From Deltaproteobacteria bacterium (GTDB taxonomy: Bacteria > Desulfobacterota > Binatia > UBA9968 > JAJDTQ01): a stretch of DNA of 64,000 nt. Location of the stretch: positions 104 to 64,103 of the forward strand of contig JAPPNF010000051.1 of assembly GCA_028818755.1 (NCBI GenBank), in the 5' to 3' direction. The translations under genes and the position numbers were made by a program. Position 1 is the first letter of the stretch. The number at the start of each line of letters is the position of its first letter. The notes under the pieces are model-generated. The model had not been told where the DNA came from and searched no databases. It was given only the letters and a program-made list of their open reading frames with translations. Shown here piece after piece: positions 1-64,000 of the stretch.

Positions 1-98
1 AACGTTGCCCCGGCCTCATTGAAGCGAGTCCTACGGCGATGATGAAGAGGCTGATGACTGGGATTCCGGGGCAACGTTGCCCCGGCCTCATTGAAGCG
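1..98 (+). CRISPR. Last two repeats of a CRISPR-like array that continues off the left edge of the window
   Basis: AACGTTGCCCCGGCCTCATTGAAGCG is identical at 1-26 and 73-98. The 72-nt period fits a ~37-nt repeat plus a ~35-nt spacer. The repeat contains the palindrome GGGGCAACGTTGCCCC and ends in ATTGAAGCG, like the ATTGAAAC/G 3' handle of many type I/III repeats. No third copy is present at the expected ~145-170. Fewer than two full units are visible. Confidence 0.5.
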
Positions 99-382
99 TG
101 GGTATCCCGCTCCCGGCCGTCTCCGGGGTACGCGACACGCGCAGTCATTACCGCACTGCGTGTGCGGTAGGGAAATCGTGAACTTCCGGATGTCTACTTG
201 GCCCGAGCCCGTGATCGTCCCCCGAGGCCGAGCGGGTACGCGCCGGAGCGAACGAATCCCCGGCGCTTCGTCGCTCTCCTGGAAGCCTATGACAACGCGG
301 ACGTCGCTCAACCGACATCGAAGGAGTTCTCCGGCTAGGCCCGGCGGATCGGCAAAATGACTCGACAGGGGGCTCTCGAGGG

Positions 383-574
383 TTAACTGTATCTGTGCAG
401 TTCTTCGACCCGACCGGCAATATCTTCCAGTTCCTCTGCGAAACCGACTAGCTTCATCTCGTTCCTTGTACCACGGCGCAGATCTCCCGCCAACTTTCGT
501 GCGCGTACCGCCTGCTCTCCAAGCTTGCGCGCCATGTCAGCGATCTCGTTTCGATGTTCGTCCGAAAGGGTCAT
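383..574 (-). CDS. Small hypothetical helical protein (63 aa)
   Basis: ORF only. The product is charged and helical-looking (MTLSDEHRNEIADMARKLGEQAVRARKLAG...). No recognisable family. Confidence 0.25.
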   Translation of the reverse strand: MTLSDEHRNEIADMARKLGEQAVRARKLAGDLRRGTRNEMKLVGFAEELEDIAGRVEELHRYS

Positions 575-1154
575 CTTCTGCCTCCTCTGTCTATACTAGG
601 CTCTGCGATTGCGCGTTCTGTTCGCAGGCCGCCGCCGGTGTATTCGCCAAAAGGGGTGCCCGTGGGTTAGGGGCTATGGCAGAGCGGCATCGACAGTTCT
701 CCGAATGAATGATGAAATTCTCCAACTATCTGACGACTATCGCGCTGGACCAGTAACCCAGCAACCTGTGAAATCCCTTAGTTCGACCGTTGGCTTCCCT
801 CCGGGGCTTCCTTCAACGCGCCGGCAGGAGCCGTGGTCCGTCCGCCACGGCCGACGTCACGCTACCCCAAAACACTCGGCATCGCACACCTCCCTGACGC
901 TCCGAGCCGGAACGCGGACTTTCGCTTGCGTCCCCGCTGGATGCGCCGCCAACCCACGTCTTGTCTTCGAACCCGAGCACAAACCGTCGTTCGCCCTGTA
1001 CACCATTCGCGTAATGTTAACATGCGAATGTTGACGCCAAGTATCCCGGAGCAGCCACGCAACGGTGTTGTAGCGCAGGAAGAGCATTGAGGTGGTCCCG
1101 GAAAATCGGACAGGTTGCTAAGGTGTATTCCACCGAGAGAGGGAGGGATACGCA

Positions 1155-1436
1155 ATGAGCACAAGACGACGGTTCAGCGGAGACTTCAAGGCGAAGGTGG
1201 CCCTGGAGGCACTGCGGGGGGACAAGACGATCCAGGAGATCGCTGTGCGGCACAAGATTCACCCTAACCAGGTGAGCACCTGGAAGCAGCGTGCGGTGGA
1301 GGGGATGAAGGAGGTGTTCTCAAAGGGGGCGGAGCGGGGTCGTGGGGAGCACGAGGCGGAGATCCGGGACCTGCACGCGAAGATCGGGGAGTTGACCGTG
1401 GAGCGGGATTTTTTGGCCAAAGGGCTCAAGTGGTGA
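1155..1436 (+). CDS. IS3-family transposase OrfA (HTH / leucine-zipper part)
   Basis: MSTRRRFSGDFKAKVALEALRGDKTIQEIAVRHKIHPNQVSTWKQ... is the typical IS3/IS2-type InsE-like N-terminal protein. Confidence 0.9.
   Translation: MSTRRRFSGDFKAKVALEALRGDKTIQEIAVRHKIHPNQVSTWKQRAVEGMKEVFSKGAERGRGEHEAEIRDLHAKIGELTVERDFLAKGLKW
1409..1415 (+). promoter_or_regulatory. Programmed -1 ribosomal frameshift heptamer T TTT TTG for the OrfAB fusion
   Basis: In the orfA frame the codons are gaT TTT TTG. orfB lies in the -1 frame and overlaps the orfA end (1430 vs 1436). This is the classical IS3-family arrangement. Confidence 0.6.
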
Positions 1437-2350
1437 GCGGGGAGGAGCGTCGGGCGATGATCAAGCCCGGCCATCCCAAGCTCAGCTTGAGCCGTCAATG
1501 CCGGCTGCTTCGAGTGAGTCGATCTTCGGTGTACCACAGGCCCAAGGGCGAGAGCGCGGAGAACTTGGCGCTGATGCGCCGGATCGACAAGCTGTTCCTG
1601 GAGTGCCCCTTCTACGGCAGCCGCCATCTGTGGCGGGAAGGCGCCTGTGTGGGACGGCACCGGGTGCGGCGTCTGATGCGCTTGATGGGGCTTGAGGCCA
1701 TCTACCAGGCGCCGCGGACCACCCAGCCGCACCCCGAGCACCGGGTCTACCCCTATCGGCTCAAGGGAGTGGCCATCGAGAGGCCCAATCACGCGTGGTG
1801 CGCGGACATCACCTACATCCCCGTCCAGAAGGGCTTTCTGTACCTGGTGGCGGTCATGGACTGGGCCACCCGCCGGGTGCTCTCCTGGAGGCTGTCGAAC
1901 ACCCTTGATGCACGTTTCTGCACCGACGCCCTCTCAGAAGCCCTCCAGCGCTACGGCCGCCCCGAGATCTTCAACTCAGACCAGGGCAGCCAGTTCACCA
2001 GTCTGGAGTTCACCTCCGTGCTCAAGGACTCTGGCGTCGCCATCTCCATGGACGGCAGGGGCCGGTGCATGGACAACATCTTCATCGAGCGCTTGTGGCG
2101 CTCGCTGAAGTACGAGGCCGTCTACCTGCACGAGATCTCGGACGGCTTCCAGGCCCAGCGCCTGATCTCAAGCTGGTTCGCCTTTTATGACCGGGCGCGC
2201 CCTCACTCTGCCTTGGGCGGCTCTACCCCGGCTGAAGCCTACGAAAAGGGAATACTGACGCAGAGGCCGGCCCAGCGCCGCGGCGCGCCTGCCTCTCTGC
2301 CAGCTCTACCGGAACAGCAGGACCTGTTAAACAGGACCCTGGCGGCATGA
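1430..2350 (+). CDS. IS3-family transposase OrfB (DDE/rve integrase core), probably made as an OrfAB frameshift fusion
   Basis: HAWCADITYIP...YLVAVMDWATRRVLSWRLS...FNSDQGSQFTS...MDNIFIERLWRSLKYE matches the retroviral-integrase-type DDE core of IS3 transposases. Confidence 0.9.
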   Translation: MVSGEERRAMIKPGHPKLSLSRQCRLLRVSRSSVYHRPKGESAENLALMRRIDKLFLECPFYGSRHLWREGACVGRHRVRRLMRLMGLEAIYQAPRTTQPHPEHRVYPYRLKGVAIERPNHAWCADITYIPVQKGFLYLVAVMDWATRRVLSWRLSNTLDARFCTDALSEALQRYGRPEIFNSDQGSQFTSLEFTSVLKDSGVAISMDGRGRCMDNIFIERLWRSLKYEAVYLHEISDGFQAQRLISSWFAFYDRARPHSALGGSTPAEAYEKGILTQRPAQRRGAPASLPALPEQQDLLNRTLAA

Positions 2351-2539
2351 CCCACTACCACTACCAGGAATACACCTTATTTCTGCCGCCCAACTGTCCA
2401 ACGAAGTGGGACCACCTCACATCTAGGGCGTGACCTGCTCCCTTCGCCGCGCCCCCGGGGGAGTTGATTCGCGAGCGAGTTCGTTGTAATCTACGCTTCG
2501 GTTGCCGCCGCAGCGACCCGCGTGATTCGGAGGAGTGTC

Positions 2540-3436
2540 ATGCTGAAACTGCCGAACGTGCTGCCGTCCGCCGCGACGGTCGAAGCATCGGGATTGATTG
2601 CCGAGACGTTGCCGGCCTCGACGCCGGCGAGCTGCGATCCCGTCGCGGCCCTGCTGCCGGCTAATCATCCGGGTCGAGGCAAAGGGAGGCCGGGCTTGAA
2701 AAGCCTTTTCGGCGTGCTCGCATTATCCGGATGGATCGGTGTCAGCGTCAGCAGCATGGAAATTGCAATGGCAGGAGAAGCCGGAATTGCAACGCGCTGC
2801 GTGCAGATCACAACAAAAGTTACCGAAGAAAGCCATAGAGCCGATCACTGCCCGAACGAGCGCGTACAAATTGTACGACACACTTTCAAGAATACCTGCG
2901 ACAAAGAAATTATTGTGATGACAAGGAGGAATATAATTGCCGAATATCAGTACAACACTTTGCCGCGCCGTAGTCAGCCTCGCACTGTAACATCAAGAAT
3001 TAGTGATGAAGTTCTCCCTGCTGGGGCAACGTCTAAGGAAAATCATGATCTGTGCACAGAAGCTAAACTTGATGGCTCAAATTTTTCTTACATTCTTCCC
3101 GGAAATTCACCTGAACAAATTATTGCGTGTGCGCAATATGCTAAACAAAGTGACTTAGACATTGACAAATACATTAGCACTAGATTGTCAAATTCACCCT
3201 GCTACGCGGCAATAACGAAAAATCCTCCTGACGGCTATACGGACATTCTCCCGTTTGCCATGTATAGCATTCATCGAGTCCATAGCTGGTATGATCTTGG
3301 TCGCACGGGGGGGCAGTGGATCCCTGAAAAGGACGAATATGTAGGATTTGCAAGCGACGACTTTCGCTTTATCAGCGAGGAATACAAAGCGAGACCGTTA
3401 TCCGAGCTTCCGGCCCCCACTAAAGACGCGGAATGA
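2540..3436 (+). CDS. Hypothetical protein encoded mostly by low-GC foreign-looking DNA
   Basis: ATG at 2540 is preceded by GGAGGAG. A hydrophobic segment (LFGVLALSGWIGVSVSS) is followed by a Cys-containing domain with no family I recognise. From ~2750 to 3420 composition drops sharply (line 3061-3120 counted at 21/60 G+C). Confidence 0.4.
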   Translation: MLKLPNVLPSAATVEASGLIAETLPASTPASCDPVAALLPANHPGRGKGRPGLKSLFGVLALSGWIGVSVSSMEIAMAGEAGIATRCVQITTKVTEESHRADHCPNERVQIVRHTFKNTCDKEIIVMTRRNIIAEYQYNTLPRRSQPRTVTSRISDEVLPAGATSKENHDLCTEAKLDGSNFSYILPGNSPEQIIACAQYAKQSDLDIDKYISTRLSNSPCYAAITKNPPDGYTDILPFAMYSIHRVHSWYDLGRTGGQWIPEKDEYVGFASDDFRFISEEYKARPLSELPAPTKDAE

Positions 3437-3499
3437 TGACGGTGCCGCATCCTGGGGCGAAGCCTACCCTACGACGCGTTCTGGAACGCAGCGGCCTAG

Positions 3500-3992
3500 A
3501 TATCGACGACAAGCGCGTGTCGGTCTCGGCTGTATCGAGCCCACGCAACAAACCAACGACAAGCAACAGGTCGGACCGACTCTGGCAGGACTGAAGCAGG
3601 TGCAGGATGCCTTGGGCAAGCCCGAAGGCTTGTTGGCCGATGCGGGCTACTTCAGTGAGGACAACGTAAAGCTTTGTGAAGGGGATGAGTTGACGCCCTA
3701 TATCCCGGACCGCCGCCAGAAGCACTATCCGCCTTTGGTCGAAAGGCTCCACCCACCGCCGCCATCCGACTCAACCGATGCCACCGCCGCCATGGCCAAC
3801 CGCTTGCGAACCCCAGAGGGTAAAGCCCTGTATGCCAGACGCAAAGCCACCGTCGAGACCGTGTTCGGGGTCATCAAGCGGGTCATGGGCTTCCGACAGT
3901 TTCACCTGGGCGGCTTCGAAGCCGCCCAGGGCGAGTGGAATCTCGTGTGCATGGCGTGGAATCTCAAGCGTATGTTCGCCTTGTCCGCCTGA
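3500..3992 (+). pseudogene. 5'-truncated DDE transposase of the IS4/IS5/IS1182 superfamily (C-terminal half only)
   Basis: ...TNDKQQVGPTLAGL...LLADAGYFSEDNV...YARRKATVETVFGVIKRVMGFRQFHLGGFEAAQGEWNLVCMAWNLKRM is the conserved C-terminal part of these transposases. The N-terminal half is missing and homology starts right after the low-GC segment. Confidence 0.7.
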
Positions 3993-4249
3993 GATAGCAC
4001 GCACATCCACTGAGTTCGGAGTCGAGGAAAGCATGAACGGGTGACCGCAGGGCGTAGAAGACCCGACAACGCTCCTGTCAAGGTTCCGGGCCTTCCGAGC
4101 ATGTCCGTCTTCACATCCTCCGGTTGGCCAATCCGACAGACTCCTAGTGAGAAAAAAGGTGATCACCCCCAGGGAGAGCTTGCAAGATCTCCCATTTCGC
4201 ATCTGCGGCGGCTCCAGCAACTCCCGCGGCTGGTTGCCAGCGTCTGACG

Positions 4250-4567
4250 CTAGGCCCGGCTCGCAGTCCTCTCGATTACGGTCTGAAGCGCGGCTGTCTG
4301 CTGTTGCATGCCCTGGACGACGGCCCGGAGCGCTTCGGCCTGACTGTCCAACGCCCGCATGGCCTCGGCGTGGCGGGTATCCTCGCGCTTCTCGCGGGCT
4401 TCGTCCGTCTTGGTGAGCGCGGCCATGACCTCGCGGTGACGCCGGTTCTCACGTTCCTCGCGCTGGTCCCCAGCCCGACGCATTTGCCGAATGCCGTTCC
4501 ATACGAGCGCAACACCGGTGGCCGCGACTGCGAGTTGTCCTACTGCGATCCATTCCCCTGGCGTCAT
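4250..4567 (-). CDS. Small N-terminally membrane-anchored coiled-coil protein (105 aa)
   Basis: The internal ATG at 4567 gives MTPGEWIAVGQLAVAATGVALVWNG (TM) followed by a charged helical region. Function unknown. Confidence 0.4.
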   Translation of the reverse strand: MTPGEWIAVGQLAVAATGVALVWNGIRQMRRAGDQREERENRRHREVMAALTKTDEAREKREDTRHAEAMRALDSQAEALRAVVQGMQQQTAALQTVIERTASRA

Positions 4568-4760
4568 GTTGTGGCTCTCTTCCTTTCCTTTGATACCGAT
4601 AAGGCTAAACGGCAACCATTGAAAGTATACCGCAACAGACAAGACCTTGACATAGCCAGAGTTTTCCAACAACGAGACATGACCCTGAAGGAGGAGGTGG
4701 AATCCTGTCTCAAGCCGGAACAGCGGGGCCTGTGCATCACGGAGGTGGTCTGAGCCGGCA

Positions 4761-4964
4761 TCAACCGGCGTCTGCGACCTTAAACCCGGTCACGTTGCGC
4801 GTCTGTCGGCTGAACTCGAAGGCGACCAGGTGGATGGCGTGAGACGTTCCGATAGCGGTCTCATAGCCCTTCGTCTGCAACTGGGCCATGACTGAACCCG
4901 GCGGCGACCACTCGACCACCTTGAACTCGAACGGACAGACGCGACCGTTAAACCGCACGGCCAT
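4761..4964 (-). pseudogene. Possible C-terminal remnant of a PD-(D/E)XK (PDDEXK_9-like) protein
   Basis: The 67-aa ORF contains FEFKVVEW...QLQTKGYETAIG...IHLVAFEFS, which resembles the end of AAA-ATPase-like/PDDEXK_9 proteins. Too short to be complete. Weak call. Confidence 0.25.
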
Positions 4965-5090
4965 GTCCAGACCCGCGCCCGGTCTTGCTGATCCGGAGCG
5001 TCAGTCCATGGACCTCAAGGTCGACGTTGGACATCCTGACGCTACCGACGTCTTAGTTAGGCGGGTTTGCTTGGAGTCTGTCAGGCAGAC

Positions 5091-6266
5091 TCACAGGATG
5101 TCGGCCGCGATGCTGTTGGCGACCCGCATCGCCGCCTCGTGCATGGAGTCTCGCGCCAGATGTGCATACCGCGCCGTGGTCTCCACATGGGCATGGCCCA
5201 GGAGCTTCCCGATCACGGGCAGGCTCTCCCCGAGCGCCAGAGCGCGTGAGGCGAACGAGTGGCGGCAGTCGTGAAGCCTGACATCTCCCAAGCCCGCCCG
5301 CTCGCGGACGGCGCACCATTGACGGTCGATGAAACACAGCCTTTGGCCCTTCTTTCGGCCCTGTATCACCCAAGGGTTGCCCTCGGGGCGCGGAATGCCC
5401 GCGAGCACCCTCGCGGCCTCGGGCGACAGCGACACCGTTCGGGCGCCCGTCTTGGTGTCGGCGAGATGCAACTCCGTGGCTTCGAGGTCCACGTCCTTCC
5501 AGCGTAGCGTCAGGATCTCGTTCTTCCGGCATCCGGTCAGCATCAGGAGTCGGATCGCCGCCGCTGCATGCACGGAGATGGCGCCGCTCGCCTCTGCCTC
5601 CCCCAGCGCACGCCCAAGCCGGCGGAACTCGGCCGCCGTCAGAAACCGCTCCCGCCGCTGCTCGCGGTACTTCATCCGGCGCGGGCACGGGTTGCTCCCC
5701 CCCGGCATCAACCCCCACGCCTCGGCCATGTTGAACATCCGCGAGAGCAGGGCCAGCGTCCGGTTCGCCATCACCGGCGTCGCCCGCATCGCGTAGTGCA
5801 ACTCGCGCACATCCTCCCGCCGTACGGACTTGATCGGCAACTTCCCCAGCGCCGGCACGATGCGCTTCTCAGCTCTTCGGCGGTACGCCCTCAAGGTGCT
5901 CGGCTTGCAGTGCTCCTCCGCGTACTCCTTGAGATACCGCTCGACAAGCTCGGCGACCGTCGGTCCATCCGCGCGCTTCGCTGCCAACGGCTCCGGCACA
6001 GCCTCCTCGCCCGCCTTGATCCGCGCGATGATCAGCGCCGCGCGCCGCCGCGCCTCCTCCGGCGTGATCACCCCGTGTCGGCCCACCGTAAGCCGCTTCC
6101 CCGAGCCCCGCGCGCGGGTCTGCACCACGTAGTATTTCGCGCCGGTAGGGTAGACCCTGACGCCGAAGCCCGGCTGCTCCGAGTCCCAGAACACCGTGTC
6201 CTTGTCCACCTTCAGCGCCTCCACCGTGCGCCTTGATATCGACCTCGTCCCGAGCTTCGCCATCAC
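5091..6266 (-). CDS. Tyrosine recombinase / phage-type integrase with DUF4102-type arm-binding N-terminus (P4-like)
   Basis: N-terminus ...FWDSEQPGFGVRVYPTGAKYYVVQTR. C-terminal catalytic region LMLTGCRKNEILTLRW...HDCRHSFASRAL...LLGHAHVETTARYAHL (R..HxxR..Y). Confidence 0.9.
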   Translation of the reverse strand: MMAKLGTRSISRRTVEALKVDKDTVFWDSEQPGFGVRVYPTGAKYYVVQTRARGSGKRLTVGRHGVITPEEARRRAALIIARIKAGEEAVPEPLAAKRADGPTVAELVERYLKEYAEEHCKPSTLRAYRRRAEKRIVPALGKLPIKSVRREDVRELHYAMRATPVMANRTLALLSRMFNMAEAWGLMPGGSNPCPRRMKYREQRRERFLTAAEFRRLGRALGEAEASGAISVHAAAAIRLLMLTGCRKNEILTLRWKDVDLEATELHLADTKTGARTVSLSPEAARVLAGIPRPEGNPWVIQGRKKGQRLCFIDRQWCAVRERAGLGDVRLHDCRHSFASRALALGESLPVIGKLLGHAHVETTARYAHLARDSMHEAAMRVANSIAADIL

Positions 6267-6282
6267 GCTCCCCGATCCCGCC

Positions 6283-7467
6283 TCAGGCGGCGTCCGCGTC
6301 CGGCCCCAGTATGTCGGCGCCGATGCTGCCGCCTACCTTCGCCGCCGACGCCTTCTCGGTGTCCCGCGCCAGATGCGCGTAACGCGCGGTCGTCGCCACC
6401 TGCCCGTGACCCATCAGCTTTCCGATCATGCTCAGACTCTCGCCCAGCGCCAACGCTCGGCTCGCCCAGCTGTGCCGAAGATCGTGAATCCGCACGTCCT
6501 CGAGCCCTGCCTTCGCGCGAAGGCGAATCCAAACCGCGTCCACGTTGACCATGTGCGCGCCGCCCTTCTTGCCCGCGATCACCCAGGGGTTGTCGCCGTT
6601 CCGGGGAATCCTGTCCAGCACCGCCTCCACCGCCGGGGTCAGCGGAACGCTCCGCGGTCCCGTCTTCGTCTCGCTCAACCTCAACTCCCGCGCCACGCGG
6701 TCCACGTCGTCCCACCGCAGCCGCACGATCTCGTTCTTCCGGCATCCCGTCAGCATCAGCAGGCGGAGCGCGGCAGCCGCCGGGGGACTCACCGAACCGT
6801 TGGCCTCCGCCTCCTTCAGCACTCGGCCCACCTCCCGGTACTCCCCGGGCGTGAGGAACCGCTCCCGCCGGACTTCCCTGTACCGGCGCACCGCCCGGCA
6901 CGGGTTCCGGCCCGGAGGCGCGAGCTCCCACGCCTCGGCCATCGAGAACATCCGCGACAGGATCCTGACCGCGTTGTTCGCCGCCTGCGGCGTCTCGCGC
7001 AGCCCGTAGTGGAACTTCGCGACCCGCGACCGGTCCACCTCGCTTATGGACAGTTCGCCGAGTTCAGGCAGGATATGAGCCTCGATCACGTAACGGTAGT
7101 TGACCTGCGTCCTCTTCCGGCAGTTGACCGCCACGTGGCCCTGCATGTAGCGTTCCGCCAGACCCGCCACCGTGAGTTCCGGCTCCACCGGTTCCGGAAA
7201 CGGCTCCAGGCCCCGCTTGATGCGGTCGATCGCCTCCGCGGCCTGCTTGCGGGCGTCGTCCGCCAGCAGTTGGCCGCAACGCCCGAGGGTGACGCGTTTC
7301 GGACCCTGCGGGCCGCGCGTCTGGACCACGAAAACCTTGCGGCCGGTGGAGTAGACCCTTACGCCGAACCCCTGAAGGTCCCTGTCCCAGTGGACGGCGT
7401 CCTTGCCCGTTGCCGCCAGGGCGTCGATGGTGCGCTTGGTGAGTTTCCGGTCGCTCTTCGTCGACAT
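6283..7467 (-). CDS. Second tyrosine recombinase, tandem paralogue of 5091-6266
   Basis: Same architecture: ...HWDRDLQGFGVRVYSTGRKVFVVQTR..., LMLTGCRKNEIVRLRW, HDLRHSWASRAL, LMGHGQVATTARYAHL. Separated from the downstream integrase gene by only 16 nt. Confidence 0.9.
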   Translation of the reverse strand: MSTKSDRKLTKRTIDALAATGKDAVHWDRDLQGFGVRVYSTGRKVFVVQTRGPQGPKRVTLGRCGQLLADDARKQAAEAIDRIKRGLEPFPEPVEPELTVAGLAERYMQGHVAVNCRKRTQVNYRYVIEAHILPELGELSISEVDRSRVAKFHYGLRETPQAANNAVRILSRMFSMAEAWELAPPGRNPCRAVRRYREVRRERFLTPGEYREVGRVLKEAEANGSVSPPAAAALRLLMLTGCRKNEIVRLRWDDVDRVARELRLSETKTGPRSVPLTPAVEAVLDRIPRNGDNPWVIAGKKGGAHMVNVDAVWIRLRAKAGLEDVRIHDLRHSWASRALALGESLSMIGKLMGHGQVATTARYAHLARDTEKASAAKVGGSIGADILGPDADAA

Positions 7468-7759
7468 CGCATGACTCCTGTTTTCTGCTTGCTACTTTGG
7501 CATTCGATCATTTGCCCGATGCCGTGGTCGGGACAGAGACGTTTACGCATTCTGCCAAGGCCACATACGGACAGGCTCGGCGGTTCCCTTACCCACCGAC
7601 ATTACACTTTGACTGAACGAGCACCGTAGGTCACAGTAGTTTGTTTTATTGTTCTCGTGTTTCCTCCGGCACGCTTTCGTAATCGAACCGCAAGCGACTG
7701 GAATCAAATCCAGGAGTATTGAAGCGCATCTACGACGCGAATACAAGTGCTCCTATTTA

Positions 7760-7778
7760 CTTATAACTAGCTAATATA
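7760..7778. repeat. Left copy of the 19-bp direct repeat CTTATAACTAGCTAATATA
   Basis: Exact second copy at 9063-9081. AT-rich within a GC-rich background. Confidence 0.8.
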
Positions 7779-7831
7779 CAACAAGTTATCACTATCCTGC
7801 GCAAATCGGCGCGCATCTGTCAATCCATAGA

Positions 7832-8302
7832 CTAGGTACCGTGCCAGAAGGTGGCGACCACCGTCTTCTGATCGCCGGCGTGGACCATCGCCCCGGTCGT
7901 CCCGTCCTGCATCCGCGTCAGGATCGCGTTCTTCTCGACCCAGTTCAGCGTCGTCCTCACCGCCCGGTCATGCGTTTCTACGATGCGCTCGTCCCCGCCG
8001 ACCATCGCCAGGAGCGACACCGACTTGGGCGCGGACATGGTCACGTCCCGGCCGGGGCGGTGCTCGATCTCCCCCTCCTTGCCGCGCCTGCCGAGATGCG
8101 GACCGTCCGGCACCTTGCCCTCCAGGATCGCCTGGAAGGTGTCGGGATCGACCGGACCGGAGAGCCCAAGCGCCTCCGCTCCCTTGCCCGCCCAGGCGCT
8201 CGCCTCGAGGTGCGCAGGATCATCCTTGGCGTAGTAGCCGTCGCGCTGGTAGTAGCTGACACCCTGCGAAGGCGAGGCCACCACGCCAATGGAGGCTACC
8301 AT
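7832..8302 (-). pseudogene. N-terminal stump (~157 aa) of a MobF/TrwC-TraI family conjugative relaxase
   Basis: MVASIG...YYQRDGYYAKDD...AWAGKGAEALGLSGPVDPDTFQAILEG...DVTMSAPKSVSLLAMVGGDERIVETHDRAV...VVATFWHGT* aligns with the TrwC N-terminus. It stops at the position of the conserved FRHxTSR motif. Full-length relaxases are several-fold longer. Confidence 0.8.
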
Positions 8303-8514
8303 CCATTGCGCCCTCCGGAGGGCGCGTACTTGCGGCGTTTGTGACGGTCCATGATGCCCACATAGGGGGTTTCCAGGACGAGAACAAGTCGCGAATCCAC
8401 GGTTCCGCATCCCTATCACCGCATGGCGATGATTGTCTTTATCGCAGGAGCGGAGACCCCGGCGGAGGCTAGATTGTCCTTGTGCCCTGCCGATGGGGTT
8501 GTTATGATCGGACC

Positions 8515-8940
8515 ATGGCCGAGGCCATAGCCTTCGACACTCATCGTTTCGTCAAGCGTCTGACCGAGAGCGGCTTCACCGAGAAGCAGGCCGAGACCCT
8601 CGCCGAAGAGCACGTCGCCCTCCTCAACACCAACCTCGCGACCAAGACGGATATCGCCGCCGTCACGGCCGACATCGACGCCCTGCGGCAGGAAACCAAG
8701 GCGGATATCGCTGCCATCACGGCCGACATCGACGCCCTGCGGCAGGAAACTCAAGCAGGCATCGAAGCCTTGCGGCAGGAAACCAGGGCAGATATCGCTA
8801 GGGTTGAGGCCGGTATGGAAGCCCTCCGACACGAAACCAAAGCAGCCATCGAGACGGTGAAGGCCGAGCTCGTGAAATGGCTGTTCGGCGCGCTGATCGC
8901 CCAGGGCGGCCTGATCGTCGCGCTCGTCAAACTTCTCTAA
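8515..8940 (+). CDS. DUF1640-type coiled-coil protein with C-terminal TM anchor
   Basis: MAEAIAFDTHRFVKRLTESGFTEKQAETLAEEHVALL..., repeated LRQET heptad region, and C-terminal WLFGALIAQGGLIVALVKLL. Confidence 0.7.
   Translation: MAEAIAFDTHRFVKRLTESGFTEKQAETLAEEHVALLNTNLATKTDIAAVTADIDALRQETKADIAAITADIDALRQETQAGIEALRQETRADIARVEAGMEALRHETKAAIETVKAELVKWLFGALIAQGGLIVALVKLL
8650..8757 (+). repeat. Two tandem 54-bp units inside the DUF1640 CDS
   Basis: GATATCGCCGCCGTCACGGCCGACATCGACGCCCTGCGGCAGGAAACCAAGGCG is followed by a near-identical copy, encoding DIAAVTADIDALRQETKA / DIAAITADIDALRQETQA. Confidence 0.85.
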
Positions 8941-9062
8941 CCGCACGCGTCTTTCAAAAGTTGCCGAGGTTCGCGATTCCGCGCCGTGAGGCGACGCGCG
9001 GTTCTGCCCCATCTCCGTGTTGACATAGTGTTGATTTAGGTTTGATCATGACTGGCGCTATC

Positions 9063-9081
9063 CTTATAACTAGCTAATATA
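9063..9081. repeat. Right copy of the 19-bp direct repeat CTTATAACTAGCTAATATA
   Basis: Identical to 7760-7778. Lies 44 nt upstream of the lipoprotein gene start. Confidence 0.8.
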
Positions 9082-9124
9082 GCTTTGTTATTTGATAGTT
9101 TACTATGTCTCAAAACAAGTTCTA

Positions 9125-11041
9125 ATGTTGAAGAGTAAGATCGCGATGATCTTGGCGGCCGCCATGGTACTGGCAACGCTCTATGGCTGCTCGAGCGGCG
9201 TTAGCGACAGTACACATGACAGAGTTAAGGAGCAAGTGACGGAGCTGCAGGGGACGATTGACGCGATCGGTGCGGCTCTTGGCCTTCCTGCCGGCTCTAC
9301 TCAAGCGGCGATTCTGGCCGCCCTCACCACGGCGACCGCGGACCAGTTGGCGGCTATCAGGACCCAGCTTGAATTGGCCGACGACGCCGACTCTGCTGCC
9401 ATTGTCGCCGCCATAATGGGGCTGCAAGTGGAACCGTCGCCGCCGGCGTTTGTGGATCAGAGCGGCCTGCCGGACGACGTAATGAAAATGGCAGGTAGTG
9501 CCGACATCGCCGCGGGTGGATCTGCGACTATCGGCGAAGTGATGTACTCGTGCGCTGCTGGAGGCGAAGACTGCACCGTCATGGTGAACGAGGACGGTGC
9601 AGCGGTATCGACCGGCGGAACGGTTACGGCGGCGATCGCGCCAGCCTATACCACCCGGAAAGCCAATGAAGCTGAAGCCGAGAGAATCGCGATGGAGACG
9701 GCTGCGACGACTAGGGCGGCGTTGACCAAGGAGACGGCAATCACTGCAGAGCGCGGACAGACGACCGACGCCGGTCTCGGCGGCTCTGCGGTTACTGCCA
9801 CCGGCAATGCCGAAGGCGCATATAACGTCGTTATCGACCCCGACGAGATGACGGTCATGGTTAGAGTGGAAGGCGCCACCGACGACGACGACGAGAATTT
9901 CATGCTGGCCATGGATATGATGGACGGGCGCACCATGCACACCCGCACGCAGGATGCGGATTCTGACGGCAACGTGGTGCAAGAGACCGTGATCGTCGCC
10001 ACTGACCTCGAAGCGCCGGAGGCCGTGGCGTTCGACAAGTTCAAAGTCGTAGCTGCCGATGGAACGGAGACGACCCCTTACATGCTGAACGCCAGGGGTG
10101 ATGGAGTAACGGTGGACGCCGACAATCCGGCTGACGGCATAACTGTAGTAGATGCACATCTAACATCAACAGCCGCCGATCCCGGAGTGCTCAAAGCTGA
10201 CCGATTCAAGGCTCCGGACGGCACTGTCGGAACCGTCACCCTTCCTTTCCAACAGCCAGTAGAAGACGACGATACTACACCAGATGTGGATGAGAGCAGG
10301 GATGCCGCCCAAGTCATGGGTACATTAAACGGCGCCATGGGAGCGTTCCATTGTACCGGTGCTGCCGCTTGTACAGTCACCACCAATGCCAAAGGTGAAG
10401 TGACCGCCGTTTCGGCTAATAACTGGGTTTTCGTGCCCGCCGAGGGTGCCACCTCCGACCAGCCTGACTACGACTACCTGAACTACGGCTTCTGGCTGCA
10501 GAAGACGACGGACAAGGACGGCGTGGTCACCTACGACGAGGTCGAGACCTTCCAGGGTTCGAGGCTCAATGGAAGTGGCAGCGTTGCTAGTGTTACGGGA
10601 AGCGCGAAGTATGAGGGCGGCGCGGTTGGCGTGTACGTACACAAGACGTTCGCCGAAGATGGCACATCGAACGCCACATCCGGCCACTTCAAGGCGGACG
10701 CCAGCTTGACGGCGACCTTCGGGCAAGTGAACGACGACAACGGGCAGGGCACCATCGCGCCCAATATGCTGAACCGCTTGGAAGGTACAATCAACAAGTT
10801 CGTTCTCTCCGGCGGTGAAACACAGGGGTGGAGCGTGTCTCTTAGCGGCGCTATTGATACCGGTGCCGGGACAGCGGCCAGTGCCGCAGATAGTAACACT
10901 CCCTTCAGCGCAACCTTCTACGGGTCGACGGGTGCTGACAACACTACCAAGCCCAGTTCCGTGGCCGGCGAGTTCAATGCCGGCTTCAGCAACGGTTCGG
11001 TGGCGGGCGCCTTTGGCGCAGGTATGGTTGAGGACGAGTAG
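9125..11041 (+). CDS. Surface lipoprotein with a TbpB/fHbp/HpuA-like C-terminal beta-barrel domain (predicted Slam substrate)
   Basis: Signal peptide plus lipobox MLKSKIAMILAAAMVLATLYG|C. C-terminal ~190 aa carry the strand pattern of transferrin-binding-protein-like lipoproteins (YLNYGFW, GSAKYEGGAVGVY, ASLTATFG, LEGTINKF, FSATFYGS, VAGEFNAGF, GSVAGAFGA). Adjacent to a DUF560 gene. Confidence 0.7.
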   Translation: MLKSKIAMILAAAMVLATLYGCSSGVSDSTHDRVKEQVTELQGTIDAIGAALGLPAGSTQAAILAALTTATADQLAAIRTQLELADDADSAAIVAAIMGLQVEPSPPAFVDQSGLPDDVMKMAGSADIAAGGSATIGEVMYSCAAGGEDCTVMVNEDGAAVSTGGTVTAAIAPAYTTRKANEAEAERIAMETAATTRAALTKETAITAERGQTTDAGLGGSAVTATGNAEGAYNVVIDPDEMTVMVRVEGATDDDDENFMLAMDMMDGRTMHTRTQDADSDGNVVQETVIVATDLEAPEAVAFDKFKVVAADGTETTPYMLNARGDGVTVDADNPADGITVVDAHLTSTAADPGVLKADRFKAPDGTVGTVTLPFQQPVEDDDTTPDVDESRDAAQVMGTLNGAMGAFHCTGAAACTVTTNAKGEVTAVSANNWVFVPAEGATSDQPDYDYLNYGFWLQKTTDKDGVVTYDEVETFQGSRLNGSGSVASVTGSAKYEGGAVGVYVHKTFAEDGTSNATSGHFKADASLTATFGQVNDDNGQGTIAPNMLNRLEGTINKFVLSGGETQGWSVSLSGAIDTGAGTAASAADSNTPFSATFYGSTGADNTTKPSSVAGEFNAGFSNGSVAGAFGAGMVEDE

Positions 11042-11102
11042 ACCAAGTCGGCAGGTCCAGGCGCCTTCGATGGGGGCCTGACCTGTTGGCTCAACTTTCA
11101 GG

Positions 11103-11137
11103 AAGAGGGTGGCAGTGCTTGCCACCCTCTTTTTTGT
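11103..11137 (+). terminator. Rho-independent terminator after the lipoprotein gene
   Basis: 11-bp stem AAGAGGGTGGC / GCCACCCTCTT with a 7-nt loop, followed by TTTTTGT. Confidence 0.75.
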
Positions 11138-11219
11138 CTGCTGAATGCTTGTCAGTGGAATTCGAAGTTTGAGAGGGTTCCACTGTTGTAGGGACCCGGG
11201 CTTCGAACCGCACAATACA

Positions 11220-11257
11220 GAAAAGGGCAACCCATGTCGGGTTGCCCTTTTCTTTGT
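11220..11257 (+). terminator. Second rho-independent terminator-like hairpin
   Basis: 14-bp stem GAAAAGGGCAACCC / GGGTTGCCCTTTTC with loop ATGTC, followed by TTTGTG. Confidence 0.65.
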
Positions 11258-11309
11258 GCTACCATAAACCCATCCGTAATCCATCTCGAGTGAGGAAGAA
11301 CCTATCCGG

Positions 11310-12674
11310 ATGCTGGACCAACCCATTCTTCGTGTACCGGTACTGCTACTCTTGTTGTGGTTCATCGGGGTTCCTCGCGGTGTAGCGCAGGAGGTCGCCC
11401 CTTCCTTCGATTCCCGCGTGAAGGAAGCCCAGCAATTGTTGAAGGCGCAGAAGTTCGGAGAGGCGCTGCCCATACTGCGTGCGCTCACCGAGGCGCGGCC
11501 CGGGCGCAAGGACCTCGTGTTTCTGAAAGGGCTGACGGCGCTGCAAGTTTCGCAGCGGAGGAACGTACCGGCAGCCGCCCGGGAAGCGCTGCTGGACGAG
11601 GCCATCGCGTCTTTCCGCACCATGCTCATCGATCAACCCGGTCTGGTGCGCGTGCGCCTGGAGCTGGCCCGGGCCTTCTTCTACAAGGGCGAGGACGGGC
11701 TCTCGCGGGAGCACTTCGAGCGCGTGCTGGCGGGCAACCCGCCCGGGCCGGTGGTGGCCAACGTGCGGCAGTTCCTTCTCCGGATCCGCGCGCGCCGGCG
11801 CTGGAGCATGTACCTGGGCTTCGCGGCGGCGCCGGACACCAACATCGGCGGCGCCTCGGATGAACGGTTCATCTACATCTACGGATTGCCGTTTCGCCGG
11901 GACGCCGAGTCGCTGACCAAGTCGGGGATCGGGCTGTCGGTCTGGGGCGGGGGCGAGTACCAGCATCCATTGGGGGACCGGGTCCGGCTTCGTCTGGGAA
12001 TGAACGCGTCGCGGAACGAGTACTCGGGCGGAGAGTTCGACCGCATGCTGGTGGCGCTCCACGCGGGCCCGCGGGTGTTCGTGGGCCGGACCACGCAGTT
12101 CAGCATACTGGGCGACTGGCGTCACCAGTGGAATGCCAACGACCCCAACTACTTCGACCTCGGCGGCCGCGTGACGGCCGGCCACCGGTTCACCCGGCGT
12201 CTCACGGTCAACGGCAGCGCGTCATGGCACGACCGCCGGTATCGCACGCGGAAGTTCCTGGACGGCCCGGTGCGCAATTTCTCCCTTGGCGCCGGGTGGG
12301 TGCTCACGCCCACCATACGCCTGCATGCCACGGCCGGATACGGGCGCGACCGGCCGTTGAGCCTGAGATACCGCAACAAGAGCACCTGGTTTGAGACCGG
12401 AGTGTCCGTGGCTCTCCCCAAGGGGTTCACCGTGGGCACCAACGGCGGGATCCGGTGGACGGACTACGAGGCCCCCTGGTTCCCGCACACGGCCGAGGAC
12501 GAGGATCGCAAGGACAGGACCTACAGTCTACGGGCCTCGGTCCACAACCGCGCCCTCACCTTCTTCGGCTTCAGCCCGGAAGTGTCGTTGATTCACGAGG
12601 TCCGCAAGACCAACGCCCAGTTGTACGACTACAAGCGCACGGGCGGGGAGCTCCGCTTCGTGCGGCAGTTCTGA
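11310..12674 (+). CDS. Surface lipoprotein assembly modifier (Slam; TPR N-terminus plus DUF560 outer-membrane beta-barrel)
   Basis: Signal peptide, TPR-like N-terminal region (AQQLLKAQKFGEALPILRAL...), then the DUF560 pattern (VANVRQFLLRIRARRRWSMYLGFAAAPDTNIGGAS...) ending in the OMP-type terminus GGELRFVRQF. Confidence 0.75.
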   Translation: MLDQPILRVPVLLLLLWFIGVPRGVAQEVAPSFDSRVKEAQQLLKAQKFGEALPILRALTEARPGRKDLVFLKGLTALQVSQRRNVPAAAREALLDEAIASFRTMLIDQPGLVRVRLELARAFFYKGEDGLSREHFERVLAGNPPGPVVANVRQFLLRIRARRRWSMYLGFAAAPDTNIGGASDERFIYIYGLPFRRDAESLTKSGIGLSVWGGGEYQHPLGDRVRLRLGMNASRNEYSGGEFDRMLVALHAGPRVFVGRTTQFSILGDWRHQWNANDPNYFDLGGRVTAGHRFTRRLTVNGSASWHDRRYRTRKFLDGPVRNFSLGAGWVLTPTIRLHATAGYGRDRPLSLRYRNKSTWFETGVSVALPKGFTVGTNGGIRWTDYEAPWFPHTAEDEDRKDRTYSLRASVHNRALTFFGFSPEVSLIHEVRKTNAQLYDYKRTGGELRFVRQF

Positions 12675-12695
12675 ATAGGGGTAGCACCGGAAGGG

Positions 12696-15581
12696 TTGCC
12701 ATTGGCCGCACGCTCCGCCATCCGAGAAACCACTGCAGTCCTCCTGCTGGCCGCCCTGCTCGGATCCGCCGCGGTTGCGCGCGCGGAGAACGAATGCGGC
12801 CCTCCCGTCGCGGATCAGGAGATCGTCTGCTCGCCTTCGACCTACGATCCGGCGGACGGCAACATCTTCTACGGACCCGACGAGGCGAACGAGGGCGATT
12901 TCTCCATCCGGCTCACCAGGGGCCTCTCGATAAACTACGACAGCGGCAAACCCGGCGACGATTTCTATTTTGACGCCGACAACCCTGAAAACCGCCGCCT
13001 CAGCGCCGTCTGGGTCACGCCGCGCGACCACGAGTCCGGCTATACGGGCGACATCTCGCTCGTCTCCTACGCCGACATCATCTCGAGCGGGCGGGGGATT
13101 TCCGTCGGCCACTACGGGGCTTCGGGCGATCTGCGCATGGAGATAGGGGGAGGCTCCATCACGACGACGGGTGCTGATTCTTACGCCATCCACAACTATC
13201 ATGAGGGCGCGGGCGACACCCACCTCGTCGTCCGCGGCGTCACCATCCATACGGACGGGCCGAGGGCCTTCGCCACCATCTCCGGTAATTACGGAGAGGG
13301 CGACCTGAACATCGACGTTCGAAACGCCACGTTCGTCACCGCTGGACCCGTAAGTGACGCCGTTCTCGCAAGCAAGTCAGGCGAAGGCCACCTGCGGATC
13401 ACCGCGCGAGAGTTTTCCGTGGAAACGATGGGGGTCTTCAGCGGGGGCTTCTACGTGCGGCACGGTGGTTCGGGCGTCCTCGGCATCGAAGCGCGCGGCG
13501 GCGCCGTTTCGACGACAAGCTCTCGGAGCTACGGCATCGATGCGCTCCATTCAGGAGAAGGCGACATCCGGATAGGCGCGCGGGAGATCTCGATCGCCAC
13601 GGTGGGAGAAGATGCCGATGGCGTCAAGGGAGGGCATAGAGGCGCGGGCAACCTGAACGTCGATGCGCACGGCCTAGGCGTCGAAACCGCGGGAGAAGAA
13701 TCCGAGGGCGTCTTCGCCGATCATGAAGGCGCCGGCGACGTCAAGGTCGAAGTCCGGCGCTCCGAAATCGCTACAGTGGGCTTACAGGCCGAAGGCGTGT
13801 TCGCGCAGCACGAGGGCACGGGCCGGCTTGACGTCTCCCTGCGGGACCTCGACATCGCCACGGTGGGGAACCTGGCCGAGGGCGTCTTCGCCGCCCATGC
13901 GGGAGAGGGCGAAGGAAGCCTGGACGCGGGCGACGTCGCCATCGCCACGACGGGCGCGGAGGCCGATGCCATCATCGGAGGCCATACGGGCGCGGGCGAC
14001 TTCGATATCCGGGTCCGGGGCGGCAGCCTCTCGACCACGGGCGCGGGATCCCACGGCGTCTACGGCGTTCATAGAGGCGCGGGCGCGCTCCGTATCGACT
14101 TGCGGGACGTCTCCATCGATACGAGCGGAGCGGGGGCCGACGGCGTCGCGAGCGAGCACGACGGGTCGGGTCCGGTCCTCGTCGCGGTGGAGGGAGGCTC
14201 CATCCGCGCCGCCGGGACCGACGCGAGCGGCGTACGGATGGGCCGCCTGAACCAGAGCGGTATCGTGGAGTCCGCCGCTTCCGTGGGCGAGGACGGTTAC
14301 CGGAGCCAGACCGCGGCGGTGAACGGGCGCGTCTCCGGCGGCCCAGGCGAGGGTGCGGGAGTATTTCTCGCGGGGGGCGGCAGGGTCGTCATCGGGCCCG
14401 GGGCCCGCCTCGGGGCGGCGTCGGGAGTCGCGATACGCGCGGCGGGAGACGCGCCGAACCTGCGCGTCGACGTGATAGGCGGCCGCGCCGTCCCGGAACT
14501 GCTGGGCGCCGCCATCCTCAACAAGGGCGGCGACACCGTTCTCGCGGTCAACGGCGTGTCGCTCTATGAGAGCGCGAACGGCGGGCGGCTGGACGCCTGG
14601 GCGCCGAACGGGGCGCGCGACGTCGCGCTCGCCCAGGGCTTCACCGGGCTGGATTTCACCTCTCCCGAGGACTTCGTCTACCGCTACATGCCCCGCGCGG
14701 CCGTCTACGAGGCCCTGCCCGGTTTCCTCCTCAGGCTCGACGCCGCGGGACTCTCGGAAAAGCGCGCCGCATCGCCCGGCTCGCCCTTCTGGGCGAGGAT
14801 ATCGGGCGGCAGGGGTTCCTACGAGCCCGAACGATCGAGCGTGGGCGCGGAGTACGATTTCAGCCGCCTGGCGGCGGAGGCAGGTCTGGACGTCTCACTC
14901 GAAGAAGGCGCCACGGGTTCGGTTTCGGTGCGCAGGATCCGGGGTTCGGCGGACGTGGAATCGCCCGCCGGCGGCGGCAGGATCGAGGCGGAAGGGTACG
15001 GCGCAACGCTCGGCTTTTCCCTCGAGTGGCACGACGCCAACTACACGCGCGGACGCTGGTCGCTTGCGACATACTCCGCCGTTCTTTCGTCCAACGCCCT
15101 GGGCCGCCTCGGTTCGGACATCGGCGCGCACATGAACTCCCTGAACTTCGAAGCCGGCCGCCACATCGCAGTGACAGAGCAGATGCGGCTGACGCCCCGC
15201 GTCTGGATGGCGCGCACGGCGGTCAAGACCGCAAGATTCACCGACCCCGTGAACTCCCGTGTGTCCGCGGGCGACTCCACCCGTTTCGAGGGCGGTCTGG
15301 GCGTCGTCGCGGAGACGGCGGGCGCGCGGGACTGGCGGGGCGGGGCGCTCTCCCTGCGCGGGTCGCTGGACTTGGCGCAAACGCTCGGCGGAGGGGAGAC
15401 GGGCATGGACGTGTCGGGCCGGACGCTCCGATCGGAACCTCCCGAAACCCGTCTCCTCCTGGGGCTGGGCGGGACGTACCGGAAGAGCGTCTTCTCGATC
15501 GGAGCGGAGATCTCGGCGGCCGGCCTCGTCTCGGGCGATTCGCAATATTCGGGTCGGGTCACTCTCGGGTGGAAGTTCTAG
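12696..15581 (+). CDS. Classical (type Va) autotransporter with a repetitive beta-helix passenger
   Basis: Signal peptide ...LLLAALLGSAAVARA. More than 10 degenerate repeats of the type HxGxGDhxhxhxxxxIxTxGxxAxGV. C-terminal autotransporter beta-domain (WARISGGRGSYEPE...AEAGLDVSL...) ending in GRVTLGWKF. Start codon (TTG 12696) is uncertain. Confidence 0.8.
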   Translation: MPLAARSAIRETTAVLLLAALLGSAAVARAENECGPPVADQEIVCSPSTYDPADGNIFYGPDEANEGDFSIRLTRGLSINYDSGKPGDDFYFDADNPENRRLSAVWVTPRDHESGYTGDISLVSYADIISSGRGISVGHYGASGDLRMEIGGGSITTTGADSYAIHNYHEGAGDTHLVVRGVTIHTDGPRAFATISGNYGEGDLNIDVRNATFVTAGPVSDAVLASKSGEGHLRITAREFSVETMGVFSGGFYVRHGGSGVLGIEARGGAVSTTSSRSYGIDALHSGEGDIRIGAREISIATVGEDADGVKGGHRGAGNLNVDAHGLGVETAGEESEGVFADHEGAGDVKVEVRRSEIATVGLQAEGVFAQHEGTGRLDVSLRDLDIATVGNLAEGVFAAHAGEGEGSLDAGDVAIATTGAEADAIIGGHTGAGDFDIRVRGGSLSTTGAGSHGVYGVHRGAGALRIDLRDVSIDTSGAGADGVASEHDGSGPVLVAVEGGSIRAAGTDASGVRMGRLNQSGIVESAASVGEDGYRSQTAAVNGRVSGGPGEGAGVFLAGGGRVVIGPGARLGAASGVAIRAAGDAPNLRVDVIGGRAVPELLGAAILNKGGDTVLAVNGVSLYESANGGRLDAWAPNGARDVALAQGFTGLDFTSPEDFVYRYMPRAAVYEALPGFLLRLDAAGLSEKRAASPGSPFWARISGGRGSYEPERSSVGAEYDFSRLAAEAGLDVSLEEGATGSVSVRRIRGSADVESPAGGGRIEAEGYGATLGFSLEWHDANYTRGRWSLATYSAVLSSNALGRLGSDIGAHMNSLNFEAGRHIAVTEQMRLTPRVWMARTAVKTARFTDPVNSRVSAGDSTRFEGGLGVVAETAGARDWRGGALSLRGSLDLAQTLGGGETGMDVSGRTLRSEPPETRLLLGLGGTYRKSVFSIGAEISAAGLVSGDSQYSGRVTLGWKF

Positions 15582-15613
15582 GACGGGCTGGACGCATCGA
15601 CGTTGGAGAACCC

Positions 15614-17998
15614 ATGAACCATCCGGCGCAACACTCGAAAACAGGGCTGGCCTCTGCGTGCGCCGTTTTCCTTTGCGCGTGCGCCTTGCTGGCGGGCTGC
15701 GGCGGAGGCGGTGGATCGTTGCCGCGTCCGCTGGCCGAGGCGATCCCCGAAGTCGCGCCGCCCGCGCGGCAACCCGAAACTCCCGAGCAACCCGAGCAAC
15801 CGCCTCCGTCCGCACCGACCGAGTGCATCACGCTTCACGACGGGACCTGCGTGCCCACCCCGGATTTCAACGACAGCGCGGCGCGGCTCGCCCAGGGATA
15901 CGCCGATCAACCGACGTTCAAGGCCCAGTGGGGCCTGGGAAGCATCGGCGCGGACCGGGCCTACGCCCACGTCAACCTGCTCGAGGGCGAGGACGCGGCG
16001 CCGGGTGCGGGCGTGACCATCGGCTTCATCGACACGGGCATCGACACCGACCACCCGATATTCGCGGGAAAGACGGTTACGGAAGTGCTCATGGGCGACG
16101 CCGTGGACGAGACGGGCGAGGCGCGGTCCTCTCACGGCACGGCCGTGGCAAGCGTCGCGGCGGGGATCCGGGATCAGGCTTTACACGAGATGGGCGGCCC
16201 CCAAGGCGTCGCGTGGGGCGCCGACATCGCCATGTTCGCGATTTCGCTGGGCCAGGGAGACGGCGTCTACAGACCCATTTCCTTGGAGGGCCTGCGCCAA
16301 TACGACGCCGAGACGGCGCGAGACTTCAACCAGGCGCTTTCGTGGCGCGACGGCGGGCGGCGCGTGGAAATCCTGAACCTGAGTTTCGGCGCCCAGGGCA
16401 TCATCGACGACTACGGCGAAGCCGGCCTTCGCGCGAATTTCTCGGAGTCCATCGCCGCGATGGCGCAGGCCGGAGTCGCCGACAAGGCGATCCTCGTCTG
16501 GGCGGCCGGCAACTCCAACGGAAACGAGTGCGATACGTCCATACCCAACTGCGAGACCGGCACGCTCAACGCGGTATCGACCGATGTGATGTCGGGCCTG
16601 CCCGTGCGCATGCCGGAGTTGAGAGGCCATGTCATCACCGTCGTGGCGCTCAAGCCGAACGACGAGGCGGGGTTGAAGTCGAGCGGCGCGACCATCGCCT
16701 CCTTTTCCAACCGCTGCGGCCTCGCGGCGGATTTCTGCATCGCCGCGCCCGGCGATGACGTCCGCGTCGCCTATTTCGGGCCTTCCGGCGGCGCTGCCGT
16801 ACGAGCCTTCGGCACCACCGGCGGGACGTCCGTCGCCGCGCCGATGGTGGCCGGCGGACTCGCCATCATGCGGCAACTCTTCCGTGATCAGCTTTCGAGC
16901 GAAGAACTCGTAACGCGCCTCTTCGAAACCGCCGACGATACCGGCGTCTATTCGGACAGGGCCATATACGGCCGTGGCAAGCTCGACCTCGCCGCCGCCA
17001 CTCACCCCGTGGGCGTCCTGGAAGTCCCCGTCGGCGCGAGCCGGATCGCGAGCGCCTACCAGGCGGGGCGCAACCTGAGCGGCACGCGCCTGAGCCTCGG
17101 CTCCGCGTTCGGCGGCGGGTTCGGCCGATCCGTCATGGGCCGCGAGGTGATGGCCATCGACGATCTGGGCGCGCCGTTCTGGTACCGGCTGGAGGATTTC
17201 GTCGCGCCGGCGAAGGGCCCGGCGGTGGATTCCAGGGTCCGGGGCTTCATGGCGGGTTCCTCCGGCGAATACCGAAAGTCCGGAGTGCGGCTCCGTGCGA
17301 CCTCCCTGGAGGCGGACGACGGACACCTCTCGCTCGCGGAAGGCGGCATCATGGGGACCTTGACGAACAGCAAGGGTCTTTCCGCCTCGGTCTTCGGCTC
17401 CCACCACGAACACGATGCGGTGGGCGGCGCGCTCGACTGGCGGCCGGAAGGCTCGCCGCTCAAGCTTCGCCTCGGCTGGATCAGCGAGGACGAAACCATC
17501 TTAGGCGGCAGGAGCCAGGGCGCCTTCGGTTCGCTGGCCGCGGACACCGCCTTCGTGCGCGTCGAGGGAGACATCGGTTTCGGCGGGTGGCGGCTCGGGG
17601 CCAACGCGGAATGGGGTAGCGTGCGGCCCAGGGCGCGGGGCGGACTCATCGACGGGATTTCGGCGATCTCCACCAGCGCGTTCGCCGTGCACGCGCGCAC
17701 CGCCGTGTCCGACAAGGACGTGCTTCGATTTTCCGTCTCCCAGCCCCTGCGCGTCGAGGACGGCCGCGCGTCTCTCACGCTGCCCGTGGCGCGGACCAAG
17801 TACGGAGCCGTCCAGGTCGCCTCCTTCGCACCCGACCTCGCGCCCGACGAGCGGCAGATAGACGTCTCCGCGACCTGGGAGAGGCCGCTGGTCCAGGGGC
17901 GGTTGCGCCTGGGCGTCATCTGGGGTCGGAACCCCGGCCACAGCGGGTCCGCCGATCCCAGCCTCACGTTCCTCGCGGGTTGGCGTCAGGCGTTCTGA
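15614..17998 (+). CDS. Lipidated subtilisin-like (S8) serine protease autotransporter, NalP/SphB1-like
   Basis: ATG at 15614 gives MNHPAQHSKTGLASACAVFLCACALLAG|CGGGG (lipobox LAGC). Catalytic triad motifs GFIDTGID, SHGTAVASVAAG, GTSVAAPMVAGG. C-terminal beta-domain ends FLAGWRQAF. The upstream part of ORF 15026-17998 overlaps the previous gene and is not used. Confidence 0.8.
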   Translation: MNHPAQHSKTGLASACAVFLCACALLAGCGGGGGSLPRPLAEAIPEVAPPARQPETPEQPEQPPPSAPTECITLHDGTCVPTPDFNDSAARLAQGYADQPTFKAQWGLGSIGADRAYAHVNLLEGEDAAPGAGVTIGFIDTGIDTDHPIFAGKTVTEVLMGDAVDETGEARSSHGTAVASVAAGIRDQALHEMGGPQGVAWGADIAMFAISLGQGDGVYRPISLEGLRQYDAETARDFNQALSWRDGGRRVEILNLSFGAQGIIDDYGEAGLRANFSESIAAMAQAGVADKAILVWAAGNSNGNECDTSIPNCETGTLNAVSTDVMSGLPVRMPELRGHVITVVALKPNDEAGLKSSGATIASFSNRCGLAADFCIAAPGDDVRVAYFGPSGGAAVRAFGTTGGTSVAAPMVAGGLAIMRQLFRDQLSSEELVTRLFETADDTGVYSDRAIYGRGKLDLAAATHPVGVLEVPVGASRIASAYQAGRNLSGTRLSLGSAFGGGFGRSVMGREVMAIDDLGAPFWYRLEDFVAPAKGPAVDSRVRGFMAGSSGEYRKSGVRLRATSLEADDGHLSLAEGGIMGTLTNSKGLSASVFGSHHEHDAVGGALDWRPEGSPLKLRLGWISEDETILGGRSQGAFGSLAADTAFVRVEGDIGFGGWRLGANAEWGSVRPRARGGLIDGISAISTSAFAVHARTAVSDKDVLRFSVSQPLRVEDGRASLTLPVARTKYGAVQVASFAPDLAPDERQIDVSATWERPLVQGRLRLGVIWGRNPGHSGSADPSLTFLAGWRQAF

Positions 17999-18035
17999 GT
18001 TGATTCGCGGCTTTGGAGCGGCTAGCCTTCACGTC

Positions 18036-18788
18036 ATGAAAGTACACGAACGCGTCCTCACTCCCGAAAGGGACGGCATCTACGGCTATCTTGCGGCGCC
18101 CGAACGCGCCGAGCCCGGTCCGGCCCTGCTCATGACCCATCAGAACACCGGGGTCACCGACTACCTCAAGATCGAGGCGTTGAAGTTCGCCCATCTCGGC
18201 TACACCGTGGTGGTGCCCGAGCTGTACTCGCTGCTCGGTTATCCGGATGTGACCCACATCCACACCGGCCGGCAGATCCAGGCGCGCACGAAGGACGCGG
18301 ATTTCGTGCGGGTGATACGGCAGGGCTGGGACTATCTCACCGCGCGGAGCGACGTGGACGCCGGCCGCGTGGCCGTGTCCGGCTACTGCATGGGCGGGCG
18401 CATCGCCATCCACTTCGTCGCCGCCACCCCGGAAGTCCGGGCCTTCGTCGGCTACTACCCGACGGTGCGGGAGGAACCCACCACCGAGTTCCGCCCGGTC
18501 CACCCCTACGACGCCGCCCGCAAGATCCAGTGCCCGTCCATCATCCTGTACGGGGTCGACGACCGCATATCCACGGTGCCCATTCAACGGAAGGTGTGGG
18601 AGAGCTTCCTCGCCAACGGGCAACCGCTGGAGTGGCACTTCTTCCCCTTCGGCGGCCACGGCTTCGTGGATCCCGGCACCGAGGGTTACCATCCTCACAC
18701 CGCCAAGCTGGCTTTTCCCCTGGTGGTGGACTTCATGGACCGGGAGTTGGACAACGAGCGCGACGGCCTGACGTTCTCGGAAAACTGA
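18036..18788 (+). CDS. Dienelactone hydrolase family protein
   Basis: ...VAVSGYCMGGRIAIHF... nucleophile elbow and C-terminal ...FGGHGF motif. Start taken at the ATG giving MKVHERVLTPE. Confidence 0.75.
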   Translation: MKVHERVLTPERDGIYGYLAAPERAEPGPALLMTHQNTGVTDYLKIEALKFAHLGYTVVVPELYSLLGYPDVTHIHTGRQIQARTKDADFVRVIRQGWDYLTARSDVDAGRVAVSGYCMGGRIAIHFVAATPEVRAFVGYYPTVREEPTTEFRPVHPYDAARKIQCPSIILYGVDDRISTVPIQRKVWESFLANGQPLEWHFFPFGGHGFVDPGTEGYHPHTAKLAFPLVVDFMDRELDNERDGLTFSEN

Positions 18789-18805
18789 TCAAGGCGACCT
18801 GACTC

Positions 18806-18927
18806 TCCGACCCCCTCTCCCTCTGGGAGAGGGTTGGGGTGAGGGTGTCCGAACGGAGCGGAAGGCCGGGCAGCCCTCACCCGGCCTTCGGCCACCCTCT
18901 CCCAAGGGGAGAGGGTAAGAGTGAGCG
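18806..18927. repeat. REP-type palindromic element cluster (motifs A and B)
   Basis: CCCTCTCCCTCTGGGAGAGGGTTGGGGTGAGGGT plus CCCTCACCCGGCCTTCGGCCACCCTCTCCCAAGGGGAGAGGGT. The same family occurs at six further sites in the window. Confidence 0.85.
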
Positions 18928-18938
18928 CCTGCCTTCCT

Positions 18939-19454
18939 TCAGAGCTTGGCGAGGCGTTCCCGGCGCACCCGCTCGGCCTTGGAAAGCCGCCACGGGTTGC
19001 CCTTTTTCCGCCCGTGCAGGTCGCGCGGAGGAGCCACGAATTCGTCGGACTGCTCGGCCTCATCGGGCTCGGCCGGAGGGGTTCGCATTTTGGCGAGAAA
19101 CTCGCCGACGTAGACGGCTACGGCGCCGCTGCCTTCCACGCTCCGGCGCAGATCCCGATCGGACGTCACCACGATGCACGTGGCGCCGATCTCGCGGGCC
19201 AGGCGCTCGATGACGGCATCGGCCTTCTCGCCGTGGCGGGAGAATACCACCGTCACCGCGCCCGCCTGCTCCCGCGTCTCGTCGGAGCGGCCGCCCCGCC
19301 ACCCGTCGAAGACCGTGGTCAGGGCGTGGCCCGTGCGCGCCTGGTATTGCACCAGCTCCTTGACGAGGCCGGCGCGTTTCTGCTCCAGGTCGCCGCGCAG
19401 ACCCTGTTCACTGCCGATGACGTTATAGCCGTCGACCACGATATGGAACGGCAT
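18939..19454 (-). CDS. NYN-domain (YacP/Rae1-like) predicted RNase
   Basis: MPFHIVVDGYNVIG...TTVFDGW...VVFSRHGEKADAVIERL...IVVTSDRDL matches the YacP-like NYN family. Confidence 0.7.
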   Translation of the reverse strand: MPFHIVVDGYNVIGSEQGLRGDLEQKRAGLVKELVQYQARTGHALTTVFDGWRGGRSDETREQAGAVTVVFSRHGEKADAVIERLAREIGATCIVVTSDRDLRRSVEGSGAVAVYVGEFLAKMRTPPAEPDEAEQSDEFVAPPRDLHGRKKGNPWRLSKAERVRRERLAKL

Positions 19455-19655
19455 GGATGGAGTTCTCCGTTGACAGGCGGACGTGAAGTCCCGAAATATA
19501 CCTGTTTCGCCCAACGGGCGCGAACGCGAGGGTTTCACTAGGGCGCGGGAAATGTTGTAAGCTGCCGCTGAATCAATACCGTCACGGAGCGGGGGCCGCG
19601 CGAAGGAGTCGCCCTCGGGCCCCGTCCATCCGACCTAGAAAGCGAGTCGCGAGAG

Positions 19656-20819
19656 ATGTTCAACAAGGCAAGACGCATCCAGGAGCTGCCGCCGTACCTG
19701 TTCGCCGAGATCGACCGGAAGAAGCGGGCCGCGATGGCCAAGGGAGTGGACCTGATCGACCTGGGCATCGGGGACCCCGACATCCCCACGCCCGGAAGAA
19801 TTATCCAGAGGCTTTCGGAGACCGCCGCCGAGCCCGCCAACCACCGCTATCCCAGCAGCTCGGGGATGATGGAGTTCCGCCAGGCCGTGGCCGATTGGTA
19901 CGACCGCCGCTTCGGCGTGACGCTGGACGCCGCCACCGAGGTGACGTCGCTCATCGGCTCCAAGGAAGGCGTGGCCAACATGGCGGTGGCCTACGTGGAC
20001 CCCGGCGACGTCGTGCTGGTGCCCACGCCGGCCTATCCGGTGTACGCCATCGGCACGCGCTTCAACGGCGGCGACGTCCATTTCCTTCCCCTGACGCGGG
20101 ACAACGGGTTCCTGCCCGACTTGGCGAGCATCCCCGCGGACGTGCTGGAGCGGGCGAAGATGCTGTGGATCAACTACCCCAACAACCCCACCGGCGCGGT
20201 GTGCGACCTGAGCTTCTTCGAGGAAGCCGTGGAGTTCGCCCACCGGCACAACATCGTCCTGTGTCACGACGCCGCCTACACCGAGCTGGGCTTCGACGAC
20301 TACTGGGCCCCGAGCATCCTGCAGGTGGACGGCGCCAGGGAGGTCGCCATCGAGTTCCATTCGCTGTCCAAGACCTTCAACATGACCGGCTGGCGCATCG
20401 GCATGGCGGTGGGTTGCGCGGAGCTGGTGGGGACCCTGGCGCAGGTGAAGTCCAACGTGGACTCCGGCGTCTTCCAGCCCGTGCAGGAAGCCGCGATCCT
20501 CGCCCTGGAGCACGCCGAGGAGTTCTTGGGCCCCATCCGCGAGGTGTACCAGGAACGGCGCGATACCGTGGTCGACGGCCTCCACCGCGCCGGCTTCGAG
20601 CTGCCGGCGCCGCGGGCGACCTTCTACGTCTGGCTGCCCGTGCCCGGCGGATGGACCTCCACGGACTTCACGGCCCGGCTCCTCGACGAGGCCGGCATCG
20701 TCACCACCCCCGGCAACGGCTTCGGCGATCCCGGCGAGGGCTTCATCCGGATGACCCTGTGCTCCCCGGCCGAGCGGCTCAAGGAGGCCGTGGAGCGGCT
20801 CCGGCAGGTGAGCCTGTAG
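19656..20819 (+). CDS. dapL: Class I/II PLP aminotransferase, LL-diaminopimelate aminotransferase-like
   Basis: N-terminus RIQELPPYLFAEIDRKKRAAMAKGVDLIDLGIGDPDIPTP and PLP-lysine motif SLSKTFNMTGWRIG. Confidence 0.65.
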   Translation: MFNKARRIQELPPYLFAEIDRKKRAAMAKGVDLIDLGIGDPDIPTPGRIIQRLSETAAEPANHRYPSSSGMMEFRQAVADWYDRRFGVTLDAATEVTSLIGSKEGVANMAVAYVDPGDVVLVPTPAYPVYAIGTRFNGGDVHFLPLTRDNGFLPDLASIPADVLERAKMLWINYPNNPTGAVCDLSFFEEAVEFAHRHNIVLCHDAAYTELGFDDYWAPSILQVDGAREVAIEFHSLSKTFNMTGWRIGMAVGCAELVGTLAQVKSNVDSGVFQPVQEAAILALEHAEEFLGPIREVYQERRDTVVDGLHRAGFELPAPRATFYVWLPVPGGWTSTDFTARLLDEAGIVTTPGNGFGDPGEGFIRMTLCSPAERLKEAVERLRQVSL

Positions 20820-20826
20820 CGGTCCC

Positions 20827-21333
20827 GTGCGGCATCGCGCCTACATCGGGGTGGGCTCGAACCAGGGAGACAAGGAGGCGAACTGCCGCCGCGCCGTCAG
20901 GGAGATCGGTGGAATGCCGCAAACCCGGCTGCGGCAGGTGTCGAGCTGGTTCGCCACCGAGCCGTGGGGCGCCGCCAGCTCGGAATGGTACGTCAACGGA
21001 GCCGTGGCCGTCGACACGGGCCTGGAACCGCAGACGCTCCTGCGGCACTGCCAGGCCCTCGAAGCGAGGATGGGCCGCCGGCCCAGCCCGGTGCGCTGGG
21101 CGGACCGGGTCATTGATCTGGACATCCTTTTCTTCGATGATATGGTTTTGGAAGAACCCGGGTTGACCATCCCGCACCCGGAACTTCACCGTCGCCGGTT
21201 CGTGCTGGTTCCGCTGTGCGAGATCGCGCCGGATCTCAGGCACCCGCGCCTGGACGGCGATGTCCGGGGACTGCTGGCGCGGGTGGACGACGACAAACGG
21301 ATCCGGGAAGGAACCTCTCCCGGAGGCGCATGA
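20827..21333 (+). CDS. folK: 2-amino-4-hydroxy-6-hydroxymethyldihydropteridine diphosphokinase
   Basis: AYIGVGSNQGD...S.WFATEPWG...RVIDLDILFFDD...LTIPHPELHRRRFVLVPLCEIAP. GTG start. Confidence 0.85.
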   Translation: MRHRAYIGVGSNQGDKEANCRRAVREIGGMPQTRLRQVSSWFATEPWGAASSEWYVNGAVAVDTGLEPQTLLRHCQALEARMGRRPSPVRWADRVIDLDILFFDDMVLEEPGLTIPHPELHRRRFVLVPLCEIAPDLRHPRLDGDVRGLLARVDDDKRIREGTSPGGA

Positions 21334-21362
21334 GCCACGACGATCATTGACGGTACGCCGCC

Positions 21363-21596
21363 ATGTTCCTCAAGTTTCTGATACTGGGCTTGCTGGTCTA
21401 CCTGTTCCTGGTGCTGCTCTACTCGAGCATCAAGAAGAAAGGCAAAGGCAGCGCCTCCGACCCCTCCCAGGGCGAGTCCATGGTCCTGGACCCCCACTGC
21501 AAGAGCTACGTCCCCAAGAACGAAGCCTACCAGTCACACGGCCACTACTTCTGCAGCGAAGAGTGCGCAAGGGCCTACGCGGCCCAGCAGGTCTAA
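21363..21596 (+). CDS. Small membrane-anchored protein with a C-terminal Cys-rich motif
   Basis: N-terminal TM (FLKFLILGLLVYLFLVLLY) and C-terminal DPHCKSYVPKNEAYQSHGHYFCSEECARAY. Confidence 0.5.
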   Translation: MFLKFLILGLLVYLFLVLLYSSIKKKGKGSASDPSQGESMVLDPHCKSYVPKNEAYQSHGHYFCSEECARAYAAQQV

Positions 21597-21628
21597 AGAT
21601 GCGCAGTTGCTTTTGGGCGTGTCGCAGT

Positions 21629-21865
21629 TCATACGAGGAGCCGAACCAACAGTCCCACGGCCCCCACGACAAGTCCGGCCAAGGCTAGCCCGTAGACGAA
21701 TATCCTGCGTTCGAGACCGGCAACGGTCTCCAGCAGGTCGGCCTTCGTTACCAGGTCGCCCTGCCCCTCTCGGATGGCCTCGACGATGGCTTCGGCTTGA
21801 CCCGGCTGCATCCCTGCCTCCTGCAACCTGCGGGCCGCGGCCAGAGTGTCGAAAGACCTTGCCAT
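21629..21865 (-). CDS. Short DUF1640-like protein with C-terminal TM anchor
   Basis: MARSFDTLAAARRLQEAGMQPGQAEAIVEAI...DLVTKADL... plus TM IFVYGLALAGLVVGAVGLLV. The N-terminus resembles the 8515-8940 product. Confidence 0.55.
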   Translation of the reverse strand: MARSFDTLAAARRLQEAGMQPGQAEAIVEAIREGQGDLVTKADLLETVAGLERRIFVYGLALAGLVVGAVGLLVRLLV

Positions 21866-21912
21866 GCGCTCACGCTATCATGCCCCATTCGGAAGTCAAT
21901 AGGTCGTGCGAA

Positions 21913-22482
<570 letters not shown>

Positions 22483-22486
22483 GGCG

Positions 22487-23977
22487 CTACCGCTCTTTCC
22501 TCCAGGCTTCCGCCAGTTCGATGGCCTTGAGCATGCCTTGCGCCTTGTTGAGGGTTTCCTCGTACTCCGCGGCGGGATCGGAGTCGGCCACAATGCCGGC
22601 GCCGGCCTGGATGACCGCGGTGCCGTCGTGAACGGTGATGGTGCGGATGGCGATGCAGGTGTCCATGTTCTTGTTGAAGCTCAGGTAGCCCACGGCGCCG
22701 GCGTAGAGCCCCCGCCTCTGCGGCTCCGTTTCGCTGATGATCTGCATGGCCCGGACCTTGGGGGCGCCGGAAACCGTCCCCGCGGGGAAGCAGGAGGCGA
22801 ACAGGTCCAGTGGCGTCTTCCCCCGGGCCATCTCTCCCCTGACGTTGGAGACGATGTGCATCACGTGGGAATAGCGCTCGATGGTCATGAGCTGGTCCAC
22901 CTCCACCGAGCCCACCTTGGCCACCCGCCCCACGTCGTTGCGCCCGAGATCCACCAGCATGATGTGCTCGGCCCGCTCCTTCGGGTCCGCCAGGAGGTCC
23001 TCCTCCAGTTCCCGTTCTTCCTGCGCGTCCTGGCCCCGTGGCCGGGTGCCGGCGATGGGGCGAAGCTCGATGTTCCGGCCGGTGAGGCGGACGAGGATCT
23101 CCGGCGAGGAGCCGATGATCTTGAGGTCGTCCAGCTCGAGGAAGAACATGTAGGGAGACGGGTTGGTGAACCGCAGGGCGCGGTAGATCTCGAACGGCTC
23201 GACCTGTGTGCGGGCTTCCAGCCGTTGGGAGAGCACCACCTGGATGACGTCGCCGGCGGCGATGTATTCCTTGCCCTTGCGCACCATGCCCTGGAACACC
23301 TGCGGCGTGACGTTGGAGCGGTACTTGACGGCCGATCCGGTGCCCGTGAGGCTCCTGGCCTCCAGGGTCTTGGGCGATTTCCGCAAGGATGACCGCACGT
23401 TCTCGATACGCGAGACGGCGTCGCCGTAGAGGACGCGCGGGCGCGCGCCTTGTTCGATGGGCACGTTGTCGATGATGGTGATGGTGTGCTTGAGGTTGTC
23501 GAAGCTCACGAGAGTGCGCACCAGCAGGAAGTAGATGTCCGGATAGCCGCTGGCCCGTTGTGCCGGGTTGGGGACTCCGTGCAGCATTTCCACCGCGTCA
23601 TAGGATACGTAGCCCAGCGCGCCGCCGGTGAAGGGGAGATCCGGCAACGTGGTTGCCGGCTTGTACCCGTCGAGGATCTCCGCCAGCTCCCCCAGCGGGT
23701 CGTCGCTGGTCCGCCGCTCCGTCTTCCGTCCGCGGGTGATCTCGACGTCGCGCCCCCAGGCCTTGAAGACCAGCTCGGGCGCGGTGCCCAGAAACGAGTA
23801 GCGCGCCCAGCGCTCGCTGCCCTCCACGCTCTCCAGCAGGAAGGAATGGCGGCTTTTCTTCAGACGGTTGTAGAAGGACACGGGGGTTTCCAGGTCCATG
23901 AGGATCTCCTCATAGACCGGGACCACGTTCCCCTGTCTGGCGAGCTCCGCGAACTCGCGGTACGAAGGTTGAATCAT
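22487..23977 (-). CDS. trpE: Anthranilate synthase component I
   Basis: Full-length chorismate-binding enzyme: ...LLESVEGSERWARYSF...GTRPRG...LVDLGRNDVGRV...GAPKVRAMQII...RGLYAGAVGY. Confidence 0.85.
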   Translation of the reverse strand: MIQPSYREFAELARQGNVVPVYEEILMDLETPVSFYNRLKKSRHSFLLESVEGSERWARYSFLGTAPELVFKAWGRDVEITRGRKTERRTSDDPLGELAEILDGYKPATTLPDLPFTGGALGYVSYDAVEMLHGVPNPAQRASGYPDIYFLLVRTLVSFDNLKHTITIIDNVPIEQGARPRVLYGDAVSRIENVRSSLRKSPKTLEARSLTGTGSAVKYRSNVTPQVFQGMVRKGKEYIAAGDVIQVVLSQRLEARTQVEPFEIYRALRFTNPSPYMFFLELDDLKIIGSSPEILVRLTGRNIELRPIAGTRPRGQDAQEERELEEDLLADPKERAEHIMLVDLGRNDVGRVAKVGSVEVDQLMTIERYSHVMHIVSNVRGEMARGKTPLDLFASCFPAGTVSGAPKVRAMQIISETEPQRRGLYAGAVGYLSFNKNMDTCIAIRTITVHDGTAVIQAGAGIVADSDPAAEYEETLNKAQGMLKAIELAEAWRKER

Positions 23978-24062
23978 GGGTGTCGTGGAGGGTGTTGAGC
24001 GACGACAGAAACGGGCTTGATTCCTGGAGAGCTATTCTAGCCGATATGCATTCATAGCGCGA

Positions 24063-24674
24063 ATGTTCGGCTCCGCCTCCGCGAAAACGCTGCTGAATCC
24101 GTTCAAACGTGCAATGATCAGCGGGTTCATTGTGACAATCGACAACGGAGTTGCTGATTATCATGACAGACGACGAGATGTTGCCGCCAATCCGTGTTTC
24201 CGACCCGTGAAGGCATGCCGCACAAGAACGCGCTGGTTCTTGTCCCTGGGTTGCGCGTTCCTGCTATGCGTTCAGGCCGCCTGCCACAACGAACCGTTGG
24301 TGGTCTTCGAGGACGCCGGCGGAACCAAGGCCAGTTTCCGGGTGGAGGTGGCCGATACCCCCGGGAAGCGGAGTTGGGGGTTGATGTACCGGAACGAGAT
24401 GGGGACGGACGAGGGCATGCTGTTCGTGTTTCCCGACGAGCGCGATCAGTCGTTCTGGATGAAGAACACTCCGCTGTCCCTCGACATCATCTTCATGGAC
24501 ACGCGCGGGCGGGTGGTGGGGATCGTCCACGATACCGTACCGTTCTCCACCCGTTCGGTCGGCATAGGGGTCCCCAGCCGGTACGTGCTGGAGGTCCGCG
24601 CGGGACTGGCGCGCCGGAACGGTATCGTCGTGGGCGACACGGCGCGCTTCAAGCGCGTTCCGGGTATGTTCTAG
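24063..24674 (+). CDS. DUF192 (COG1430) domain protein
   Basis: FRVEVADTPGKRSWGLMYRNEMGTDEGMLFVFPDERDQSFWMKNTPLSLDIIFMD...YVLEVRAG. The true start within 24063-24200 is uncertain. Confidence 0.65.
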   Translation: MFGSASAKTLLNPFKRAMISGFIVTIDNGVADYHDRRRDVAANPCFRPVKACRTRTRWFLSLGCAFLLCVQAACHNEPLVVFEDAGGTKASFRVEVADTPGKRSWGLMYRNEMGTDEGMLFVFPDERDQSFWMKNTPLSLDIIFMDTRGRVVGIVHDTVPFSTRSVGIGVPSRYVLEVRAGLARRNGIVVGDTARFKRVPGMF

Positions 24675-24675
24675 G

Positions 24676-24785
24676 ACCCTCACCCCGACCCTCTCCCAGG
24701 GGGAGAGGGCAATTTGACACCCTCCCCCTCTGAGAGAAGGCAATTTGATCCCCTCTCCCTCTGGGAGAGGGTCGGGGTGAGGGTC
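24676..24785. repeat. REP-type element cluster
   Basis: CCCTCACCCCGACCCTCTCCCAGGGGGAGAGGGCAATTTGA, a degenerate copy, and CCCTCTCCCTCTGGGAGAGGGTCGGGGTGAGGGT. Confidence 0.85.
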
Positions 24786-24851
24786 TGGCGGACGTATCGC
24801 CATCGGCGCCCTCAGGGTGTCCGGAGGACCGGGGCGTAGAAGCCCGCGGAC

Positions 24852-25919
24852 TCAGATCTCCCGGAAAAAGTAGGGTCGGATGGGCTGCAGGCGCTCCTCG
24901 TAGGTGTCCGGGTTCAGCAGCCACAAGGTCGCCGCGATGCTGCTCAGGAGCGAGTTCCCGTCCTGGGAGGTGAAGCACATGCCCACGACCTCCCGGTCCC
25001 CCCGCAGCGCGATGCTCTGGGTGACGATGGCGGTGTGGTTGAGGATGCGCCCGAACAGGCCGTGGTCGCGGCCGAAGGAGAACACCGACGCCGACGACTT
25101 CTTGTTGGTGACGGCGATGCGGGCGTTCGCCCGGATCCTCTGCATGAGCTGCTCCAGGGCGATGGCGCGCTTGAGGATCAGGTTGAAGTGGATCGTGTGC
25201 ATGTACTGGGTGTTGATCTTGAGAGCCGAGGAGTAGATGTTGAGGTCGAGACCCAGGGACTTGAACAGGTAGTAGGCGTCCCGCCCCTGGTGGGTGCCGA
25301 ACCTCTCGTCGTCATGGCGTCCCACCTCGGGCGCGGGAATGAAGTCCCCTTCCTGGCTGATGTCGTTGGCCCGCCGCATACAGACGAACCGTCCGGCCTC
25401 CAGGTTGTCCTCCTTCTCCGGCCCCAGGGCGAGGGTGTCGATGAGCACGGCGAGGTTGTGGGTGTTGCAGCTCACGACCTGGACGAAGCGGTCCTCTTCC
25501 CTTTCCAGGGCCGCGTCGTTGATGCCGCGGGCATACATCTTGCCGAAACCGAATTCGCTGCCCTGGGCGATGAATCCCTTGCCGTTCTTGCCCGCGAACT
25601 GCTGGTAGTGCTTTTCCTTGTTCTGATTCCCCACCGGCGTGCAGTCGATGACCACGGAGGCCCGATCTATGGCTGCTTCGGAGTCGAAGGACGGATCCAT
25701 CCCAAGCTTGACGAACTCGTCCCAATGGTCCTTCTCGACGCTCAGCCGGGCGCCCTTGCTCTGAAGCGCCGTGACCTTGGAGCGGTCGGTCACCCGCGGG
25801 GTCTGCTTGTTGAACGTCACCTCGTCGATGCCGAAGGACTCCCTGAAGCTCGCCAGGATACCGATGAGCGGCTCGCCTATGGTACCGGTACCGACTACGT
25901 GAACGACCTTCTTGCTCAT
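24852..25919 (-). CDS. Type II (archaeal-type) glyceraldehyde-3-phosphate dehydrogenase-like NAD(P) dehydrogenase
   Basis: Rossmann N-terminus VHVVGTGTIGEP, VIDCTPVGNQNKEKHY, catalytic-Cys motif VVSCNTHNL (archaeal GAPDH has VVSCNTT), and later THQGRD and TQYMHTIHF segments collinear with archaeal GAPDH. Confidence 0.6.
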   Translation of the reverse strand: MSKKVVHVVGTGTIGEPLIGILASFRESFGIDEVTFNKQTPRVTDRSKVTALQSKGARLSVEKDHWDEFVKLGMDPSFDSEAAIDRASVVIDCTPVGNQNKEKHYQQFAGKNGKGFIAQGSEFGFGKMYARGINDAALEREEDRFVQVVSCNTHNLAVLIDTLALGPEKEDNLEAGRFVCMRRANDISQEGDFIPAPEVGRHDDERFGTHQGRDAYYLFKSLGLDLNIYSSALKINTQYMHTIHFNLILKRAIALEQLMQRIRANARIAVTNKKSSASVFSFGRDHGLFGRILNHTAIVTQSIALRGDREVVGMCFTSQDGNSLLSSIAATLWLLNPDTYEERLQPIRPYFFREI

Positions 25920-26078
25920 CGATCCAACTCCTCGAAACGTCCGCCGAACGCACGCCGCGTCCTTTCAAGTTCCATGTCTTGCCGGTAGACTGTTCGTGTA
26001 CCGGAGGGGGTGGAGCGGCCGCGGATCGGCTCTCCCCATAGTATACTAGCTGGGCTGATGTAAGGAAAGGGAAGCGCT

Positions 26079-27566
26079 TTGGACAAGAGCCTCTCAAGCC
26101 GGCCCGAGTTCTCGCCGGCGGCATTCTTCGACGAGCGGTTCGGCGTAACCGCGCGCGATCTGGACCGGGTCCTGGGCCGCGCGATGGCCCGGCAGGCGGA
26201 CTACGCCGACCTCTATTTCGAGTACCGGACTAACGACCAGGTCCATCTAGAGGAGGGTCTGGTCAAGCATGCCTCGGTCTCCACGGCCAACGGCGTGGGC
26301 GCGCGGGTGCTGGCCGAGGACAAGACCGGATACGCGTTCACCGACGACGTCACCATCAAGAACCTGGATTCGGCGGTAAGGACGGCCAACGTCATCGCCA
26401 GCGACCGGGGTTCGGAGCTGCCGGCGCGGGTTCCCGCTCCGGCCGGACCGCGGCACGATCTCTATCCGGTGGCGCATTCCTTTGCCGATGTTCCCCTGGA
26501 GCGCAAGATCGCTCTGTTGCAGGAGCTGGACGGGTTCGCCAGGAAGGCCGATCCCCGGGTGAAGGGGGTCTTCGCGTCGCTGCTGCTGGAGAACAAGGTG
26601 GTGCTCATCGCCTCGTCGCAGGGCTGGGTACTGGGGGACTTCCAGCCTCTGGTCCGCTGCAACATCCGCTGCATCGTGGAAGCCGGCGGCAAGCGGCAGG
26701 CCGGGTACTTCGGATGGGGCGGGCGCATGTCGCTGGACGACTGCACGGACACGGAGCGGTGCGAGGCACATGCACGGGAGGCGGTGCGCCGGGCGCTGGT
26801 GAACCTCGAGGCGGCGGCGGCTCCCGCCGGCCCCATGGACGTGGTCCTCGGTCCGGGCTGGCCCGGCATCCTGCTGCACGAGGCCATCGGGCACGGACTG
26901 GAGGCCGACTTCAACCGTCGCAAGACCTCGGCCTTTTCCGGGCGCATCGGCGAGCGCGTGGCCACCGATCTCTGCACGGTGGTGGACGACGGCACCATCC
27001 CGTCGCGGCGGGGCTCCCTCAACGTGGACGACGAGGGGACGCCGACCCAGCGCACGGTGTTGATCGAGAACGGCATCCTGCGGGGCTACATGCACGACCG
27101 GTTGAACGCGGCGCTGCTGGGCATGGAGCTCACCGGCAACGGGCGGCGCGAGAGCTACGCCCACGTCCCTATGCCGCGCATGACCAACACCTTCATGCTG
27201 GCGGGGGAGGAGGATCCCGAGGACATCATCCGCTCGGTGAAGGACGGCCTCTACGCGGTGTCCTTCGGCGGCGGGCAGGTGGACATCACCAGCGGCAAGT
27301 TCGTGTTTTCCGCCAACGAGGCGTACCGGATCGAGGATGGACGAATTACCCATCCGGTGCGGGACGCCACCCTCATCGGCAACGGCCCCGACGTGCTCAC
27401 CCGCGTCAGCCGGGTGGGGGCGGACCTGGCGCTCGACGACGGCATCGGGACCTGCGGCAAGGACGGCCAGGGGGTGCCCGTCGGGGTGGGCCTGCCGACG
27501 ATTCGCGTGGACCAAGTCGTGGTGGGCGGCACCAGCGTGCGCGGCGCCGGCTCTTTCCAGGGTTAG
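26079..27566 (+). CDS. tldD: Metalloprotease TldD
   Basis: ...ADLYFEY..., HEAIGHGLEADF zinc motif, C-terminal ...GTCGKDGQGVPVG. TTG start at 26079. Confidence 0.85.
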   Translation: MDKSLSSRPEFSPAAFFDERFGVTARDLDRVLGRAMARQADYADLYFEYRTNDQVHLEEGLVKHASVSTANGVGARVLAEDKTGYAFTDDVTIKNLDSAVRTANVIASDRGSELPARVPAPAGPRHDLYPVAHSFADVPLERKIALLQELDGFARKADPRVKGVFASLLLENKVVLIASSQGWVLGDFQPLVRCNIRCIVEAGGKRQAGYFGWGGRMSLDDCTDTERCEAHAREAVRRALVNLEAAAAPAGPMDVVLGPGWPGILLHEAIGHGLEADFNRRKTSAFSGRIGERVATDLCTVVDDGTIPSRRGSLNVDDEGTPTQRTVLIENGILRGYMHDRLNAALLGMELTGNGRRESYAHVPMPRMTNTFMLAGEEDPEDIIRSVKDGLYAVSFGGGQVDITSGKFVFSANEAYRIEDGRITHPVRDATLIGNGPDVLTRVSRVGADLALDDGIGTCGKDGQGVPVGVGLPTIRVDQVVVGGTSVRGAGSFQG

Positions 27567-27568
27567 CC

Positions 27569-28924
27569 ATGGAGCGTTTACCGGTGGATCTGGAGCTGGC
27601 GGCGGGGCTGCTGGCGCGGGCCAGGGAGAAGGGCGCCTCGCAGGGCGACGTGACCGTGGCGGAGCACGAGGGCGCCCAGGTGAAGGTGCGGCTCGGCAAG
27701 GTGGAGACCGTGAGCCAGGCCCACGAGACCCGGCTCGGGCTGCGGCTCTTCTTCGGAAAGAGCTCCGCCGCTACCTCCACCTCCGACCTGTCGCGGGCGT
27801 CCCTGGAGCGGTTGCTGGAAGAGACCTGCGCCATGGCCCGGGCCACGGCCAAGGACGAGTTCGGCGGCTTGCCGGAGCCCGGCGAGCTGGCCACGGAGGT
27901 GCCGGACCTGGATTTGCTGGACGGGGCGGCGCGGGAGATGCCGGTGGAGCGCTGCATCGACGCCGCCCGCGAGGCCGAGGAGCACGCGCTCCAGCACGAC
28001 TCGCGGATCACCAACTCCGAGGGCGCGGAGTTCGGCACGTCCTTCAACCGCATCATCCACGCCAACTCGGAGGGTTTTGCCGGAGAGTACGCGACCTCCG
28101 GCTTTCGTGTTTCCGTGGCCCCGGTGGCGACGTCCAACGGCTCCATGGAGCGGGACCACTGGTACTCGGCGGCGCGGCACCATGACGGTTTGGACGCCCC
28201 TGAAGCCGTGGGCCGCGAAGCCGGGCGGCGGGTGGTCCGGCGGCTGGGCGCGCGCAAGGTGCGCACCCGCGAAGTGCCGGTGGTGTTCGACGCCGCCATC
28301 GCCGGCACCCTGGTGCGGCACGTGGGCCAGGCGGTTTCAGGGTACGCTCTGTACCAGCGCGCGTCTTTCCTGTGCGACCGGCTCGGGCAGCGCGTGGGTT
28401 CGGATCTCGTGCGCATCGCCGATGACGGCACGATTCCACGGGCCCTGGGGTCTCGGCCGTTCGACGGCGAGGGCGTCGACGTGCGGCGCAAGGACGTGGT
28501 GGAGTCCGGCGTCCTGCAAAGCTATCTGCTGGACGCCTACAGCGCGCGAAAGCTCGGCGGCAAGTCCACCGGCAACGCCACCCGCGGCGCGGGCCAGGCC
28601 TCGGGGGTGGCGCCCATGAACCTCTACCTCACCCCCGGCGAGCACGGCCTCGGGGACATCATCGGCTCGGTGGAGGACGGCTTCTACGTCACCGAGCTGA
28701 TGGGCTTCGGCGTCAACCTCGTGACCGGCGACTATTCCCGGGGCGCGGCCGGCGTCTGGATCGAGAAGGGCGAGCTGGCCTATCCCGTCTCCGAGCTCAC
28801 CATCGCCGGAAACCTCAACGACATGCTGACCCAGATCGAGATGGTCGGCAACGACCTCCGCCCGCAAAGCCCGGTCGCCGCCCCCACGGTCAAGATCGCG
28901 CGCATGACCGTGGCCGGGGACTAG
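27569..28924 (+). CDS. pmbA: Metalloprotease PmbA/TldE
   Basis: ATG at 27569 (MERLPVDLELAAGLL...) lies 2 nt after the tldD stop. PmbA_TldD family pattern up to ...PTVKIARMTVAGD. The long upstream extension of ORF 26714-28924 overlaps tldD out of frame and is ignored. Confidence 0.85.
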   Translation: MERLPVDLELAAGLLARAREKGASQGDVTVAEHEGAQVKVRLGKVETVSQAHETRLGLRLFFGKSSAATSTSDLSRASLERLLEETCAMARATAKDEFGGLPEPGELATEVPDLDLLDGAAREMPVERCIDAAREAEEHALQHDSRITNSEGAEFGTSFNRIIHANSEGFAGEYATSGFRVSVAPVATSNGSMERDHWYSAARHHDGLDAPEAVGREAGRRVVRRLGARKVRTREVPVVFDAAIAGTLVRHVGQAVSGYALYQRASFLCDRLGQRVGSDLVRIADDGTIPRALGSRPFDGEGVDVRRKDVVESGVLQSYLLDAYSARKLGGKSTGNATRGAGQASGVAPMNLYLTPGEHGLGDIIGSVEDGFYVTELMGFGVNLVTGDYSRGAAGVWIEKGELAYPVSELTIAGNLNDMLTQIEMVGNDLRPQSPVAAPTVKIARMTVAGD

Positions 28925-29013
28925 CACCCCGAGCCGACCCTTTCCACGTGACCGATTTTCCCCCGGCCCAACACCATCGGTGACGGGGCGGCCCGGGCTC
29001 TACCCAATCCCAA

Positions 29014-29082
29014 CAACCCGCAATCTGCGGTTGCTGACTGAAAAAATGCAGCCTTTTTTCAGTTTTCAACCGCAAATTGCGG
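29014..29082. other. Three consecutive hairpins in the pmbA-ATPase intergenic region
   Basis: CAACCCGCAATCTGCGGTTG (29014-29033), CTGAAAAAA-tgcagcc-TTTTTTCAG (29038-29062) and CAACCGCAAATTGCGG (29067-29082). The outer two share the CAACC(C)GCA..TGCGG motif. Confidence 0.6.
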
Positions 29083-29172
29083 CCATTTTGTCCCACAGCA
29101 GGTCGGTTATGTCTATTTAATGATCCGATCATTGAATTGACACACTTTGGGAGTCTTGGCAAAATAGGTAGC

Positions 29173-30378
29173 ATGTTACGCCGCCATTTGACTGAAGCGC
29201 TCCGGGCTGCCGCTGCGTCCTATCCGGTGGTGACGCTCACGGGGCCGCGGCAATCCGGGAAGACGACGCTGGTTCAGGCGTTGTTCGCGGATCATCGCTA
29301 CCTGTCGCTCGAAGCGCCGGATGTGCGGGCGAGAGCCATCGAAGATCCGCGCAGCTTGCTGGCTCAAGGCGACAGGCTGATCCTGGACGAGGTCCAACGC
29401 GCGCCCGAGTTGCTCTCATACATTCAGGGTCTGGTGGACGCCGACGCCCGGCCTGGTCGCTTCATCCTGACCGGTTCTCAGAACCTGCTGTTGATGGAAG
29501 CCGTGTCCCAGACCCTGGCGGGGCGCACCGCGTTTCTCCGTTTGCACCCGTTGTCGCTTGCGGAGTTGTCGGAGAGGGAACCCCTCGACCCGCTGAACCT
29601 TGATCGCATCGACGGCCCGCCGGTCGCAATCAGCGGTCCCCCGCCGGGCAGGAGCCTATGGGCCACGCTCGTCGACGGCTTCTATCCGCGAATTCACGAC
29701 CGTGGCATTCCTGCGAGCGAGTGGCTGGCCGACTATTCTCGTGCCTACGTTGAACGGGATGTCCGCGAGGTCATGCAGATCTCGGATGCAAGGGGCTTCG
29801 AGCGTTTCGTGCGGCTGGCGGCCGCGCATACGGCAACGGAGCTCAACCTCGCATCGCTGGCCAGCGATGTCGGCATCACGCAGCAGACCGCCAAGCGTTG
29901 GCTCGCGGCCCTGGAGATCGGATTTCTGGCCACCACGCTCCCGCCCCACCACGCGAACTACCGCAAGCGCCTGCGCAAGCGTCCACGGCTGCACTTTCTC
30001 GACACGGGCCTTGTCTGCTATCTGCTCGACATCCGCGACGCCGCGACGCTGGAACGCCATCCGCTTCGTGGCGCCATATTCGAATCATTCGTAGTCTCGG
30101 AGCTGGTCAAGAGCTTTGCCGCGATCCGCCGCGACCCGCCGCTCTACTTCTGGCGGGATGCCACCGGGCACGAGATCGACATCCTGATCGACGCGGGCGG
30201 CCGTGTTGTCCCCGTGGAAGTCAAATCGGGCCAGACGGTTGCCGGCGACGCCGTCGATACCCTGTCTTGGTGGACGTCGATTCCCTCCAATCCGAACCAG
30301 GGAGGCGTCCTGGTCCACGGCGGAGAGGAGACCTTCGATTTCAAGGGGTTTCGGGTTCTGCCTTGGTTCCTGCGGTGA
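29173..30378 (+). CDS. AAA-type ATPase with C-terminal DUF4143 domain
   Basis: VVTLTGPRQSGKTTL (Walker A), LILDEVQRAPELL (Walker B), C-terminal ...YFWRDATGHEIDILID...VPVEVKSG. Confidence 0.75.
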   Translation: MLRRHLTEALRAAAASYPVVTLTGPRQSGKTTLVQALFADHRYLSLEAPDVRARAIEDPRSLLAQGDRLILDEVQRAPELLSYIQGLVDADARPGRFILTGSQNLLLMEAVSQTLAGRTAFLRLHPLSLAELSEREPLDPLNLDRIDGPPVAISGPPPGRSLWATLVDGFYPRIHDRGIPASEWLADYSRAYVERDVREVMQISDARGFERFVRLAAAHTATELNLASLASDVGITQQTAKRWLAALEIGFLATTLPPHHANYRKRLRKRPRLHFLDTGLVCYLLDIRDAATLERHPLRGAIFESFVVSELVKSFAAIRRDPPLYFWRDATGHEIDILIDAGGRVVPVEVKSGQTVAGDAVDTLSWWTSIPSNPNQGGVLVHGGEETFDFKGFRVLPWFLR

Positions 30379-30414
30379 TGAGCGAATCCCCGCATCGCCG
30401 GAACAGGATCGAAC

Positions 30415-31023
30415 TTACGCGATGTAGCGGAGTAGCAGAAAGACACCTGCGACGAGAATCAGGCCGATCACCGTGGTCGCGGTCAGGTGGCGTTCGACAA
30501 GCGCGCGGGCCGCGGGGCCGAAGTACCAGAGGAGCGTGGCCTCGAGGTAGAAACGGAAACCGCGGGAGAGCAGGGACGCCAGGACGAAGACCCGGAGGTC
30601 GAGCCGGGCGGCGCCGCAGGCGACGGCCACCAGCTTGTAGGGCAGCGGGGTGAGGGCGCCGGCGACCACGATCCACGCGCCCCACTCCCGCCGGTACGCC
30701 TCGAATACCTCGAGATCCCCTTCATAGCCCCACAGACCGAGCAGAGGCTCGCCTACCGTTTCGAAGACGAAATAGCCGATGGCATATCCGACGATGCCTC
30801 CGGCGGTTGACGACAGGGTGGATATACTGGCGAAGAGCCACGCCTTGCTGCCCCGCGCCAGCACCATGGGGATGAGAAGCAGGTCCGGCGGCACTGGCAG
30901 GAACAGACTCTGGAGAAAGCACACCGCGGCCAGTGCCCAGACGGCGTGGGGCGTACCGGCGCTCCGGAGGGTCCAGTCGTAGAGGTTCCGGATCGTAGGG
31001 GACGTTCCCCGCATCGCATCCAC
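30415..31023 (-). CDS. YqaA/DedA-family inner-membrane protein
   Basis: ...FLQSLFLPVPPDLLLIPMVLA...AGGIVGYAIGY... with several TM segments. Confidence 0.7.
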   Translation of the reverse strand: MDAMRGTSPTIRNLYDWTLRSAGTPHAVWALAAVCFLQSLFLPVPPDLLLIPMVLARGSKAWLFASISTLSSTAGGIVGYAIGYFVFETVGEPLLGLWGYEGDLEVFEAYRREWGAWIVVAGALTPLPYKLVAVACGAARLDLRVFVLASLLSRGFRFYLEATLLWYFGPAARALVERHLTATTVIGLILVAGVFLLLRYIA

Positions 31024-31221
31024 AACTAGCCTCTTCCCTTCAACCTGTTCGCCAGATCGTCAGCCCGAACATCTTCACTTCACCGCCAACTCCCCAACTT
31101 GATGGACAGGACAGTTGGGCGGTGGTATGGTCGCCGGGTTTGCTCGTCACTGCGGATTGTGGCGACGAGATCGCTAGAGACTCGGGTCAAGGCAGGATGC
31201 TCGGGTTGAACCAGCAATGGC

Positions 31222-31809
31222 GTGGCGGCGATAACGCAGGCGCGCGATGCAATGTCGATCAATTTGGACGACCTCAAGAAAGGCAGTATGCCTGGCGTGG
31301 AGGCGGACGTCGGCGCATCCTTGGCACAAGCGGCGATTATCTGTTTCGAGGATAGCAAGCATTCAAGCGGTGTAAAGCTACTGGTTGAAGGCACCTTCCA
31401 AAGGAAACCAGAGGTGCGTTGGGCACCGCTCGCAAATCCGGAACAGGCCCGACGCTCTTGGGACCCCGATGAAGCTACGGAAAAGGGCGCAACCGGAGTC
31501 GCTGTATTGCTGATCGACAAGTTCACCGAATACACGGTAGTAGAGCGAGCGATGAAGTGGATCGGAACTCGTCGTGGATCTGGTTTCGACTACTGGCTCG
31601 GCAAGAAGGAATCAAAGTCGTATGGTTCGCAGTTACTAGGCGAGGCTCGGCTTGAGGTATCTGGAATTCGAAATGGTAGTCACGCTGACGTCATGGCGAG
31701 AGTGCGCCAAAAGACAAGCCAGACGGAGGTGTCTGACTGGCTAAGAATCGAAGCCTATGTAGCCGTCGTTGAATTCAGCTCTCCACAATCGATGGTACTA
31801 CGGCGATGA
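31222..31809 (+). CDS. Hypothetical protein, possible PD-(D/E)xK-like nuclease fold (islet gene 1)
   Basis: ORF with GTG start at 31222 (alternative ATG at 31252). Ordered acidic motifs DEATEKGATGVAVLLI ... GSGFDYWLG ... ARLEVSGI resemble an E / D / ExK-like core, but the Lys position is Ser. No family recognised. Lower GC than its flanks. Confidence 0.45.
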   Translation: MAAITQARDAMSINLDDLKKGSMPGVEADVGASLAQAAIICFEDSKHSSGVKLLVEGTFQRKPEVRWAPLANPEQARRSWDPDEATEKGATGVAVLLIDKFTEYTVVERAMKWIGTRRGSGFDYWLGKKESKSYGSQLLGEARLEVSGIRNGSHADVMARVRQKTSQTEVSDWLRIEAYVAVVEFSSPQSMVLRR

Positions 31810-32927
31810 GCGACGTGAGGGATCAACACAGAGATGCGATGCGCTTCGCTGAGAGGGCAAAGACCGCGCGCATCAGTGGACTTGATGAAGAAGCCATCGA
31901 GTTGACCCGACGCGCTTTCGAATTGGAACGAGCGGCAGCGCAATCGCTCCTTGCAAGTTTTGACGCGGAGCCTACGCGTTCGGTCTTGTTTCGCAGTGCT
32001 GCAACACTAGCATTGGAGTGTGGAGAGCTGGAAGAGGCTAGGCGACTGGCTTTTCAAGGGCTTGCGGGATTTCCCCCAAAAGAGATTGCCGATGAGATCC
32101 ACGAAATCGTGGAGGAGGGCGAATTTCAGAAGCACTTGGCAACGAGAGGAGTCAAACTTCAACCCGACGAATTTCAAATGTCCTTAGTAGGACCCGGGGT
32201 TTCGACAGGTATTGCTCCAAGTACAGCAGTGTTGTCCCGCGTGGAAAGCTTGAAGAACTTGGTTTTCCGCACGGGCGAGCGTATCGCAGGGATGGAATAT
32301 CGTTCTCGGGGTCGACGTCGGCAGACCATTGAGCGAGACTATGAGGTTTTCTTGAGTGCCCCCCGGGCCGGTAGCTTCACACTTTCGGTCCACATAGGAC
32401 AGCCGGAACAACTGAGCATCCCAGGTCTGGCCAAGGCCGAGCTTGTAGTCCACGAGCTGTTCGATTGCTTTGATCTGTTGGAGTCAAAGCCCGAAGAGGG
32501 TCTCCGCGAACGCATCGGAAACGAGGCTTACTACGCGAATTTTGTTTCGCTTGCTCGCAGAATAGGCCCCGATGGTGACTCGGTTCGTTGGGTTGGCCTA
32601 AGTTCCGCCCGGGGAGCAGAGAGTCGCCACGTCGAGCTCAAGACAACGCCGGAGTCCTCTACGGTTTCCGATGTCACCACGGGCAGAGTCGAGGAGGCGA
32701 CCGAGGAAACGAAAGTCCAGGGTGTTTTGCGTTGGGCTGATGCCACGAAGGACGCCGAGACGGTCCTTATTATTGATGCTGAGGGACGAAGTCACAGGGT
32801 TCGAATACCACCTGGTGTGGACGACATAGTGAAGCCGCACTGGCTTGATGAGGTAGTTGTGACCGGGTCTCGTGATCGACGCGGAACAATATTGCTTAAG
32901 AACATCGACCCTGTGCCATCTCGATAA
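31806..32927 (+). CDS. Hypothetical 373-aa protein (islet gene 2), helical N-terminus
   Basis: The start ATG overlaps the stop of the upstream gene (ATGA at 31806-31809). N-terminal ~100 aa are helical/TPR-like (RFAERAKTARISGLDEEAIELTRRAFELERAAA...). The rest has no recognisable motif. Confidence 0.5.
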   Translation: MSDVRDQHRDAMRFAERAKTARISGLDEEAIELTRRAFELERAAAQSLLASFDAEPTRSVLFRSAATLALECGELEEARRLAFQGLAGFPPKEIADEIHEIVEEGEFQKHLATRGVKLQPDEFQMSLVGPGVSTGIAPSTAVLSRVESLKNLVFRTGERIAGMEYRSRGRRRQTIERDYEVFLSAPRAGSFTLSVHIGQPEQLSIPGLAKAELVVHELFDCFDLLESKPEEGLRERIGNEAYYANFVSLARRIGPDGDSVRWVGLSSARGAESRHVELKTTPESSTVSDVTTGRVEEATEETKVQGVLRWADATKDAETVLIIDAEGRSHRVRIPPGVDDIVKPHWLDEVVVTGSRDRRGTILLKNIDPVPSR

Positions 32928-32940
32928 GACAACAACTCGC

Positions 32941-33150
32941 CTAAAGGATCTTGTACCCTTTGCCCAGCACCACCCGCATCAGCCCGTCGATGTGGGTCAC
33001 CGCCGGATCGAACTCGATGACGGCGACCTTCCGTTCCAGCGAGAAGTCCACCTCGGTGACGCCCGGCGAATTCTCGAAGGCTTCGGTCAGCTCGGCGACG
33101 GCGGTGTCCGTCAGGTCTTCGATGGAGATGATGGCCGTCTTGGTGTTCAT
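32941..33150 (-). CDS. Small HMA/ferredoxin-fold-like protein lacking the CxxC metal site (69 aa)
   Basis: MNTKTAIISIEDLTDTAVAELTEAFENSPGVTEVDFSLERKVAVIEFDPAVTHIDGLMRVV has the heavy-metal-associated domain layout without cysteines. The start overlaps the hemerythrin stop. Confidence 0.5.
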   Translation of the reverse strand: MNTKTAIISIEDLTDTAVAELTEAFENSPGVTEVDFSLERKVAVIEFDPAVTHIDGLMRVVLGKGYKIL

Positions 33151-33635
33151 GGCGTGACGGCTCCGCCGGCGGCCCTGCCCGGGTCCAGCAGCCGCTTGAT
33201 CTCCCGGCCGGCACGCTCGGCCTCCGCATCCGGCACAAGGGCCTCGAAGGCCGGAAAGAGCTGCCTCTCCTCGCTCCGGATGTGCTGCTCCAGCAGGTCG
33301 CCGAAGTCGAACAGGAACTTCCGCGGCCCTCCGGGTCCGCCGGCGTCCGCCACCAGCCTGGCGAACGTCCGGTGCTCGCCTTCCAGCCGGGCCACCAGTT
33401 CGCGGCATTCCTCGTGGGCCGCCATGAGCGGGAAGAGCACCGTTTCTTCGGCCTCGAAATGGGCGGTCAGGTTCTCGTTGAAAAAACGCGATGCCTCCGC
33501 CGCGCACGCCTCCATGGCCGTTGGGTCGCCGGGATTGATCTGTCCGAGGGCATGCTTGCGGCAGCGTAGGGCCAGCGCCAGTCCGTGGTGGTGGTCGTGT
33601 GACAGGGGTATCAGGGAGGGGTGTCGCTTGGCCAT
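33147..33635 (-). CDS. Hemerythrin (HHE cation-binding) domain protein
   Basis: MAKRHPSLIPLSHDHHHGLAL...HFEAEETVLFPL...EHR...LLEQHIRSEERQLFP. Only the last 162 codons of the 587-aa track ORF are taken. Confidence 0.7.
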   Translation of the reverse strand: MAKRHPSLIPLSHDHHHGLALALRCRKHALGQINPGDPTAMEACAAEASRFFNENLTAHFEAEETVLFPLMAAHEECRELVARLEGEHRTFARLVADAGGPGGPRKFLFDFGDLLEQHIRSEERQLFPAFEALVPDAEAERAGREIKRLLDPGRAAGGAVTP

Positions 33636-33710
33636 TGAATTCCAGGGGAAATTGACGGTGCCCGGTCGATGGGCTACCCTTCGCGTCAGTGTTATCCAGG
33701 AGGTTGATAT

Positions 33711-34196
33711 ATGGCGGACGACATGATCGTCAAACGCGAAGTTGTGATGGAGGCCGACGCCGAGATGCTGGAGCGGCAGCAGAAGCGCGGCGAGGCGCGC
33801 GGCTTCACGGTTATGTGCGACGAGGGCGGGCGCATCGGCGGCGACAACACGGCGCCTCCGCCGATGGCCTATTTCGCGCTTTCCATCGGATTCTGACTGC
33901 TCACCCAGCTTTCCCGGTACGGGGAAATGATGAAGGTGAAGATCGACAAGGCGCGGGTGCACGTCACCGCGCGCTTCAGGAACGAGGGTTCGGTGCTGCG
34001 TGAGACGGTGCAGGCGCAGGGGGTCGGCGTCGAGACGAAGCTCGACGTGGAATCCGACGAACCTCCGGAACGCGTGGCCGCGGTGATCCGCAACTCGGAG
34101 CAGGGCTGCTACATCATGCAGACGGTCAGGAATCCGACGCCGGTGGAAACACGGGTGACGCTCAACGGAGCGGATTTCGACACCAGCAGGAAGTAG
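33711..34196 (+). CDS. OsmC/YhfA-family protein interrupted by an in-frame TGA at the conserved Cys position (candidate selenoprotein, otherwise a pseudogene)
   Basis: Track ORFs 33711-33896 and 33927-34196 are in the same frame. Read through, the product is ...GGDNTAPPPMAYFALSIGF-[TGA]-LLTQLSRYGEMMKVKIDKARV...NSEQGCYIMQTV..., a complete OsmC-type domain with TGA where family members carry the first redox Cys. Confidence 0.55.
33902..33938 (+). promoter_or_regulatory. SECIS-like stem-loop downstream of the in-frame TGA
   Basis: Upper stem TTTCCC (33910-33915) / GGGAAA (33922-33927) with apical loop GGTACG. Possible C33909-G33929 pair with bulged T33928. Lower stem CACC (33902-33905) / GGTG (33935-33938). 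The stem starts 13 nt after the TGA. Confidence 0.45.
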
Positions 34197-34248
34197 CTGA
34201 CGACAATCGGCCCAAGTGCAGGATCGATTCCGCGTACGGGAAGGCGCT

Positions 34249-35118
34249 ATGCAGGGTTCACAGGAAGGAATGGAAACGCTGGTCTTCGACGTCGACCAGA
34301 CCGAGTTCGAGGCGCAAGTGCTGGAGCGCTCTCGGGAGACGCCCGTGGCGGTGGACTTCTGGGCGCCGTGGTGCGGGCCGTGCCGTGTCCTGGGGCCGGT
34401 GCTCGAACGGCTCGCCGAGGAATACGGCGGCAAGTTCCTCTTGGCCAAGGTCAACGTGGACGAGAACCAGGAGCTGGCAGCCGGCTTCGGCATACAGGGA
34501 ATCCCGGCCGTCAAGGTGTTCAAGGACGGCGCGCTGGCCGCCGAGTTCACCGGCGCGTTGCCCGAACCCGGAGTGCGCGAGATCCTCGACCGCGTTGTCC
34601 CCTCGCGCGAAGATGAGCTCGCGCTGGAGGCCGGCCGGTTGTGGGCCGGGGGCGAGGCCGAAAAGGCGTTGGAGATCTTCGAGCAGGTCCTGGAGGAGTC
34701 GCCGCACCACGCGGGGGCGCTTTTGGGACTGGCCCGCGGGCTATTGGAGACCGATGCGGAGCGCGCCCTCGCGCTGCTGGAGAGGGTCCCCCCGGGAGGT
34801 CCGGAACGCAACGAGGCCGACCGGCTGATCGCCCGCCGGAACCTGAGCGCGGGTGACGGCGCGGACGTGGAGTCCCTGCGGCGGGAGCTGGATTCGGCCC
34901 CGGACCGCATCGACCTGCGTTTCCGCCTGGCTCAGGCGCTGGCCGCGGAAGAGCGCTACGAGGCCGCTCTCGAGGAGTTCCTGGCAGTGCTGAAACAGGA
35001 CCGCGCCTTCGAGGACGACGGCGCGCGCAAGGCCATGGTGCAGATCTTCGAGGTCCTGGGGCGCGGCGAGCTGGCCGACCGGTTCCGGTCGGAGATGGCC
35101 AAGGTGCTGTTCAGCTAG
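34249..35118 (+). CDS. Thioredoxin domain fused to a TPR-like C-terminus (YbbN/CnoX-like)
   Basis: [18 protein letters not shown]...[14 protein letters not shown] followed by helical repeats. ATG at 34249 is preceded by GGGAAGG. Confidence 0.75.
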
Positions 35119-35159
35119 CCGGCCGGCCCTCCACCTGCCGGCATTCTTCCGCCGGACCC

Positions 35160-36272
35160 CTACGCGTGGGCTCCGGCGGCCTCTCTCGAAGCCACCGCCG
35201 TGGCATCCAGCCGCGCCCGTAGACGCGGGTAGAACTTGAGCGGGTTCTCGAACAGGATCTTTTGCTTCAGTTCGTCGCTCATGTCCTTCCGGCCCAGCAG
35301 GTGCGGGATGTCCTCGCTGAAGTCCCGCTGATCCCTCTCATGGGGGTAGTCGGAGGCCCACAGGAGGGTGTGCTCCGGTACCAGTCGGGCGGTCTCGGGC
35401 AGCAGCGTCTCCTCGACCTCGGCGGCGAAGTAGATGTTGCCTTCCCGGAAGTAGTCGCTGGGCTTGCGCTTGCAGTTGGGCGAATAGTGCCCCTTGCGCT
35501 CGTACTCCTCGTCCAGCCGGTCCATCATGTAGGGGACCCAGCCCGCGCCGCATTCCAGCACGCCGAAGCGCAGCTTGGGGAACATTTCGAATACGCCTTC
35601 GCAAATCATCGCCACCAGTTGCCGAAACTGCGCGAACGGGTGCTCCAAAGTGTGCGCCACCATGAAGTTCCGGGTGTCGTCGATGCCCAGGTCGGGAAAG
35701 CTCATGCCGCCGTGGGGCGACACCGGCACGTCCAGCCGTTGCGCCTCCTCCCACAAGGGGTGGAAGTCGGGTCCGCTGAAGAGCTTCCCGCCCGGCGTGG
35801 CCGAGGGCAGGACCGCGCCTACCATCCCCAGCTCCTCGACGCTGCGGCGCAGCTCCTTGACGGCTTCGTCGATGTCCTGGATGGGCAACAATGCCACGCC
35901 AACCAGGCGCGGGCTTACCCGCATGAAGCGGTCGTGCAGCCAGTCGTTGTAGGCCCGCGCCATGGTGATGGCCCATTCGTGGTCGCGGATGGCCGCGTGG
36001 GTCAGCCCCTGGGTCGGGTACAGCACGGTCAGCTCGATGCCGTTCTTGTCGAGGAAGTCGAGCCAATGCTGCGCGTTGGGTCCGGTGCCGGCGCCGACCC
36101 AGCCGCCCGGCTGCCTCAACGAGCGCAGGTAGCCGTCCATGGTGAGGCCCGGCCAGAAACCGTAGGACCGGTGCCATTCCAGCTCGGCGTAAGGGCCGCC
36201 GATGTAGTCGCGCAGTTCGTCGTCGAGCTCCATCACGTGCCCGTCGGCGTCGATGATTCGTTGTTGGGACAT
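35160..36272 (-). CDS. Amidohydrolase-2 (ACMSD-like) family metal-dependent hydrolase
   Basis: MSQQRIIDADGHVME...ECGAGWVPY...LWASDYPHERD. ATG at 36272. The upstream part of the track ORF runs through a REP cluster. Confidence 0.7.
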   Translation of the reverse strand: MSQQRIIDADGHVMELDDELRDYIGGPYAELEWHRSYGFWPGLTMDGYLRSLRQPGGWVGAGTGPNAQHWLDFLDKNGIELTVLYPTQGLTHAAIRDHEWAITMARAYNDWLHDRFMRVSPRLVGVALLPIQDIDEAVKELRRSVEELGMVGAVLPSATPGGKLFSGPDFHPLWEEAQRLDVPVSPHGGMSFPDLGIDDTRNFMVAHTLEHPFAQFRQLVAMICEGVFEMFPKLRFGVLECGAGWVPYMMDRLDEEYERKGHYSPNCKRKPSDYFREGNIYFAAEVEETLLPETARLVPEHTLLWASDYPHERDQRDFSEDIPHLLGRKDMSDELKQKILFENPLKFYPRLRARLDATAVASREAAGAHA

Positions 36273-36358
36273 GGCTTCTTCCTCTCGTTCGATGCTGTTT
36301 CGATGCCGTAGATAGTAGCCCGGACGGCGTGTACGGGCAAGCTCGGAAGTGCCCTCTG

Positions 36359-36470
36359 ACCCCCTCTCCCCCTGGGAGAGGGTCGGGGTGAGGGCGCCCG
36401 GGCCATCGGCCGGCATGATGCGAGGGCCCTCACCCGGCCTTCGGCCACCCTCTCCCAAGGGGAGAGGGGT
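36359..36470. repeat. REP-type element cluster
   Basis: CCCCTCTCCCCCTGGGAGAGGGTCGGGGTGAGGGC and CCCTCACCCGGCCTTCGGCCACCCTCTCCCAAGGGGAGAGGGGT. Confidence 0.85.
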
Positions 36471-36698
36471 TTGGTGCTCCTTCGACAAGCTCACAATCGG
36501 CGTAGCGTGGCGTAGTCGAAAGATCCTTCTCGCCGTCCTCGTGAATTCTCGGACGGACTCCCAGGTGAGTAACCGCGGCCCCGGCTCTTGTGCCGGGAAC
36601 GCGTCGTCGGATGGACTTGAATCGAGTCCCGTCTCTACCCATACCCGTTTTGATTCCCTATAATCGCAATAATGCATTCATCCGAGGAGGTACGTGTG

Positions 36699-38411
36699 AT
36701 GTCTAAACTGCTCAGATTGATGCTTGCGGCAGCTGTCCTGACGGTGTTCGTTACCGCCGCCGCGGCCGCGCAACGCGGCGCCGACGGCGAGCTCAGGATG
36801 CTCTACTGGCAGGCGCCGTCGGTCCTGAACCCGTTCCTCTCCGGGGGGACCAAGGACATCCACGCCGCGGCGTTCGTCATCGAGCCGCTGGCGCGCTACG
36901 ACGACGACGCCAACATGGTCCCGGCGCTGGCGGCGGAGATACCCACCGTCGAGAACGGCGGGGTGGCCGCCGACCTCAAGTCCGTCACCTGGAAGCTCCG
37001 GAAAGGCGTGACCTGGTCCGACGGGACGCCGTTCACCGCCGCCGACGTCGCCTTCACGGCGACCTACTGCATGCACCCGGACGGAGGCTGCAACGCCGCG
37101 CCCCGGTTCGAGAATGTGGCCGCGGTGGAGGCGGTGGACGACCACACCGTGCGGATCTCCTTCAAGGTCGCGATGCCGTTCCCCTACGGGCCGTTCGTGG
37201 GCTCCACCTGCCCGGTGATCCAGAAGAAGCAGTTCGAGGGCTGCCTGGGAGCCAAGGCACCCGAATGTACCCAACAGAACTTCGGCCCCATCGGCACCGG
37301 CGCCTTCAAGGTGAAGGAGTTCCGGCCCAACGACGTGGTGCGCTACGAGATGAACGAGCGCTACCGCAACCCCGACCAGCCGGCCTTCGCCTCGGTCCTG
37401 GTGAAGGGCGGCGGCGACGCCGTGTCGGCGGCCCGGGCGGTGCTGGAAACCGGCGAGTTCGACTACGCCTGGAACCTCCAGGTGGAGCCCGAGATCCTCG
37501 CCGCCATGGAAAAGGCGGGCAAGGGCAAGGTGGTGTCGGCCTTCGGCACCCTGGTGGAGCGGCTGATCGTGCAGCTCGCCAATCCCGATCCCGCCCTGGG
37601 CGACAAGCGGTCCACCTACCAGGACGGCAAGAACCCCCATCCCTTCCTCTCGGATCCGGCGGTGCGGCGCGCGTTGTCCCTGGCCATCGACCGCAACATC
37701 CTGGTGGAGGCCGGCTACGGCCAGGCGGGCCGGGTGACCTGCAACGTCCTGCCGGCGCCGCCGGTCTACGCCTCCACGGCCAACGACTGGTGCAAGACCC
37801 AGGACGTCGCCGCCGCCAACAAGCTGCTGGACGAAGCCGGCTGGGTGCGCGGAGCCGACGGCATCCGCGCCAAGAACGGGGTACGCCTCTCGATCCTCTA
37901 CCAGACCTCCACCAATTCCGTGCGCCAGGGCACCCAGGCGCTGATCAAGCAGATGTGGCGGCAGATCGGCGTCGAGACCGAGCTCAAGAACATCAGCGCG
38001 TCGGTGTTCTTCGGCAGCGACCCGGCGAGCCCGGACACCTACCAGAAGTTCTACGCCGACATCCAGATGTACGCCAACCAGTTCAACGGCACCGATCCCC
38101 AGGCCTACATGCAGGGATGGCTGTGCAAGGAGATCCCCGGGCCCGACAACCAGTGGATCGGCAACAACATGCCGCGCTACTGCGACGCGGAGTACGAGAA
38201 GCTCGCGGCGGAGTTGGCCAAGACCGCGGGCATCGAGAAGCGCGCGGCCATCGCCAGGCGCCTGAACGACATGCTGATGGACTATGGCGCGCTGATCCCG
38301 CTGATCCACCGCGGCGAGGTGGGCGCGCACGCGCTGTCCCTGGGCGGGGTCCAGATCAACGCCTGGGACGCGTTGCAGTGGAACATCCAGGAGTGGCACC
38401 GGCGGAAGTAG
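36699..38411 (+). CDS. ABC transporter substrate-binding protein, family 5 (peptide/nickel/opine type)
   Basis: ATG at 36699 is preceded by GAGGAGG. Signal peptide MSKLLRLMLAAAVLTVFVTAAAAA. SBP_bac_5-type sequence throughout. Confidence 0.8.
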   Translation: MSKLLRLMLAAAVLTVFVTAAAAAQRGADGELRMLYWQAPSVLNPFLSGGTKDIHAAAFVIEPLARYDDDANMVPALAAEIPTVENGGVAADLKSVTWKLRKGVTWSDGTPFTAADVAFTATYCMHPDGGCNAAPRFENVAAVEAVDDHTVRISFKVAMPFPYGPFVGSTCPVIQKKQFEGCLGAKAPECTQQNFGPIGTGAFKVKEFRPNDVVRYEMNERYRNPDQPAFASVLVKGGGDAVSAARAVLETGEFDYAWNLQVEPEILAAMEKAGKGKVVSAFGTLVERLIVQLANPDPALGDKRSTYQDGKNPHPFLSDPAVRRALSLAIDRNILVEAGYGQAGRVTCNVLPAPPVYASTANDWCKTQDVAAANKLLDEAGWVRGADGIRAKNGVRLSILYQTSTNSVRQGTQALIKQMWRQIGVETELKNISASVFFGSDPASPDTYQKFYADIQMYANQFNGTDPQAYMQGWLCKEIPGPDNQWIGNNMPRYCDAEYEKLAAELAKTAGIEKRAAIARRLNDMLMDYGALIPLIHRGEVGAHALSLGGVQINAWDALQWNIQEWHRRK

Positions 38412-38432
38412 AGTCCGCACGAGTGAGCGCCC

Positions 38433-39446
38433 ATGTCACGTTACGTGGCCAGACGCCTGCTCTTCGCGGTCCCGACGCTCCTGGTCATCAGCTTCATCGT
38501 TTTCGCGCTGCTGGACCTCGCCCCCAGTGACCCCACGGCCCAGCTTCCGCTGACTATCCCGCCCGAGACCCGGCAGGCCATCCGGGAGAGTCTGGGTCTC
38601 GGGCAGCCGTTCCACATCCGCTACCTCAAGTGGCTCGACCAGTTCCTGGTGAACGAGCCCCTCAACCTGCTGGAGCGGATGTGGGGCATCGAGATCGGCG
38701 ACTCCGCCGGCCGCCTGCGGGTGCGCTCCTGGGCGACCCGCGCGCCGGTGGTGGACCTGATCGCGTCGCGCCTGCCGCAGACCCTGACCGTTGTCGGCAT
38801 CTCCTACATCGTCGCCATCCTCATCGCGGTGCCGGTGGGCGTCTTCTCCGCCTGCCGGCAGTATTCGGTCTTCGACCAGGCGGGCACCTTCATCACCATG
38901 GTGGGGTTCTCGGTGCCGACCTTCTTCACCGGAACGGTCCTCATCGTGGTTTTCAGCGTATGGCTCGACTGGTTCCCGTCCATCTATGACACCACCCATC
39001 GGGTGACGGACCTGGAGAGCCTTCTTGTCCAGGTGCGCCAGATGGCGATGCCGGTGATGGTGCTGGGGCTCTTCAACGCGGCGCAGCTCAGCCGCTTCAC
39101 CCGCTCGTCGGTGCTGGAGAACCTGAACCAGGACTACGTGCGCACGGCCCGGGCCAAGGGGGTGGCCGAGCGCGGCGTCATTCTCGTCCACGTGCTGCGC
39201 AACAGCCTGATCCCGGTGGTGACGGTCATCGCCCTCGGGCTGCCCACGACCTTCGCCGGGGCCATCATCACCGAGCAGATCTTCCGCATCAACGGCGTCG
39301 GACAGTTGCTCATCGGCGCCATCGAAGGCGGCGACATCCCCACGGTCCAGACGGTGACCTTCATCTTCGCGGTGCTGATCGTGATGTTCAATCTCGTGGC
39401 GGACGTGCTCTACGGCGTGCTGGATCCGAGGATTCGCTATGATTGA
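38433..39446 (+). CDS. ABC transporter permease (DppB/OppB-like)
   Basis: MSRYVARRLLFAVPTLLVISFIVFALL... and EAA-type loop ...DYVRTARAKGVAERGVILVHVLRNSLIPVV. Confidence 0.85.
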   Translation: MSRYVARRLLFAVPTLLVISFIVFALLDLAPSDPTAQLPLTIPPETRQAIRESLGLGQPFHIRYLKWLDQFLVNEPLNLLERMWGIEIGDSAGRLRVRSWATRAPVVDLIASRLPQTLTVVGISYIVAILIAVPVGVFSACRQYSVFDQAGTFITMVGFSVPTFFTGTVLIVVFSVWLDWFPSIYDTTHRVTDLESLLVQVRQMAMPVMVLGLFNAAQLSRFTRSSVLENLNQDYVRTARAKGVAERGVILVHVLRNSLIPVVTVIALGLPTTFAGAIITEQIFRINGVGQLLIGAIEGGDIPTVQTVTFIFAVLIVMFNLVADVLYGVLDPRIRYD

Positions 39447-40356
39447 CGGCTCCACGGATCCCGCGCCCCATGGGCCGCGACACCGCCCTCCCGCCCAGGG
39501 CGTGTGGCAGCAGTTCCGGCGCCACAAGGGCGCGGTGGCCGGCGCCGCCGTGTTCACGCTGACGGCGCTGGGGGTGTTGCTCGGCGACGCGATCTACGGC
39601 GTCGATCCCCAGTATCTCGACTACCTGTCCCGCAACCAGGGCATCTCGCTGGCGCATCCCATGGGCACCGACAACCTCGGCCGCGACACGCTGGCGCGGG
39701 TGCTGGCGGGCGGGCAGATCTCCCTGGCCGTGGGGGTCGCCGCCATGGTGCTTTCTCTGACCCTCGGCACCTTCGTCGGCGTCATGGCCGGTTTCTTCCG
39801 CCGGCTCGACGGTCCGTTCATGCGCTTCACCGACCTCTTCCTGGCGCTGCCGGTGCTGCCGCTGCTGCTGGTGGGCATCATGCTGTTCCGGGATCCGCTG
39901 CGCGCCGCCCTGGGACCCGAGGCCGGCATCTTCATCCTGATCGTGGCGGTCATCGGCCTGACGAGCTGGATGCAGACGGCTCGGCTCGTGCGCGGCGAGG
40001 TGCTGGCCGTCAAGGAGCGGGAGTTCGTCATCGCCGCCCGCGGCGTGGGCGCGGCCCCGCGCTACATCATCCTGCGCCACGTCCTGCCCAACGCCCTGAG
40101 CCCCATCACCGTCGCCGCCACCCTGGGCATCGCCAACGCCATCATCACCGAGAGCGCCCTGAGCTTCCTGGGCCTGGGCTTCCCTTCCGACTTCCCCACC
40201 TGGGGCCGTTTGCTCTTCGACGGCGTCCCGTTCCTGGAGATCGCCCCCGCGCGGGTCCTCTGGCCGGGGCTGGCCATTTCCCTTACTGTATTGAGCGTGA
40301 ACTACATGGGCGACGGGCTGAGAGACGCGCTGGACCCGCGCGTCCGGCGGCACTGA
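39439..40356 (+). CDS. ABC transporter permease (DppC/OppC-like)
   Basis: ...HPMGTDNLGRDTLARVLAGG...REFVIAARGVGAAPRYIILRHVLPNALSPI... Overlaps the upstream permease gene by 8 nt. Confidence 0.85.
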   Translation: MIDGSTDPAPHGPRHRPPAQGVWQQFRRHKGAVAGAAVFTLTALGVLLGDAIYGVDPQYLDYLSRNQGISLAHPMGTDNLGRDTLARVLAGGQISLAVGVAAMVLSLTLGTFVGVMAGFFRRLDGPFMRFTDLFLALPVLPLLLVGIMLFRDPLRAALGPEAGIFILIVAVIGLTSWMQTARLVRGEVLAVKEREFVIAARGVGAAPRYIILRHVLPNALSPITVAATLGIANAIITESALSFLGLGFPSDFPTWGRLLFDGVPFLEIAPARVLWPGLAISLTVLSVNYMGDGLRDALDPRVRRH

Positions 40357-40360
40357 GCGA

Positions 40361-40497
40361 GGAGTCTGTCAGTAGCCGGACACAGCGTCGTAGGTCGGAT
40401 TAGCGAAGCGTAATCCGACACAGGACCGTGCAGAGTCGGGTTACGCCTTCGGCTAACGCGACCTACTGGCTGCGGTTCGAATACTCGGACAGACTCC
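40361..40497. repeat. Second type of nested palindromic intergenic element
   Basis: Outer inverted repeat GGAGTCTGTC (40361-40370) / GACAGACTCC (40488-40497) encloses hairpins GTCGGATTAGCGAAGCGTAATCCGAC (40394-40419) and GTCGGGTTACGCCTTCGGCTAACGCGAC (40435-40462). Confidence 0.7.
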
Positions 40498-40651
40498 CAG
40501 GGACGGCTCCGATTTTCCGGCGGTCAATCGCATCGCCGCTTCGCCGGACCTGTTCGAGGCGGATCGGCCGGATGTGGCATGGTTGACCGGACGGCTCGGT
40601 CGGCGTTATGGGCACGGATCAGAGTCGGACCTGAACGGGGGGCGTGACGGC

Positions 40652-42331
40652 ATGGGCTACGAATTTGATCTCGGCGGCTATTCCCGGCCGACAGGCACGG
40701 ACAGCAGCGAAACGCAGCGGTGGTTCGACCGTGGGCTCCTGTGGCTCTACGGCTTCAACCGCGAGGAGGCGGTCAGTTGCTTCCGCGAGGCGCAGCGCGC
40801 CGACCCGAATTGCGCCATGGCTTGGTGGGGCGAGGCCTTTGCCGCCGGGCCGTTCATCAACCTCCCCTGGGATTGGCAGAGCGAGGAGGAGCGCCGGACC
40901 TCGCTGGCGACGTGCGTCGCCGCCGCCGATTCGGCAATGGCGCGGCGTGAGCGCGCCACCGCGGTGGAGCGCGCCCTCATCGAGGCGCTCCCGGTACGGT
41001 ACCAGCGCCGCACGGTGGTTCCGCTGGAGGAGTTCGCGGCGTGGGACGATGCGTTCGCCGCCGCCATGCGCGGTGTGTACCGCCGGTTCCCGGACGATTC
41101 GGACGTGGCCGTCCTGTTCGCCGAGGCGTTGATCACCCGCACGCCCTGGCAGCTCTGGGATCTCGATACGGGCAAGCCGGCGGAGGGCGCTGACAGCGTC
41201 GAGGCGCAGGAAGTGCTGGAAGCGGCCATGCGGCAACGGCGCGACCGCGGGCAGCCGCCCCATCCGGGCATGCTGCACATTTACATCCACGTGATGGAGA
41301 TGTCGCGGACGCCGGAATACGCCCTCGCCGCGGCCGACCAACTGCGCGGCCTGTCTCCCGACAACGGCCACCTCGACCACATGCCCACGCACATCTACTT
41401 CCAATGCGGCCGCCACGCCGACGCCCTGGAGGTAAGCCGGGAAGCGGCCACCGCCGACGGGAAGTACGCGCGGCACGCGGGCCCGTTCAACTTCTACACC
41501 ACCGCCCGCTGCCATCACCTCCATGCCATGATGAACGCCGGGATGCTGCTGGGGGACTACCGCGGCGCGGACGAGGCGGCGCGGAAGATCGATGAGGCCG
41601 TGACGCCGGAGCTGCTCCGCCAGGACCGCCCGACCCTGGTGCAGACCCTGGACTACTTCCGCTCCGGAACCATCCACGTGCCGGTACGGTTCGGGCGCTG
41701 GCACGAGATCGTCGACGTCCCCATGCCCCCTCACCCCGAGCTCTACGTGACCACGACCCTCATGGTCCACTACGCCAAGGGGGTCGCCCACGCCGCCCTC
41801 GGCGACTTCGAGGCGGCAGACAGGGAACGCTCACGCTTCGACGCCGGTTGCGCCGCCCTGCCCGAGGACCGCATCTACGCCAACGACACCGCGCGCAACG
41901 TCATGGCCGTGGCCCGGGAGATGCTCTACGGAGAGATCGCCTACCACCAGGGCCACCACGAGGCCGGCTTCGCCCACCTGCGAGAGGCCGTCCGTCTCAA
42001 CGACCACCTGCGCTACAGCGAGCCCTGGCCCTGGATGCATCCGCCCCGCCACGCCCTGGGCGCGCTATTGTTGGAGCAGGGACAACTGGAGGAGGCCGAG
42101 CAGGTCTACCGCGCCGACCTTGGCCTCGACGATGGCGTCAGGCGCTGCCTCCAGAACCGCGAGAATGTCTGGAGCCTGCACGGTTACCACGAATGCCTGC
42201 AACGCATGGGCCGCGACCGGGAGGCGGCATCGCTCGCGCCGTCGCTGGCCGCGGCCCTCGCCCGGAGCGACGTGGAGATCGCCTCGTCGTGCCATTGCCG
42301 GATGCGGGTGATCGCGCTTCGCGATCCTTGA
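40652..42331 (+). CDS. TPR-like repeat protein of unknown function
   Basis: MGYEFDLGGYSRP...WFDRGLLWLYGFNREEAVSCFREAQRADPNCAMAWWGEAF..., helical repeats throughout. Start taken at the ATG at 40652. Confidence 0.6.
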   Translation: MGYEFDLGGYSRPTGTDSSETQRWFDRGLLWLYGFNREEAVSCFREAQRADPNCAMAWWGEAFAAGPFINLPWDWQSEEERRTSLATCVAAADSAMARRERATAVERALIEALPVRYQRRTVVPLEEFAAWDDAFAAAMRGVYRRFPDDSDVAVLFAEALITRTPWQLWDLDTGKPAEGADSVEAQEVLEAAMRQRRDRGQPPHPGMLHIYIHVMEMSRTPEYALAAADQLRGLSPDNGHLDHMPTHIYFQCGRHADALEVSREAATADGKYARHAGPFNFYTTARCHHLHAMMNAGMLLGDYRGADEAARKIDEAVTPELLRQDRPTLVQTLDYFRSGTIHVPVRFGRWHEIVDVPMPPHPELYVTTTLMVHYAKGVAHAALGDFEAADRERSRFDAGCAALPEDRIYANDTARNVMAVAREMLYGEIAYHQGHHEAGFAHLREAVRLNDHLRYSEPWPWMHPPRHALGALLLEQGQLEEAEQVYRADLGLDDGVRRCLQNRENVWSLHGYHECLQRMGRDREAASLAPSLAAALARSDVEIASSCHCRMRVIALRDP

Positions 42332-42461
42332 TGCAGGTCACAGGTTCAATCGAGCGTCTGCATGGGGGAGACAGTGAGCAGAGGTCAGGGGATCGGCCTG
42401 CGCTTATGCGATTAGCCTGGTCTGCGGTCCAATAAGTGGAGGTGGACACGATTTTGGCGGT

Positions 42462-44570
42462 TCACTTGTGGTGCACGTCATGCTCGTCGTCCGAATCTCC
42501 ATCATATGCAGTTTGCCCTTGCCAGTCCTGAGCAAGAAGTGTCCAGTTTGCCTTACGTGAAACGGGCTTGCCTTCCTCATCGCTGCCTGTCCAAACGCCC
42601 CAGAAGTCTGGGTCATCGGACCGAGGTTGGTGTGATTTGGGCAGGTCGTTCATCTTCACAAGGACCGGGAGTTCCGAAGCCCAGCCGAGCAAAATCGCGC
42701 TCTGAGACGGGAGCGAAGGCAGCTCGCGCAGGAGTCCTCGAAGACTGTCCGGGAGTAGTGAGTGCACCAACTCTTGGTCACGGTCGTTGCTGATGCGGTG
42801 TAGCAGAAATGTATTACATTGAGACAGAACGGCGGCAGAGAGTTCAGATGGCCGTTGAGATGACAAGACTAACCCTAGTCCGAATTTACGCCCTTCGCGG
42901 GCGATGCGTTCGAAGACTTGGCAGCACACGGCCGCGGCGTCCTGATCTTCTACGTCGTTCCGGTAGCGTTTGATGAACGTGTGAGCCTCCTCCATCACGA
43001 GGACAGTGGGGAGCGCGACACCGTTCAGTTTCACGTAGCGCTGCAACGCCTCAAAGACCATGCGAGCGATGACGGCCGTAACGATGTGAACGACTTCCGT
43101 CGGGACAAGTGATAGATCGATCACAGAGACACAGCCGTCCCGTGCGTCGTCGGTTCCGATGTAGTCCCGCAGCCAACCATCCAGTGTTGTCTCGGTATCT
43201 TCCATGATCGGCATCATTCGGCCGTCCGTAAGTAATCCGCGGATTCTGACCAGCAGCGTTTCGATGTGTTCGGATACGTTAAGTATCTCTCCCGCCGCTT
43301 CGACACTGCGAAGTAACGACTTGCCCGTGAAGGGGCGAGGTGCATCCACATCCGAGGGCAGCACGTCTGATTCCGTGCCTCCGAAGGCGGAATGTGTCTC
43401 GCTCGCCGCGGCGAGTAGCCTCTGAACCTCCTGCTTAGTGAAGTCATGATGAACGTACTGTTGACGGCGAGGTGCACAGAGCGCCTCCAGCGTGTCCACC
43501 AGCACTCGCAGTCTATTCTCTTGGTCACCGGTGAAGGAGCCCAGGTCGGATTCCAGTCCTCCTTTCCATTTCTCCAGCTTCTCGAAGAATGACTTAGGTT
43601 TTGGAAAATTGCCCCACGGGCTACCAGCGTTTTCCTCAATGCGTATAGTCGTCACAAGCGTACGGAGGAAGCGTCGCATGTCATGGCTCGTGTCCTGTGC
43701 TGGTACATCGTGACCATCCCGAACCGAGCGAAGAGCGTACATAAGGGTGGGGCGCTGTGTTCTAACGGTTGCCTGCGTTAGTGAGCACCACTCCGCACTG
43801 TTCCAGAACCACAACGGTACTCTCAATGGGATCTCGCCGTCGCTTGGTTTCACTTTGAAGATACGTGCCGTAACCGAAGCGTCATCGCCGAACGCCCTTG
43901 AATATTCGCCGTTCGGGTCCAAGATGATGAACCGCGCATTAGGGAGGCCCGCAGAGCGGGCTTGTCTCGCCTGCTCAAGGCTCCAACGGATCAATCCTGC
44001 AACGGAACACGACTTTCCGCTCCCAGTGTTCCCAAGAACAGCGAGATGGCGCCCAAACAAGCGATTCGGGTCGACACGCACCGCGGCATCGCTAGCGAGC
44101 GGGCTCGTCCCGATCTTAACGTGGCGCCGTTGGCCCGACTCGACGATGGACCGAAGCTGGTTCTCAGTAGGCAACGCGACAGCCGCCCCTACCGATGGTA
44201 GCGCATCCGCACCTCGCTGGAAGACGAATTGCCCATCCACCGCCTGTCTTCGGAGCGTGCCGAGCGGGTTTAAACTCACCTTACGGAGCGGATAGGGCAA
44301 ATCCACGAGCCCGAAGTCCTGCATCCCACGTCGTTTCGGGAAGGCCGATCGCTCGATTGTCAACCACTCTACCTGACCGACAAGAAACGCCTCATCGACG
44401 GAGATCAAGAGGTAACCGTTAACTCTGGGGAATGGCCGAGGCCCGCCCGCGTTCAAGGCAATCGATTCGGGTGCCTCGATATCTAAAGCGACCTTAATCT
44501 CGTCTGGAGACACGAAATCCACCGTGCCAACGTGAAGATTCCCTGTCTGCTCAAAGGGGGACTGGCTCAT
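42462..44570 (-). CDS. herA: HerA-like (DUF87/FtsK-HerA superfamily) ATPase, partner of the SIR2 protein
   Basis: N-terminal barrel region, Walker A LAVLGNTGSGKSCS, Walker B TVLVMEEAHTFI, and GLGLVLSSQRPSELS...CNTFLLHRISNDRD. Confidence 0.85.
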   Translation of the reverse strand: MSQSPFEQTGNLHVGTVDFVSPDEIKVALDIEAPESIALNAGGPRPFPRVNGYLLISVDEAFLVGQVEWLTIERSAFPKRRGMQDFGLVDLPYPLRKVSLNPLGTLRRQAVDGQFVFQRGADALPSVGAAVALPTENQLRSIVESGQRRHVKIGTSPLASDAAVRVDPNRLFGRHLAVLGNTGSGKSCSVAGLIRWSLEQARQARSAGLPNARFIILDPNGEYSRAFGDDASVTARIFKVKPSDGEIPLRVPLWFWNSAEWCSLTQATVRTQRPTLMYALRSVRDGHDVPAQDTSHDMRRFLRTLVTTIRIEENAGSPWGNFPKPKSFFEKLEKWKGGLESDLGSFTGDQENRLRVLVDTLEALCAPRRQQYVHHDFTKQEVQRLLAAASETHSAFGGTESDVLPSDVDAPRPFTGKSLLRSVEAAGEILNVSEHIETLLVRIRGLLTDGRMMPIMEDTETTLDGWLRDYIGTDDARDGCVSVIDLSLVPTEVVHIVTAVIARMVFEALQRYVKLNGVALPTVLVMEEAHTFIKRYRNDVEDQDAAAVCCQVFERIAREGRKFGLGLVLSSQRPSELSAAVLSQCNTFLLHRISNDRDQELVHSLLPDSLRGLLRELPSLPSQSAILLGWASELPVLVKMNDLPKSHQPRSDDPDFWGVWTGSDEEGKPVSRKANWTLLAQDWQGQTAYDGDSDDEHDVHHK

Positions 44571-44573
44571 GAC

Positions 44574-46016
44574 CTAGAAACTCCGCTCGTCCGTTGAAGG
44601 GGCTGGGCTTGCATTCCCGTCGTTAACCTCCGTACCCCAACGTGCCTTTAGGAGTTCTGCCATACGGAGGGTCGTACGGTCGATTGCAGGTTTCGGCAGG
44701 TAGTTGTCGACGAGTGTAGGGAGGTCGCCAAGATGCCCACCGATCAAGAGTGTGATCTGGGAGTGTCGGGCCAGCCGGTTGTACATGCCCATGATGCGGT
44801 CGAGAGGATCGTCATAGGAGATGACCACCAAATGCGCTGAAGGGATCGTGAGCATGTCTTCGATCACTCGATTGATGTGCTCATCGCCGAAGCTGTAGCC
44901 GTAACAGAATAATGTGCTGTTCGGTCTGCAAATGGAGGCGGCGAAATCTCTAAACAACTCAACATAAGGGTAAGCGGCTGTCTCGCGGTCCTTGGCGGCA
45001 TTGGGATAGATCATAAGGCGCGTTGCATTGACGCCCTTCGCGCCGGCAGCGGCAAGGAAGGGTGCCGTGTCCGTAGCGCCAAACGGCAAGCCGATTCGGC
45101 GGATTGCACCGTCATAATCTAGCCAATCAACCGAGCCGTGCAGCTTGGTGAACCGCGCCACTCCTTCGAGATAGCGCGGTTCACCGCGGATACCAGGTGG
45201 GTTGTAGTGCAGATCCACGTCTAGCCGGGATGCACGAAAAACGGGCGCTAGAGTTCCCACGAAACGGTCGATAAAGCGGAGTCCGGCCGCATCCGCGCCT
45301 GCTTCGATGTATCGGTCGTAGTTCGTCGTAAAGAGTTGCAACCGTTCGCGGGTGCCAGAACGACTGCCGAAGCTCATAAGGAAGCTGACGAGGTAGTTAA
45401 AGGCTTCCTTGCGCTGTTCAGCAGGCGCCGAGATAAGGCTCCGTTCACCTGCAAGGATCGATTCCGCGAATAAGCCGAGTGCGGTGGTCAAGTCGGCTCG
45501 CAGGCTAGACGCTCGTTTGCTTGCGGCGGTATCGTCCGGATTGGCCGCTGCAATGATCTCCAGGCCACGAAGCAACTCACTCGCGGCGCGGACTTGGTCT
45601 TCAAAGTTGCCCTTTCCGCGACCGATTGCTTGCGCTATTCGCTCTACTTCCGTTTCAATCTCACGAGTCATCTCCCCAAATGGGAGTGGATCCATGCCGG
45701 GTAGTGGCTTCTTCGTCGATAGTCTGTGGACAGCGTGAATCAACCCTGAACCGACCAGCAAAGACAGGTGCTCGGATTGGAGCAGCGCGGTTAGCCACGG
45801 CTCGATTCGATGTCGTAGCTCCTTCGGCCCAAATGACTTATCGGCCTGTGCCCAGGTACAAGTTGAAGACTCGGAAAGTTTGAAGGAAGGCTCTGTACCT
45901 GACGGGTCCAGTGCGAAGTATACGGGGCGTATGTCGTCCCTGCATCTAATAATCTCCTCGTTCGTCCGTTGGTCCACCGCATCTACTTGATCGGTCACTG
46001 TTTTCCCCCATCCCAT
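44574..46016 (-). CDS. SIR2-like (SIR2_2) NADase-type protein of a SIR2-HerA defence pair
   Basis: LSLLVGSGL..., LFTTNYDRYIE, and FTKLHGSVDW are SIR2_2 signatures. The stop lies 3 nt before the herA start. Confidence 0.8.
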   Translation of the reverse strand: MGWGKTVTDQVDAVDQRTNEEIIRCRDDIRPVYFALDPSGTEPSFKLSESSTCTWAQADKSFGPKELRHRIEPWLTALLQSEHLSLLVGSGLIHAVHRLSTKKPLPGMDPLPFGEMTREIETEVERIAQAIGRGKGNFEDQVRAASELLRGLEIIAAANPDDTAASKRASSLRADLTTALGLFAESILAGERSLISAPAEQRKEAFNYLVSFLMSFGSRSGTRERLQLFTTNYDRYIEAGADAAGLRFIDRFVGTLAPVFRASRLDVDLHYNPPGIRGEPRYLEGVARFTKLHGSVDWLDYDGAIRRIGLPFGATDTAPFLAAAGAKGVNATRLMIYPNAAKDRETAAYPYVELFRDFAASICRPNSTLFCYGYSFGDEHINRVIEDMLTIPSAHLVVISYDDPLDRIMGMYNRLARHSQITLLIGGHLGDLPTLVDNYLPKPAIDRTTLRMAELLKARWGTEVNDGNASPAPSTDERSF

Positions 46017-46101
46017 CTAACCGCGTTGGTCATCTACTCGCCAAGGTGTTCGAGTATCTGTCGGAGCGATGTCACGCTACACATGCCTGTCACCAATCCA
46101 T

Positions 46102-46764
46102 TCAGAATGTAGGCACACGACGGGTCGACAACTTCTTGTCTTGGGCATACAGCCCGGTTTTTCCCTCCACCGTATGCCAGAATCGTTGGCCGTCGAAGGC
46201 TAGACACGCAGGGCGGAAAGGGACGTGGATGCGCTCGGCAACCTGCTCACGCACTGGGTCGTAGCGAAGAAATGCGTAAACTGCCTTGCGCTCATCACTC
46301 CAATCGCCGAGAGGTCCAGGGTCGCATTCAACGCACCAGAGTTCGTCGCGATACGAAGTGGGGCTGAAGATTTGGTGTTCCATACGGATGGTCCACAGGT
46401 TCCGGCCTCTCTCCGGGTCCACGCAAAAGAGCTTGCGGTTACGCCGGTGACTCAACCACAGCTTGCCGTTGACCACCGTCACACCGGACGCCACGCCGTC
46501 CGGGCAGTCGAACTGTCGTTGCACCCTTTTCGTTTCAGGACACCAAAGCAGCACTTGCTGTCCCAGCAGTCCGCCGCCCGCGATGAGCCACACTCCTTCG
46601 TTTGAAGGACAAGCGTACCGAACATCAGGAAGCGAAAGGACTTCCTCACACGACGCGCTTACTGGATCGTACGTGACAACAAGGGACTCGTCAGAGGACG
46701 CTAGCCACAGGCGGTCCGCATGCCATTGCATACCAGTGATGGAAAGTGACCGGATGTCAATCAA
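46102..46764 (-). CDS. Hypothetical protein with five beta-propeller-blade-like repeats (glutamine-cyclotransferase-like size and pattern)
   Basis: Repeats: HADRLWLASSDESLVVTYDP / NEGVWLIAGG...VLLWCPET / VNGKLWLSHRRNRKLFCVDPERG / RDELWCVEC...FLRYDPV / FDGQRFWHTVEGKTGLY. TTG start is uncertain. Confidence 0.45.
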   Translation of the reverse strand: MIDIRSLSITGMQWHADRLWLASSDESLVVTYDPVSASCEEVLSLPDVRYACPSNEGVWLIAGGGLLGQQVLLWCPETKRVQRQFDCPDGVASGVTVVNGKLWLSHRRNRKLFCVDPERGRNLWTIRMEHQIFSPTSYRDELWCVECDPGPLGDWSDERKAVYAFLRYDPVREQVAERIHVPFRPACLAFDGQRFWHTVEGKTGLYAQDKKLSTRRVPTF

Positions 46765-46840
46765 GGGAGTGCCAACAAAGAATAAGGGAACGGTGGCGTT
46801 ACTGCCGAACAGGCAGCCGAAGGGTTTTGGAGATTGTGCA

Positions 46841-48697
46841 TCAGAAGAGTAGGTTTTGTGGATCGGTGCTTGCTGCGGTACCTTCGGTCATGAAGAAGGG
46901 CGTTCGTGATGTGTCGCCATTGATCAACGCTCGAATCTCGTTCATATCAGCAACAAAGGTCCCCGTATTCACGCGGCAATAGCGCCAGCAACTGAAAGCG
47001 GGTGCGCTACGCCTTGTCTCGACGGCGTGTTCCGCTTCGTCTGCGTACCGGGCTGCCGCTGCATTGTCACCCGTGGCCCAATAGGCTATCGCCATGCACT
47101 GGAGGTAGTTCGGCTCGGCTTCCCGTCTCTTGATCGACGAATGCAGTTGTAAAACGCGCTCGAATGGTTGCGTCTCGATCGTTCCGGTGTCGCCCCAAAC
47201 TGCCATGCCGTAGTTGAATGCGTCTTCAATTCCCATGTCACCGATACTCCGTCCTTCTGGGCGGAGTAGTTGTACAGTGTCGGAACACCTTCCGACCGCC
47301 ATATACGCCAGCGCTAGTTCTGCCTCCGCCGACTGTCGATTCGTTGCCGAGAAATCATCAAGGCGGACGATATGCTGCAAGATGGGTATCGCGAGAAGGG
47401 CTTCATCCGGGGAATGATTGAGCATGCCCGCGAGCCACATCTGCTCATCCGCGTCCATTGACACTACTGCGACCGATTCGGCGATTTGTTGCGGCACCGG
47501 CGAGCGTATCCGTGAAATCGCCGCTCTGGCCATTGGGGGAGACACTTCGCGAGACTCCAGAACCCGTAGTGCGTCTTCCTCCGCGCCTGCGGGGTCACCA
47601 TTCCGTGCGCGAATTCGAGAACGTGCGAGGTACCCGTCAGGCCCGTCATATCCTGCGTCAATCGCTTGGTATGTGAGAGAAGCCGCCCACTCGGCTTGTC
47701 CATCGTCTGCCCTAAGTTCTCCAAGGCGGAACAGAACCTCCCCGTCTTTCGAATGGGCACGTTCAATCTCCAAGAGCATGCTGTCCCTGGCCTGTATCGT
47801 TTCGTCCTCCATCCCGCGCCAGTCCCTGCCCATCCGCCTGATGTAGTCTAACGCGCCATCGCGGTCAGCCCAATTTCGCTCGGATATCGCTCGGGCCAAA
47901 TCTCTGTATTCCTCTGCAAGGCGGCTTCTGGGACGATCCTTGGCAAAAACCACTTGATTCAACAGAGAAAGACTGTCGTACCTATGCACGATCATTGGCT
48001 CACGTCGGAAGCCGAGTTGTTCCTGAAAAGCCTTGATCTTGTGGTCGAGAATCCTGTCCTCGTCGTCTAGGTCCGGGACGTTGGACATAACGAAGTGGAG
48101 TTCGATGGTCTTTTTGCGCGGTTCGACGGTTTCGGCTCGAATATCGCTGACGACTCGTGTCAGGCCGCGTAGGTTCTGTTCGTTAGGGAAGAACAGAATC
48201 ACGACTGCGTCGGGAAGCTGGCGTGAGCAGATCCCGCCTGTGTCGGTGTGCCCGGTGCGTGAATCGATGAGGACATAGTCGGGCTTGACAACTCGGTTCC
48301 ATTGTTCCTTCAGGTCTTCGAACAACAGATAGCCGTCGCGCTCGTCGTAAAGCACTCCCCAATCGATCTGGTTGAAATTGCTAGAGTAGGTATCCGGCCT
48401 GCCCGACGGCATGATCCAGAGTCCACCGCCCTGTTCACCGATGTGGGAGGTTTCACTGATAAATTGGGAAGCTTCCGGCGCCCGTCCCGAAACCAGATAC
48501 TGGCTGACGAAGTCGATGATCCCGGGGACTTGTTCACGTGGCTGCATGACGTCGAAGGTATCAAGCCCGGGTGCTTCAAGGTCGAAATCGACCGCGAGCA
48601 CGCGACGGCCCCTTTTGGCGAGTTCGACGGCGACATTGACTAGAGCCATCGTGCGTCCGACACCTCCCTTGAACGAATAGAATGTTGCAACGTACAT
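46841..48697 (-). CDS. ParA/MinD-like ATPase with variant Walker A KGGVGR, fused to a ~320-aa TPR-like helical repeat region
   Basis: MYVATFYSFKGGVGRTMALVNVAVELAKRGRRVLAVDFDLEAPGLD..., DYVLIDSRTGHTD, then helical repeats to the C-terminus. ATG at 48697 is chosen. The track ORF starts at TTG 48709. Confidence 0.75.
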   Translation of the reverse strand: MYVATFYSFKGGVGRTMALVNVAVELAKRGRRVLAVDFDLEAPGLDTFDVMQPREQVPGIIDFVSQYLVSGRAPEASQFISETSHIGEQGGGLWIMPSGRPDTYSSNFNQIDWGVLYDERDGYLLFEDLKEQWNRVVKPDYVLIDSRTGHTDTGGICSRQLPDAVVILFFPNEQNLRGLTRVVSDIRAETVEPRKKTIELHFVMSNVPDLDDEDRILDHKIKAFQEQLGFRREPMIVHRYDSLSLLNQVVFAKDRPRSRLAEEYRDLARAISERNWADRDGALDYIRRMGRDWRGMEDETIQARDSMLLEIERAHSKDGEVLFRLGELRADDGQAEWAASLTYQAIDAGYDGPDGYLARSRIRARNGDPAGAEEDALRVLESREVSPPMARAAISRIRSPVPQQIAESVAVVSMDADEQMWLAGMLNHSPDEALLAIPILQHIVRLDDFSATNRQSAEAELALAYMAVGRCSDTVQLLRPEGRSIGDMGIEDAFNYGMAVWGDTGTIETQPFERVLQLHSSIKRREAEPNYLQCMAIAYWATGDNAAAARYADEAEHAVETRRSAPAFSCWRYCRVNTGTFVADMNEIRALINGDTSRTPFFMTEGTAASTDPQNLLF

Positions 48698-48701
48698 GGA
48701 G

Positions 48702-49262
48702 TCACGCAACTAGCCGCAGTCGAAAATTCTCCTGGTCCCTGCGTATGTCGTCGGTAATTTCCAGTGACCGAAACTGCCTTTCGCCAGCGCTCGACACCGC
48801 TCTCGGCGTCGGACCCTTCTGCACCATTTCCTGTAGATGCTGCATTATCCCAGCCGATGCCAATAGACGAAGGTACCTGTCGTAGGCGTGCGTTTGAATG
48901 TTGATCCCGTTCTCCCAGCGATTCAACGAAGCCTCGCCGATCCCGGTGATTTCAGCAAACTCCGCGCGCGTCATCCCGTAGTGTTCCCTAACGCGACGAA
49001 TCTCGTCGGGTGGCAGTACACCGAAGTGGTCGCAGAGTGCTTCGTGTTTCAGATCTTCGCCCACTTCATCGAGATACTCGGTGTCGCAGGAACCACAGCG
49101 ACGCACGGGTAGGTCCACCGTCAGCTCGACAGCGGTTTCCCCCGATCCGTAGCTGAATGTGTGACGATGCATAATAGTCGTAACTCGATCACCACCACAT
49201 AGTGGGCAGCTCAGCTTCCCCTGTGCCGCCCGTAGTCCGGCGGTCGAGCGTTCAGGTTCCAT
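48702..49262 (-). CDS. MqsA-like protein: YgiT-type zinc ribbon plus XRE-type HTH, with an extra ~50-aa C-terminal tail
   Basis: CPLCGG...RRCGSCDTEY zinc ribbon, then IRRVREHYGMTRAEFAEITGIGEASLNRWENG...RYLRLL, collinear with E. coli MqsA. ATG at 49262 is preceded by GAGGAA (the track start TTG 49277 would overlap the upstream stop). Confidence 0.7.
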   Translation of the reverse strand: MEPERSTAGLRAAQGKLSCPLCGGDRVTTIMHRHTFSYGSGETAVELTVDLPVRRCGSCDTEYLDEVGEDLKHEALCDHFGVLPPDEIRRVREHYGMTRAEFAEITGIGEASLNRWENGINIQTHAYDRYLRLLASAGIMQHLQEMVQKGPTPRAVSSAGERQFRSLEITDDIRRDQENFRLRLVA

Positions 49263-49273
49263 CTCTAGTTTCC

Positions 49274-49714
49274 TCAATCCTTCTGTTCGGAGCAGTGAAA
49301 ACTACGACGACCAAAAATCTTGCCGGAACCTAGTTCCAGCTTGATGTAGAGCTGGGGTTGTCCCGGCTCGATGTCGATCTTCATCACGTACCCTGTTGCC
49401 CCTGGCGGCTTCTCCAATTGGACTATCTCCAGAGGGTGCCCATCTTCGATCTTGGATGCGATCAACTCCCAAGCCGACTTGTCTGTGAAGTAGTCATCGA
49501 GTAATCCGTCAGGATTGCGCACCTGTTGTGGTCGCCAATCAGTTGGGCGGTCGTGGCGGAAATCAAAGCTACGGGCACCTGTCCTCCTGGCAAGAACCAA
49601 CAAATGTTGTCGTGTCTCGTCGTCTACCTGCACTAGTGGCTCCAAGGCACCCGCAACCAGACATACATGGAAATCATATGATGTTTCTTGGGGGTTGTCA
49701 AGTCCAATATCCAA
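49274..49714 (-). CDS. 146-aa protein, possible MqsR/RelE-fold toxin-like component
   Basis: TTG start is preceded by AAGGGA. C-terminal ...GYVMKIDIEPGQPQLYIKLELGSGKIFGRRSFH resembles ...QDVYRP...VYLKITV.DVLIVSFKE of MqsR. The toxin-first gene order matches mqsRA. The similarity is weak. Confidence 0.4.
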   Translation of the reverse strand: MDIGLDNPQETSYDFHVCLVAGALEPLVQVDDETRQHLLVLARRTGARSFDFRHDRPTDWRPQQVRNPDGLLDDYFTDKSAWELIASKIEDGHPLEIVQLEKPPGATGYVMKIDIEPGQPQLYIKLELGSGKIFGRRSFHCSEQKD

Positions 49715-49920
49715 TCAATTGATTTCCCTTAGTGTGTCTCTGCAAATGTTGTCCACTTATCGCCATGAGTTCAAGCAACAGATGGCGCTGTCTTGGGAGT
49801 CGCACGCAAGGTTTGACTCGTAGGGATGCCTGCGCTATCAACGCCGAGTATCTCGCGCCCGCGGCTCTGTCGCGGGGTCGAGTCCGGGACCGTGAAGCCC
49901 GATCCTACATCATCTACGCC

Positions 49921-50823
49921 ATGTACCCCGCCGCCTTCGACTACACCATCGCCGAATCCGTGGACCACGCCATCGACCTCCTCCAACGCTCGGGGGAGGG
50001 CGCCAAGCTTTTGTCGGGCGGGCAGAGCCTCGTACCGCTGATGAAGCTGCGGCTGGTGCAGCCGACCCATGTCATCGACATCGGGCGCGTCGCCGGACTG
50101 TCGGACGTGGGCGTCGACGACGCGGCCGGTATGGTGCGTATCGGCGCCCTGGCCACCCACGCGCAGATGGGCGCCTCCTCGGTCGTTCGCGAGAAGCTGC
50201 CGCTGATGACCGAAGCCGCGGGCGTCATCGGCGACGCGCAGGTGAGGGGCTGGGGGACCCTGGGCGGGGCGCTGGCGGAGGCGGATCCGGCGGGGGACTG
50301 GGGTCCGGTGGTGCAGGCGCTGGAGGGGCGGGTGGAGTGCACCGGCCCGTCTGGCGCCCGGCTGGTGGACGCGGCGTCGTTCTTCGTGGACGCCTACACC
50401 ACGGTATTGGCGGACGACGAGGTGATCACCCAGCTTGAGGTGCCGGTGCCGTCGACCGGCAGCGCCGGAGCCTATCTCAAGATGGAGCGCCGGGCCGGGG
50501 ATTTCGCCGTGGCCAGCGTGGCGGTGCAGCTCGAGCTGGACGGCGCGGGGAGTTGCACGAAGGCCGGGGTGGCGCTGGGGGCGGCGGGCCTCACGCCCAT
50601 CAAGGCGGTGGCGGCCGAGGAGGCCCTTTGCGGACAGCCGGTGGCTTCGGAGGTGGTGGATGCCGCGTCGGAGAGGGTCGTGGAGGCGGCGAATCCGCTG
50701 GCGGACGTGCGCGGGTCGAGCGACTACAAGCGGGCGGTGTGCGGGGCATTGTTCAGGAAGGCCGTGGACATCGCGCTCAGGCGCCTACAGGGCGAGAACG
50801 TGAAGGGCGGGCATGTCCGTTAG
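49921..50823 (+). CDS. FAD-binding medium subunit of a xanthine dehydrogenase/CO dehydrogenase-family molybdoenzyme (CoxM/CutM-like)
   Basis: MYPAAFDYTIAESVDHAIDLLQ...KLLSGGQSLVPLMKLRL...GTLGGALAEADPAGD...RGSSDYKR. Confidence 0.8.
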   Translation: MYPAAFDYTIAESVDHAIDLLQRSGEGAKLLSGGQSLVPLMKLRLVQPTHVIDIGRVAGLSDVGVDDAAGMVRIGALATHAQMGASSVVREKLPLMTEAAGVIGDAQVRGWGTLGGALAEADPAGDWGPVVQALEGRVECTGPSGARLVDAASFFVDAYTTVLADDEVITQLEVPVPSTGSAGAYLKMERRAGDFAVASVAVQLELDGAGSCTKAGVALGAAGLTPIKAVAAEEALCGQPVASEVVDAASERVVEAANPLADVRGSSDYKRAVCGALFRKAVDIALRRLQGENVKGGHVR

Positions 50824-50882
50824 AGTGAAAAGCCGTATCGTCGCCGGCCACGGAACCGGGACTGGCCGCGCGGGGTATCCCC

Positions 50883-51374
50883 ATGTCCGATAAGGTGAAG
50901 GTCCGCATCACCATCAACGGCGCGGCGCACGAGGGCGAGGCGCCGCCGCGCATGCTGCTGGTGGACTACATCCGCGACGTGGTGGGCCTCAAGGGAACCC
51001 GCTACGGCTGCGACACCAGCAACTGCGGCTCGTGCACGATCGTCATGGACGGCAGGAGCGCCAAGTCTTGCACCTTCCTGGCGGTGCAGGCGGACGGCCG
51101 CGAAGTGACCACCATCGAGGGCCTCGCCGACGGCAGCGAGTTGAATCCGCTGCAGGCGGCCTTCCAGGAGACGCACGCGCTCCAGTGCGGCTTCTGCACC
51201 TCGGGCATGGTCATGTCCGCCCACGCGCTGCTGGCGCGCAATCCCGCTCCCTCGGCGGAGGAGATACGCGAGGGGATCATCGGCAACCTGTGCCGCTGCA
51301 CCGGCTACGTTCCCGTCATCGAGGCGGTGCAGGTGGCGGCCCGGCGCATGAAACCCGAGGGAGGAACCCCATGA
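50883..51374 (+). CDS. [2Fe-2S]-binding small subunit (CoxS/CutS-like)
   Basis: ...GCDTSNCGSCTIVMDG... and ...LQCGFCTSGMVM...NLCRCTGY. Confidence 0.85.
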   Translation: MSDKVKVRITINGAAHEGEAPPRMLLVDYIRDVVGLKGTRYGCDTSNCGSCTIVMDGRSAKSCTFLAVQADGREVTTIEGLADGSELNPLQAAFQETHALQCGFCTSGMVMSAHALLARNPAPSAEEIREGIIGNLCRCTGYVPVIEAVQVAARRMKPEGGTP

Positions 51375-53815
51375 GCGCCGCTCCGCGCCCGCCGCTGGTG
51401 GGCACCCCGGTCCCGCGCAAGGAGGACCCGGACATCCTCCGGGGTCAGGCGCGCTACACTTTCGACCTGGAGCTGCCGGACATGCTTCACGTGGCCGTGT
51501 ACCGGAGCCCCGCCGCCCACGCGCGCATCCGCAAGGTGGACCTCTCCAAGGCGCTGGCGCTGCCCGGCGTGGTGTCCGGGTTGACCGGCGAGCAGGTGCG
51601 GCAACTCGGCTACGTGAACCCGCTGTCGCCGTTCCCGTTCCAGAGCCGGGACCCGTTCAAGCGCGGCAACCCCACCATCAAGTTCTTCGACCACTACTGC
51701 CTGGCATGGGACAAGGTGCGTTTCGTGGGCGAGCCCGTGGCGGCGGTGGTGGCCACGGACCGCTACGTCGCCGAGGACGCGCTGGACCTGATCGAGGTGG
51801 ATCTCGACCCGCTGCCCCCGGTGGTGGACTCCGCGGCCGCCCTGGAGCCCGGCTCCGACCGCCTGTACGAGGACTGGGACGACAACGTCATGCTGACGTT
51901 CCGGGTGTCCGGCGGCGACGTCGAGGCCGCCTTCCGCGACGCGGAGGTCGTGGTCAAGGAAACCATCCAGAGCGGCCGCTTCACCGGCACCCCCATCGAG
52001 ACCCGCGCGGTGGTGGCCGACTACGACGTCAGCGTCAAGACCCTGAGCCTGTGGAGCACGACCCAGATCGGCCACGCCATCGGCACGCTGGTGGAGAACA
52101 CCATCGGGCTGCCGGACCTCAAGGTGCACGTGATGTTCCGGCGCATCGGCGGCGGCTACGGGCAGAAGTGGGCCTTCTACCCGGAAGAGATCCTGGTGCC
52201 GCTGCTGTCCATCCTGGTGGGGCGCCCCATGAAGTGGGTGGAAACCCGGCGCGAGCACATGACCGGCACCATCCACGCGCGCGAGCAGACCCACCACATC
52301 GAGGCGGCGGTGCGCCGGGACGGCACCATCCTGGGGGTCAAGGACCGCATCGTGGCCAACATCGGCGCCGCCTATCCCACCGGCGGCCTGGCCTCCATCG
52401 TCACCACCGGCATGTTCGTGCCCGGCGCCTACCGGATCGCCAACTACGAGGGGCAGGTCCAGGGTGTGGTCACCAACAAGACCCCCTACGGCGCGCATCG
52501 GGGCTTCGGCAAATCGGAAGCGTGCTTCGTCATCGAGCGCATGGTGGACCGCATCGCCGCGAACCTCGACCTCGACCCGGTTGAGGTGCGCCGGCGCAAC
52601 TTCATCCCGCCGGACGCCTTCCCGTACCGCTCCGTCACCGGCCCGCGCTACGACAGCGGCCGGTACGGGGAGGCGCTCGACAAGGCGCTGGAGCTCCTGG
52701 ACGTGGATCACTGGCGCAAGGCCCAGAAGGAGGCGGCGGCCGAGGGCCGCTACCTGGGCATCGGCACCTGCCTGGTCATCGAGCCGTCGAGCTCCACGCG
52801 CATGGGTTCCTACAACGCCGGCTACTACAGCGTGCGCATGCGCATGGACCCCAACGGCAAGGTCTACGTTTTCCCGGGCGGCAGCGACGAGGGCCAGGGC
52901 CACGCCACCTCCATCTCGCAGCTCGTGGGCGACGAGTTGCAGGTGTCGTTCGACGACGTCATGGTGGTGGAAGGAGACAGCTTGGCGTGCCCCTACGGCT
53001 CCGGCTCCTACTCCAGCCGTTTCTCGGTGGTGGGCACCACCGCCGTGACCCTGGCGGCGCGGGCGCTACGCGACAAGATCACCCAGATCGCCTCGGTGAT
53101 GCTGCGGCACCCGCCCGGCGGGCTCGTGTTCGCCGATGGCCAGGTGTCGGTGGAAGGACGGCCGGCCGAGGCGGTTTCCCTCTCGGAGATCGCGCGCGTC
53201 GCGTACTTCTACCCGTTCCAGTTGCCCGAGGGCATGGACCCGGGGCTGGAGACGCTGTACCACTTCCGCGATCCCAACATCGAATTCGAGGCCGACGAGC
53301 GCGGCCGCGTGGCCATGTTCAGCAGCTTCCCCTACGACGCCGAGGCGGCGGCGGTGGAGGTGGAGGCGGACACCGGGCTCCTGAGAATCCTGAAGTTCGT
53401 CTCGGTGCACGACTGCGGCAACATGCTCAACCCGCTCATCGTCAGGGGTCAGCACGTGGGCGCCCTGGCCCACGGTTTCGGCGGCGCCCTGTACGAGGAA
53501 TTGCCCTATTCGGAGGAAGGCCAGCCGCTGGCGGCCAGCTTCAAGGACTATTTCCTGCCCACGGCCATGGAGATGCCGGAGATGGTGCTGGAGCATATCG
53601 AGACCCCCAACCCGTTCACTCCGGGCGGCTTCAAGGGAGCGGGCGAGACCGGCACGGTGGGGCCGCCGGCGGTGCTGGCCAACGCCGTGGAGGACGCGCT
53701 CAAGCCCCTGGGCATCGCCGTCCGCCGGCTGCCGCTCACGCCCCAGTACCTGTGGTCGCTCATCCAGGAGGCCCTTTCCTCTCCCCCCTCTCCCTCCGGG
53801 AGAGGGTCGGGGTGA
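51371..53815 (+). CDS. Molybdopterin-binding large subunit (CoxL/CutL-like, xanthine dehydrogenase family)
   Basis: MSAAPRPPLVGTPVPRKEDPDILRGQARYTFDL..., ...YGAHRGFGKSE... (neither the AYXCSFR nor the AYRGAGR CODH signature). The ATG overlaps the coxS-like stop. The last ~15 codons and the stop lie inside a REP element. Confidence 0.8.
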   Translation: MSAAPRPPLVGTPVPRKEDPDILRGQARYTFDLELPDMLHVAVYRSPAAHARIRKVDLSKALALPGVVSGLTGEQVRQLGYVNPLSPFPFQSRDPFKRGNPTIKFFDHYCLAWDKVRFVGEPVAAVVATDRYVAEDALDLIEVDLDPLPPVVDSAAALEPGSDRLYEDWDDNVMLTFRVSGGDVEAAFRDAEVVVKETIQSGRFTGTPIETRAVVADYDVSVKTLSLWSTTQIGHAIGTLVENTIGLPDLKVHVMFRRIGGGYGQKWAFYPEEILVPLLSILVGRPMKWVETRREHMTGTIHAREQTHHIEAAVRRDGTILGVKDRIVANIGAAYPTGGLASIVTTGMFVPGAYRIANYEGQVQGVVTNKTPYGAHRGFGKSEACFVIERMVDRIAANLDLDPVEVRRRNFIPPDAFPYRSVTGPRYDSGRYGEALDKALELLDVDHWRKAQKEAAAEGRYLGIGTCLVIEPSSSTRMGSYNAGYYSVRMRMDPNGKVYVFPGGSDEGQGHATSISQLVGDELQVSFDDVMVVEGDSLACPYGSGSYSSRFSVVGTTAVTLAARALRDKITQIASVMLRHPPGGLVFADGQVSVEGRPAEAVSLSEIARVAYFYPFQLPEGMDPGLETLYHFRDPNIEFEADERGRVAMFSSFPYDAEAAAVEVEADTGLLRILKFVSVHDCGNMLNPLIVRGQHVGALAHGFGGALYEELPYSEEGQPLAASFKDYFLPTAMEMPEMVLEHIETPNPFTPGGFKGAGETGTVGPPAVLANAVEDALKPLGIAVRRLPLTPQYLWSLIQEALSSPPSPSGRGSG

Positions 53816-53935
53816 GGGTAGCCGGAAGGAGTAGAGTGCCGGGCGGCCCTCACCCGGCCTTCGGCCACCCTCTCCCAAAGGGAGAGGGGTTGGATTTGGG
53901 ACGGAACGAGGCCCGGGGGGAGGGGGGTTGGATTT
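53783..53935. repeat. REP-type element cluster
   Basis: CCCCTCTCCCTCCGGGAGAGGGTCGGGGTGAGGGT, CCCTCACCCGGCCTTCGGCCACCCTCTCCCAAAGGGAGAGGGGTTGGATTTGGG and a further GGGGGGTTGGATTTGAGG tail. Confidence 0.85.
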
Positions 53936-53962
53936 GAGGAAAAAAGGCCAAAGGGAGATGTC

Positions 53963-54685
53963 ATGTCCGACAAGGTCCTGCTCGAAAAGACCGGCGACAT
54001 CGCCGCCCTGACCCTGAACCGCCCCGACAAGGGCAACGCGGTGGACATCGAGTTGATGATGGCGCTGATCGAGAGCCTGTCGGAGGCGTCGGCCGACAGC
54101 GCCCTCCGGCTGCTGGTCATCGAGGGCAGGGGCGAGCATTTCTGCTCCGGGCGCGAGCCGGACGTTCCCAGGCCCGAGAACGCCGCCCAGTTCGCGGAAG
54201 CCCTCGGCCGCATCGTCCGCGTCAACAAGCTGCTGCAGTCGTTTCCGGGAATCAGCATGGCCGTGGTCCGGGGCAAGGCCTTCGGCTTCGGCTGCGGACT
54301 GGCGGTCCAGAGCGACGTGACGCTCGCCGCCGAGGACGCCAGGTTCGCGTTCCCGGAGATCAACGCCGGGTTCCCGCCCACCATCGTCATGTCCTACCTG
54401 AGCCGCTGGATCCACCGGAAGAAGGCCCTGGAGCTGGTCATGACCGGAGGCGAGATCAGCGCGCCGGAAGCGGAGCGGCAGGGTCTCGTGAACCGGGTGG
54501 TGCCGGCGGATCAACTGGAAGACGAAAAGCAGCGCTGGATGGAAACGCTGGCGGGCCGTGACCTCAAGGGGCTGCAGGCGACCAAGGCGTTTTTCAGGGA
54601 CACGGCCGAGTGGTCCACCGAGGCGGCGGCTCAGTACGGGGTGACCCGGTTGGCGAACTTCTTCGCGAGCCGGGACAAGGCTTGA
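53963..54685 (+). CDS. Enoyl-CoA hydratase/isomerase (crotonase) family protein
   Basis: ...ALTLNRPDKGNAVD...LVIEGRGEHFCSGRE...GKAFGFGCGLAVQSD...FAFPEINAGFPP. Confidence 0.75.
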   Translation: MSDKVLLEKTGDIAALTLNRPDKGNAVDIELMMALIESLSEASADSALRLLVIEGRGEHFCSGREPDVPRPENAAQFAEALGRIVRVNKLLQSFPGISMAVVRGKAFGFGCGLAVQSDVTLAAEDARFAFPEINAGFPPTIVMSYLSRWIHRKKALELVMTGGEISAPEAERQGLVNRVVPADQLEDEKQRWMETLAGRDLKGLQATKAFFRDTAEWSTEAAAQYGVTRLANFFASRDKA

Positions 54686-54710
54686 CTGGCGGAGGTTTCT
54701 GCCCGGTCAT

Positions 54711-54805
54711 CCAACCCCTCTTCCTCCGGGAGAGGGTGGCCTCCTTCCGTCCCAAACTAACCCCTCTCCCTCTGGGAGAGGGTGGCCGAAGGCCGGGTGA
54801 GGGCC
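54711..54805. repeat. REP-type element cluster
   Basis: CCAACCCCTCTTCCTCCGGGAGAGGGTGGCC and CCCCTCTCCCTCTGGGAGAGGGTGGCCGAAGGCCGGGTGAGGGCC. Confidence 0.85.
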
Positions 54806-54987
54806 TACCGCTTCAGGTCGATCTTGCGCCCGAAGCTGACCTCGCCCTTGTCTATCCTGAGAGAGAATCCGCAGTCAGGGTTGGTGCAGACCCAGGCCTT
54901 GTACATCACGGAAGCACCGTCCTGACCGTAGTCGGAAAGCGGGATCAACGTGCCATTGTCGCATTTCTGACATTTCGGCAACTCCAT
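54805..54987 (-). CDS. Small zinc-ribbon protein (60 aa)
   Basis: MELPKCQKCDNGTL...WVCTNPDCGF gives CxxC...CxxC. Confidence 0.45.
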   Translation of the reverse strand: MELPKCQKCDNGTLIPLSDYGQDGASVMYKAWVCTNPDCGFSLRIDKGEVSFGRKIDLKR

Positions 54988-55307
54988 CTCCACACCTCCT
55001 TTGCAGCGAGCGCCGTCCGGCGAGGCGCTCCGCGACCGCCCACGCCGGCCGTTTCCCGCCGCGACCCGGCAGGTTGAAAGTTGCGTCGACCTTATAGAAA
55101 AACCCCGTCGAAAGCAAGAAGCCGAATCGTCGCCGCGGACCCGTCGCGGCTCCTGTTTGCGAGTCATTTAGGTGCACGGGAGGGTCCGGAAACACCCCTG
55201 CGATTTGACAGCTTCAAGGCGCTGGGGATATGATGATTGCGGACTTCCGGTGGGACGGGACCGGTTGCGTCGGAAGTCCCCTCGCTGCGCGATATCGTAC
55301 ACATCTC

Positions 55308-56051
55308 ATGTCCGTGGTGGCTATCATACCGGCCCGTTATGGATCGACGCGGTTCCCCGGGAAGCCGTTGGCCAGGATCGGTAAGAAGCCCATGATCCAG
55401 CACGTCTACGAGAGCACCGCGACGACGGATCTGGTGCGCCGGACGGTGGTGGCCACGGACGATGCGCGCATCCTGGATGCCGTACGGGCCTTCGGCGGGG
55501 AAGCGGTGATGACCTCGAAGGACCACCTGAGCGGCACGGACCGCCTGGCCGAGGTCGCCGGGGGGCTCGAGGCCGAGTGGATCGTGAACGTTCAGGGAGA
55601 CCTTCCGTTCATCCAGGCGGAGACCATCCGCAGGAGCGTCGACTGCCTGGTGCGGGACCCCGCCGTTCCCATGGCCACGGCGTGCACGCCCATTACATCG
55701 GAGGGGGAGTTCCTCAACCGCAACGTGGTCAAGGTAGTGACCGACCGGGAGGGGTTCGCCTGCTATTTCTCCCGCGCCCCCATCCCCTTTCACCGCGAGC
55801 CGGCGGCGGTTCCGGCACAGTGGGGCCATCGTCACCTGGGCATCTACGTCTACCGGCGGGATTTCCTGTTGCGCATCGCCGCCATGCCCGCCGTGGCGCT
55901 GGAGCTTGCCGAGGGACTGGAGCAGTTGCGGGCGCTCTACTACGGTTACCGGATCCGGGTCGCGGACGTGATGGAGACGGGCGTGGAGGTGGACACGCCG
56001 GATGACCTGGAGCGGGCGGAGGCGTACTGGAGCCAGTGTCGTGTCCCGTAA
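55308..56051 (+). CDS. kdsB: 3-deoxy-manno-octulosonate cytidylyltransferase
   Basis: MSVVAIIPARYGSTRFPGKPLARIGKKPMIQHVYE...NVQGDLPFI...LEQLRALYYGYRIRV. Confidence 0.9.
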   Translation: MSVVAIIPARYGSTRFPGKPLARIGKKPMIQHVYESTATTDLVRRTVVATDDARILDAVRAFGGEAVMTSKDHLSGTDRLAEVAGGLEAEWIVNVQGDLPFIQAETIRRSVDCLVRDPAVPMATACTPITSEGEFLNRNVVKVVTDREGFACYFSRAPIPFHREPAAVPAQWGHRHLGIYVYRRDFLLRIAAMPAVALELAEGLEQLRALYYGYRIRVADVMETGVEVDTPDDLERAEAYWSQCRVP

Positions 56052-56220
56052 ATTCCTGCCATAAGTTGCGCAGGAATTTTGGTCGTCGGCAAGGCGCGAT
56101 GACGATTGGGGGCGACCGTCGGTCGCCCCAGGGCAGGCACCACGCGAGGAAGAGCAACGCAGCCGACGGCAAAAAGGACCAGCAAATTATGGCAGGAATT
56201 TACGGGACACGACACTGGCT
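56031..56220. repeat. MITE-like element with perfect 34-bp terminal inverted repeats
   Basis: AGCCAGTGTCGTGTCCCGTAAATTCCTGCCATAA (56031-56064) is the exact reverse complement of 56187-56220. The 122-bp core contains the hairpin GGGGCGACC-gtc-GGTCGCCCC. The left arm supplies the last 6 sense codons and the stop of kdsB. Confidence 0.85.
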
Positions 56221-56237
56221 ACACGCCGAGGAGTGCC

Positions 56238-57892
<1,655 letters not shown>

Positions 57893-57896
<4 letters not shown>

Positions 57897-58729
57897 CGGC
57901 CAGCGAGGTCCCTATCGGCGGGATCCGGGTCGGGGGAGGCCGGCCGCTCGCCCTGATCGCCGGCTCCTGCGTCATCGAGAGCCGGGAGTCCGCGTTGCGG
58001 CACGCGGCGTACCTTGACGAGCTGACACGGCGCCTGGATATCCCGTTCGTCTACAAGTCGTCCTACGACAAGGCCAACCGCACCTCTGTGGAGTCGTTTC
58101 GCGGTCCGGGGCTCGACGAAGGATTGCGCATTCTCGAGGAGGTCAAGCGGGAGATCGGGGTCCCGGTACTCACCGACGTGCACGAACCGGACCAGATCGC
58201 GCCGGCCTGCGAAGTCGTGGACGTGGCGCAGATCCCGGCGTTTCTTTGCCGTCAGACCGACTTCGTGACCGCGGTCGCCCGGGCCGCCAAGGTGGTGAAC
58301 GTGAAGAAGGGCCAGTTCCTGGCGCCCTGGGACGTCCGGAACGTGGCCGCCAAGGTGGTGGCGGCGGGCAACACCAACGTGCTGCTCACCGAGCGCGGGG
58401 TCTCCTTCGGCTACAACAACCTGGTGTCGGACATGCGCTCGCTGGTGATCATGCGGGAGACCGGGTTCCCGGTGGTCTTCGACGCCACCCACAGCCTGCA
58501 GCTTCCCGGCGGCCTCGGCGAGGCCTCGGGCGGCGACCGGCAGTTCATCGCGCCGCTGGCGCGGGCGGGCGCCGCCGTGGGGGTGGACGGCCTGTTCATG
58601 GAGGTGCACGAGGACCCGGACCGGGCCCTGAGCGACGGCCCCACCTCCTTTCCGCTCGACGCCCTCGACGGTCTGCTGCGGACGGTCAAGGATATCGACG
58701 ACCGGGTCAAGGGACGCGAGGGCGGGTGA
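57893..58729 (+). CDS. kdsA: 3-deoxy-8-phosphooctulonate synthase
   Basis: ...[14 protein letters not shown]...[12 protein letters not shown]...VNVKKGQF...[17 protein letters not shown] overlaps the pyrG stop (ATGA). Confidence 0.9.
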
Positions 58730-58730
58730 C

Positions 58731-59717
58731 ATGGGCGGCGGCACGGACGCCATACGCAAGGCTCGCGAGGTGCTGGACATCGAGATAGCCGGCCTCGCCG
58801 CGGCCCGGGACCGGGTCGGGGACGCGTTCGTCCGCGCCGTGGACGTCCTGCACGACTGCACCGGCAAGGTCATCGTCACGGGGGTGGGAAAGTCGGGCCT
58901 CGTCTGCCACAAGATCGCCGCCACCCTCGCCAGCACCGGCACCCCATCGTTCTTCCTCCACGCCGCGGAGGCGAGCCACGGCGACCTCGGCATGATCATG
59001 CGCGACGACGTGGTGCTGGCGGTTTCCAACAGCGGCGAGTCCGAAGAGGTCCTGAAGATGCTGCCGCTCATCAAGCGCTGGGGCCTCAAGCTGATCGCCA
59101 TGACCGGCAACCGGCGATCGTCCCTGGCGCTTTCGGCCGACGTGGTCGTCGACGTCGGCGTGCCGGAGGAAGCCTGTCCCCTGGGCCTGTCACCCACCGC
59201 GAGCAGCACCACCGCCCTGGCCATGGGCGACGCCATCGCCGTGGTGCTGCTGGAACGCCGGGGGTTCAAGACCGAGGACTTCCTGCTTCGCCATCCCGGG
59301 GGCGCGCTGGGCCGAAGGCTGCTGCTCCGCACCCGGGACCTGATGCATCGCGACAAGGAGATACCCCTGGTTTCCGAGGACACCCCGCTCAAGGACATCC
59401 TGCTGGAGATCACCTCCAAGCGGCTGGGCGTGACCGGAGTGGTCGACGGGGAATCGGCGCTCGTCGGCATCATTACCGACGGGGACCTGCGGCGCTGTCT
59501 TGCCCGCAGCGACGGCAAGGCGGACATCCTGGAGCGCAAGGCTTCCGACATCATGACGCGTGATCCCAAGACCATCGGTGCCGATTCGCTGGCCGCCGAA
59601 GCCGTGGCGCTGATGGAAAAGTTCTCGATCACCTCCCTCTTCATCAAGGCCGGGGACTCCGAGCGGCCCCAGGGGATCATCCACCTCCATGACCTGCTCA
59701 AGGCCGGCATCGTCTGA
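58731..59717 (+). CDS. kdsD: Arabinose-5-phosphate isomerase (KdsD/KpsF; SIS plus tandem CBS domains)
   Basis: ...GKVIVTGVGKSGLVCHKIAATLASTGTPSFFLH...GDLGMI...SNSGESEE... with C-terminal CBS pair. Confidence 0.85.
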   Translation: MGGGTDAIRKAREVLDIEIAGLAAARDRVGDAFVRAVDVLHDCTGKVIVTGVGKSGLVCHKIAATLASTGTPSFFLHAAEASHGDLGMIMRDDVVLAVSNSGESEEVLKMLPLIKRWGLKLIAMTGNRRSSLALSADVVVDVGVPEEACPLGLSPTASSTTALAMGDAIAVVLLERRGFKTEDFLLRHPGGALGRRLLLRTRDLMHRDKEIPLVSEDTPLKDILLEITSKRLGVTGVVDGESALVGIITDGDLRRCLARSDGKADILERKASDIMTRDPKTIGADSLAAEAVALMEKFSITSLFIKAGDSERPQGIIHLHDLLKAGIV

Positions 59718-60249
59718 TCCGCGGACCGGGGAGCTGCGCCGGAAGGCCGGAGCGGTGAAGCTGCTGCTGCTGGACGTCGACGGGGTGCTGACCGACGGCG
59801 GCATCGTCATCGACGAACGGGGCGAGGAGGTCACGCGCTTCGACGTCCAGGACGGCCACGGCATCAAGCTGCTCCAGGATGCCGGCATCCGCGTCGGGCT
59901 GCTGACCGGCCGGGCGTCCCGGGCTGTGGCGGTGCGCGCGGAGCGCCTGTCCATCGGGCTCGTCTACCAGAACGTGGCCGACAAGCTGCGCGGCTATGAA
60001 CGGGTCAAGGCCGACACCGGGCTTGCCGACGGCGAGATCGCCTACGTCGGCGACGACATGCAGGACCTGCCGGTGCTGCGAAGGGTCGCCTTCGCCGTGA
60101 CGGTGCCCAACGCGTGGGACGACCTGAAGGGGCGCGTGGACTACGTCACGACCCGCACGGGCGGCCACGGCGCGGTGCGCGAAGTGGCGGAGCTGCTGCT
60201 GCGGTTGACCGGCAAGTGGGACCCGCTGTTGAAGGATTACGATCGTTAG
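59689..60249 (+). CDS. kdsC: 3-deoxy-manno-octulosonate-8-phosphatase (HAD-IIIA)
   Basis: LLLLDVDGVLTDGGIVIDERGEE...FDVQDGHGIKLL...YVGDDMQDLPVL. The true start may lie downstream of 59689. Confidence 0.8.
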   Translation: MTCSRPASSDPRTGELRRKAGAVKLLLLDVDGVLTDGGIVIDERGEEVTRFDVQDGHGIKLLQDAGIRVGLLTGRASRAVAVRAERLSIGLVYQNVADKLRGYERVKADTGLADGEIAYVGDDMQDLPVLRRVAFAVTVPNAWDDLKGRVDYVTTRTGGHGAVREVAELLLRLTGKWDPLLKDYDR

Positions 60250-60370
60250 GCCCTCACCCGGCCTTCGGCCACCCTCTCCCAGAGGGAGAGGGGAAGAACC
60301 GTGGGCCTTCTGCCTCCAGGTGACGGAAAGATTGGCCCTCTCCCTCTGGGAGAGGGTCGGGGTGAGGGTC
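60250..60370. repeat. REP-type element cluster
   Basis: CCCTCACCCGGCCTTCGGCCACCCTCTCCCAGAGGGAGAGGGG and CCCTCTCCCTCTGGGAGAGGGTCGGGGTGAGGGTC. Confidence 0.85.
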
Positions 60371-60474
60371 TACGGTTGGCTCTAGCAATTTCCGTGCCTT
60401 CACCTTTACACTCAAAAGCGGAATTGTTATCCCGGAAACAGTGGCCTGTTAGGTGCCACTAGTGGCCTGTCTCC

Positions 60475-61071
60475 ATGCGGTCCAAACGGTTACTGCTCTT
60501 GCTCGTCATGGCCGCGGGGGCGATCTTCGTCGCTGTCGAGGTGGCGCGGCACATGCGGGAGCAAGCGCTCCAGGACCCCCGGGAGCTGTTGGAGTTCACC
60601 CCCGGGGTGCCCTTGCAGGTGAAGAATTTTCACCGCAGCATGATCCGGGACGGGCGCAAGGCGTGGGAGATCAAGGGGGCCGAGGCCACCTACTTCAAGG
60701 CCGAGGAGCGGGCCGCCGTCAGCCGTCCCCGACTGGTCTTCTACCGGAACAACGGCGGTACGCTGGAGGCCAGGGGCCGGGAAGGGAACGTTTTTCTGCC
60801 GAACGGGCAGTTGCAACGGGCGGTTCTTGACGGCGCGGTGGACGTGGTCTACCAGGAGGCAAGATTTCGGACCGACAAGCTCATCTACCTCCACGCCGAT
60901 GACCGCATCGTCTGCCCGGGCAGGGTTTGGGCGGTGGTGGACGGGGTCGAGTTCGAGGGCGAGAACATGACCTACTCGCTCGCGGACGACACGATCGAGC
61001 TCCGGGGCGCCGTGAGGACAACCATTCATGCGAGGCTTCCCGGCCAATCAAGGATGACCAATGGCTTGTAA
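60475..61071 (+). CDS. lptC: LPS export system protein LptC
   Basis: N-terminal TM (RLLLLLVMAAGAIFVAV), LptC-size beta-jellyroll protein, and position immediately upstream of lptA-lptB. Confidence 0.7.
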   Translation: MRSKRLLLLLVMAAGAIFVAVEVARHMREQALQDPRELLEFTPGVPLQVKNFHRSMIRDGRKAWEIKGAEATYFKAEERAAVSRPRLVFYRNNGGTLEARGREGNVFLPNGQLQRAVLDGAVDVVYQEARFRTDKLIYLHADDRIVCPGRVWAVVDGVEFEGENMTYSLADDTIELRGAVRTTIHARLPGQSRMTNGL

Positions 61072-61672
61072 CGTATCCATCGCAAGCATGATGTACAGGG
61101 CCTCTCTGCGCCGGCGAGGCGCGTCGATCCGTGGGGGTGGGTTGCGGATACGCCCGTCCGGTTGGAAGTTGTTGCTGGCGGCCGGCCTGCTCTTGCAGAC
61201 GATCGGCTTTGCCGCATGGGCGGCGGACACTCAAAGCCGGGAGTCGGCCAGCCGCGGCCTTTTCGCGGACACGGAGACCCCCATCGAGATCACCGCGGAT
61301 TCCATGGAGCTTCAGCGCAAGACCAACACGATCATCTACAAGGGCAACGTCCTCGTGGTCCGGGACGACGTCAGGATCACCAGCGACGTGCTGTCCGCGC
61401 GCTATGACGCCAAGGACGGAGGGTTGAGGAGCGTTGTCGCCGAGGGGACCGTGAAGGTGCGCGATGGAGGACGCGAGATGACCGGCGACAAGGCCGTTTT
61501 CGACGGCCCGGAGGAAACCATCACCGTGTCCGGCAACACCACCGTCCGGGATGGAAACAACAGCATTTCCGGCGATCGCGTCACCATCTACGTGAAAGAG
61601 GACCGCATCCTGGTGGAGAACAGCGGCGGGCGCGTCAGGGCGGTGGTCTTCCCGGGCCAATTGAGCCGTTGA
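61061..61672 (+). CDS. lptA: LPS transport periplasmic protein LptA (OstA-like)
   Basis: ...IEITADSMELQRKTNTIIYKGNVLVVRDDVRITSD...GDKAVFDGPEETITVSGN...ISGDRVTIY. Confidence 0.8.
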   Translation: MACNVSIASMMYRASLRRRGASIRGGGLRIRPSGWKLLLAAGLLLQTIGFAAWAADTQSRESASRGLFADTETPIEITADSMELQRKTNTIIYKGNVLVVRDDVRITSDVLSARYDAKDGGLRSVVAEGTVKVRDGGREMTGDKAVFDGPEETITVSGNTTVRDGNNSISGDRVTIYVKEDRILVENSGGRVRAVVFPGQLSR

Positions 61673-61675
61673 ACC

Positions 61676-62419
61676 ATGGTCCAGGGGCCCGGCGCGAAGA
61701 GCGTTCTCAACGCGGACGAAATCATCAAGTCGTACCGCGGACGGCGGGTGGTCGATCAGGTCACGCTCGAGGTTTCGAGCGGCGAGGTGGTGGGCCTCCT
61801 GGGACCCAACGGAGCGGGGAAGACGACCCTGTTCCACATCGTGATCGGCTTGGTCCGAGCCGACGGAGGAAGGGTCACCCTGGACGGGACGGATCTCACG
61901 ACCGCTCCCATTTACCGGCGGGCGCGGGCGGGCATCAGCTACCTGCCCCAGGAGTCGTCGGTGTTTCGGGGCCTGACGGTCAAGCAGAACCTGCTGGCGA
62001 TTCTCGAGACCCTGGGACTCGGCAAGGATGAGGAAGAGGAAAGGAGCCGGCGGCTGCTCGGCACGTTCGGCCTGGAACAACTGGCGGATCAGAAGGCCTA
62101 CACGCTTTCGGGCGGCGAAAGGCGGCGCGTGGAGATAGCCCGGGCGCTGATTCTTTCGCCCTTCTTCCTGCTCCTGGACGAACCCTTCACCGGTGTCGAC
62201 CCCATCGCCCTGGCGGACATCAAGGACGTGATTCAGCGGCTGACCAAGACCGGGATCGGGGTCCTGATCACGGACCACAGCGTCAGGGAAACCCTGGAGA
62301 TCTGCACTCGCGCCTACATCCTGAACGAGGGAGTGGTGCTGGCCGAGGGGACGCCGGGCGATATCGCCTCCAGTGAAAGAGCGCGCACGGTGTACCTTGG
62401 CGAGGGATTCAGTCTTTAG
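61676..62419 (+). CDS. lptB: LPS export ABC transporter ATP-binding protein LptB
   Basis: GLLGPNGAGKTT, LSGGERRRVEIARAL, LLLDEPFTGVDP, ITDHSVRETL. Confidence 0.9.
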   Translation: MVQGPGAKSVLNADEIIKSYRGRRVVDQVTLEVSSGEVVGLLGPNGAGKTTLFHIVIGLVRADGGRVTLDGTDLTTAPIYRRARAGISYLPQESSVFRGLTVKQNLLAILETLGLGKDEEEERSRRLLGTFGLEQLADQKAYTLSGGERRRVEIARALILSPFFLLLDEPFTGVDPIALADIKDVIQRLTKTGIGVLITDHSVRETLEICTRAYILNEGVVLAEGTPGDIASSERARTVYLGEGFSL

Positions 62420-62423
62420 TCCG

Positions 62424-63869
62424 ATGGCACTCGAATTCAAGCTCTCCCAGAAACTCATGCCGCAACTGGTGATGACGCCCCAGTTGCAGCAGGCCATCAA
62501 GCTCCTTCAACTCTCCCATCTCGACCTGCAACAGCGGATCTCCGAGGAACTGCAGGAGAATCCGGCCCTCGAGGAAGCACTGGACGAAGACGACGCCGCC
62601 GACACCGTGCGTGAGCCCGAAGCCATCCACGAGATGATGGTCACCGACCGGATCGCAGACTGGCAGGACTACCTGGACAACCACTCCAACTCGCGTCACG
62701 ACATGGTGAGCACCGAGGCGGTCCGGGAGGAATCCGATTTTCCCTCCCTCGAGAACACCGTGGTGCGCCGGGAGACGCTTCAGGAGCACCTGCTGTGGCA
62801 GCTCCAAATGGCCGGGCTCGACCAGGCCGGCGAGAGCATCGGCATGTGCATCATCGGCAACCTGGACGAGCGGGGCTACCTGGAGGCGTCGGTGGAGGAG
62901 ATCGGCGAGCTGACCCACGCCGCGCCCGACGCGGTGGAGGAGGTGCTGGCCTGTATCCAGCTCTTCGATCCCGTGGGGATTGCCGCCCGGGACCTGCGCG
63001 AGTGCCTGCTGGTGCAGCTCCGGAACGCCGGGATGGGGGAGAGCGTGGCCGCGGGCATGGTGGCGAACCACCTGCACGAGCTGGAGTACAAGCAGTACGA
63101 CCGGATAGCGGCGGGCCTGGGCGTCGGCCTCGGAGAGGTGATGGAGGCAGCTCATCTCATCGGCTGCCTGGAGCCCAAACCGGCACGGGGTTTTGACGAC
63201 GACGAGGTCCGCACCATCATCCCGGATGTGGTGGTCCAGAAGGTCGCCGGTGAGTATGCCATTTTCCTGAACGACGACGGCGTCCCGCCGTTGCGTGTCA
63301 GTCCGCTCGTCCGGCGTCTCGTCGGCGAGCGCGGAGACGAGGTGCGCAAGGCCAGGGAGTACCTGGAGGCCAAGGTCCGCGCCGCCACGTGGTTGATCAA
63401 GAGCATCCACTGGCGTCAACAAACTCTCTATCGCGTCAGCGAGAGCATCTTCCGTTTCCAGCAGGAGTTCCTCGACCACGGCACCGCGGGCCTGAAGCCA
63501 TTGGTGTTGCGCGAGGTCGCGGCGGAGATCGGCATGCATCCCTCCACGGTCAGCCGCGCCACTTCCAACAAGTATGCCCACACGCCCCAGGGCGTTTTCG
63601 AGTTGAAATATTTTTTCCAGAGCGGGATCGCCCGCAATGACAGCGCCACCGTGGTATCCTCGGAGTCGGTCCGGGACAGGATCCGTGGGCTGGTGGAATC
63701 CGAGGACCCCGGGGACCCGCTGAGCGACCAGCAGATCGCCGGCGCGCTGCAGAAGCTCGGGATCGACATCGCGCGCCGCACGGTGGCGAAGTACCGGGAG
63801 CAGCTCGGAATTCTGCCGTCGTCCCGGCGCCGGAGACCGTTCGCGAATTACCGGATCGCCCCGGATTGA
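62424..63869 (+). CDS. rpoN: RNA polymerase sigma-54 factor
   Basis: MALEFKLSQKLMPQLVMTPQLQQAIKLLQLS... and C-terminal RpoN box ARRTVAKYRE. Confidence 0.9.
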   Translation: MALEFKLSQKLMPQLVMTPQLQQAIKLLQLSHLDLQQRISEELQENPALEEALDEDDAADTVREPEAIHEMMVTDRIADWQDYLDNHSNSRHDMVSTEAVREESDFPSLENTVVRRETLQEHLLWQLQMAGLDQAGESIGMCIIGNLDERGYLEASVEEIGELTHAAPDAVEEVLACIQLFDPVGIAARDLRECLLVQLRNAGMGESVAAGMVANHLHELEYKQYDRIAAGLGVGLGEVMEAAHLIGCLEPKPARGFDDDEVRTIIPDVVVQKVAGEYAIFLNDDGVPPLRVSPLVRRLVGERGDEVRKAREYLEAKVRAATWLIKSIHWRQQTLYRVSESIFRFQQEFLDHGTAGLKPLVLREVAAEIGMHPSTVSRATSNKYAHTPQGVFELKYFFQSGIARNDSATVVSSESVRDRIRGLVESEDPGDPLSDQQIAGALQKLGIDIARRTVAKYREQLGILPSSRRRRPFANYRIAPD

Positions 63870-63890
63870 CGGGGCGCCTACGCAAGATCT

Positions 63891-63935
63891 GCCCTCTCCC
63901 TCCGGGAGAGGGTGGCCGAAGGCCGGGTGAGGGGC
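63891..63935. repeat. REP-type element
   Basis: GCCCTCTCCCTCCGGGAGAGGGTGGCCGAAGGCCGGGTGAGGGGCC. Confidence 0.85.
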
Positions 63936-64000
63936 CTTCCGCGACAAAGGGGGTAGGGGTTGCGAATCACCGACGTTCTGGATCCTGAGGCGGTCATCCC

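Follow-up and report, generated by a model that had tools for sequence, protein, structure and literature searches.

In a window of 64,000 nucleotides from a Binatia genome (the window being the whole stretch of DNA that was analyzed), two overlapping plus-strand genes form a small islet between minus-strand neighbors. The question raised by this locus is whether the two genes constitute a functional unit and, if so, what such a unit would do. The original prediction had taken them for a translationally coupled pair encoding a possible nuclease-like protein and a partner, a format that is common among defence and abortive-infection systems.

The islet and its two genes

The islet extends from 31024 to 32940, between a VTT/DedA (YqaA-like) gene (30415..31023) and an HMA-domain gene ending at about 32941, both on the minus strand. 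The longest reading frame of the first plus-strand gene, G1, spans 31222..31809 and encodes 195 aa from a GTG at 31222. Translation probably starts at the ATG at 31252 instead, because the database copy (P0001) has 185 aa and the nearest relative, at locus L010, has 184 aa; G1 is accordingly placed at 31252..31809 (185 aa). The second gene, G2 (31806..32927, plus strand), encodes 373 aa comprising the N, M and OB domains described below. The stop codon of G1 and the start codon of G2 share the bases ATGA (31806..31809), as read in the sequence, and a 4-bp overlap, either ATGA or GTGA, is kept in 72 of 78 reference loci. This overlap couples the translation of G2 to that of G1.

GC content is 54-58% in the islet (55% overall) and 65-73% in its flanks, while GC3 reaches 0.565 in G1 and 0.551 in G2 compared with 0.75-0.87 in three neighboring genes. 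With this composition the islet is foreign to its neighborhood and represents a horizontal acquisition. GC content per codon position in both genes follows the pattern expected for coding sequence, and homologues with conserved lengths were found for each (248 for G1 and 137 for G2 at E <= 1e-3, with identities down to 35-40%). The arrangement of the frames, their coupling and the GC drop had all been stated in the original prediction and were borne out, with GC3 equally foreign, and the coding status on which it depended is settled by the homologues and the codon-position pattern.

The same site is occupied in a syntenic Binatia metagenome-assembled genome (L010). Nucleotide identity to the present locus is 84.6% over the aligned block containing the gene pair, and protein identity is 86% for G1 and 88% for the N domain. 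A weak candidate for a sigma-70-like promoter, obtained from a consensus scan that gave 2 sites where 0.6 were expected, lies at 31103..31131 on the plus strand, about 120 nt upstream of G1 (TGGACA-17-TATGGT with a TG extension, 9 of 12 consensus matches). A search around the islet for repeats (direct or inverted), att sites and tRNA genes gave nothing meaningful.

Two other elements of the window were considered as associates of the pair and set aside. A neighboring AAA_14/DUF4143 ATPase (PADLOC PDC-S01, E = 1e-112) was dropped because it is absent at the L010 site, where the pair is present, and because it does not recur as a neighbor of the pair elsewhere. The tail of a CRISPR array, an IS element and an integrase at the start of the window lie 25-30 kb away with housekeeping genes in between.

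Fold and residues of G1

G1 gave no matches in Pfam, NCBIfam, PHROGs or PADLOC. A phmmer search of PDB sequences returned chance matches to antibody heavy chains only (E >= 0.046), the family profile had 0 matches to PDB sequences, and 59 family members scanned singly against Pfam yielded noise and no nuclease family. In an alignment of 59 sequences (residue numbers follow the 195-aa form), G121, D123, W125, E145, S147 and G148 are invariant and T86 and E87 nearly so; K164, also nearly invariant, and E184 are further conserved residues. The motifs ATEKG, GFDYWLG and ARLEVSGI, singled out beforehand from the sequence of this one protein, are real and show the strongest conservation within the family.

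The AF2 model of G1 (pLDDT 92.4, pTM 0.89) revealed a core consisting of a helix (82-101), three strands (104-109, 124-128 and 142-149), a further helix (154-174) and a last strand (177-184), which is the alpha-beta-beta-beta-alpha-beta order of the PD-(D/E)xK fold. E87 (helix one), D123 (where the second strand begins) and E145 (third strand) take canonical PD-(D/E)xK positions, and K164 and Q167 are located in the helix that follows. When the model was compared with PDB folds, 42 of the top 50 matches were REase-fold proteins, including tRNA splicing endonuclease, ACE1/Cas4, the SPARDA nuclease, CinB, cap-snatching endonucleases, Rai1, RecU and Hjc. A similar picture was obtained with BFVD, where the matches were weak and nearly all of the REase fold. 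None of the matches in these fold searches was significant (best E = 0.019, probability 0.87, TM <= 0.38).

The catalytic signature is altered in G1. The lysine position of (D/E)-x-K is occupied by the invariant S147, giving E-x-S, so that G1, if active at all, would have to rely on K164 or R150 as a migrated substitute. Migrated catalytic lysines occur in known variant families of PD-(D/E)xK proteins. Judged from its model, G1 does look like a very divergent PD-(D/E)xK-like protein. The degenerate PD-(D/E)xK core that had been proposed for it thus stands as far as the model topology, the E87/D123/E145 placement and the predominance of REase-fold matches are concerned, and fails to extend to a significant fold match, the motif lysine (replaced by serine) or a profile link to nucleases.

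Among proteins of known structure, the archaeal tRNA splicing endonuclease EndA (1a79), the Hjc/RecU resolvases and the cap-snatching endonucleases of the influenza PA-N type share with G1 a comparable size, a layout of two sub-domains and the order of the core, but TM scores are only 0.2-0.38, E values are at least 0.019 and sequence similarity is absent. G1 has not kept the Tyr-His-Lys triad found in EndA. PA-N has an H-E-D-E-K arrangement whose lysine belongs to the helix that follows strand three; in its order, the G1 series H47...E87...D123...E145...K164 resembles it. Should the functional reading favored below be right, G1 would open a minimal, previously unseen branch of the PD-(D/E)xK nucleases, marked by an atypical E-x-S signature at the active site.

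The partner protein and its pairing with G1

Nothing was retrieved with G2 from Pfam, NCBIfam, PHROGs, PADLOC or, by phmmer, PDB sequences. The helical N-terminus noted in the original prediction was recovered in the model as five helices (residues 2-111), and the remainder of the protein, described there as unrecognisable, could be divided so that G2 resolves into three domains.

The N domain (aa 1-113; 31806..32144, plus strand), delimited from the alignment and the model, carries an almost invariant 12-residue motif, EPTRSVLFRSAA, with many invariant Arg, Ser and His residues. The sole match of the G2 family profile among PDB sequences was a consensus TPR protein (E = 6.4e-4), Foldseek returned TPR matches with probabilities of 0.8-1.0, and matches to the Pfam TPR models stayed below threshold. 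By these matches and its modeled helices, the domain is a TPR-like helical repeat. The domain is acidic, with a pI of 4.9 here and a median of 5.15 across N domains; an acidic pI is typical of many antitoxins and nuclease inhibitors. No HTH, RHH, AbrB or other DNA-binding domain was detected in the partner by Pfam, and the forms consisting of N only are a bare TPR-like domain.

The M domain (aa 114-292; 32145..32681, plus strand), defined by alignments, is of the alpha/beta type, and its invariant residues include G129, G135, R159, Y242, N245 and P255-D256-G257. Neither sequence nor fold comparison gave relatives in the PDB. A profile of this domain matched 1,145 representative clusters (50% identity) among 1.84 billion representatives. 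In the 150 matches listed, the architecture was exclusively N-M-OB, with no bridge to a known domain, and the complete proteins among them have M starting at about residue 103-138 of a protein of about 375 aa. The C-terminal domain (aa ~300-369; 32703..32912, plus strand) was modeled with strands at 300-310, 319-324, 329-333, 349-356 and 362-369. Its Foldseek matches (probability ~1.0, TM to target 0.45-0.62) comprised RPA14/32, the PolD OB domain, the N-terminal OB domain of LysRS, IF1, SSB and Stn1/Ten1, which identifies it as an OB fold that putatively binds single-stranded nucleic acid. M and OB together were also considered as a ligase-like unit, i.e. a nucleotidyl-transferase followed by OB with 'APDG' as motif I; this was discarded, since the required lysine is missing, the motif sits at the wrong domain end and fold comparison yielded no match.

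A survey of homologues for conserved pairing, as called for by the original prediction, confirmed that the two genes belong together. A gene with an N domain lies directly 3' of G1 in 80/80 species genomes, and G1 is located upstream of N in 71 of 78 metagenome loci, which had been sampled via the N partner. The architecture of the partner varies. Among the genome loci, 51 of 80 have N only, 22 plus one split case have N-M-OB, two have N-OB and two have N with another domain; in metagenomes, N-only partners were found at 43 of 70 loci. In one plasmid copy N is joined to a sugar transferase (Bac_transf, PF02397, E = 2.8e-52), and the partner at L025 gave sub-threshold matches resembling TIR and nucleoside 2-deoxyribosyltransferase. 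The constant unit is G1 with the first ~113 residues of the second gene, and the rest is a swappable extension.

The matrix of pairwise identities for G1 correlates with that for N (r = 0.89, Mantel p = 0.001), and mean identity is 54% for N and 55% for G1, N being as conserved as G1. One locus (L028) encodes an in-frame G1-N fusion, the sole genuine fusion found; two apparent G1 fusions, P0011 (275 aa) and P0081 (266 aa), were dismissed as over-extended N-termini. G1 is disrupted or truncated with an intact N directly downstream at six loci, namely L039, L085, L088, L091 and the first tandem copies in L011 and L004, and no locus had an intact G1 without an intact N, an asymmetry that comprises six cases, several from metagenome-assembled genomes in which assembly errors are possible.

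Distribution, phage copies and possible function

G1 was found in 282 of 185,579 species-representative genomes, patchily distributed over at least 12 phyla. There is no shared synteny, with 402 of 448 neighboring ORF clusters being unique. Several genomes have tandem or multiple copies (L004 and L011; L015 and L020 in Calothrix parasitica), and some copies are plasmid-borne; L007 adjoins integrases and transposases. The 150 nearest neighbors are mostly metabolic or housekeeping genes, and those of a defence type, given as raw counts, amount to two type I R-M S subunits, two ParE, two AAA_21 and two integrases. The defence-island context that had been anticipated for the pair is not supported. 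Single loci were seen beside Cmr (L006), a KAP NTPase (L090) and CHAT/TPR genes (L005). No match to G1 or G2 was obtained with the PADLOC-DB 2.0 system HMMs at E <= 1, which agrees with the earlier statement that the pair resembles no system that can be named, and literature searches gave no description of it.

N domains also occur without G1, at 7 of 11 loci in IMG/VR compared with 7 of 78 in metagenomes (Fisher p = 1.2e-4, the two samples having been drawn by different procedures). ORFs of the size of G1 upstream of the metagenomic orphans are unrelated to it (hhalign probability <1%). The IMG/VR orphans neighbor head morphogenesis, RecE/RecT, terminase and portal genes, and one lineage of phages keeps its orphan N stably within the head-assembly module, so its role there could be structural and have nothing to do with counter-defence. 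A broader scan of IMG/VR with the alignment of the phage N domains added no further loci.

The reading that we favor, tentatively and at slightly less than an even chance, is that the islet is a self-contained, mobile two-gene cassette acting like a toxin-antitoxin or abortive-infection module. G1 would be a small metal-dependent nuclease serving as the harmful effector, and G2 would be produced by translational coupling to it. The acidic TPR-like N domain, through EPTRSVLFRSAA, would bind G1 and either hold it inactive or direct it. The M and OB extension may be a nucleic-acid-binding sensor or targeting part that governs the timing of G1 release or the choice of its cleavage site, which might be an intermediate of phage replication or another nucleic acid in single-stranded form. 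N-only copies in phages would then be a decoy antidote. The co-evolution of G1 and N, their fusion, the asymmetric decay and the orphan N domains of phages favor the view that G1 is a toxic nuclease which N keeps in check. The nuclease activity and toxicity of G1, its binding and neutralisation by N, sensing by M and OB, an anti-phage role of the cassette and counter-defence by the phage N copies are inferred.

Type II toxin-antitoxin modules in which the toxin gene precedes the antitoxin gene (the order of HigBA, MqsRA and HicAB) have much in common with the pair: adjacent, co-directional and translationally coupled small genes, a patchy, mobile and multi-copy distribution, an acidic second component, and decay of the 'toxin' with the 'antitoxin' kept. 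In contrast to such modules, neither G1 nor G2 belongs to a known toxin or antitoxin family, and the partner has large extra domains (M and OB) in about one third of cases. Antitoxins usually evolve faster than toxins and carry a DNA-binding autoregulatory domain, whereas the partner here is as conserved as the putative toxin and contains no HTH or RHH domain, N-only forms included; both points speak against a toxin-antitoxin-like reading.

An arrangement in which G1 is not toxic has also to be considered, and we regard it as unlikely. It would make G1 the catalytic subunit of a structure-specific nuclease within a heteromeric nucleic-acid enzyme, and the partner its obligatory specificity or activating subunit. 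N would dock G1 and may supply the missing basic residue, M and OB would bind ssDNA or RNA, and the complex would assist either the host or a mobile element in repair, in recombination or in the processing of RNA. The obligate pairing, the equally strong conservation of both components, the natural fusion, the OB fold and the mostly housekeeping neighborhoods are what such an enzyme would lead one to expect. The invariant Arg, Ser and His of the N motif could complement the Ser at the catalytic lysine position of G1, and the phage N sits in a conserved module and not among early genes. However, M and OB are absent from 51 of 80 partners, no repair or RNA-processing neighbors are conserved, and the very patchy occurrence (282 of 185,579 species), foreign codon usage and tandem, multiple and decayed copies fit such an enzyme poorly; the orphan N of phages, moreover, would have no nuclease to activate.

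Still less probable, in our judgment, is that G1 is a catalytically dead sensor or regulator of nuclease fold, with N as the switch and the variable C-terminal part of the partner as the output. The missing motif lysine would be explained in this way, as would the interchangeable modules on a constant N, among them a genuine enzyme (Bac_transf) and the sub-threshold TIR and nucleoside 2-deoxyribosyltransferase-like matches at L025, and M has invariant polar residues of its own (R159, Y242, N245 and D256). N-only partners (51/80 genomes and 43/70 metagenome loci) would be left with no output, though, the OB fold is a binding module rather than an effector, and an acidic triad that is invariant across phyla is hard to explain in a dead protein. 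The idea that the frames are chance ORFs or a functionless, decayed remnant has the missing database annotation in its favor and nothing else. It is refuted, to a negligible residual probability, by hundreds of full-length homologues with invariant motifs in at least 12 phyla, confident AF2 models of both proteins, conserved gene order and overlap, and the close identity of the L010 copy at the nucleotide level and in both G1 and N.

The toxin-antitoxin or abortive-infection reading can be set beside two described systems. DarT and DarG are an ADP-ribosyltransferase and a macrodomain enzyme, respectively; N, being a non-enzymatic TPR-like domain, differs from these, and no sequence or fold relationship exists. 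The likeness is that the antidote domain occurs alone in phage genomes too: phage-encoded orphan antitoxins against DarTG are documented, and a lone phage antidote can neutralise this bacterial two-gene toxic module (PMC11825919; PMC13309987). The pair also resembles Hachiman, and similar defence pairs of a nuclease and a sensor that restrains it, in being a two-gene system, but its partner has no ATPase or helicase domain and is often only 130 aa long, and the PADLOC Hachiman models gave no match. HamA has a PD-(D/E)xK-type fold and is restrained by HamB until a trigger is sensed. In the account of Hachiman that we drew on, HamA (DUF1837) and the helicase HamB form a complex that cleaves DNA (PMC11914072).

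A bolder form of the abortive-infection reading, which we consider doubtful, is that the pair represents a widespread but unrecognised anti-phage family. A minimal and atypical PD-(D/E)xK nuclease would be clamped by a universal TPR-like adaptor, to which lineage-specific sensor or output modules are fused (M and OB, OB alone, a sugar transferase or a TIR-like domain). Phages would counter with stand-alone clamps, which in one lineage are encoded in the head module and may therefore travel inside the capsid and enter the cell along with the DNA. The protein family is large and unannotated, there being no curated database model for either protein. If the favored reading is true, the pair would constitute a previously undescribed family of modules of the toxin-antitoxin or abortive-infection kind, and would add a new adaptor domain with a nearly invariant 12-residue motif as well as a natural case of phage capture. 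Should the defence reading fail, the strict G1/N partnership with its exchangeable C-terminal modules would still provide a case for studying how adaptors wire effectors to sensors. The parts are small (185 aa and ~115 aa), which makes them experimentally tractable.

The gene pair and its surroundings

The islet consists of two plus-strand ORFs, G1 (31222..31809 in its longest form, 195 aa from GTG) and G2 (31806..32927), which share the four bases ATGA at 31806-31809, as read in the original prediction. The true start of G1 is most likely the ATG at 31252, because its database copy (P0001) is 185 aa long and the G1 of the closest relative 184 aa. Residue numbers were kept on the 195-aa form, which was used in every alignment. 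On one side of the pair is a VTT/DedA (YqaA-like) gene and on the other an HMA-domain gene, both on the minus strand; the location was first described as lying between a yqaA-like gene and a redox cluster. The lower GC content seen at first reading was also confirmed, with 54-58% over the pair versus 65-73% on either side, and a GC3 of 0.565 (G1) and 0.551 (G2) versus 0.75-0.87 in three neighbour genes. This composition marks the cassette as foreign to the genome. Over ~20 kb the window is collinear, at 80-93% nucleotide identity, with a Binatia MAG contig (L010) that has the pair at the corresponding site, and the window itself probably derives from a Candidatus Binatia bacterium. A scan of the surroundings of the islet found no bracketing repeats, att-like sites or tRNA genes.

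The islet is adjoined by an AAA_14/DUF4143 ATPase gene (29077..30378, plus strand), which strongly matches the PADLOC candidate PDC-S01 (E = 1e-112). This gene is absent at that position in L010, where ~840 unrelated bases stand in place of window positions 28925-30449. It is a second accessory insertion beside the islet, independent of the pair.

Predicted folds of G1 and its partner

Alignment of G1 homologues (n = 59) revealed invariant residues C41, A90, G121, D123, W125, E145, S147, G148, G152, R160, E184, F185, and P188, with H47, T86, E87, R150, K164, and Q167 nearly invariant. In the confident AlphaFold2 model (pLDDT 92.4, pTM 0.89), an N-terminal sub-domain precedes a core of a helix (82-101, with E87), a strand without listed conserved residues (104-109), a strand with D123 immediately ahead (124-128), a strand with E145 and S147 (142-149), a helix with R160, K164, and Q167 (154-174), and a strand ending in E184 (177-184). 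PD-(D/E)xK nucleases share this modelled alpha-beta-beta-beta-alpha-beta order, in which E87, D123, and E145 are predicted at the positions typical of the family. Foldseek gave no significant match to the G1 model (best E = 0.019, TM <= 0.38); 42 of the 50 best PDB matches have the restriction-endonuclease fold. The PDB matches include tRNA splicing endonucleases, ACE1/Cas4, the SPARDA nuclease domain, CinB, cap-snatching endonucleases, Rai1, RecU, and Hjc, and a viral structure library gave the same picture. The degenerate PD-(D/E)xK core originally proposed thus holds in topology and motif placement, but not in fold-match statistics or profile membership. The canonical lysine is replaced by an invariant serine, so a basic residue would have to come from elsewhere if G1 is active. 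K164, in the helix after the third core strand, is a candidate substitute in the model; its position recalls influenza PA-N, a parallel that we take as a lead only.

The G2 model (pLDDT 87.8) and fold searches resolved three parts. The N domain (residues 1-113) is predicted as a five-helix TPR-like fold, consistent with the helical N-terminus noted earlier; its profile matches a consensus TPR protein (E = 6e-4). It is acidic (pI 4.9) and contains a nearly invariant block in the alignment, E55-P-T-R-S-V-L-F-R-S-A-A66. The modelled alpha/beta M domain (residues ~114-292) has invariant residues G129, G135, R159, Y242, N245, and P255-D256-G257, and no relatives detectable by sequence or fold. The C domain (residues ~300-369) is a predicted OB fold with Foldseek probabilities of ~1.0 to RPA14/32, IF1, SSB, Ten1, and the LysRS anticodon-binding domain. 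G2, at first called unrecognisable beyond its N-terminus, thus resolves into three domains.

A conserved G1-N unit with a variable remainder

The 80 reference-genome loci were scanned with HMMs for G1 and each of the three G2 domains. In all of them, the gene after G1 has the same orientation and starts with the N domain, L017 being merely cut by a contig end; in 72 of 78 loci, the two genes overlap by 4 bp (ATGA or GTGA). Conserved pairing and translational coupling thus extend well beyond the window, with G1 and the N domain as the conserved unit. Beyond the N domain, the partner differs between loci: N only (~130 aa) in 51 loci, N-M-OB in 22 and one split copy (L079), N-OB in two, N with unrelated sequence in two, an in-frame G1-N fusion in one (L028), and a partner truncated by the contig end in L017. 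The fusion, in Calothrix sp. CCY 0018 (L028, 10079-10906), results from a small sequence difference from the sister locus L020 at the ATGA junction; as a single case, it could be an assembly error. One of the two partners with unrelated sequence is a 476-aa protein in a Zixibacteria MAG (L025, 10522-11952). After its N domain, it has only sub-threshold matches to Nuc_deoxyrib_tr, the CAP12/Pycsar TIR domain, and DUF5919, and this part may be a TIR-like output module. On the Hymenobacter radiodurans plasmid NZ_CP037921.1 (L090, 5522-6427), the N domain (residues 1-104) continues into a complete Bac_transf phosphoglycosyl-transferase domain (PF02397, E = 2.8e-52), and 'sugar transferase' is the RefSeq name of the entire fusion protein.

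G1 and N have equal mean identity, and their matrices of pairwise identity are correlated (r = 0.89, Mantel p = 0.001). The N-M-OB form occurs across several deep G1 clusters and the N-only form mainly in one cyanobacterial cluster, a distribution from which the long form of the window looks ancestral.

Neither protein matched Pfam, NCBIfam, PHROGs, PADLOC, or PDB sequences. In a collection of 5.8 billion proteins, 248 homologues of G1 and 137 of G2 were found, all unnamed or 'hypothetical', and an M-domain profile search gave 1,145 representative clusters (50% identity), of which 933 reached E <= 1e-10. Both genes are real members of large unannotated families, and a reading as chance ORFs or artefacts is excluded. 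With one genome per species, G1 is present in 282 of 185,579 species. The majority are cyanobacteria; the others include Chloroflexota, Planctomycetota, Latescibacterota, Zixibacteria, Nitrospirota, Thermodesulfobacteriota, Alpha- and Gammaproteobacteria, Spirochaetia, Acidobacteriota, Armatimonadota, and Binatia. G1, the N domain with its motif, and the M domain belong to no curated family and have no solved relative, and as far as our searches of the literature reach, no earlier description of them was found. The two-gene nuclease-plus-partner module is a known kind of system; the constant adaptor with variable modules and the phage-borne orphan adaptor are new.

Loci share almost no neighbouring genes: of 448 neighbour clusters, 402 are unique. 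The 150 nearest neighbours are mostly ordinary metabolic genes; they also include six GNATs, two integrases, two type I R-M specificity subunits, two ParE, and two AAA_21 proteins. Judged from these counts rather than a formal background rate, the neighbourhoods lack a defence-island signature, and this part of the original prediction was not upheld. Individual pairs lie beside integrases and a Y2 transposase (L007), CHAT/TPR genes (L005), or, on the Hymenobacter plasmid, downstream of a KAP-family NTPase gene. In Leptolyngbya sp. Heron Island J (L006, 8448-14380), a G1 and N-only pair adjoins a type III-B CRISPR effector operon (Cmr2/Cas10, Cmr3, and RAMP genes), with a HigB toxin gene nearby. 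Calothrix parasitica has two copies on one chromosome (L015 and L020), and tandem cassette duplications were seen at L004 (7326-8952) and L011 (7317-10971). Four matches were to plasmids, and none were found in the deposited phage genomes searched.

Decayed G1 genes, phage-borne N domains, and possible function

In six loci (L039, L085, L088, the Leptolyngbya plasmid locus L091, and the first tandem copies of L011 and L004), G1 is interrupted or truncated and the N domain directly downstream is intact, an asymmetry of small numbers that includes some MAGs. No intact G1 without an intact N was found among the loci examined. This pattern is expected if G1 is harmful without N. In IMG/VR, a stand-alone N-domain protein (102-119 aa) with the invariant motif is encoded at 7 of the 11 loci retrieved through G2, with no G1 within 10 kb. 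Adjacent genes encode head morphogenesis, a RecE-like exonuclease and RecT, terminase, portal, and decoration proteins; by their PHROGs and Pfam matches, these loci belong to real phage genomes. In an N-selected metagenome sample, G1 was upstream in 71 of 78 assessable loci and absent in 7 (Fisher p = 1.2e-4 versus IMG/VR; p = 0.003 by the most conservative count). Phages carrying orphan antitoxins against toxin-antitoxin-type defence are documented for DarTG (PMC11825919, PMC13309987) and provide a precedent for the stand-alone N.

Of the readings considered, we tentatively favour a cassette of toxin-antitoxin-like or abortive-infection type as the most likely. In this reading, G1, an atypical PD-(D/E)xK nuclease, would be bound and neutralized by the translationally coupled N domain, and M plus OB of the long form would add a putative sensing or targeting part that binds nucleic acid. 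As the main rival, which we regard as unlikely, G1 and its partner would form a heteromeric nuclease that is not toxic, with the partner activating or directing G1 and perhaps completing its active site. Still more doubtful is G1 as a dead-enzyme regulator with the variable C-terminal module as output, since most partners are without any such module.

In one phage lineage (L110, L112, L117, L118, and L119), the N gene comes after a head-morphogenesis-like gene and its products (105-110 aa) are 55-91% identical. In L117, it lies at 9001-9321 in a head module that also shows terminase and portal genes; it overlaps the head-morphogenesis-like gene by 8 bp and is followed by a scaffold-like gene. 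This N could be a capsid-associated counter-defence protein, or could have an assembly role only.

The window itself opens with the tail of a CRISPR array (1-98; two repeat copies, 72 nt spacing), with an Rfam match to CRISPR-DR16 (RF01330) at 61-97 (46.5 bits); the array presumably continues upstream. Just after it lie genes for an IS-type rve integrase/transposase (1430-2350, plus strand) and a tyrosine integrase of phage type that has an Arm DNA-binding domain (5091-6266, minus strand), which point to a mobile or integrated element where the window starts. Several large ORFs nearby (2522-3436, 6196-7629, 9092-11041, and 12696-15581) had no Pfam match. A trpE gene (anthranilate synthase) is located at 22487-23977, ~7 kb upstream of the islet, and in an unrelated genome (L001/L002, 5964-7460) the pair is directly beside trpE of a trp operon; this shared proximity is probably a coincidence.

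Follow-up and report, generated by a model that had tools for sequence, protein, structure and literature searches.

An OsmC-like gene of Candidatus Binatia with TGA at a redox cysteine position and a conserved SECIS hairpin is very probably a selenoprotein gene

Based on comparative sequence analysis and structure modelling, we conclude that positions 33711 to 34196 of the window (the whole stretch of 64,000 nucleotides of DNA that was analysed) very probably are one functional gene that encodes an OsmC-like selenoprotein (NCBIfam NF041052, COG1765-type, with the UxxT motif) in a Candidatus Binatia genome. As judged from the sequence comparisons, the gene is shown to be intact and under purifying selection, and to carry all the sequence requirements predicted for SelB-dependent insertion of selenocysteine (Sec) at codon 62; the actual incorporation of selenium at UGA-62 we infer. 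The original prediction had mentioned earlier reports of OsmC-like selenoproteins from metagenomes, and indeed the first report of the family, on the Sargasso Sea, dates from 2005 (Zhang, Fomenko & Gladyshev, PMC1088965), and NF041052 covers it. The gene, here called OsmC-Sec, is an added member of this known family and hence the rediscovery that had been expected. The features of the locus are as follows.

33698 to 33703, plus strand: Shine-Dalgarno sequence AGGAGG, 7 nt before the ATG at 33711, read from the sequence
33711 to 34196, plus strand: coding sequence of the predicted OsmC-like selenoprotein (Pfam PF02566, NCBIfam NF041052, AlphaFold model)
33894 to 33896, plus strand: TGA, predicted selenocysteine codon U62, first residue of UxxT (aligned to Cys; 65 of 65 orthologous sequences)
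33910 to 33927, plus strand: core hairpin of the bacterial SECIS (bSECIS criteria, synonymous entropy, RNAalifold covariation)
34107 to 34109, plus strand: TGC, C133, second conserved OsmC Cys, presumed resolving (alignments, 3cje/2onf, model)
34249 to 35118, plus strand: thioredoxin (WCGPC) fused to TPR_19/TPR_20, candidate reductant (Pfam and NCBIfam matches)
33147 to 33635, minus strand: hemerythrin-like protein (HHE / di-iron), 162 aa, divergent (translation; weak NCBIfam matches)
32941 to 33150, minus strand: small HMA-like (heavy-metal-associated) protein, about 69 aa (Pfam HMA, E=7e-4, below the gathering score)

Read directly from the sequence, the frame at 33711-34196 on the plus strand runs from the ATG at 33711 over 161 codons to the TAG at 34194-34196, and its sole interruption is the TGA at 33894-33896 (codon 62). 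The two open reading frames 33711-33896 and 33927-34196 are thus one frame, as had been proposed. The start of the gene is fixed at ATG 33711 by an in-frame stop two codons ahead of it (33705-33707), and the upstream arrangement GG-TGA-TAT-ATG is kept in most orthologues of the same genus. With TGA read as U, the translated product contains ...MAYFALSIGF-U-LLTQLSRYGEMMK... and, in the region of the second Cys, ...NSEQGCYIMQTV..., in which C133 (EQGCYIMQTV, codon TGC at 34107-34109) was found intact, again as proposed.

The read-through product was matched by the Pfam OsmC profile PF02566 (E=5.8e-16; residues 44-147 against profile positions 1-99 of 100) in one stretch across the TGA, and by the NCBIfam model NF041052, "OsmC-related (seleno)protein", with 186.2 bits over profile positions 2-144 of 144, the curated cut-off being 95 bits. 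Both profiles span the TGA end to end, which bears out the claim that the two reading frames together make a complete OsmC/YhfA-like domain. The AlphaFold model (pLDDT 79, pTM 0.72, from an alignment of 18 sequences) shows the read-through product with a predicted OsmC fold, and its best PDB fold matches in Foldseek were OsmC/Ohr-family or OsmC-like entries with probability 1.00. In the model, U62 lies within the long helix 51-73, and C133 lies at the break or kink between helices 119-132 and 134-139. In OsmC/Ohr proteins, one redox cysteine is found on helix alpha-1 and the other on the kinked helix alpha-2 (PMC8945050), so the predicted placement of U62 and C133 is the same arrangement.

An alignment with Cys-containing homologues had been called for, and it showed the expected correspondence between U and C in full-length homologues as well as in proteins of known structure. 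The U62 column holds Cys in the full-length database homologues P0005, P0025 and P0040 and in a Cys paralogue of a relative (genome G038, locus L079; IGFCMLTQ). U62 and C133 aligned with the two conserved Cys of PDB entries 3cje (E=8e-11) and 2onf, in that order, which places the TGA at the first conserved Cys of the family. C133 was invariant in alignments A1 and A3. U62, R9, D37, E38, R69 and R127 were invariant too. The sequence U-L-L-T corresponds to the published UxxT motif, which is listed for the OsmC-like selenoprotein family (COG1765) in Tables 1-3 of Zhang, Fomenko & Gladyshev 2005 (PMC1088965) and was repeated in reviews of 2022 and 2026.

The machinery for Sec insertion was searched for in the assembly (4.94 Mb, 96% complete), and tRNA-Sec, selA, selB and selD were all found. 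The tRNA-Sec scored 73 bits, above the Rfam cut-off, and was called as SeC with anticodon tca by ARAGORN; selA, selB and selD are adjacent on contig C9 and all score above the curated family cut-offs. TGA is the commonest stop in this genome and ends 1044 of the 1834 open reading frames of at least 500 codons. Genome-wide reassignment of TGA was ruled out on this count, and because TGA is an ordinary stop elsewhere, the recoding at codon 62 is local.

The same genome holds two further genes with an in-frame TGA. The selD gene (C9:57403-58329, minus strand; locus L017, about 2385-2395) is itself Sec-encoded, with the TGA in M..EVKAAG-TGA-AAKLG and U at the catalytic Cys position. A second paralogue of the OsmC_like_Se type, 29% identical to the OsmC-Sec protein, is found on contig C124 (704-1147, minus strand; locus L078). 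It scored 131.6 bits against NF041052, carries its TGA in IGF-U-MLSQ followed by the hairpin TGACGC/AGTTG/GCGTCA, and is present in most genomes of the same genus.

A stem-loop of TTTCCC (33910-33915), loop GGTACG and GGGAAA (33922-33927) had been proposed to begin 13 nt 3' of the TGA, and it was located in the sequence exactly there. This 6-bp register (33910-15 with 33922-27) and the conserved consensus, in which 33911-33915 pairs with 33921-33925 around the apical loop GGUAC (33916-33920), are equally possible in the window sequence. The published bSECIS model allows an apical loop of 3-9 nt, an upper stem of 4-16 bp, a G in loop position 1 or 2 that is usually followed by G or U, a distance of 16-37 nt from UGA to loop, and a minimum free energy of at most -7.5 kcal/mol (PMC13188914, Fig. 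2). The hairpin has a loop of 5-6 nt (GGUAC(G)) that opens G-G-U, a stem of 5-6 bp, a UGA-to-loop distance of 19 nt (33897-33915) and an energy of -8.1 kcal/mol for the 21-nt core or -15 for the 57-60-nt stretch from the UGA. Its geometry hence lies within the published limits on all four counts, as the original prediction had supposed, and the second loop G and the U were invariant in 52 of 52 distinct sequences.

The folding energy did not differ significantly from that of shuffled sequences (z = -1.0) and was discarded as an argument. Moreover, a hairpin of bSECIS geometry with at least 6 bp follows 3.7-3.9% of the TGA triplets of both the window and the genome. For these two reasons the hairpin taken alone is no more than suggestive. 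However, the conservation of the TGA, the near absence of synonymous variation and the compensatory changes of paired bases together place it far above chance. Nearly all orthologues encode the Ser-Arg-Tyr-Gly-Glu of the hairpin as TCC-CGG-TAC-GGG-GAA. Across the 65 distinct sequences of a codon alignment, these five SRYGE codons had an entropy of 0-0.22 bits, compared to 0.34-2.09 bits for those conserved degenerate codons that were scored in the rest of the gene, and the hairpin has GGG, CGG and GAA fixed whereas GGC, CGC and GAG are preferred elsewhere in the gene. Compensated stems were seen as ATC...GAG for ATT...GAA in two species, TTGCCC...GGGCA in six species, GTCGC...GCGAC in two species, and TGACGC...GCGTCA in the paralogue with 29% identity. 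For 52 distinct sequences RNAalifold gave a 5-bp stem closing GGUAC with compensatory double changes at three of the five pairs, the other two pairs being kept in 52/52 and 51/52 sequences. When pairs were counted in the fixed register of the 6/7-bp hairpin, one pair had double changes; the conserved register found by RNAalifold is shifted by one. The hairpin is thus shown to be a conserved SECIS under selection at the nucleotide level.

Not every part of the proposed structure stood up equally well. The lower stem CACC (33902-05) with GGTG (33935-38) is present in the window sequence, but as a conserved part of the element it was rejected, being paired in only 54% of alignment cells and present only where the peptide reads K-V and not K-T. 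The possible bulged U found no support. In a permissive Rfam scan of 33700-34200 no SECIS family was matched, the only match being a chance one to RAGATH-31 (E=3.2); Rfam has no model for this element.

The SECIS of E. coli fdhF likewise lies inside the coding region just 3' of its UGA, and the two hairpins share no sequence similarity. In fdhF the loop bases are G23 and U24 counted from UGA. In the present hairpin the G-U of the apical loop falls at about nt 24-25 from the U of UGA, which fits the general bSECIS consensus. In comparison to fdhF, the conserved stem is shorter (5-6 bp), with neither a supported bulged U nor a conserved lower stem and with no Rfam match.

Stem-loops 3' of stop codons can also stimulate read-through in general, and the UGA could in principle be read without selenium, with Trp, Cys or Gly placed at position 62 by near-cognate suppression or local recoding and the hairpin as a mere stimulator. 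We consider this highly improbable. One full-length record, P0002 (JGI metagenome, 166 aa, 70% identical), was deposited with W at the Sec column (LAF-W-LLTQI), and agrees with such a reading. The W is most simply explained as an artefact of the depositor's translation table, so that TGA was probably translated as Trp through the choice of code, and it is probably not a real Trp variant. Moreover, neither Trp nor Gly would be active at this site, which is that of the redox Cys, and the loop G-U together with the 19-nt spacing match the SelB-type SECIS model. The genome also keeps tRNA-Sec, selA and selB along with other Sec genes (selD and the second OsmC-like paralogue), which again argues for decoding as Sec.

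It had been expected that automatic annotation would split the gene, and the public gene calls are indeed proteins of 61 aa and 89 aa. Most database matches to the OsmC-Sec protein were fragments of 89-103 aa, and some records list the C-terminal fragment alone. Since the calls are exactly the two open reading frames, and since an ATG-ATG follows 30 nt past the TGA, two small genes might be proposed, of which the first would stop at the TGA and the second would re-initiate at ATG 33927. This is even less credible than read-through without selenium: neither half is a complete OsmC domain, the HMMs cross the junction without a gap, and each full-length Cys homologue is one polypeptide. In all orthologues the supposedly intergenic 30 nt encode the conserved LLTQ(L/I/V)SRYGE in frame, and no Shine-Dalgarno sequence precedes 33927 except for the hairpin's own GGGGAAA. 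A further open frame of 587 codons on the minus strand (33147-34910) covers the OsmC-Sec gene entirely and the thioredoxin-TPR gene in part. Apart from its last 162 codons, which appear to be a real gene (the hemerythrin-like one), this frame is a spurious antisense ORF typical of high-GC DNA.

The OsmC-Sec gene was followed through its order by searching 61 Candidatus Binatia MAGs, from 3 families and 14 genera, in six frames. An orthologue was present in 59 of the 61, and the full-length orthologues, which range in identity from 44% to 99%, all have TGA at the same codon, within the motif [GA]F-U-[LM]L-T-[QH] in all those found. In the codon alignment of 65 distinct orthologous sequences the TGA column was occupied by TGA in 65 of 65. 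Both flanks are conserved as protein but vary freely at third positions, a pattern that no pseudogene can give. Outside the order, NF041052 scored above its cut-off in one of 150 other genomes sampled from the phylum, again with TGA, and Sec-containing copies were also seen in contigs labelled Pyrinomonadaceae and Tectomicrobia.

Other stops or frameshifts in orthologues had been named in advance as a sign of a true pseudogene. Nearly all orthologues were found to have the single TGA, at the same codon. The exceptions are copies damaged besides the TGA in two relatives, one with an extra TAG (G037:C9:17148-17621) and one split into two overlapping pieces (G053:C179:5061-5511); these may be duplicates that have truly become pseudogenes, or errors of the assembly. 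There is practically no chance that the gene is a pseudogene with a nonsense mutation and a coincidental hairpin: an in-frame stop does divide the domain, the hairpin energy alone is not significant and two relatives carry these damaged copies, but all 65 distinct sequences from 14 genera share the same TGA codon exactly at the catalytic Cys position, the flanks are conserved at the amino-acid level and nearly all copies lack other lesions, the genome has the full Sec machinery, and protein identities of 62-99% with abundant synonymous change contradict neutral evolution (dN/dS about 1).

For a functional selenoprotein, the following mechanism may be proposed. The mRNA hairpin 13-34 nt after UGA-62, with its loop GGUAC, would recruit SelB.GTP.Sec-tRNA(Sec), and UGA-62 would be read as selenocysteine and not as a stop, giving a protein of 161 residues and about 17.6 kDa. 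By analogy with OsmC/Ohr, U62 on helix alpha-1 would be the peroxidatic residue and would attack a hydroperoxide, probably an organic one. The selenenic acid would then be resolved to a selenenyl-sulfide by C133, which lies on the kinked helix alpha-2, and a thiol reductant would reduce this U62-C133 bond; the best candidate for it in the genus may be the thioredoxin-TPR protein encoded directly downstream. Some thiol/selenol redox role of the OsmC-Sec protein is very likely. A peroxidase activity is somewhat favoured, and it is an analogy: for the YhfA/COG1765 branch of the superfamily no enzymology is established, and the Arg and Glu that serve catalysis in Ohr/OsmC are reported to be missing from YhfA proteins of the E. 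coli type (PMC8945050).

The thioredoxin-TPR gene lies directly downstream of the OsmC-Sec gene, and the hemerythrin-like gene adjoins it, in 23 of 23 loci of the same genus, in which the position of the HMA-like gene is also conserved. The hemerythrin-like protein gave weak matches to the NCBIfam di-iron RIC/YtfE models, all below the cut-off. Its stop codon (33147-33149) and the ATG of the HMA-like gene (33148-33150) overlap by 2 nt, which suggests a possible translational coupling of the di-iron and metal-binding-domain proteins. The thioredoxin-TPR/hemerythrin/HMA context was found in the same genus only and is absent from more distant loci, so that synteny gives weak support as functional evidence. 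One distant orthologue has an AI-2E transporter downstream in place of the thioredoxin-TPR gene, and given this different context the thioredoxin-TPR protein is a candidate reductant that should be taken as a lead and not as a conclusion. We regard it as doubtful, though possible, that the Sec-containing OsmC protein and the downstream thioredoxin-TPR protein are a dedicated two-component selenoperoxidase in which the latter does the recycling, and which would belong with hemerythrin and HMA to an island for O2, peroxide and metal stress.

Further upstream, two adjacent open reading frames of 195 aa and 373 aa (31222-32927, plus strand) have an amino-acid composition that is visibly less GC-biased than their surroundings, and adjoin a 433-aa open reading frame at 29077-30378. 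This region is possibly an inserted or defence-type island.

Compared to the OsmC-like selenoproteins described before (PMC1088965/NF041052), the present protein has the same PF02566 domain, the same UxxT motif and Sec in place of the first conserved Cys, and its gene has a bacterial SECIS with a G in the apical loop directly downstream; matched along the whole of NF041052, it reaches twice the cut-off. Marine surface metagenomes were the source of the first members, whereas the present one comes from a soil-, sediment- and sponge-associated Candidatus Binatia lineage, in which it is near-universal within the order (59/61), duplicated (contig C124) and, in the genus, linked to thioredoxin-TPR. 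Unlike the 2005 family, it has been called as fragments in public MAG records.

With OsmC and Ohr proteins (E. coli OsmC 1qwi/1nye, P. aeruginosa Ohr 1n2f, Xylella Ohr 1zb9) the modelled protein shares the fold (Foldseek probability 1.00) and the two conserved redox residues on helix alpha-1 and the kinked alpha-2. The chemistry is likely the same by analogy, with a peroxidatic residue and a resolving Cys. However, the identity is only 10-19%, and the peroxidatic residue would be Sec here and is Cys there. Lipoyl proteins or AhpD recycle Ohr/OsmC proteins (PMC8945050); the sole candidate here is the thioredoxin-TPR neighbour. The closest solved structure, and the best match in both sequence and fold, is Jann_2040 of Jannaschia sp. 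CCS1 (PDB 3cje), a Cys form from structural genomics without an assigned activity. It is about 19-25% identical to the OsmC-Sec protein, and its motifs CVMTQ and GCFLEQT are similar to ULLTQ and GCYIMQT.

The family, the UxxT motif and the decoding mechanism were already established, and the current understanding of them is unchanged. Essentially all public records of the lineage consist of fragments of 61 aa and 89-103 aa, once with W at the Sec position, and as a result of these fragmentary gene calls the active-site half of a near-universal redox protein of Binatia is missing from the protein databases. The locus also provides an unusually clean example of a bacterial SECIS, with synonymous variation suppressed over exactly five codons. 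If the selenoperoxidase pair were true, it would give the YhfA/COG1765 branch its first defined activity and reductant. Together with the second paralogue and the Sec-containing SelD, the OsmC-Sec gene makes up a multi-member selenoproteome in these uncultivated bacteria.
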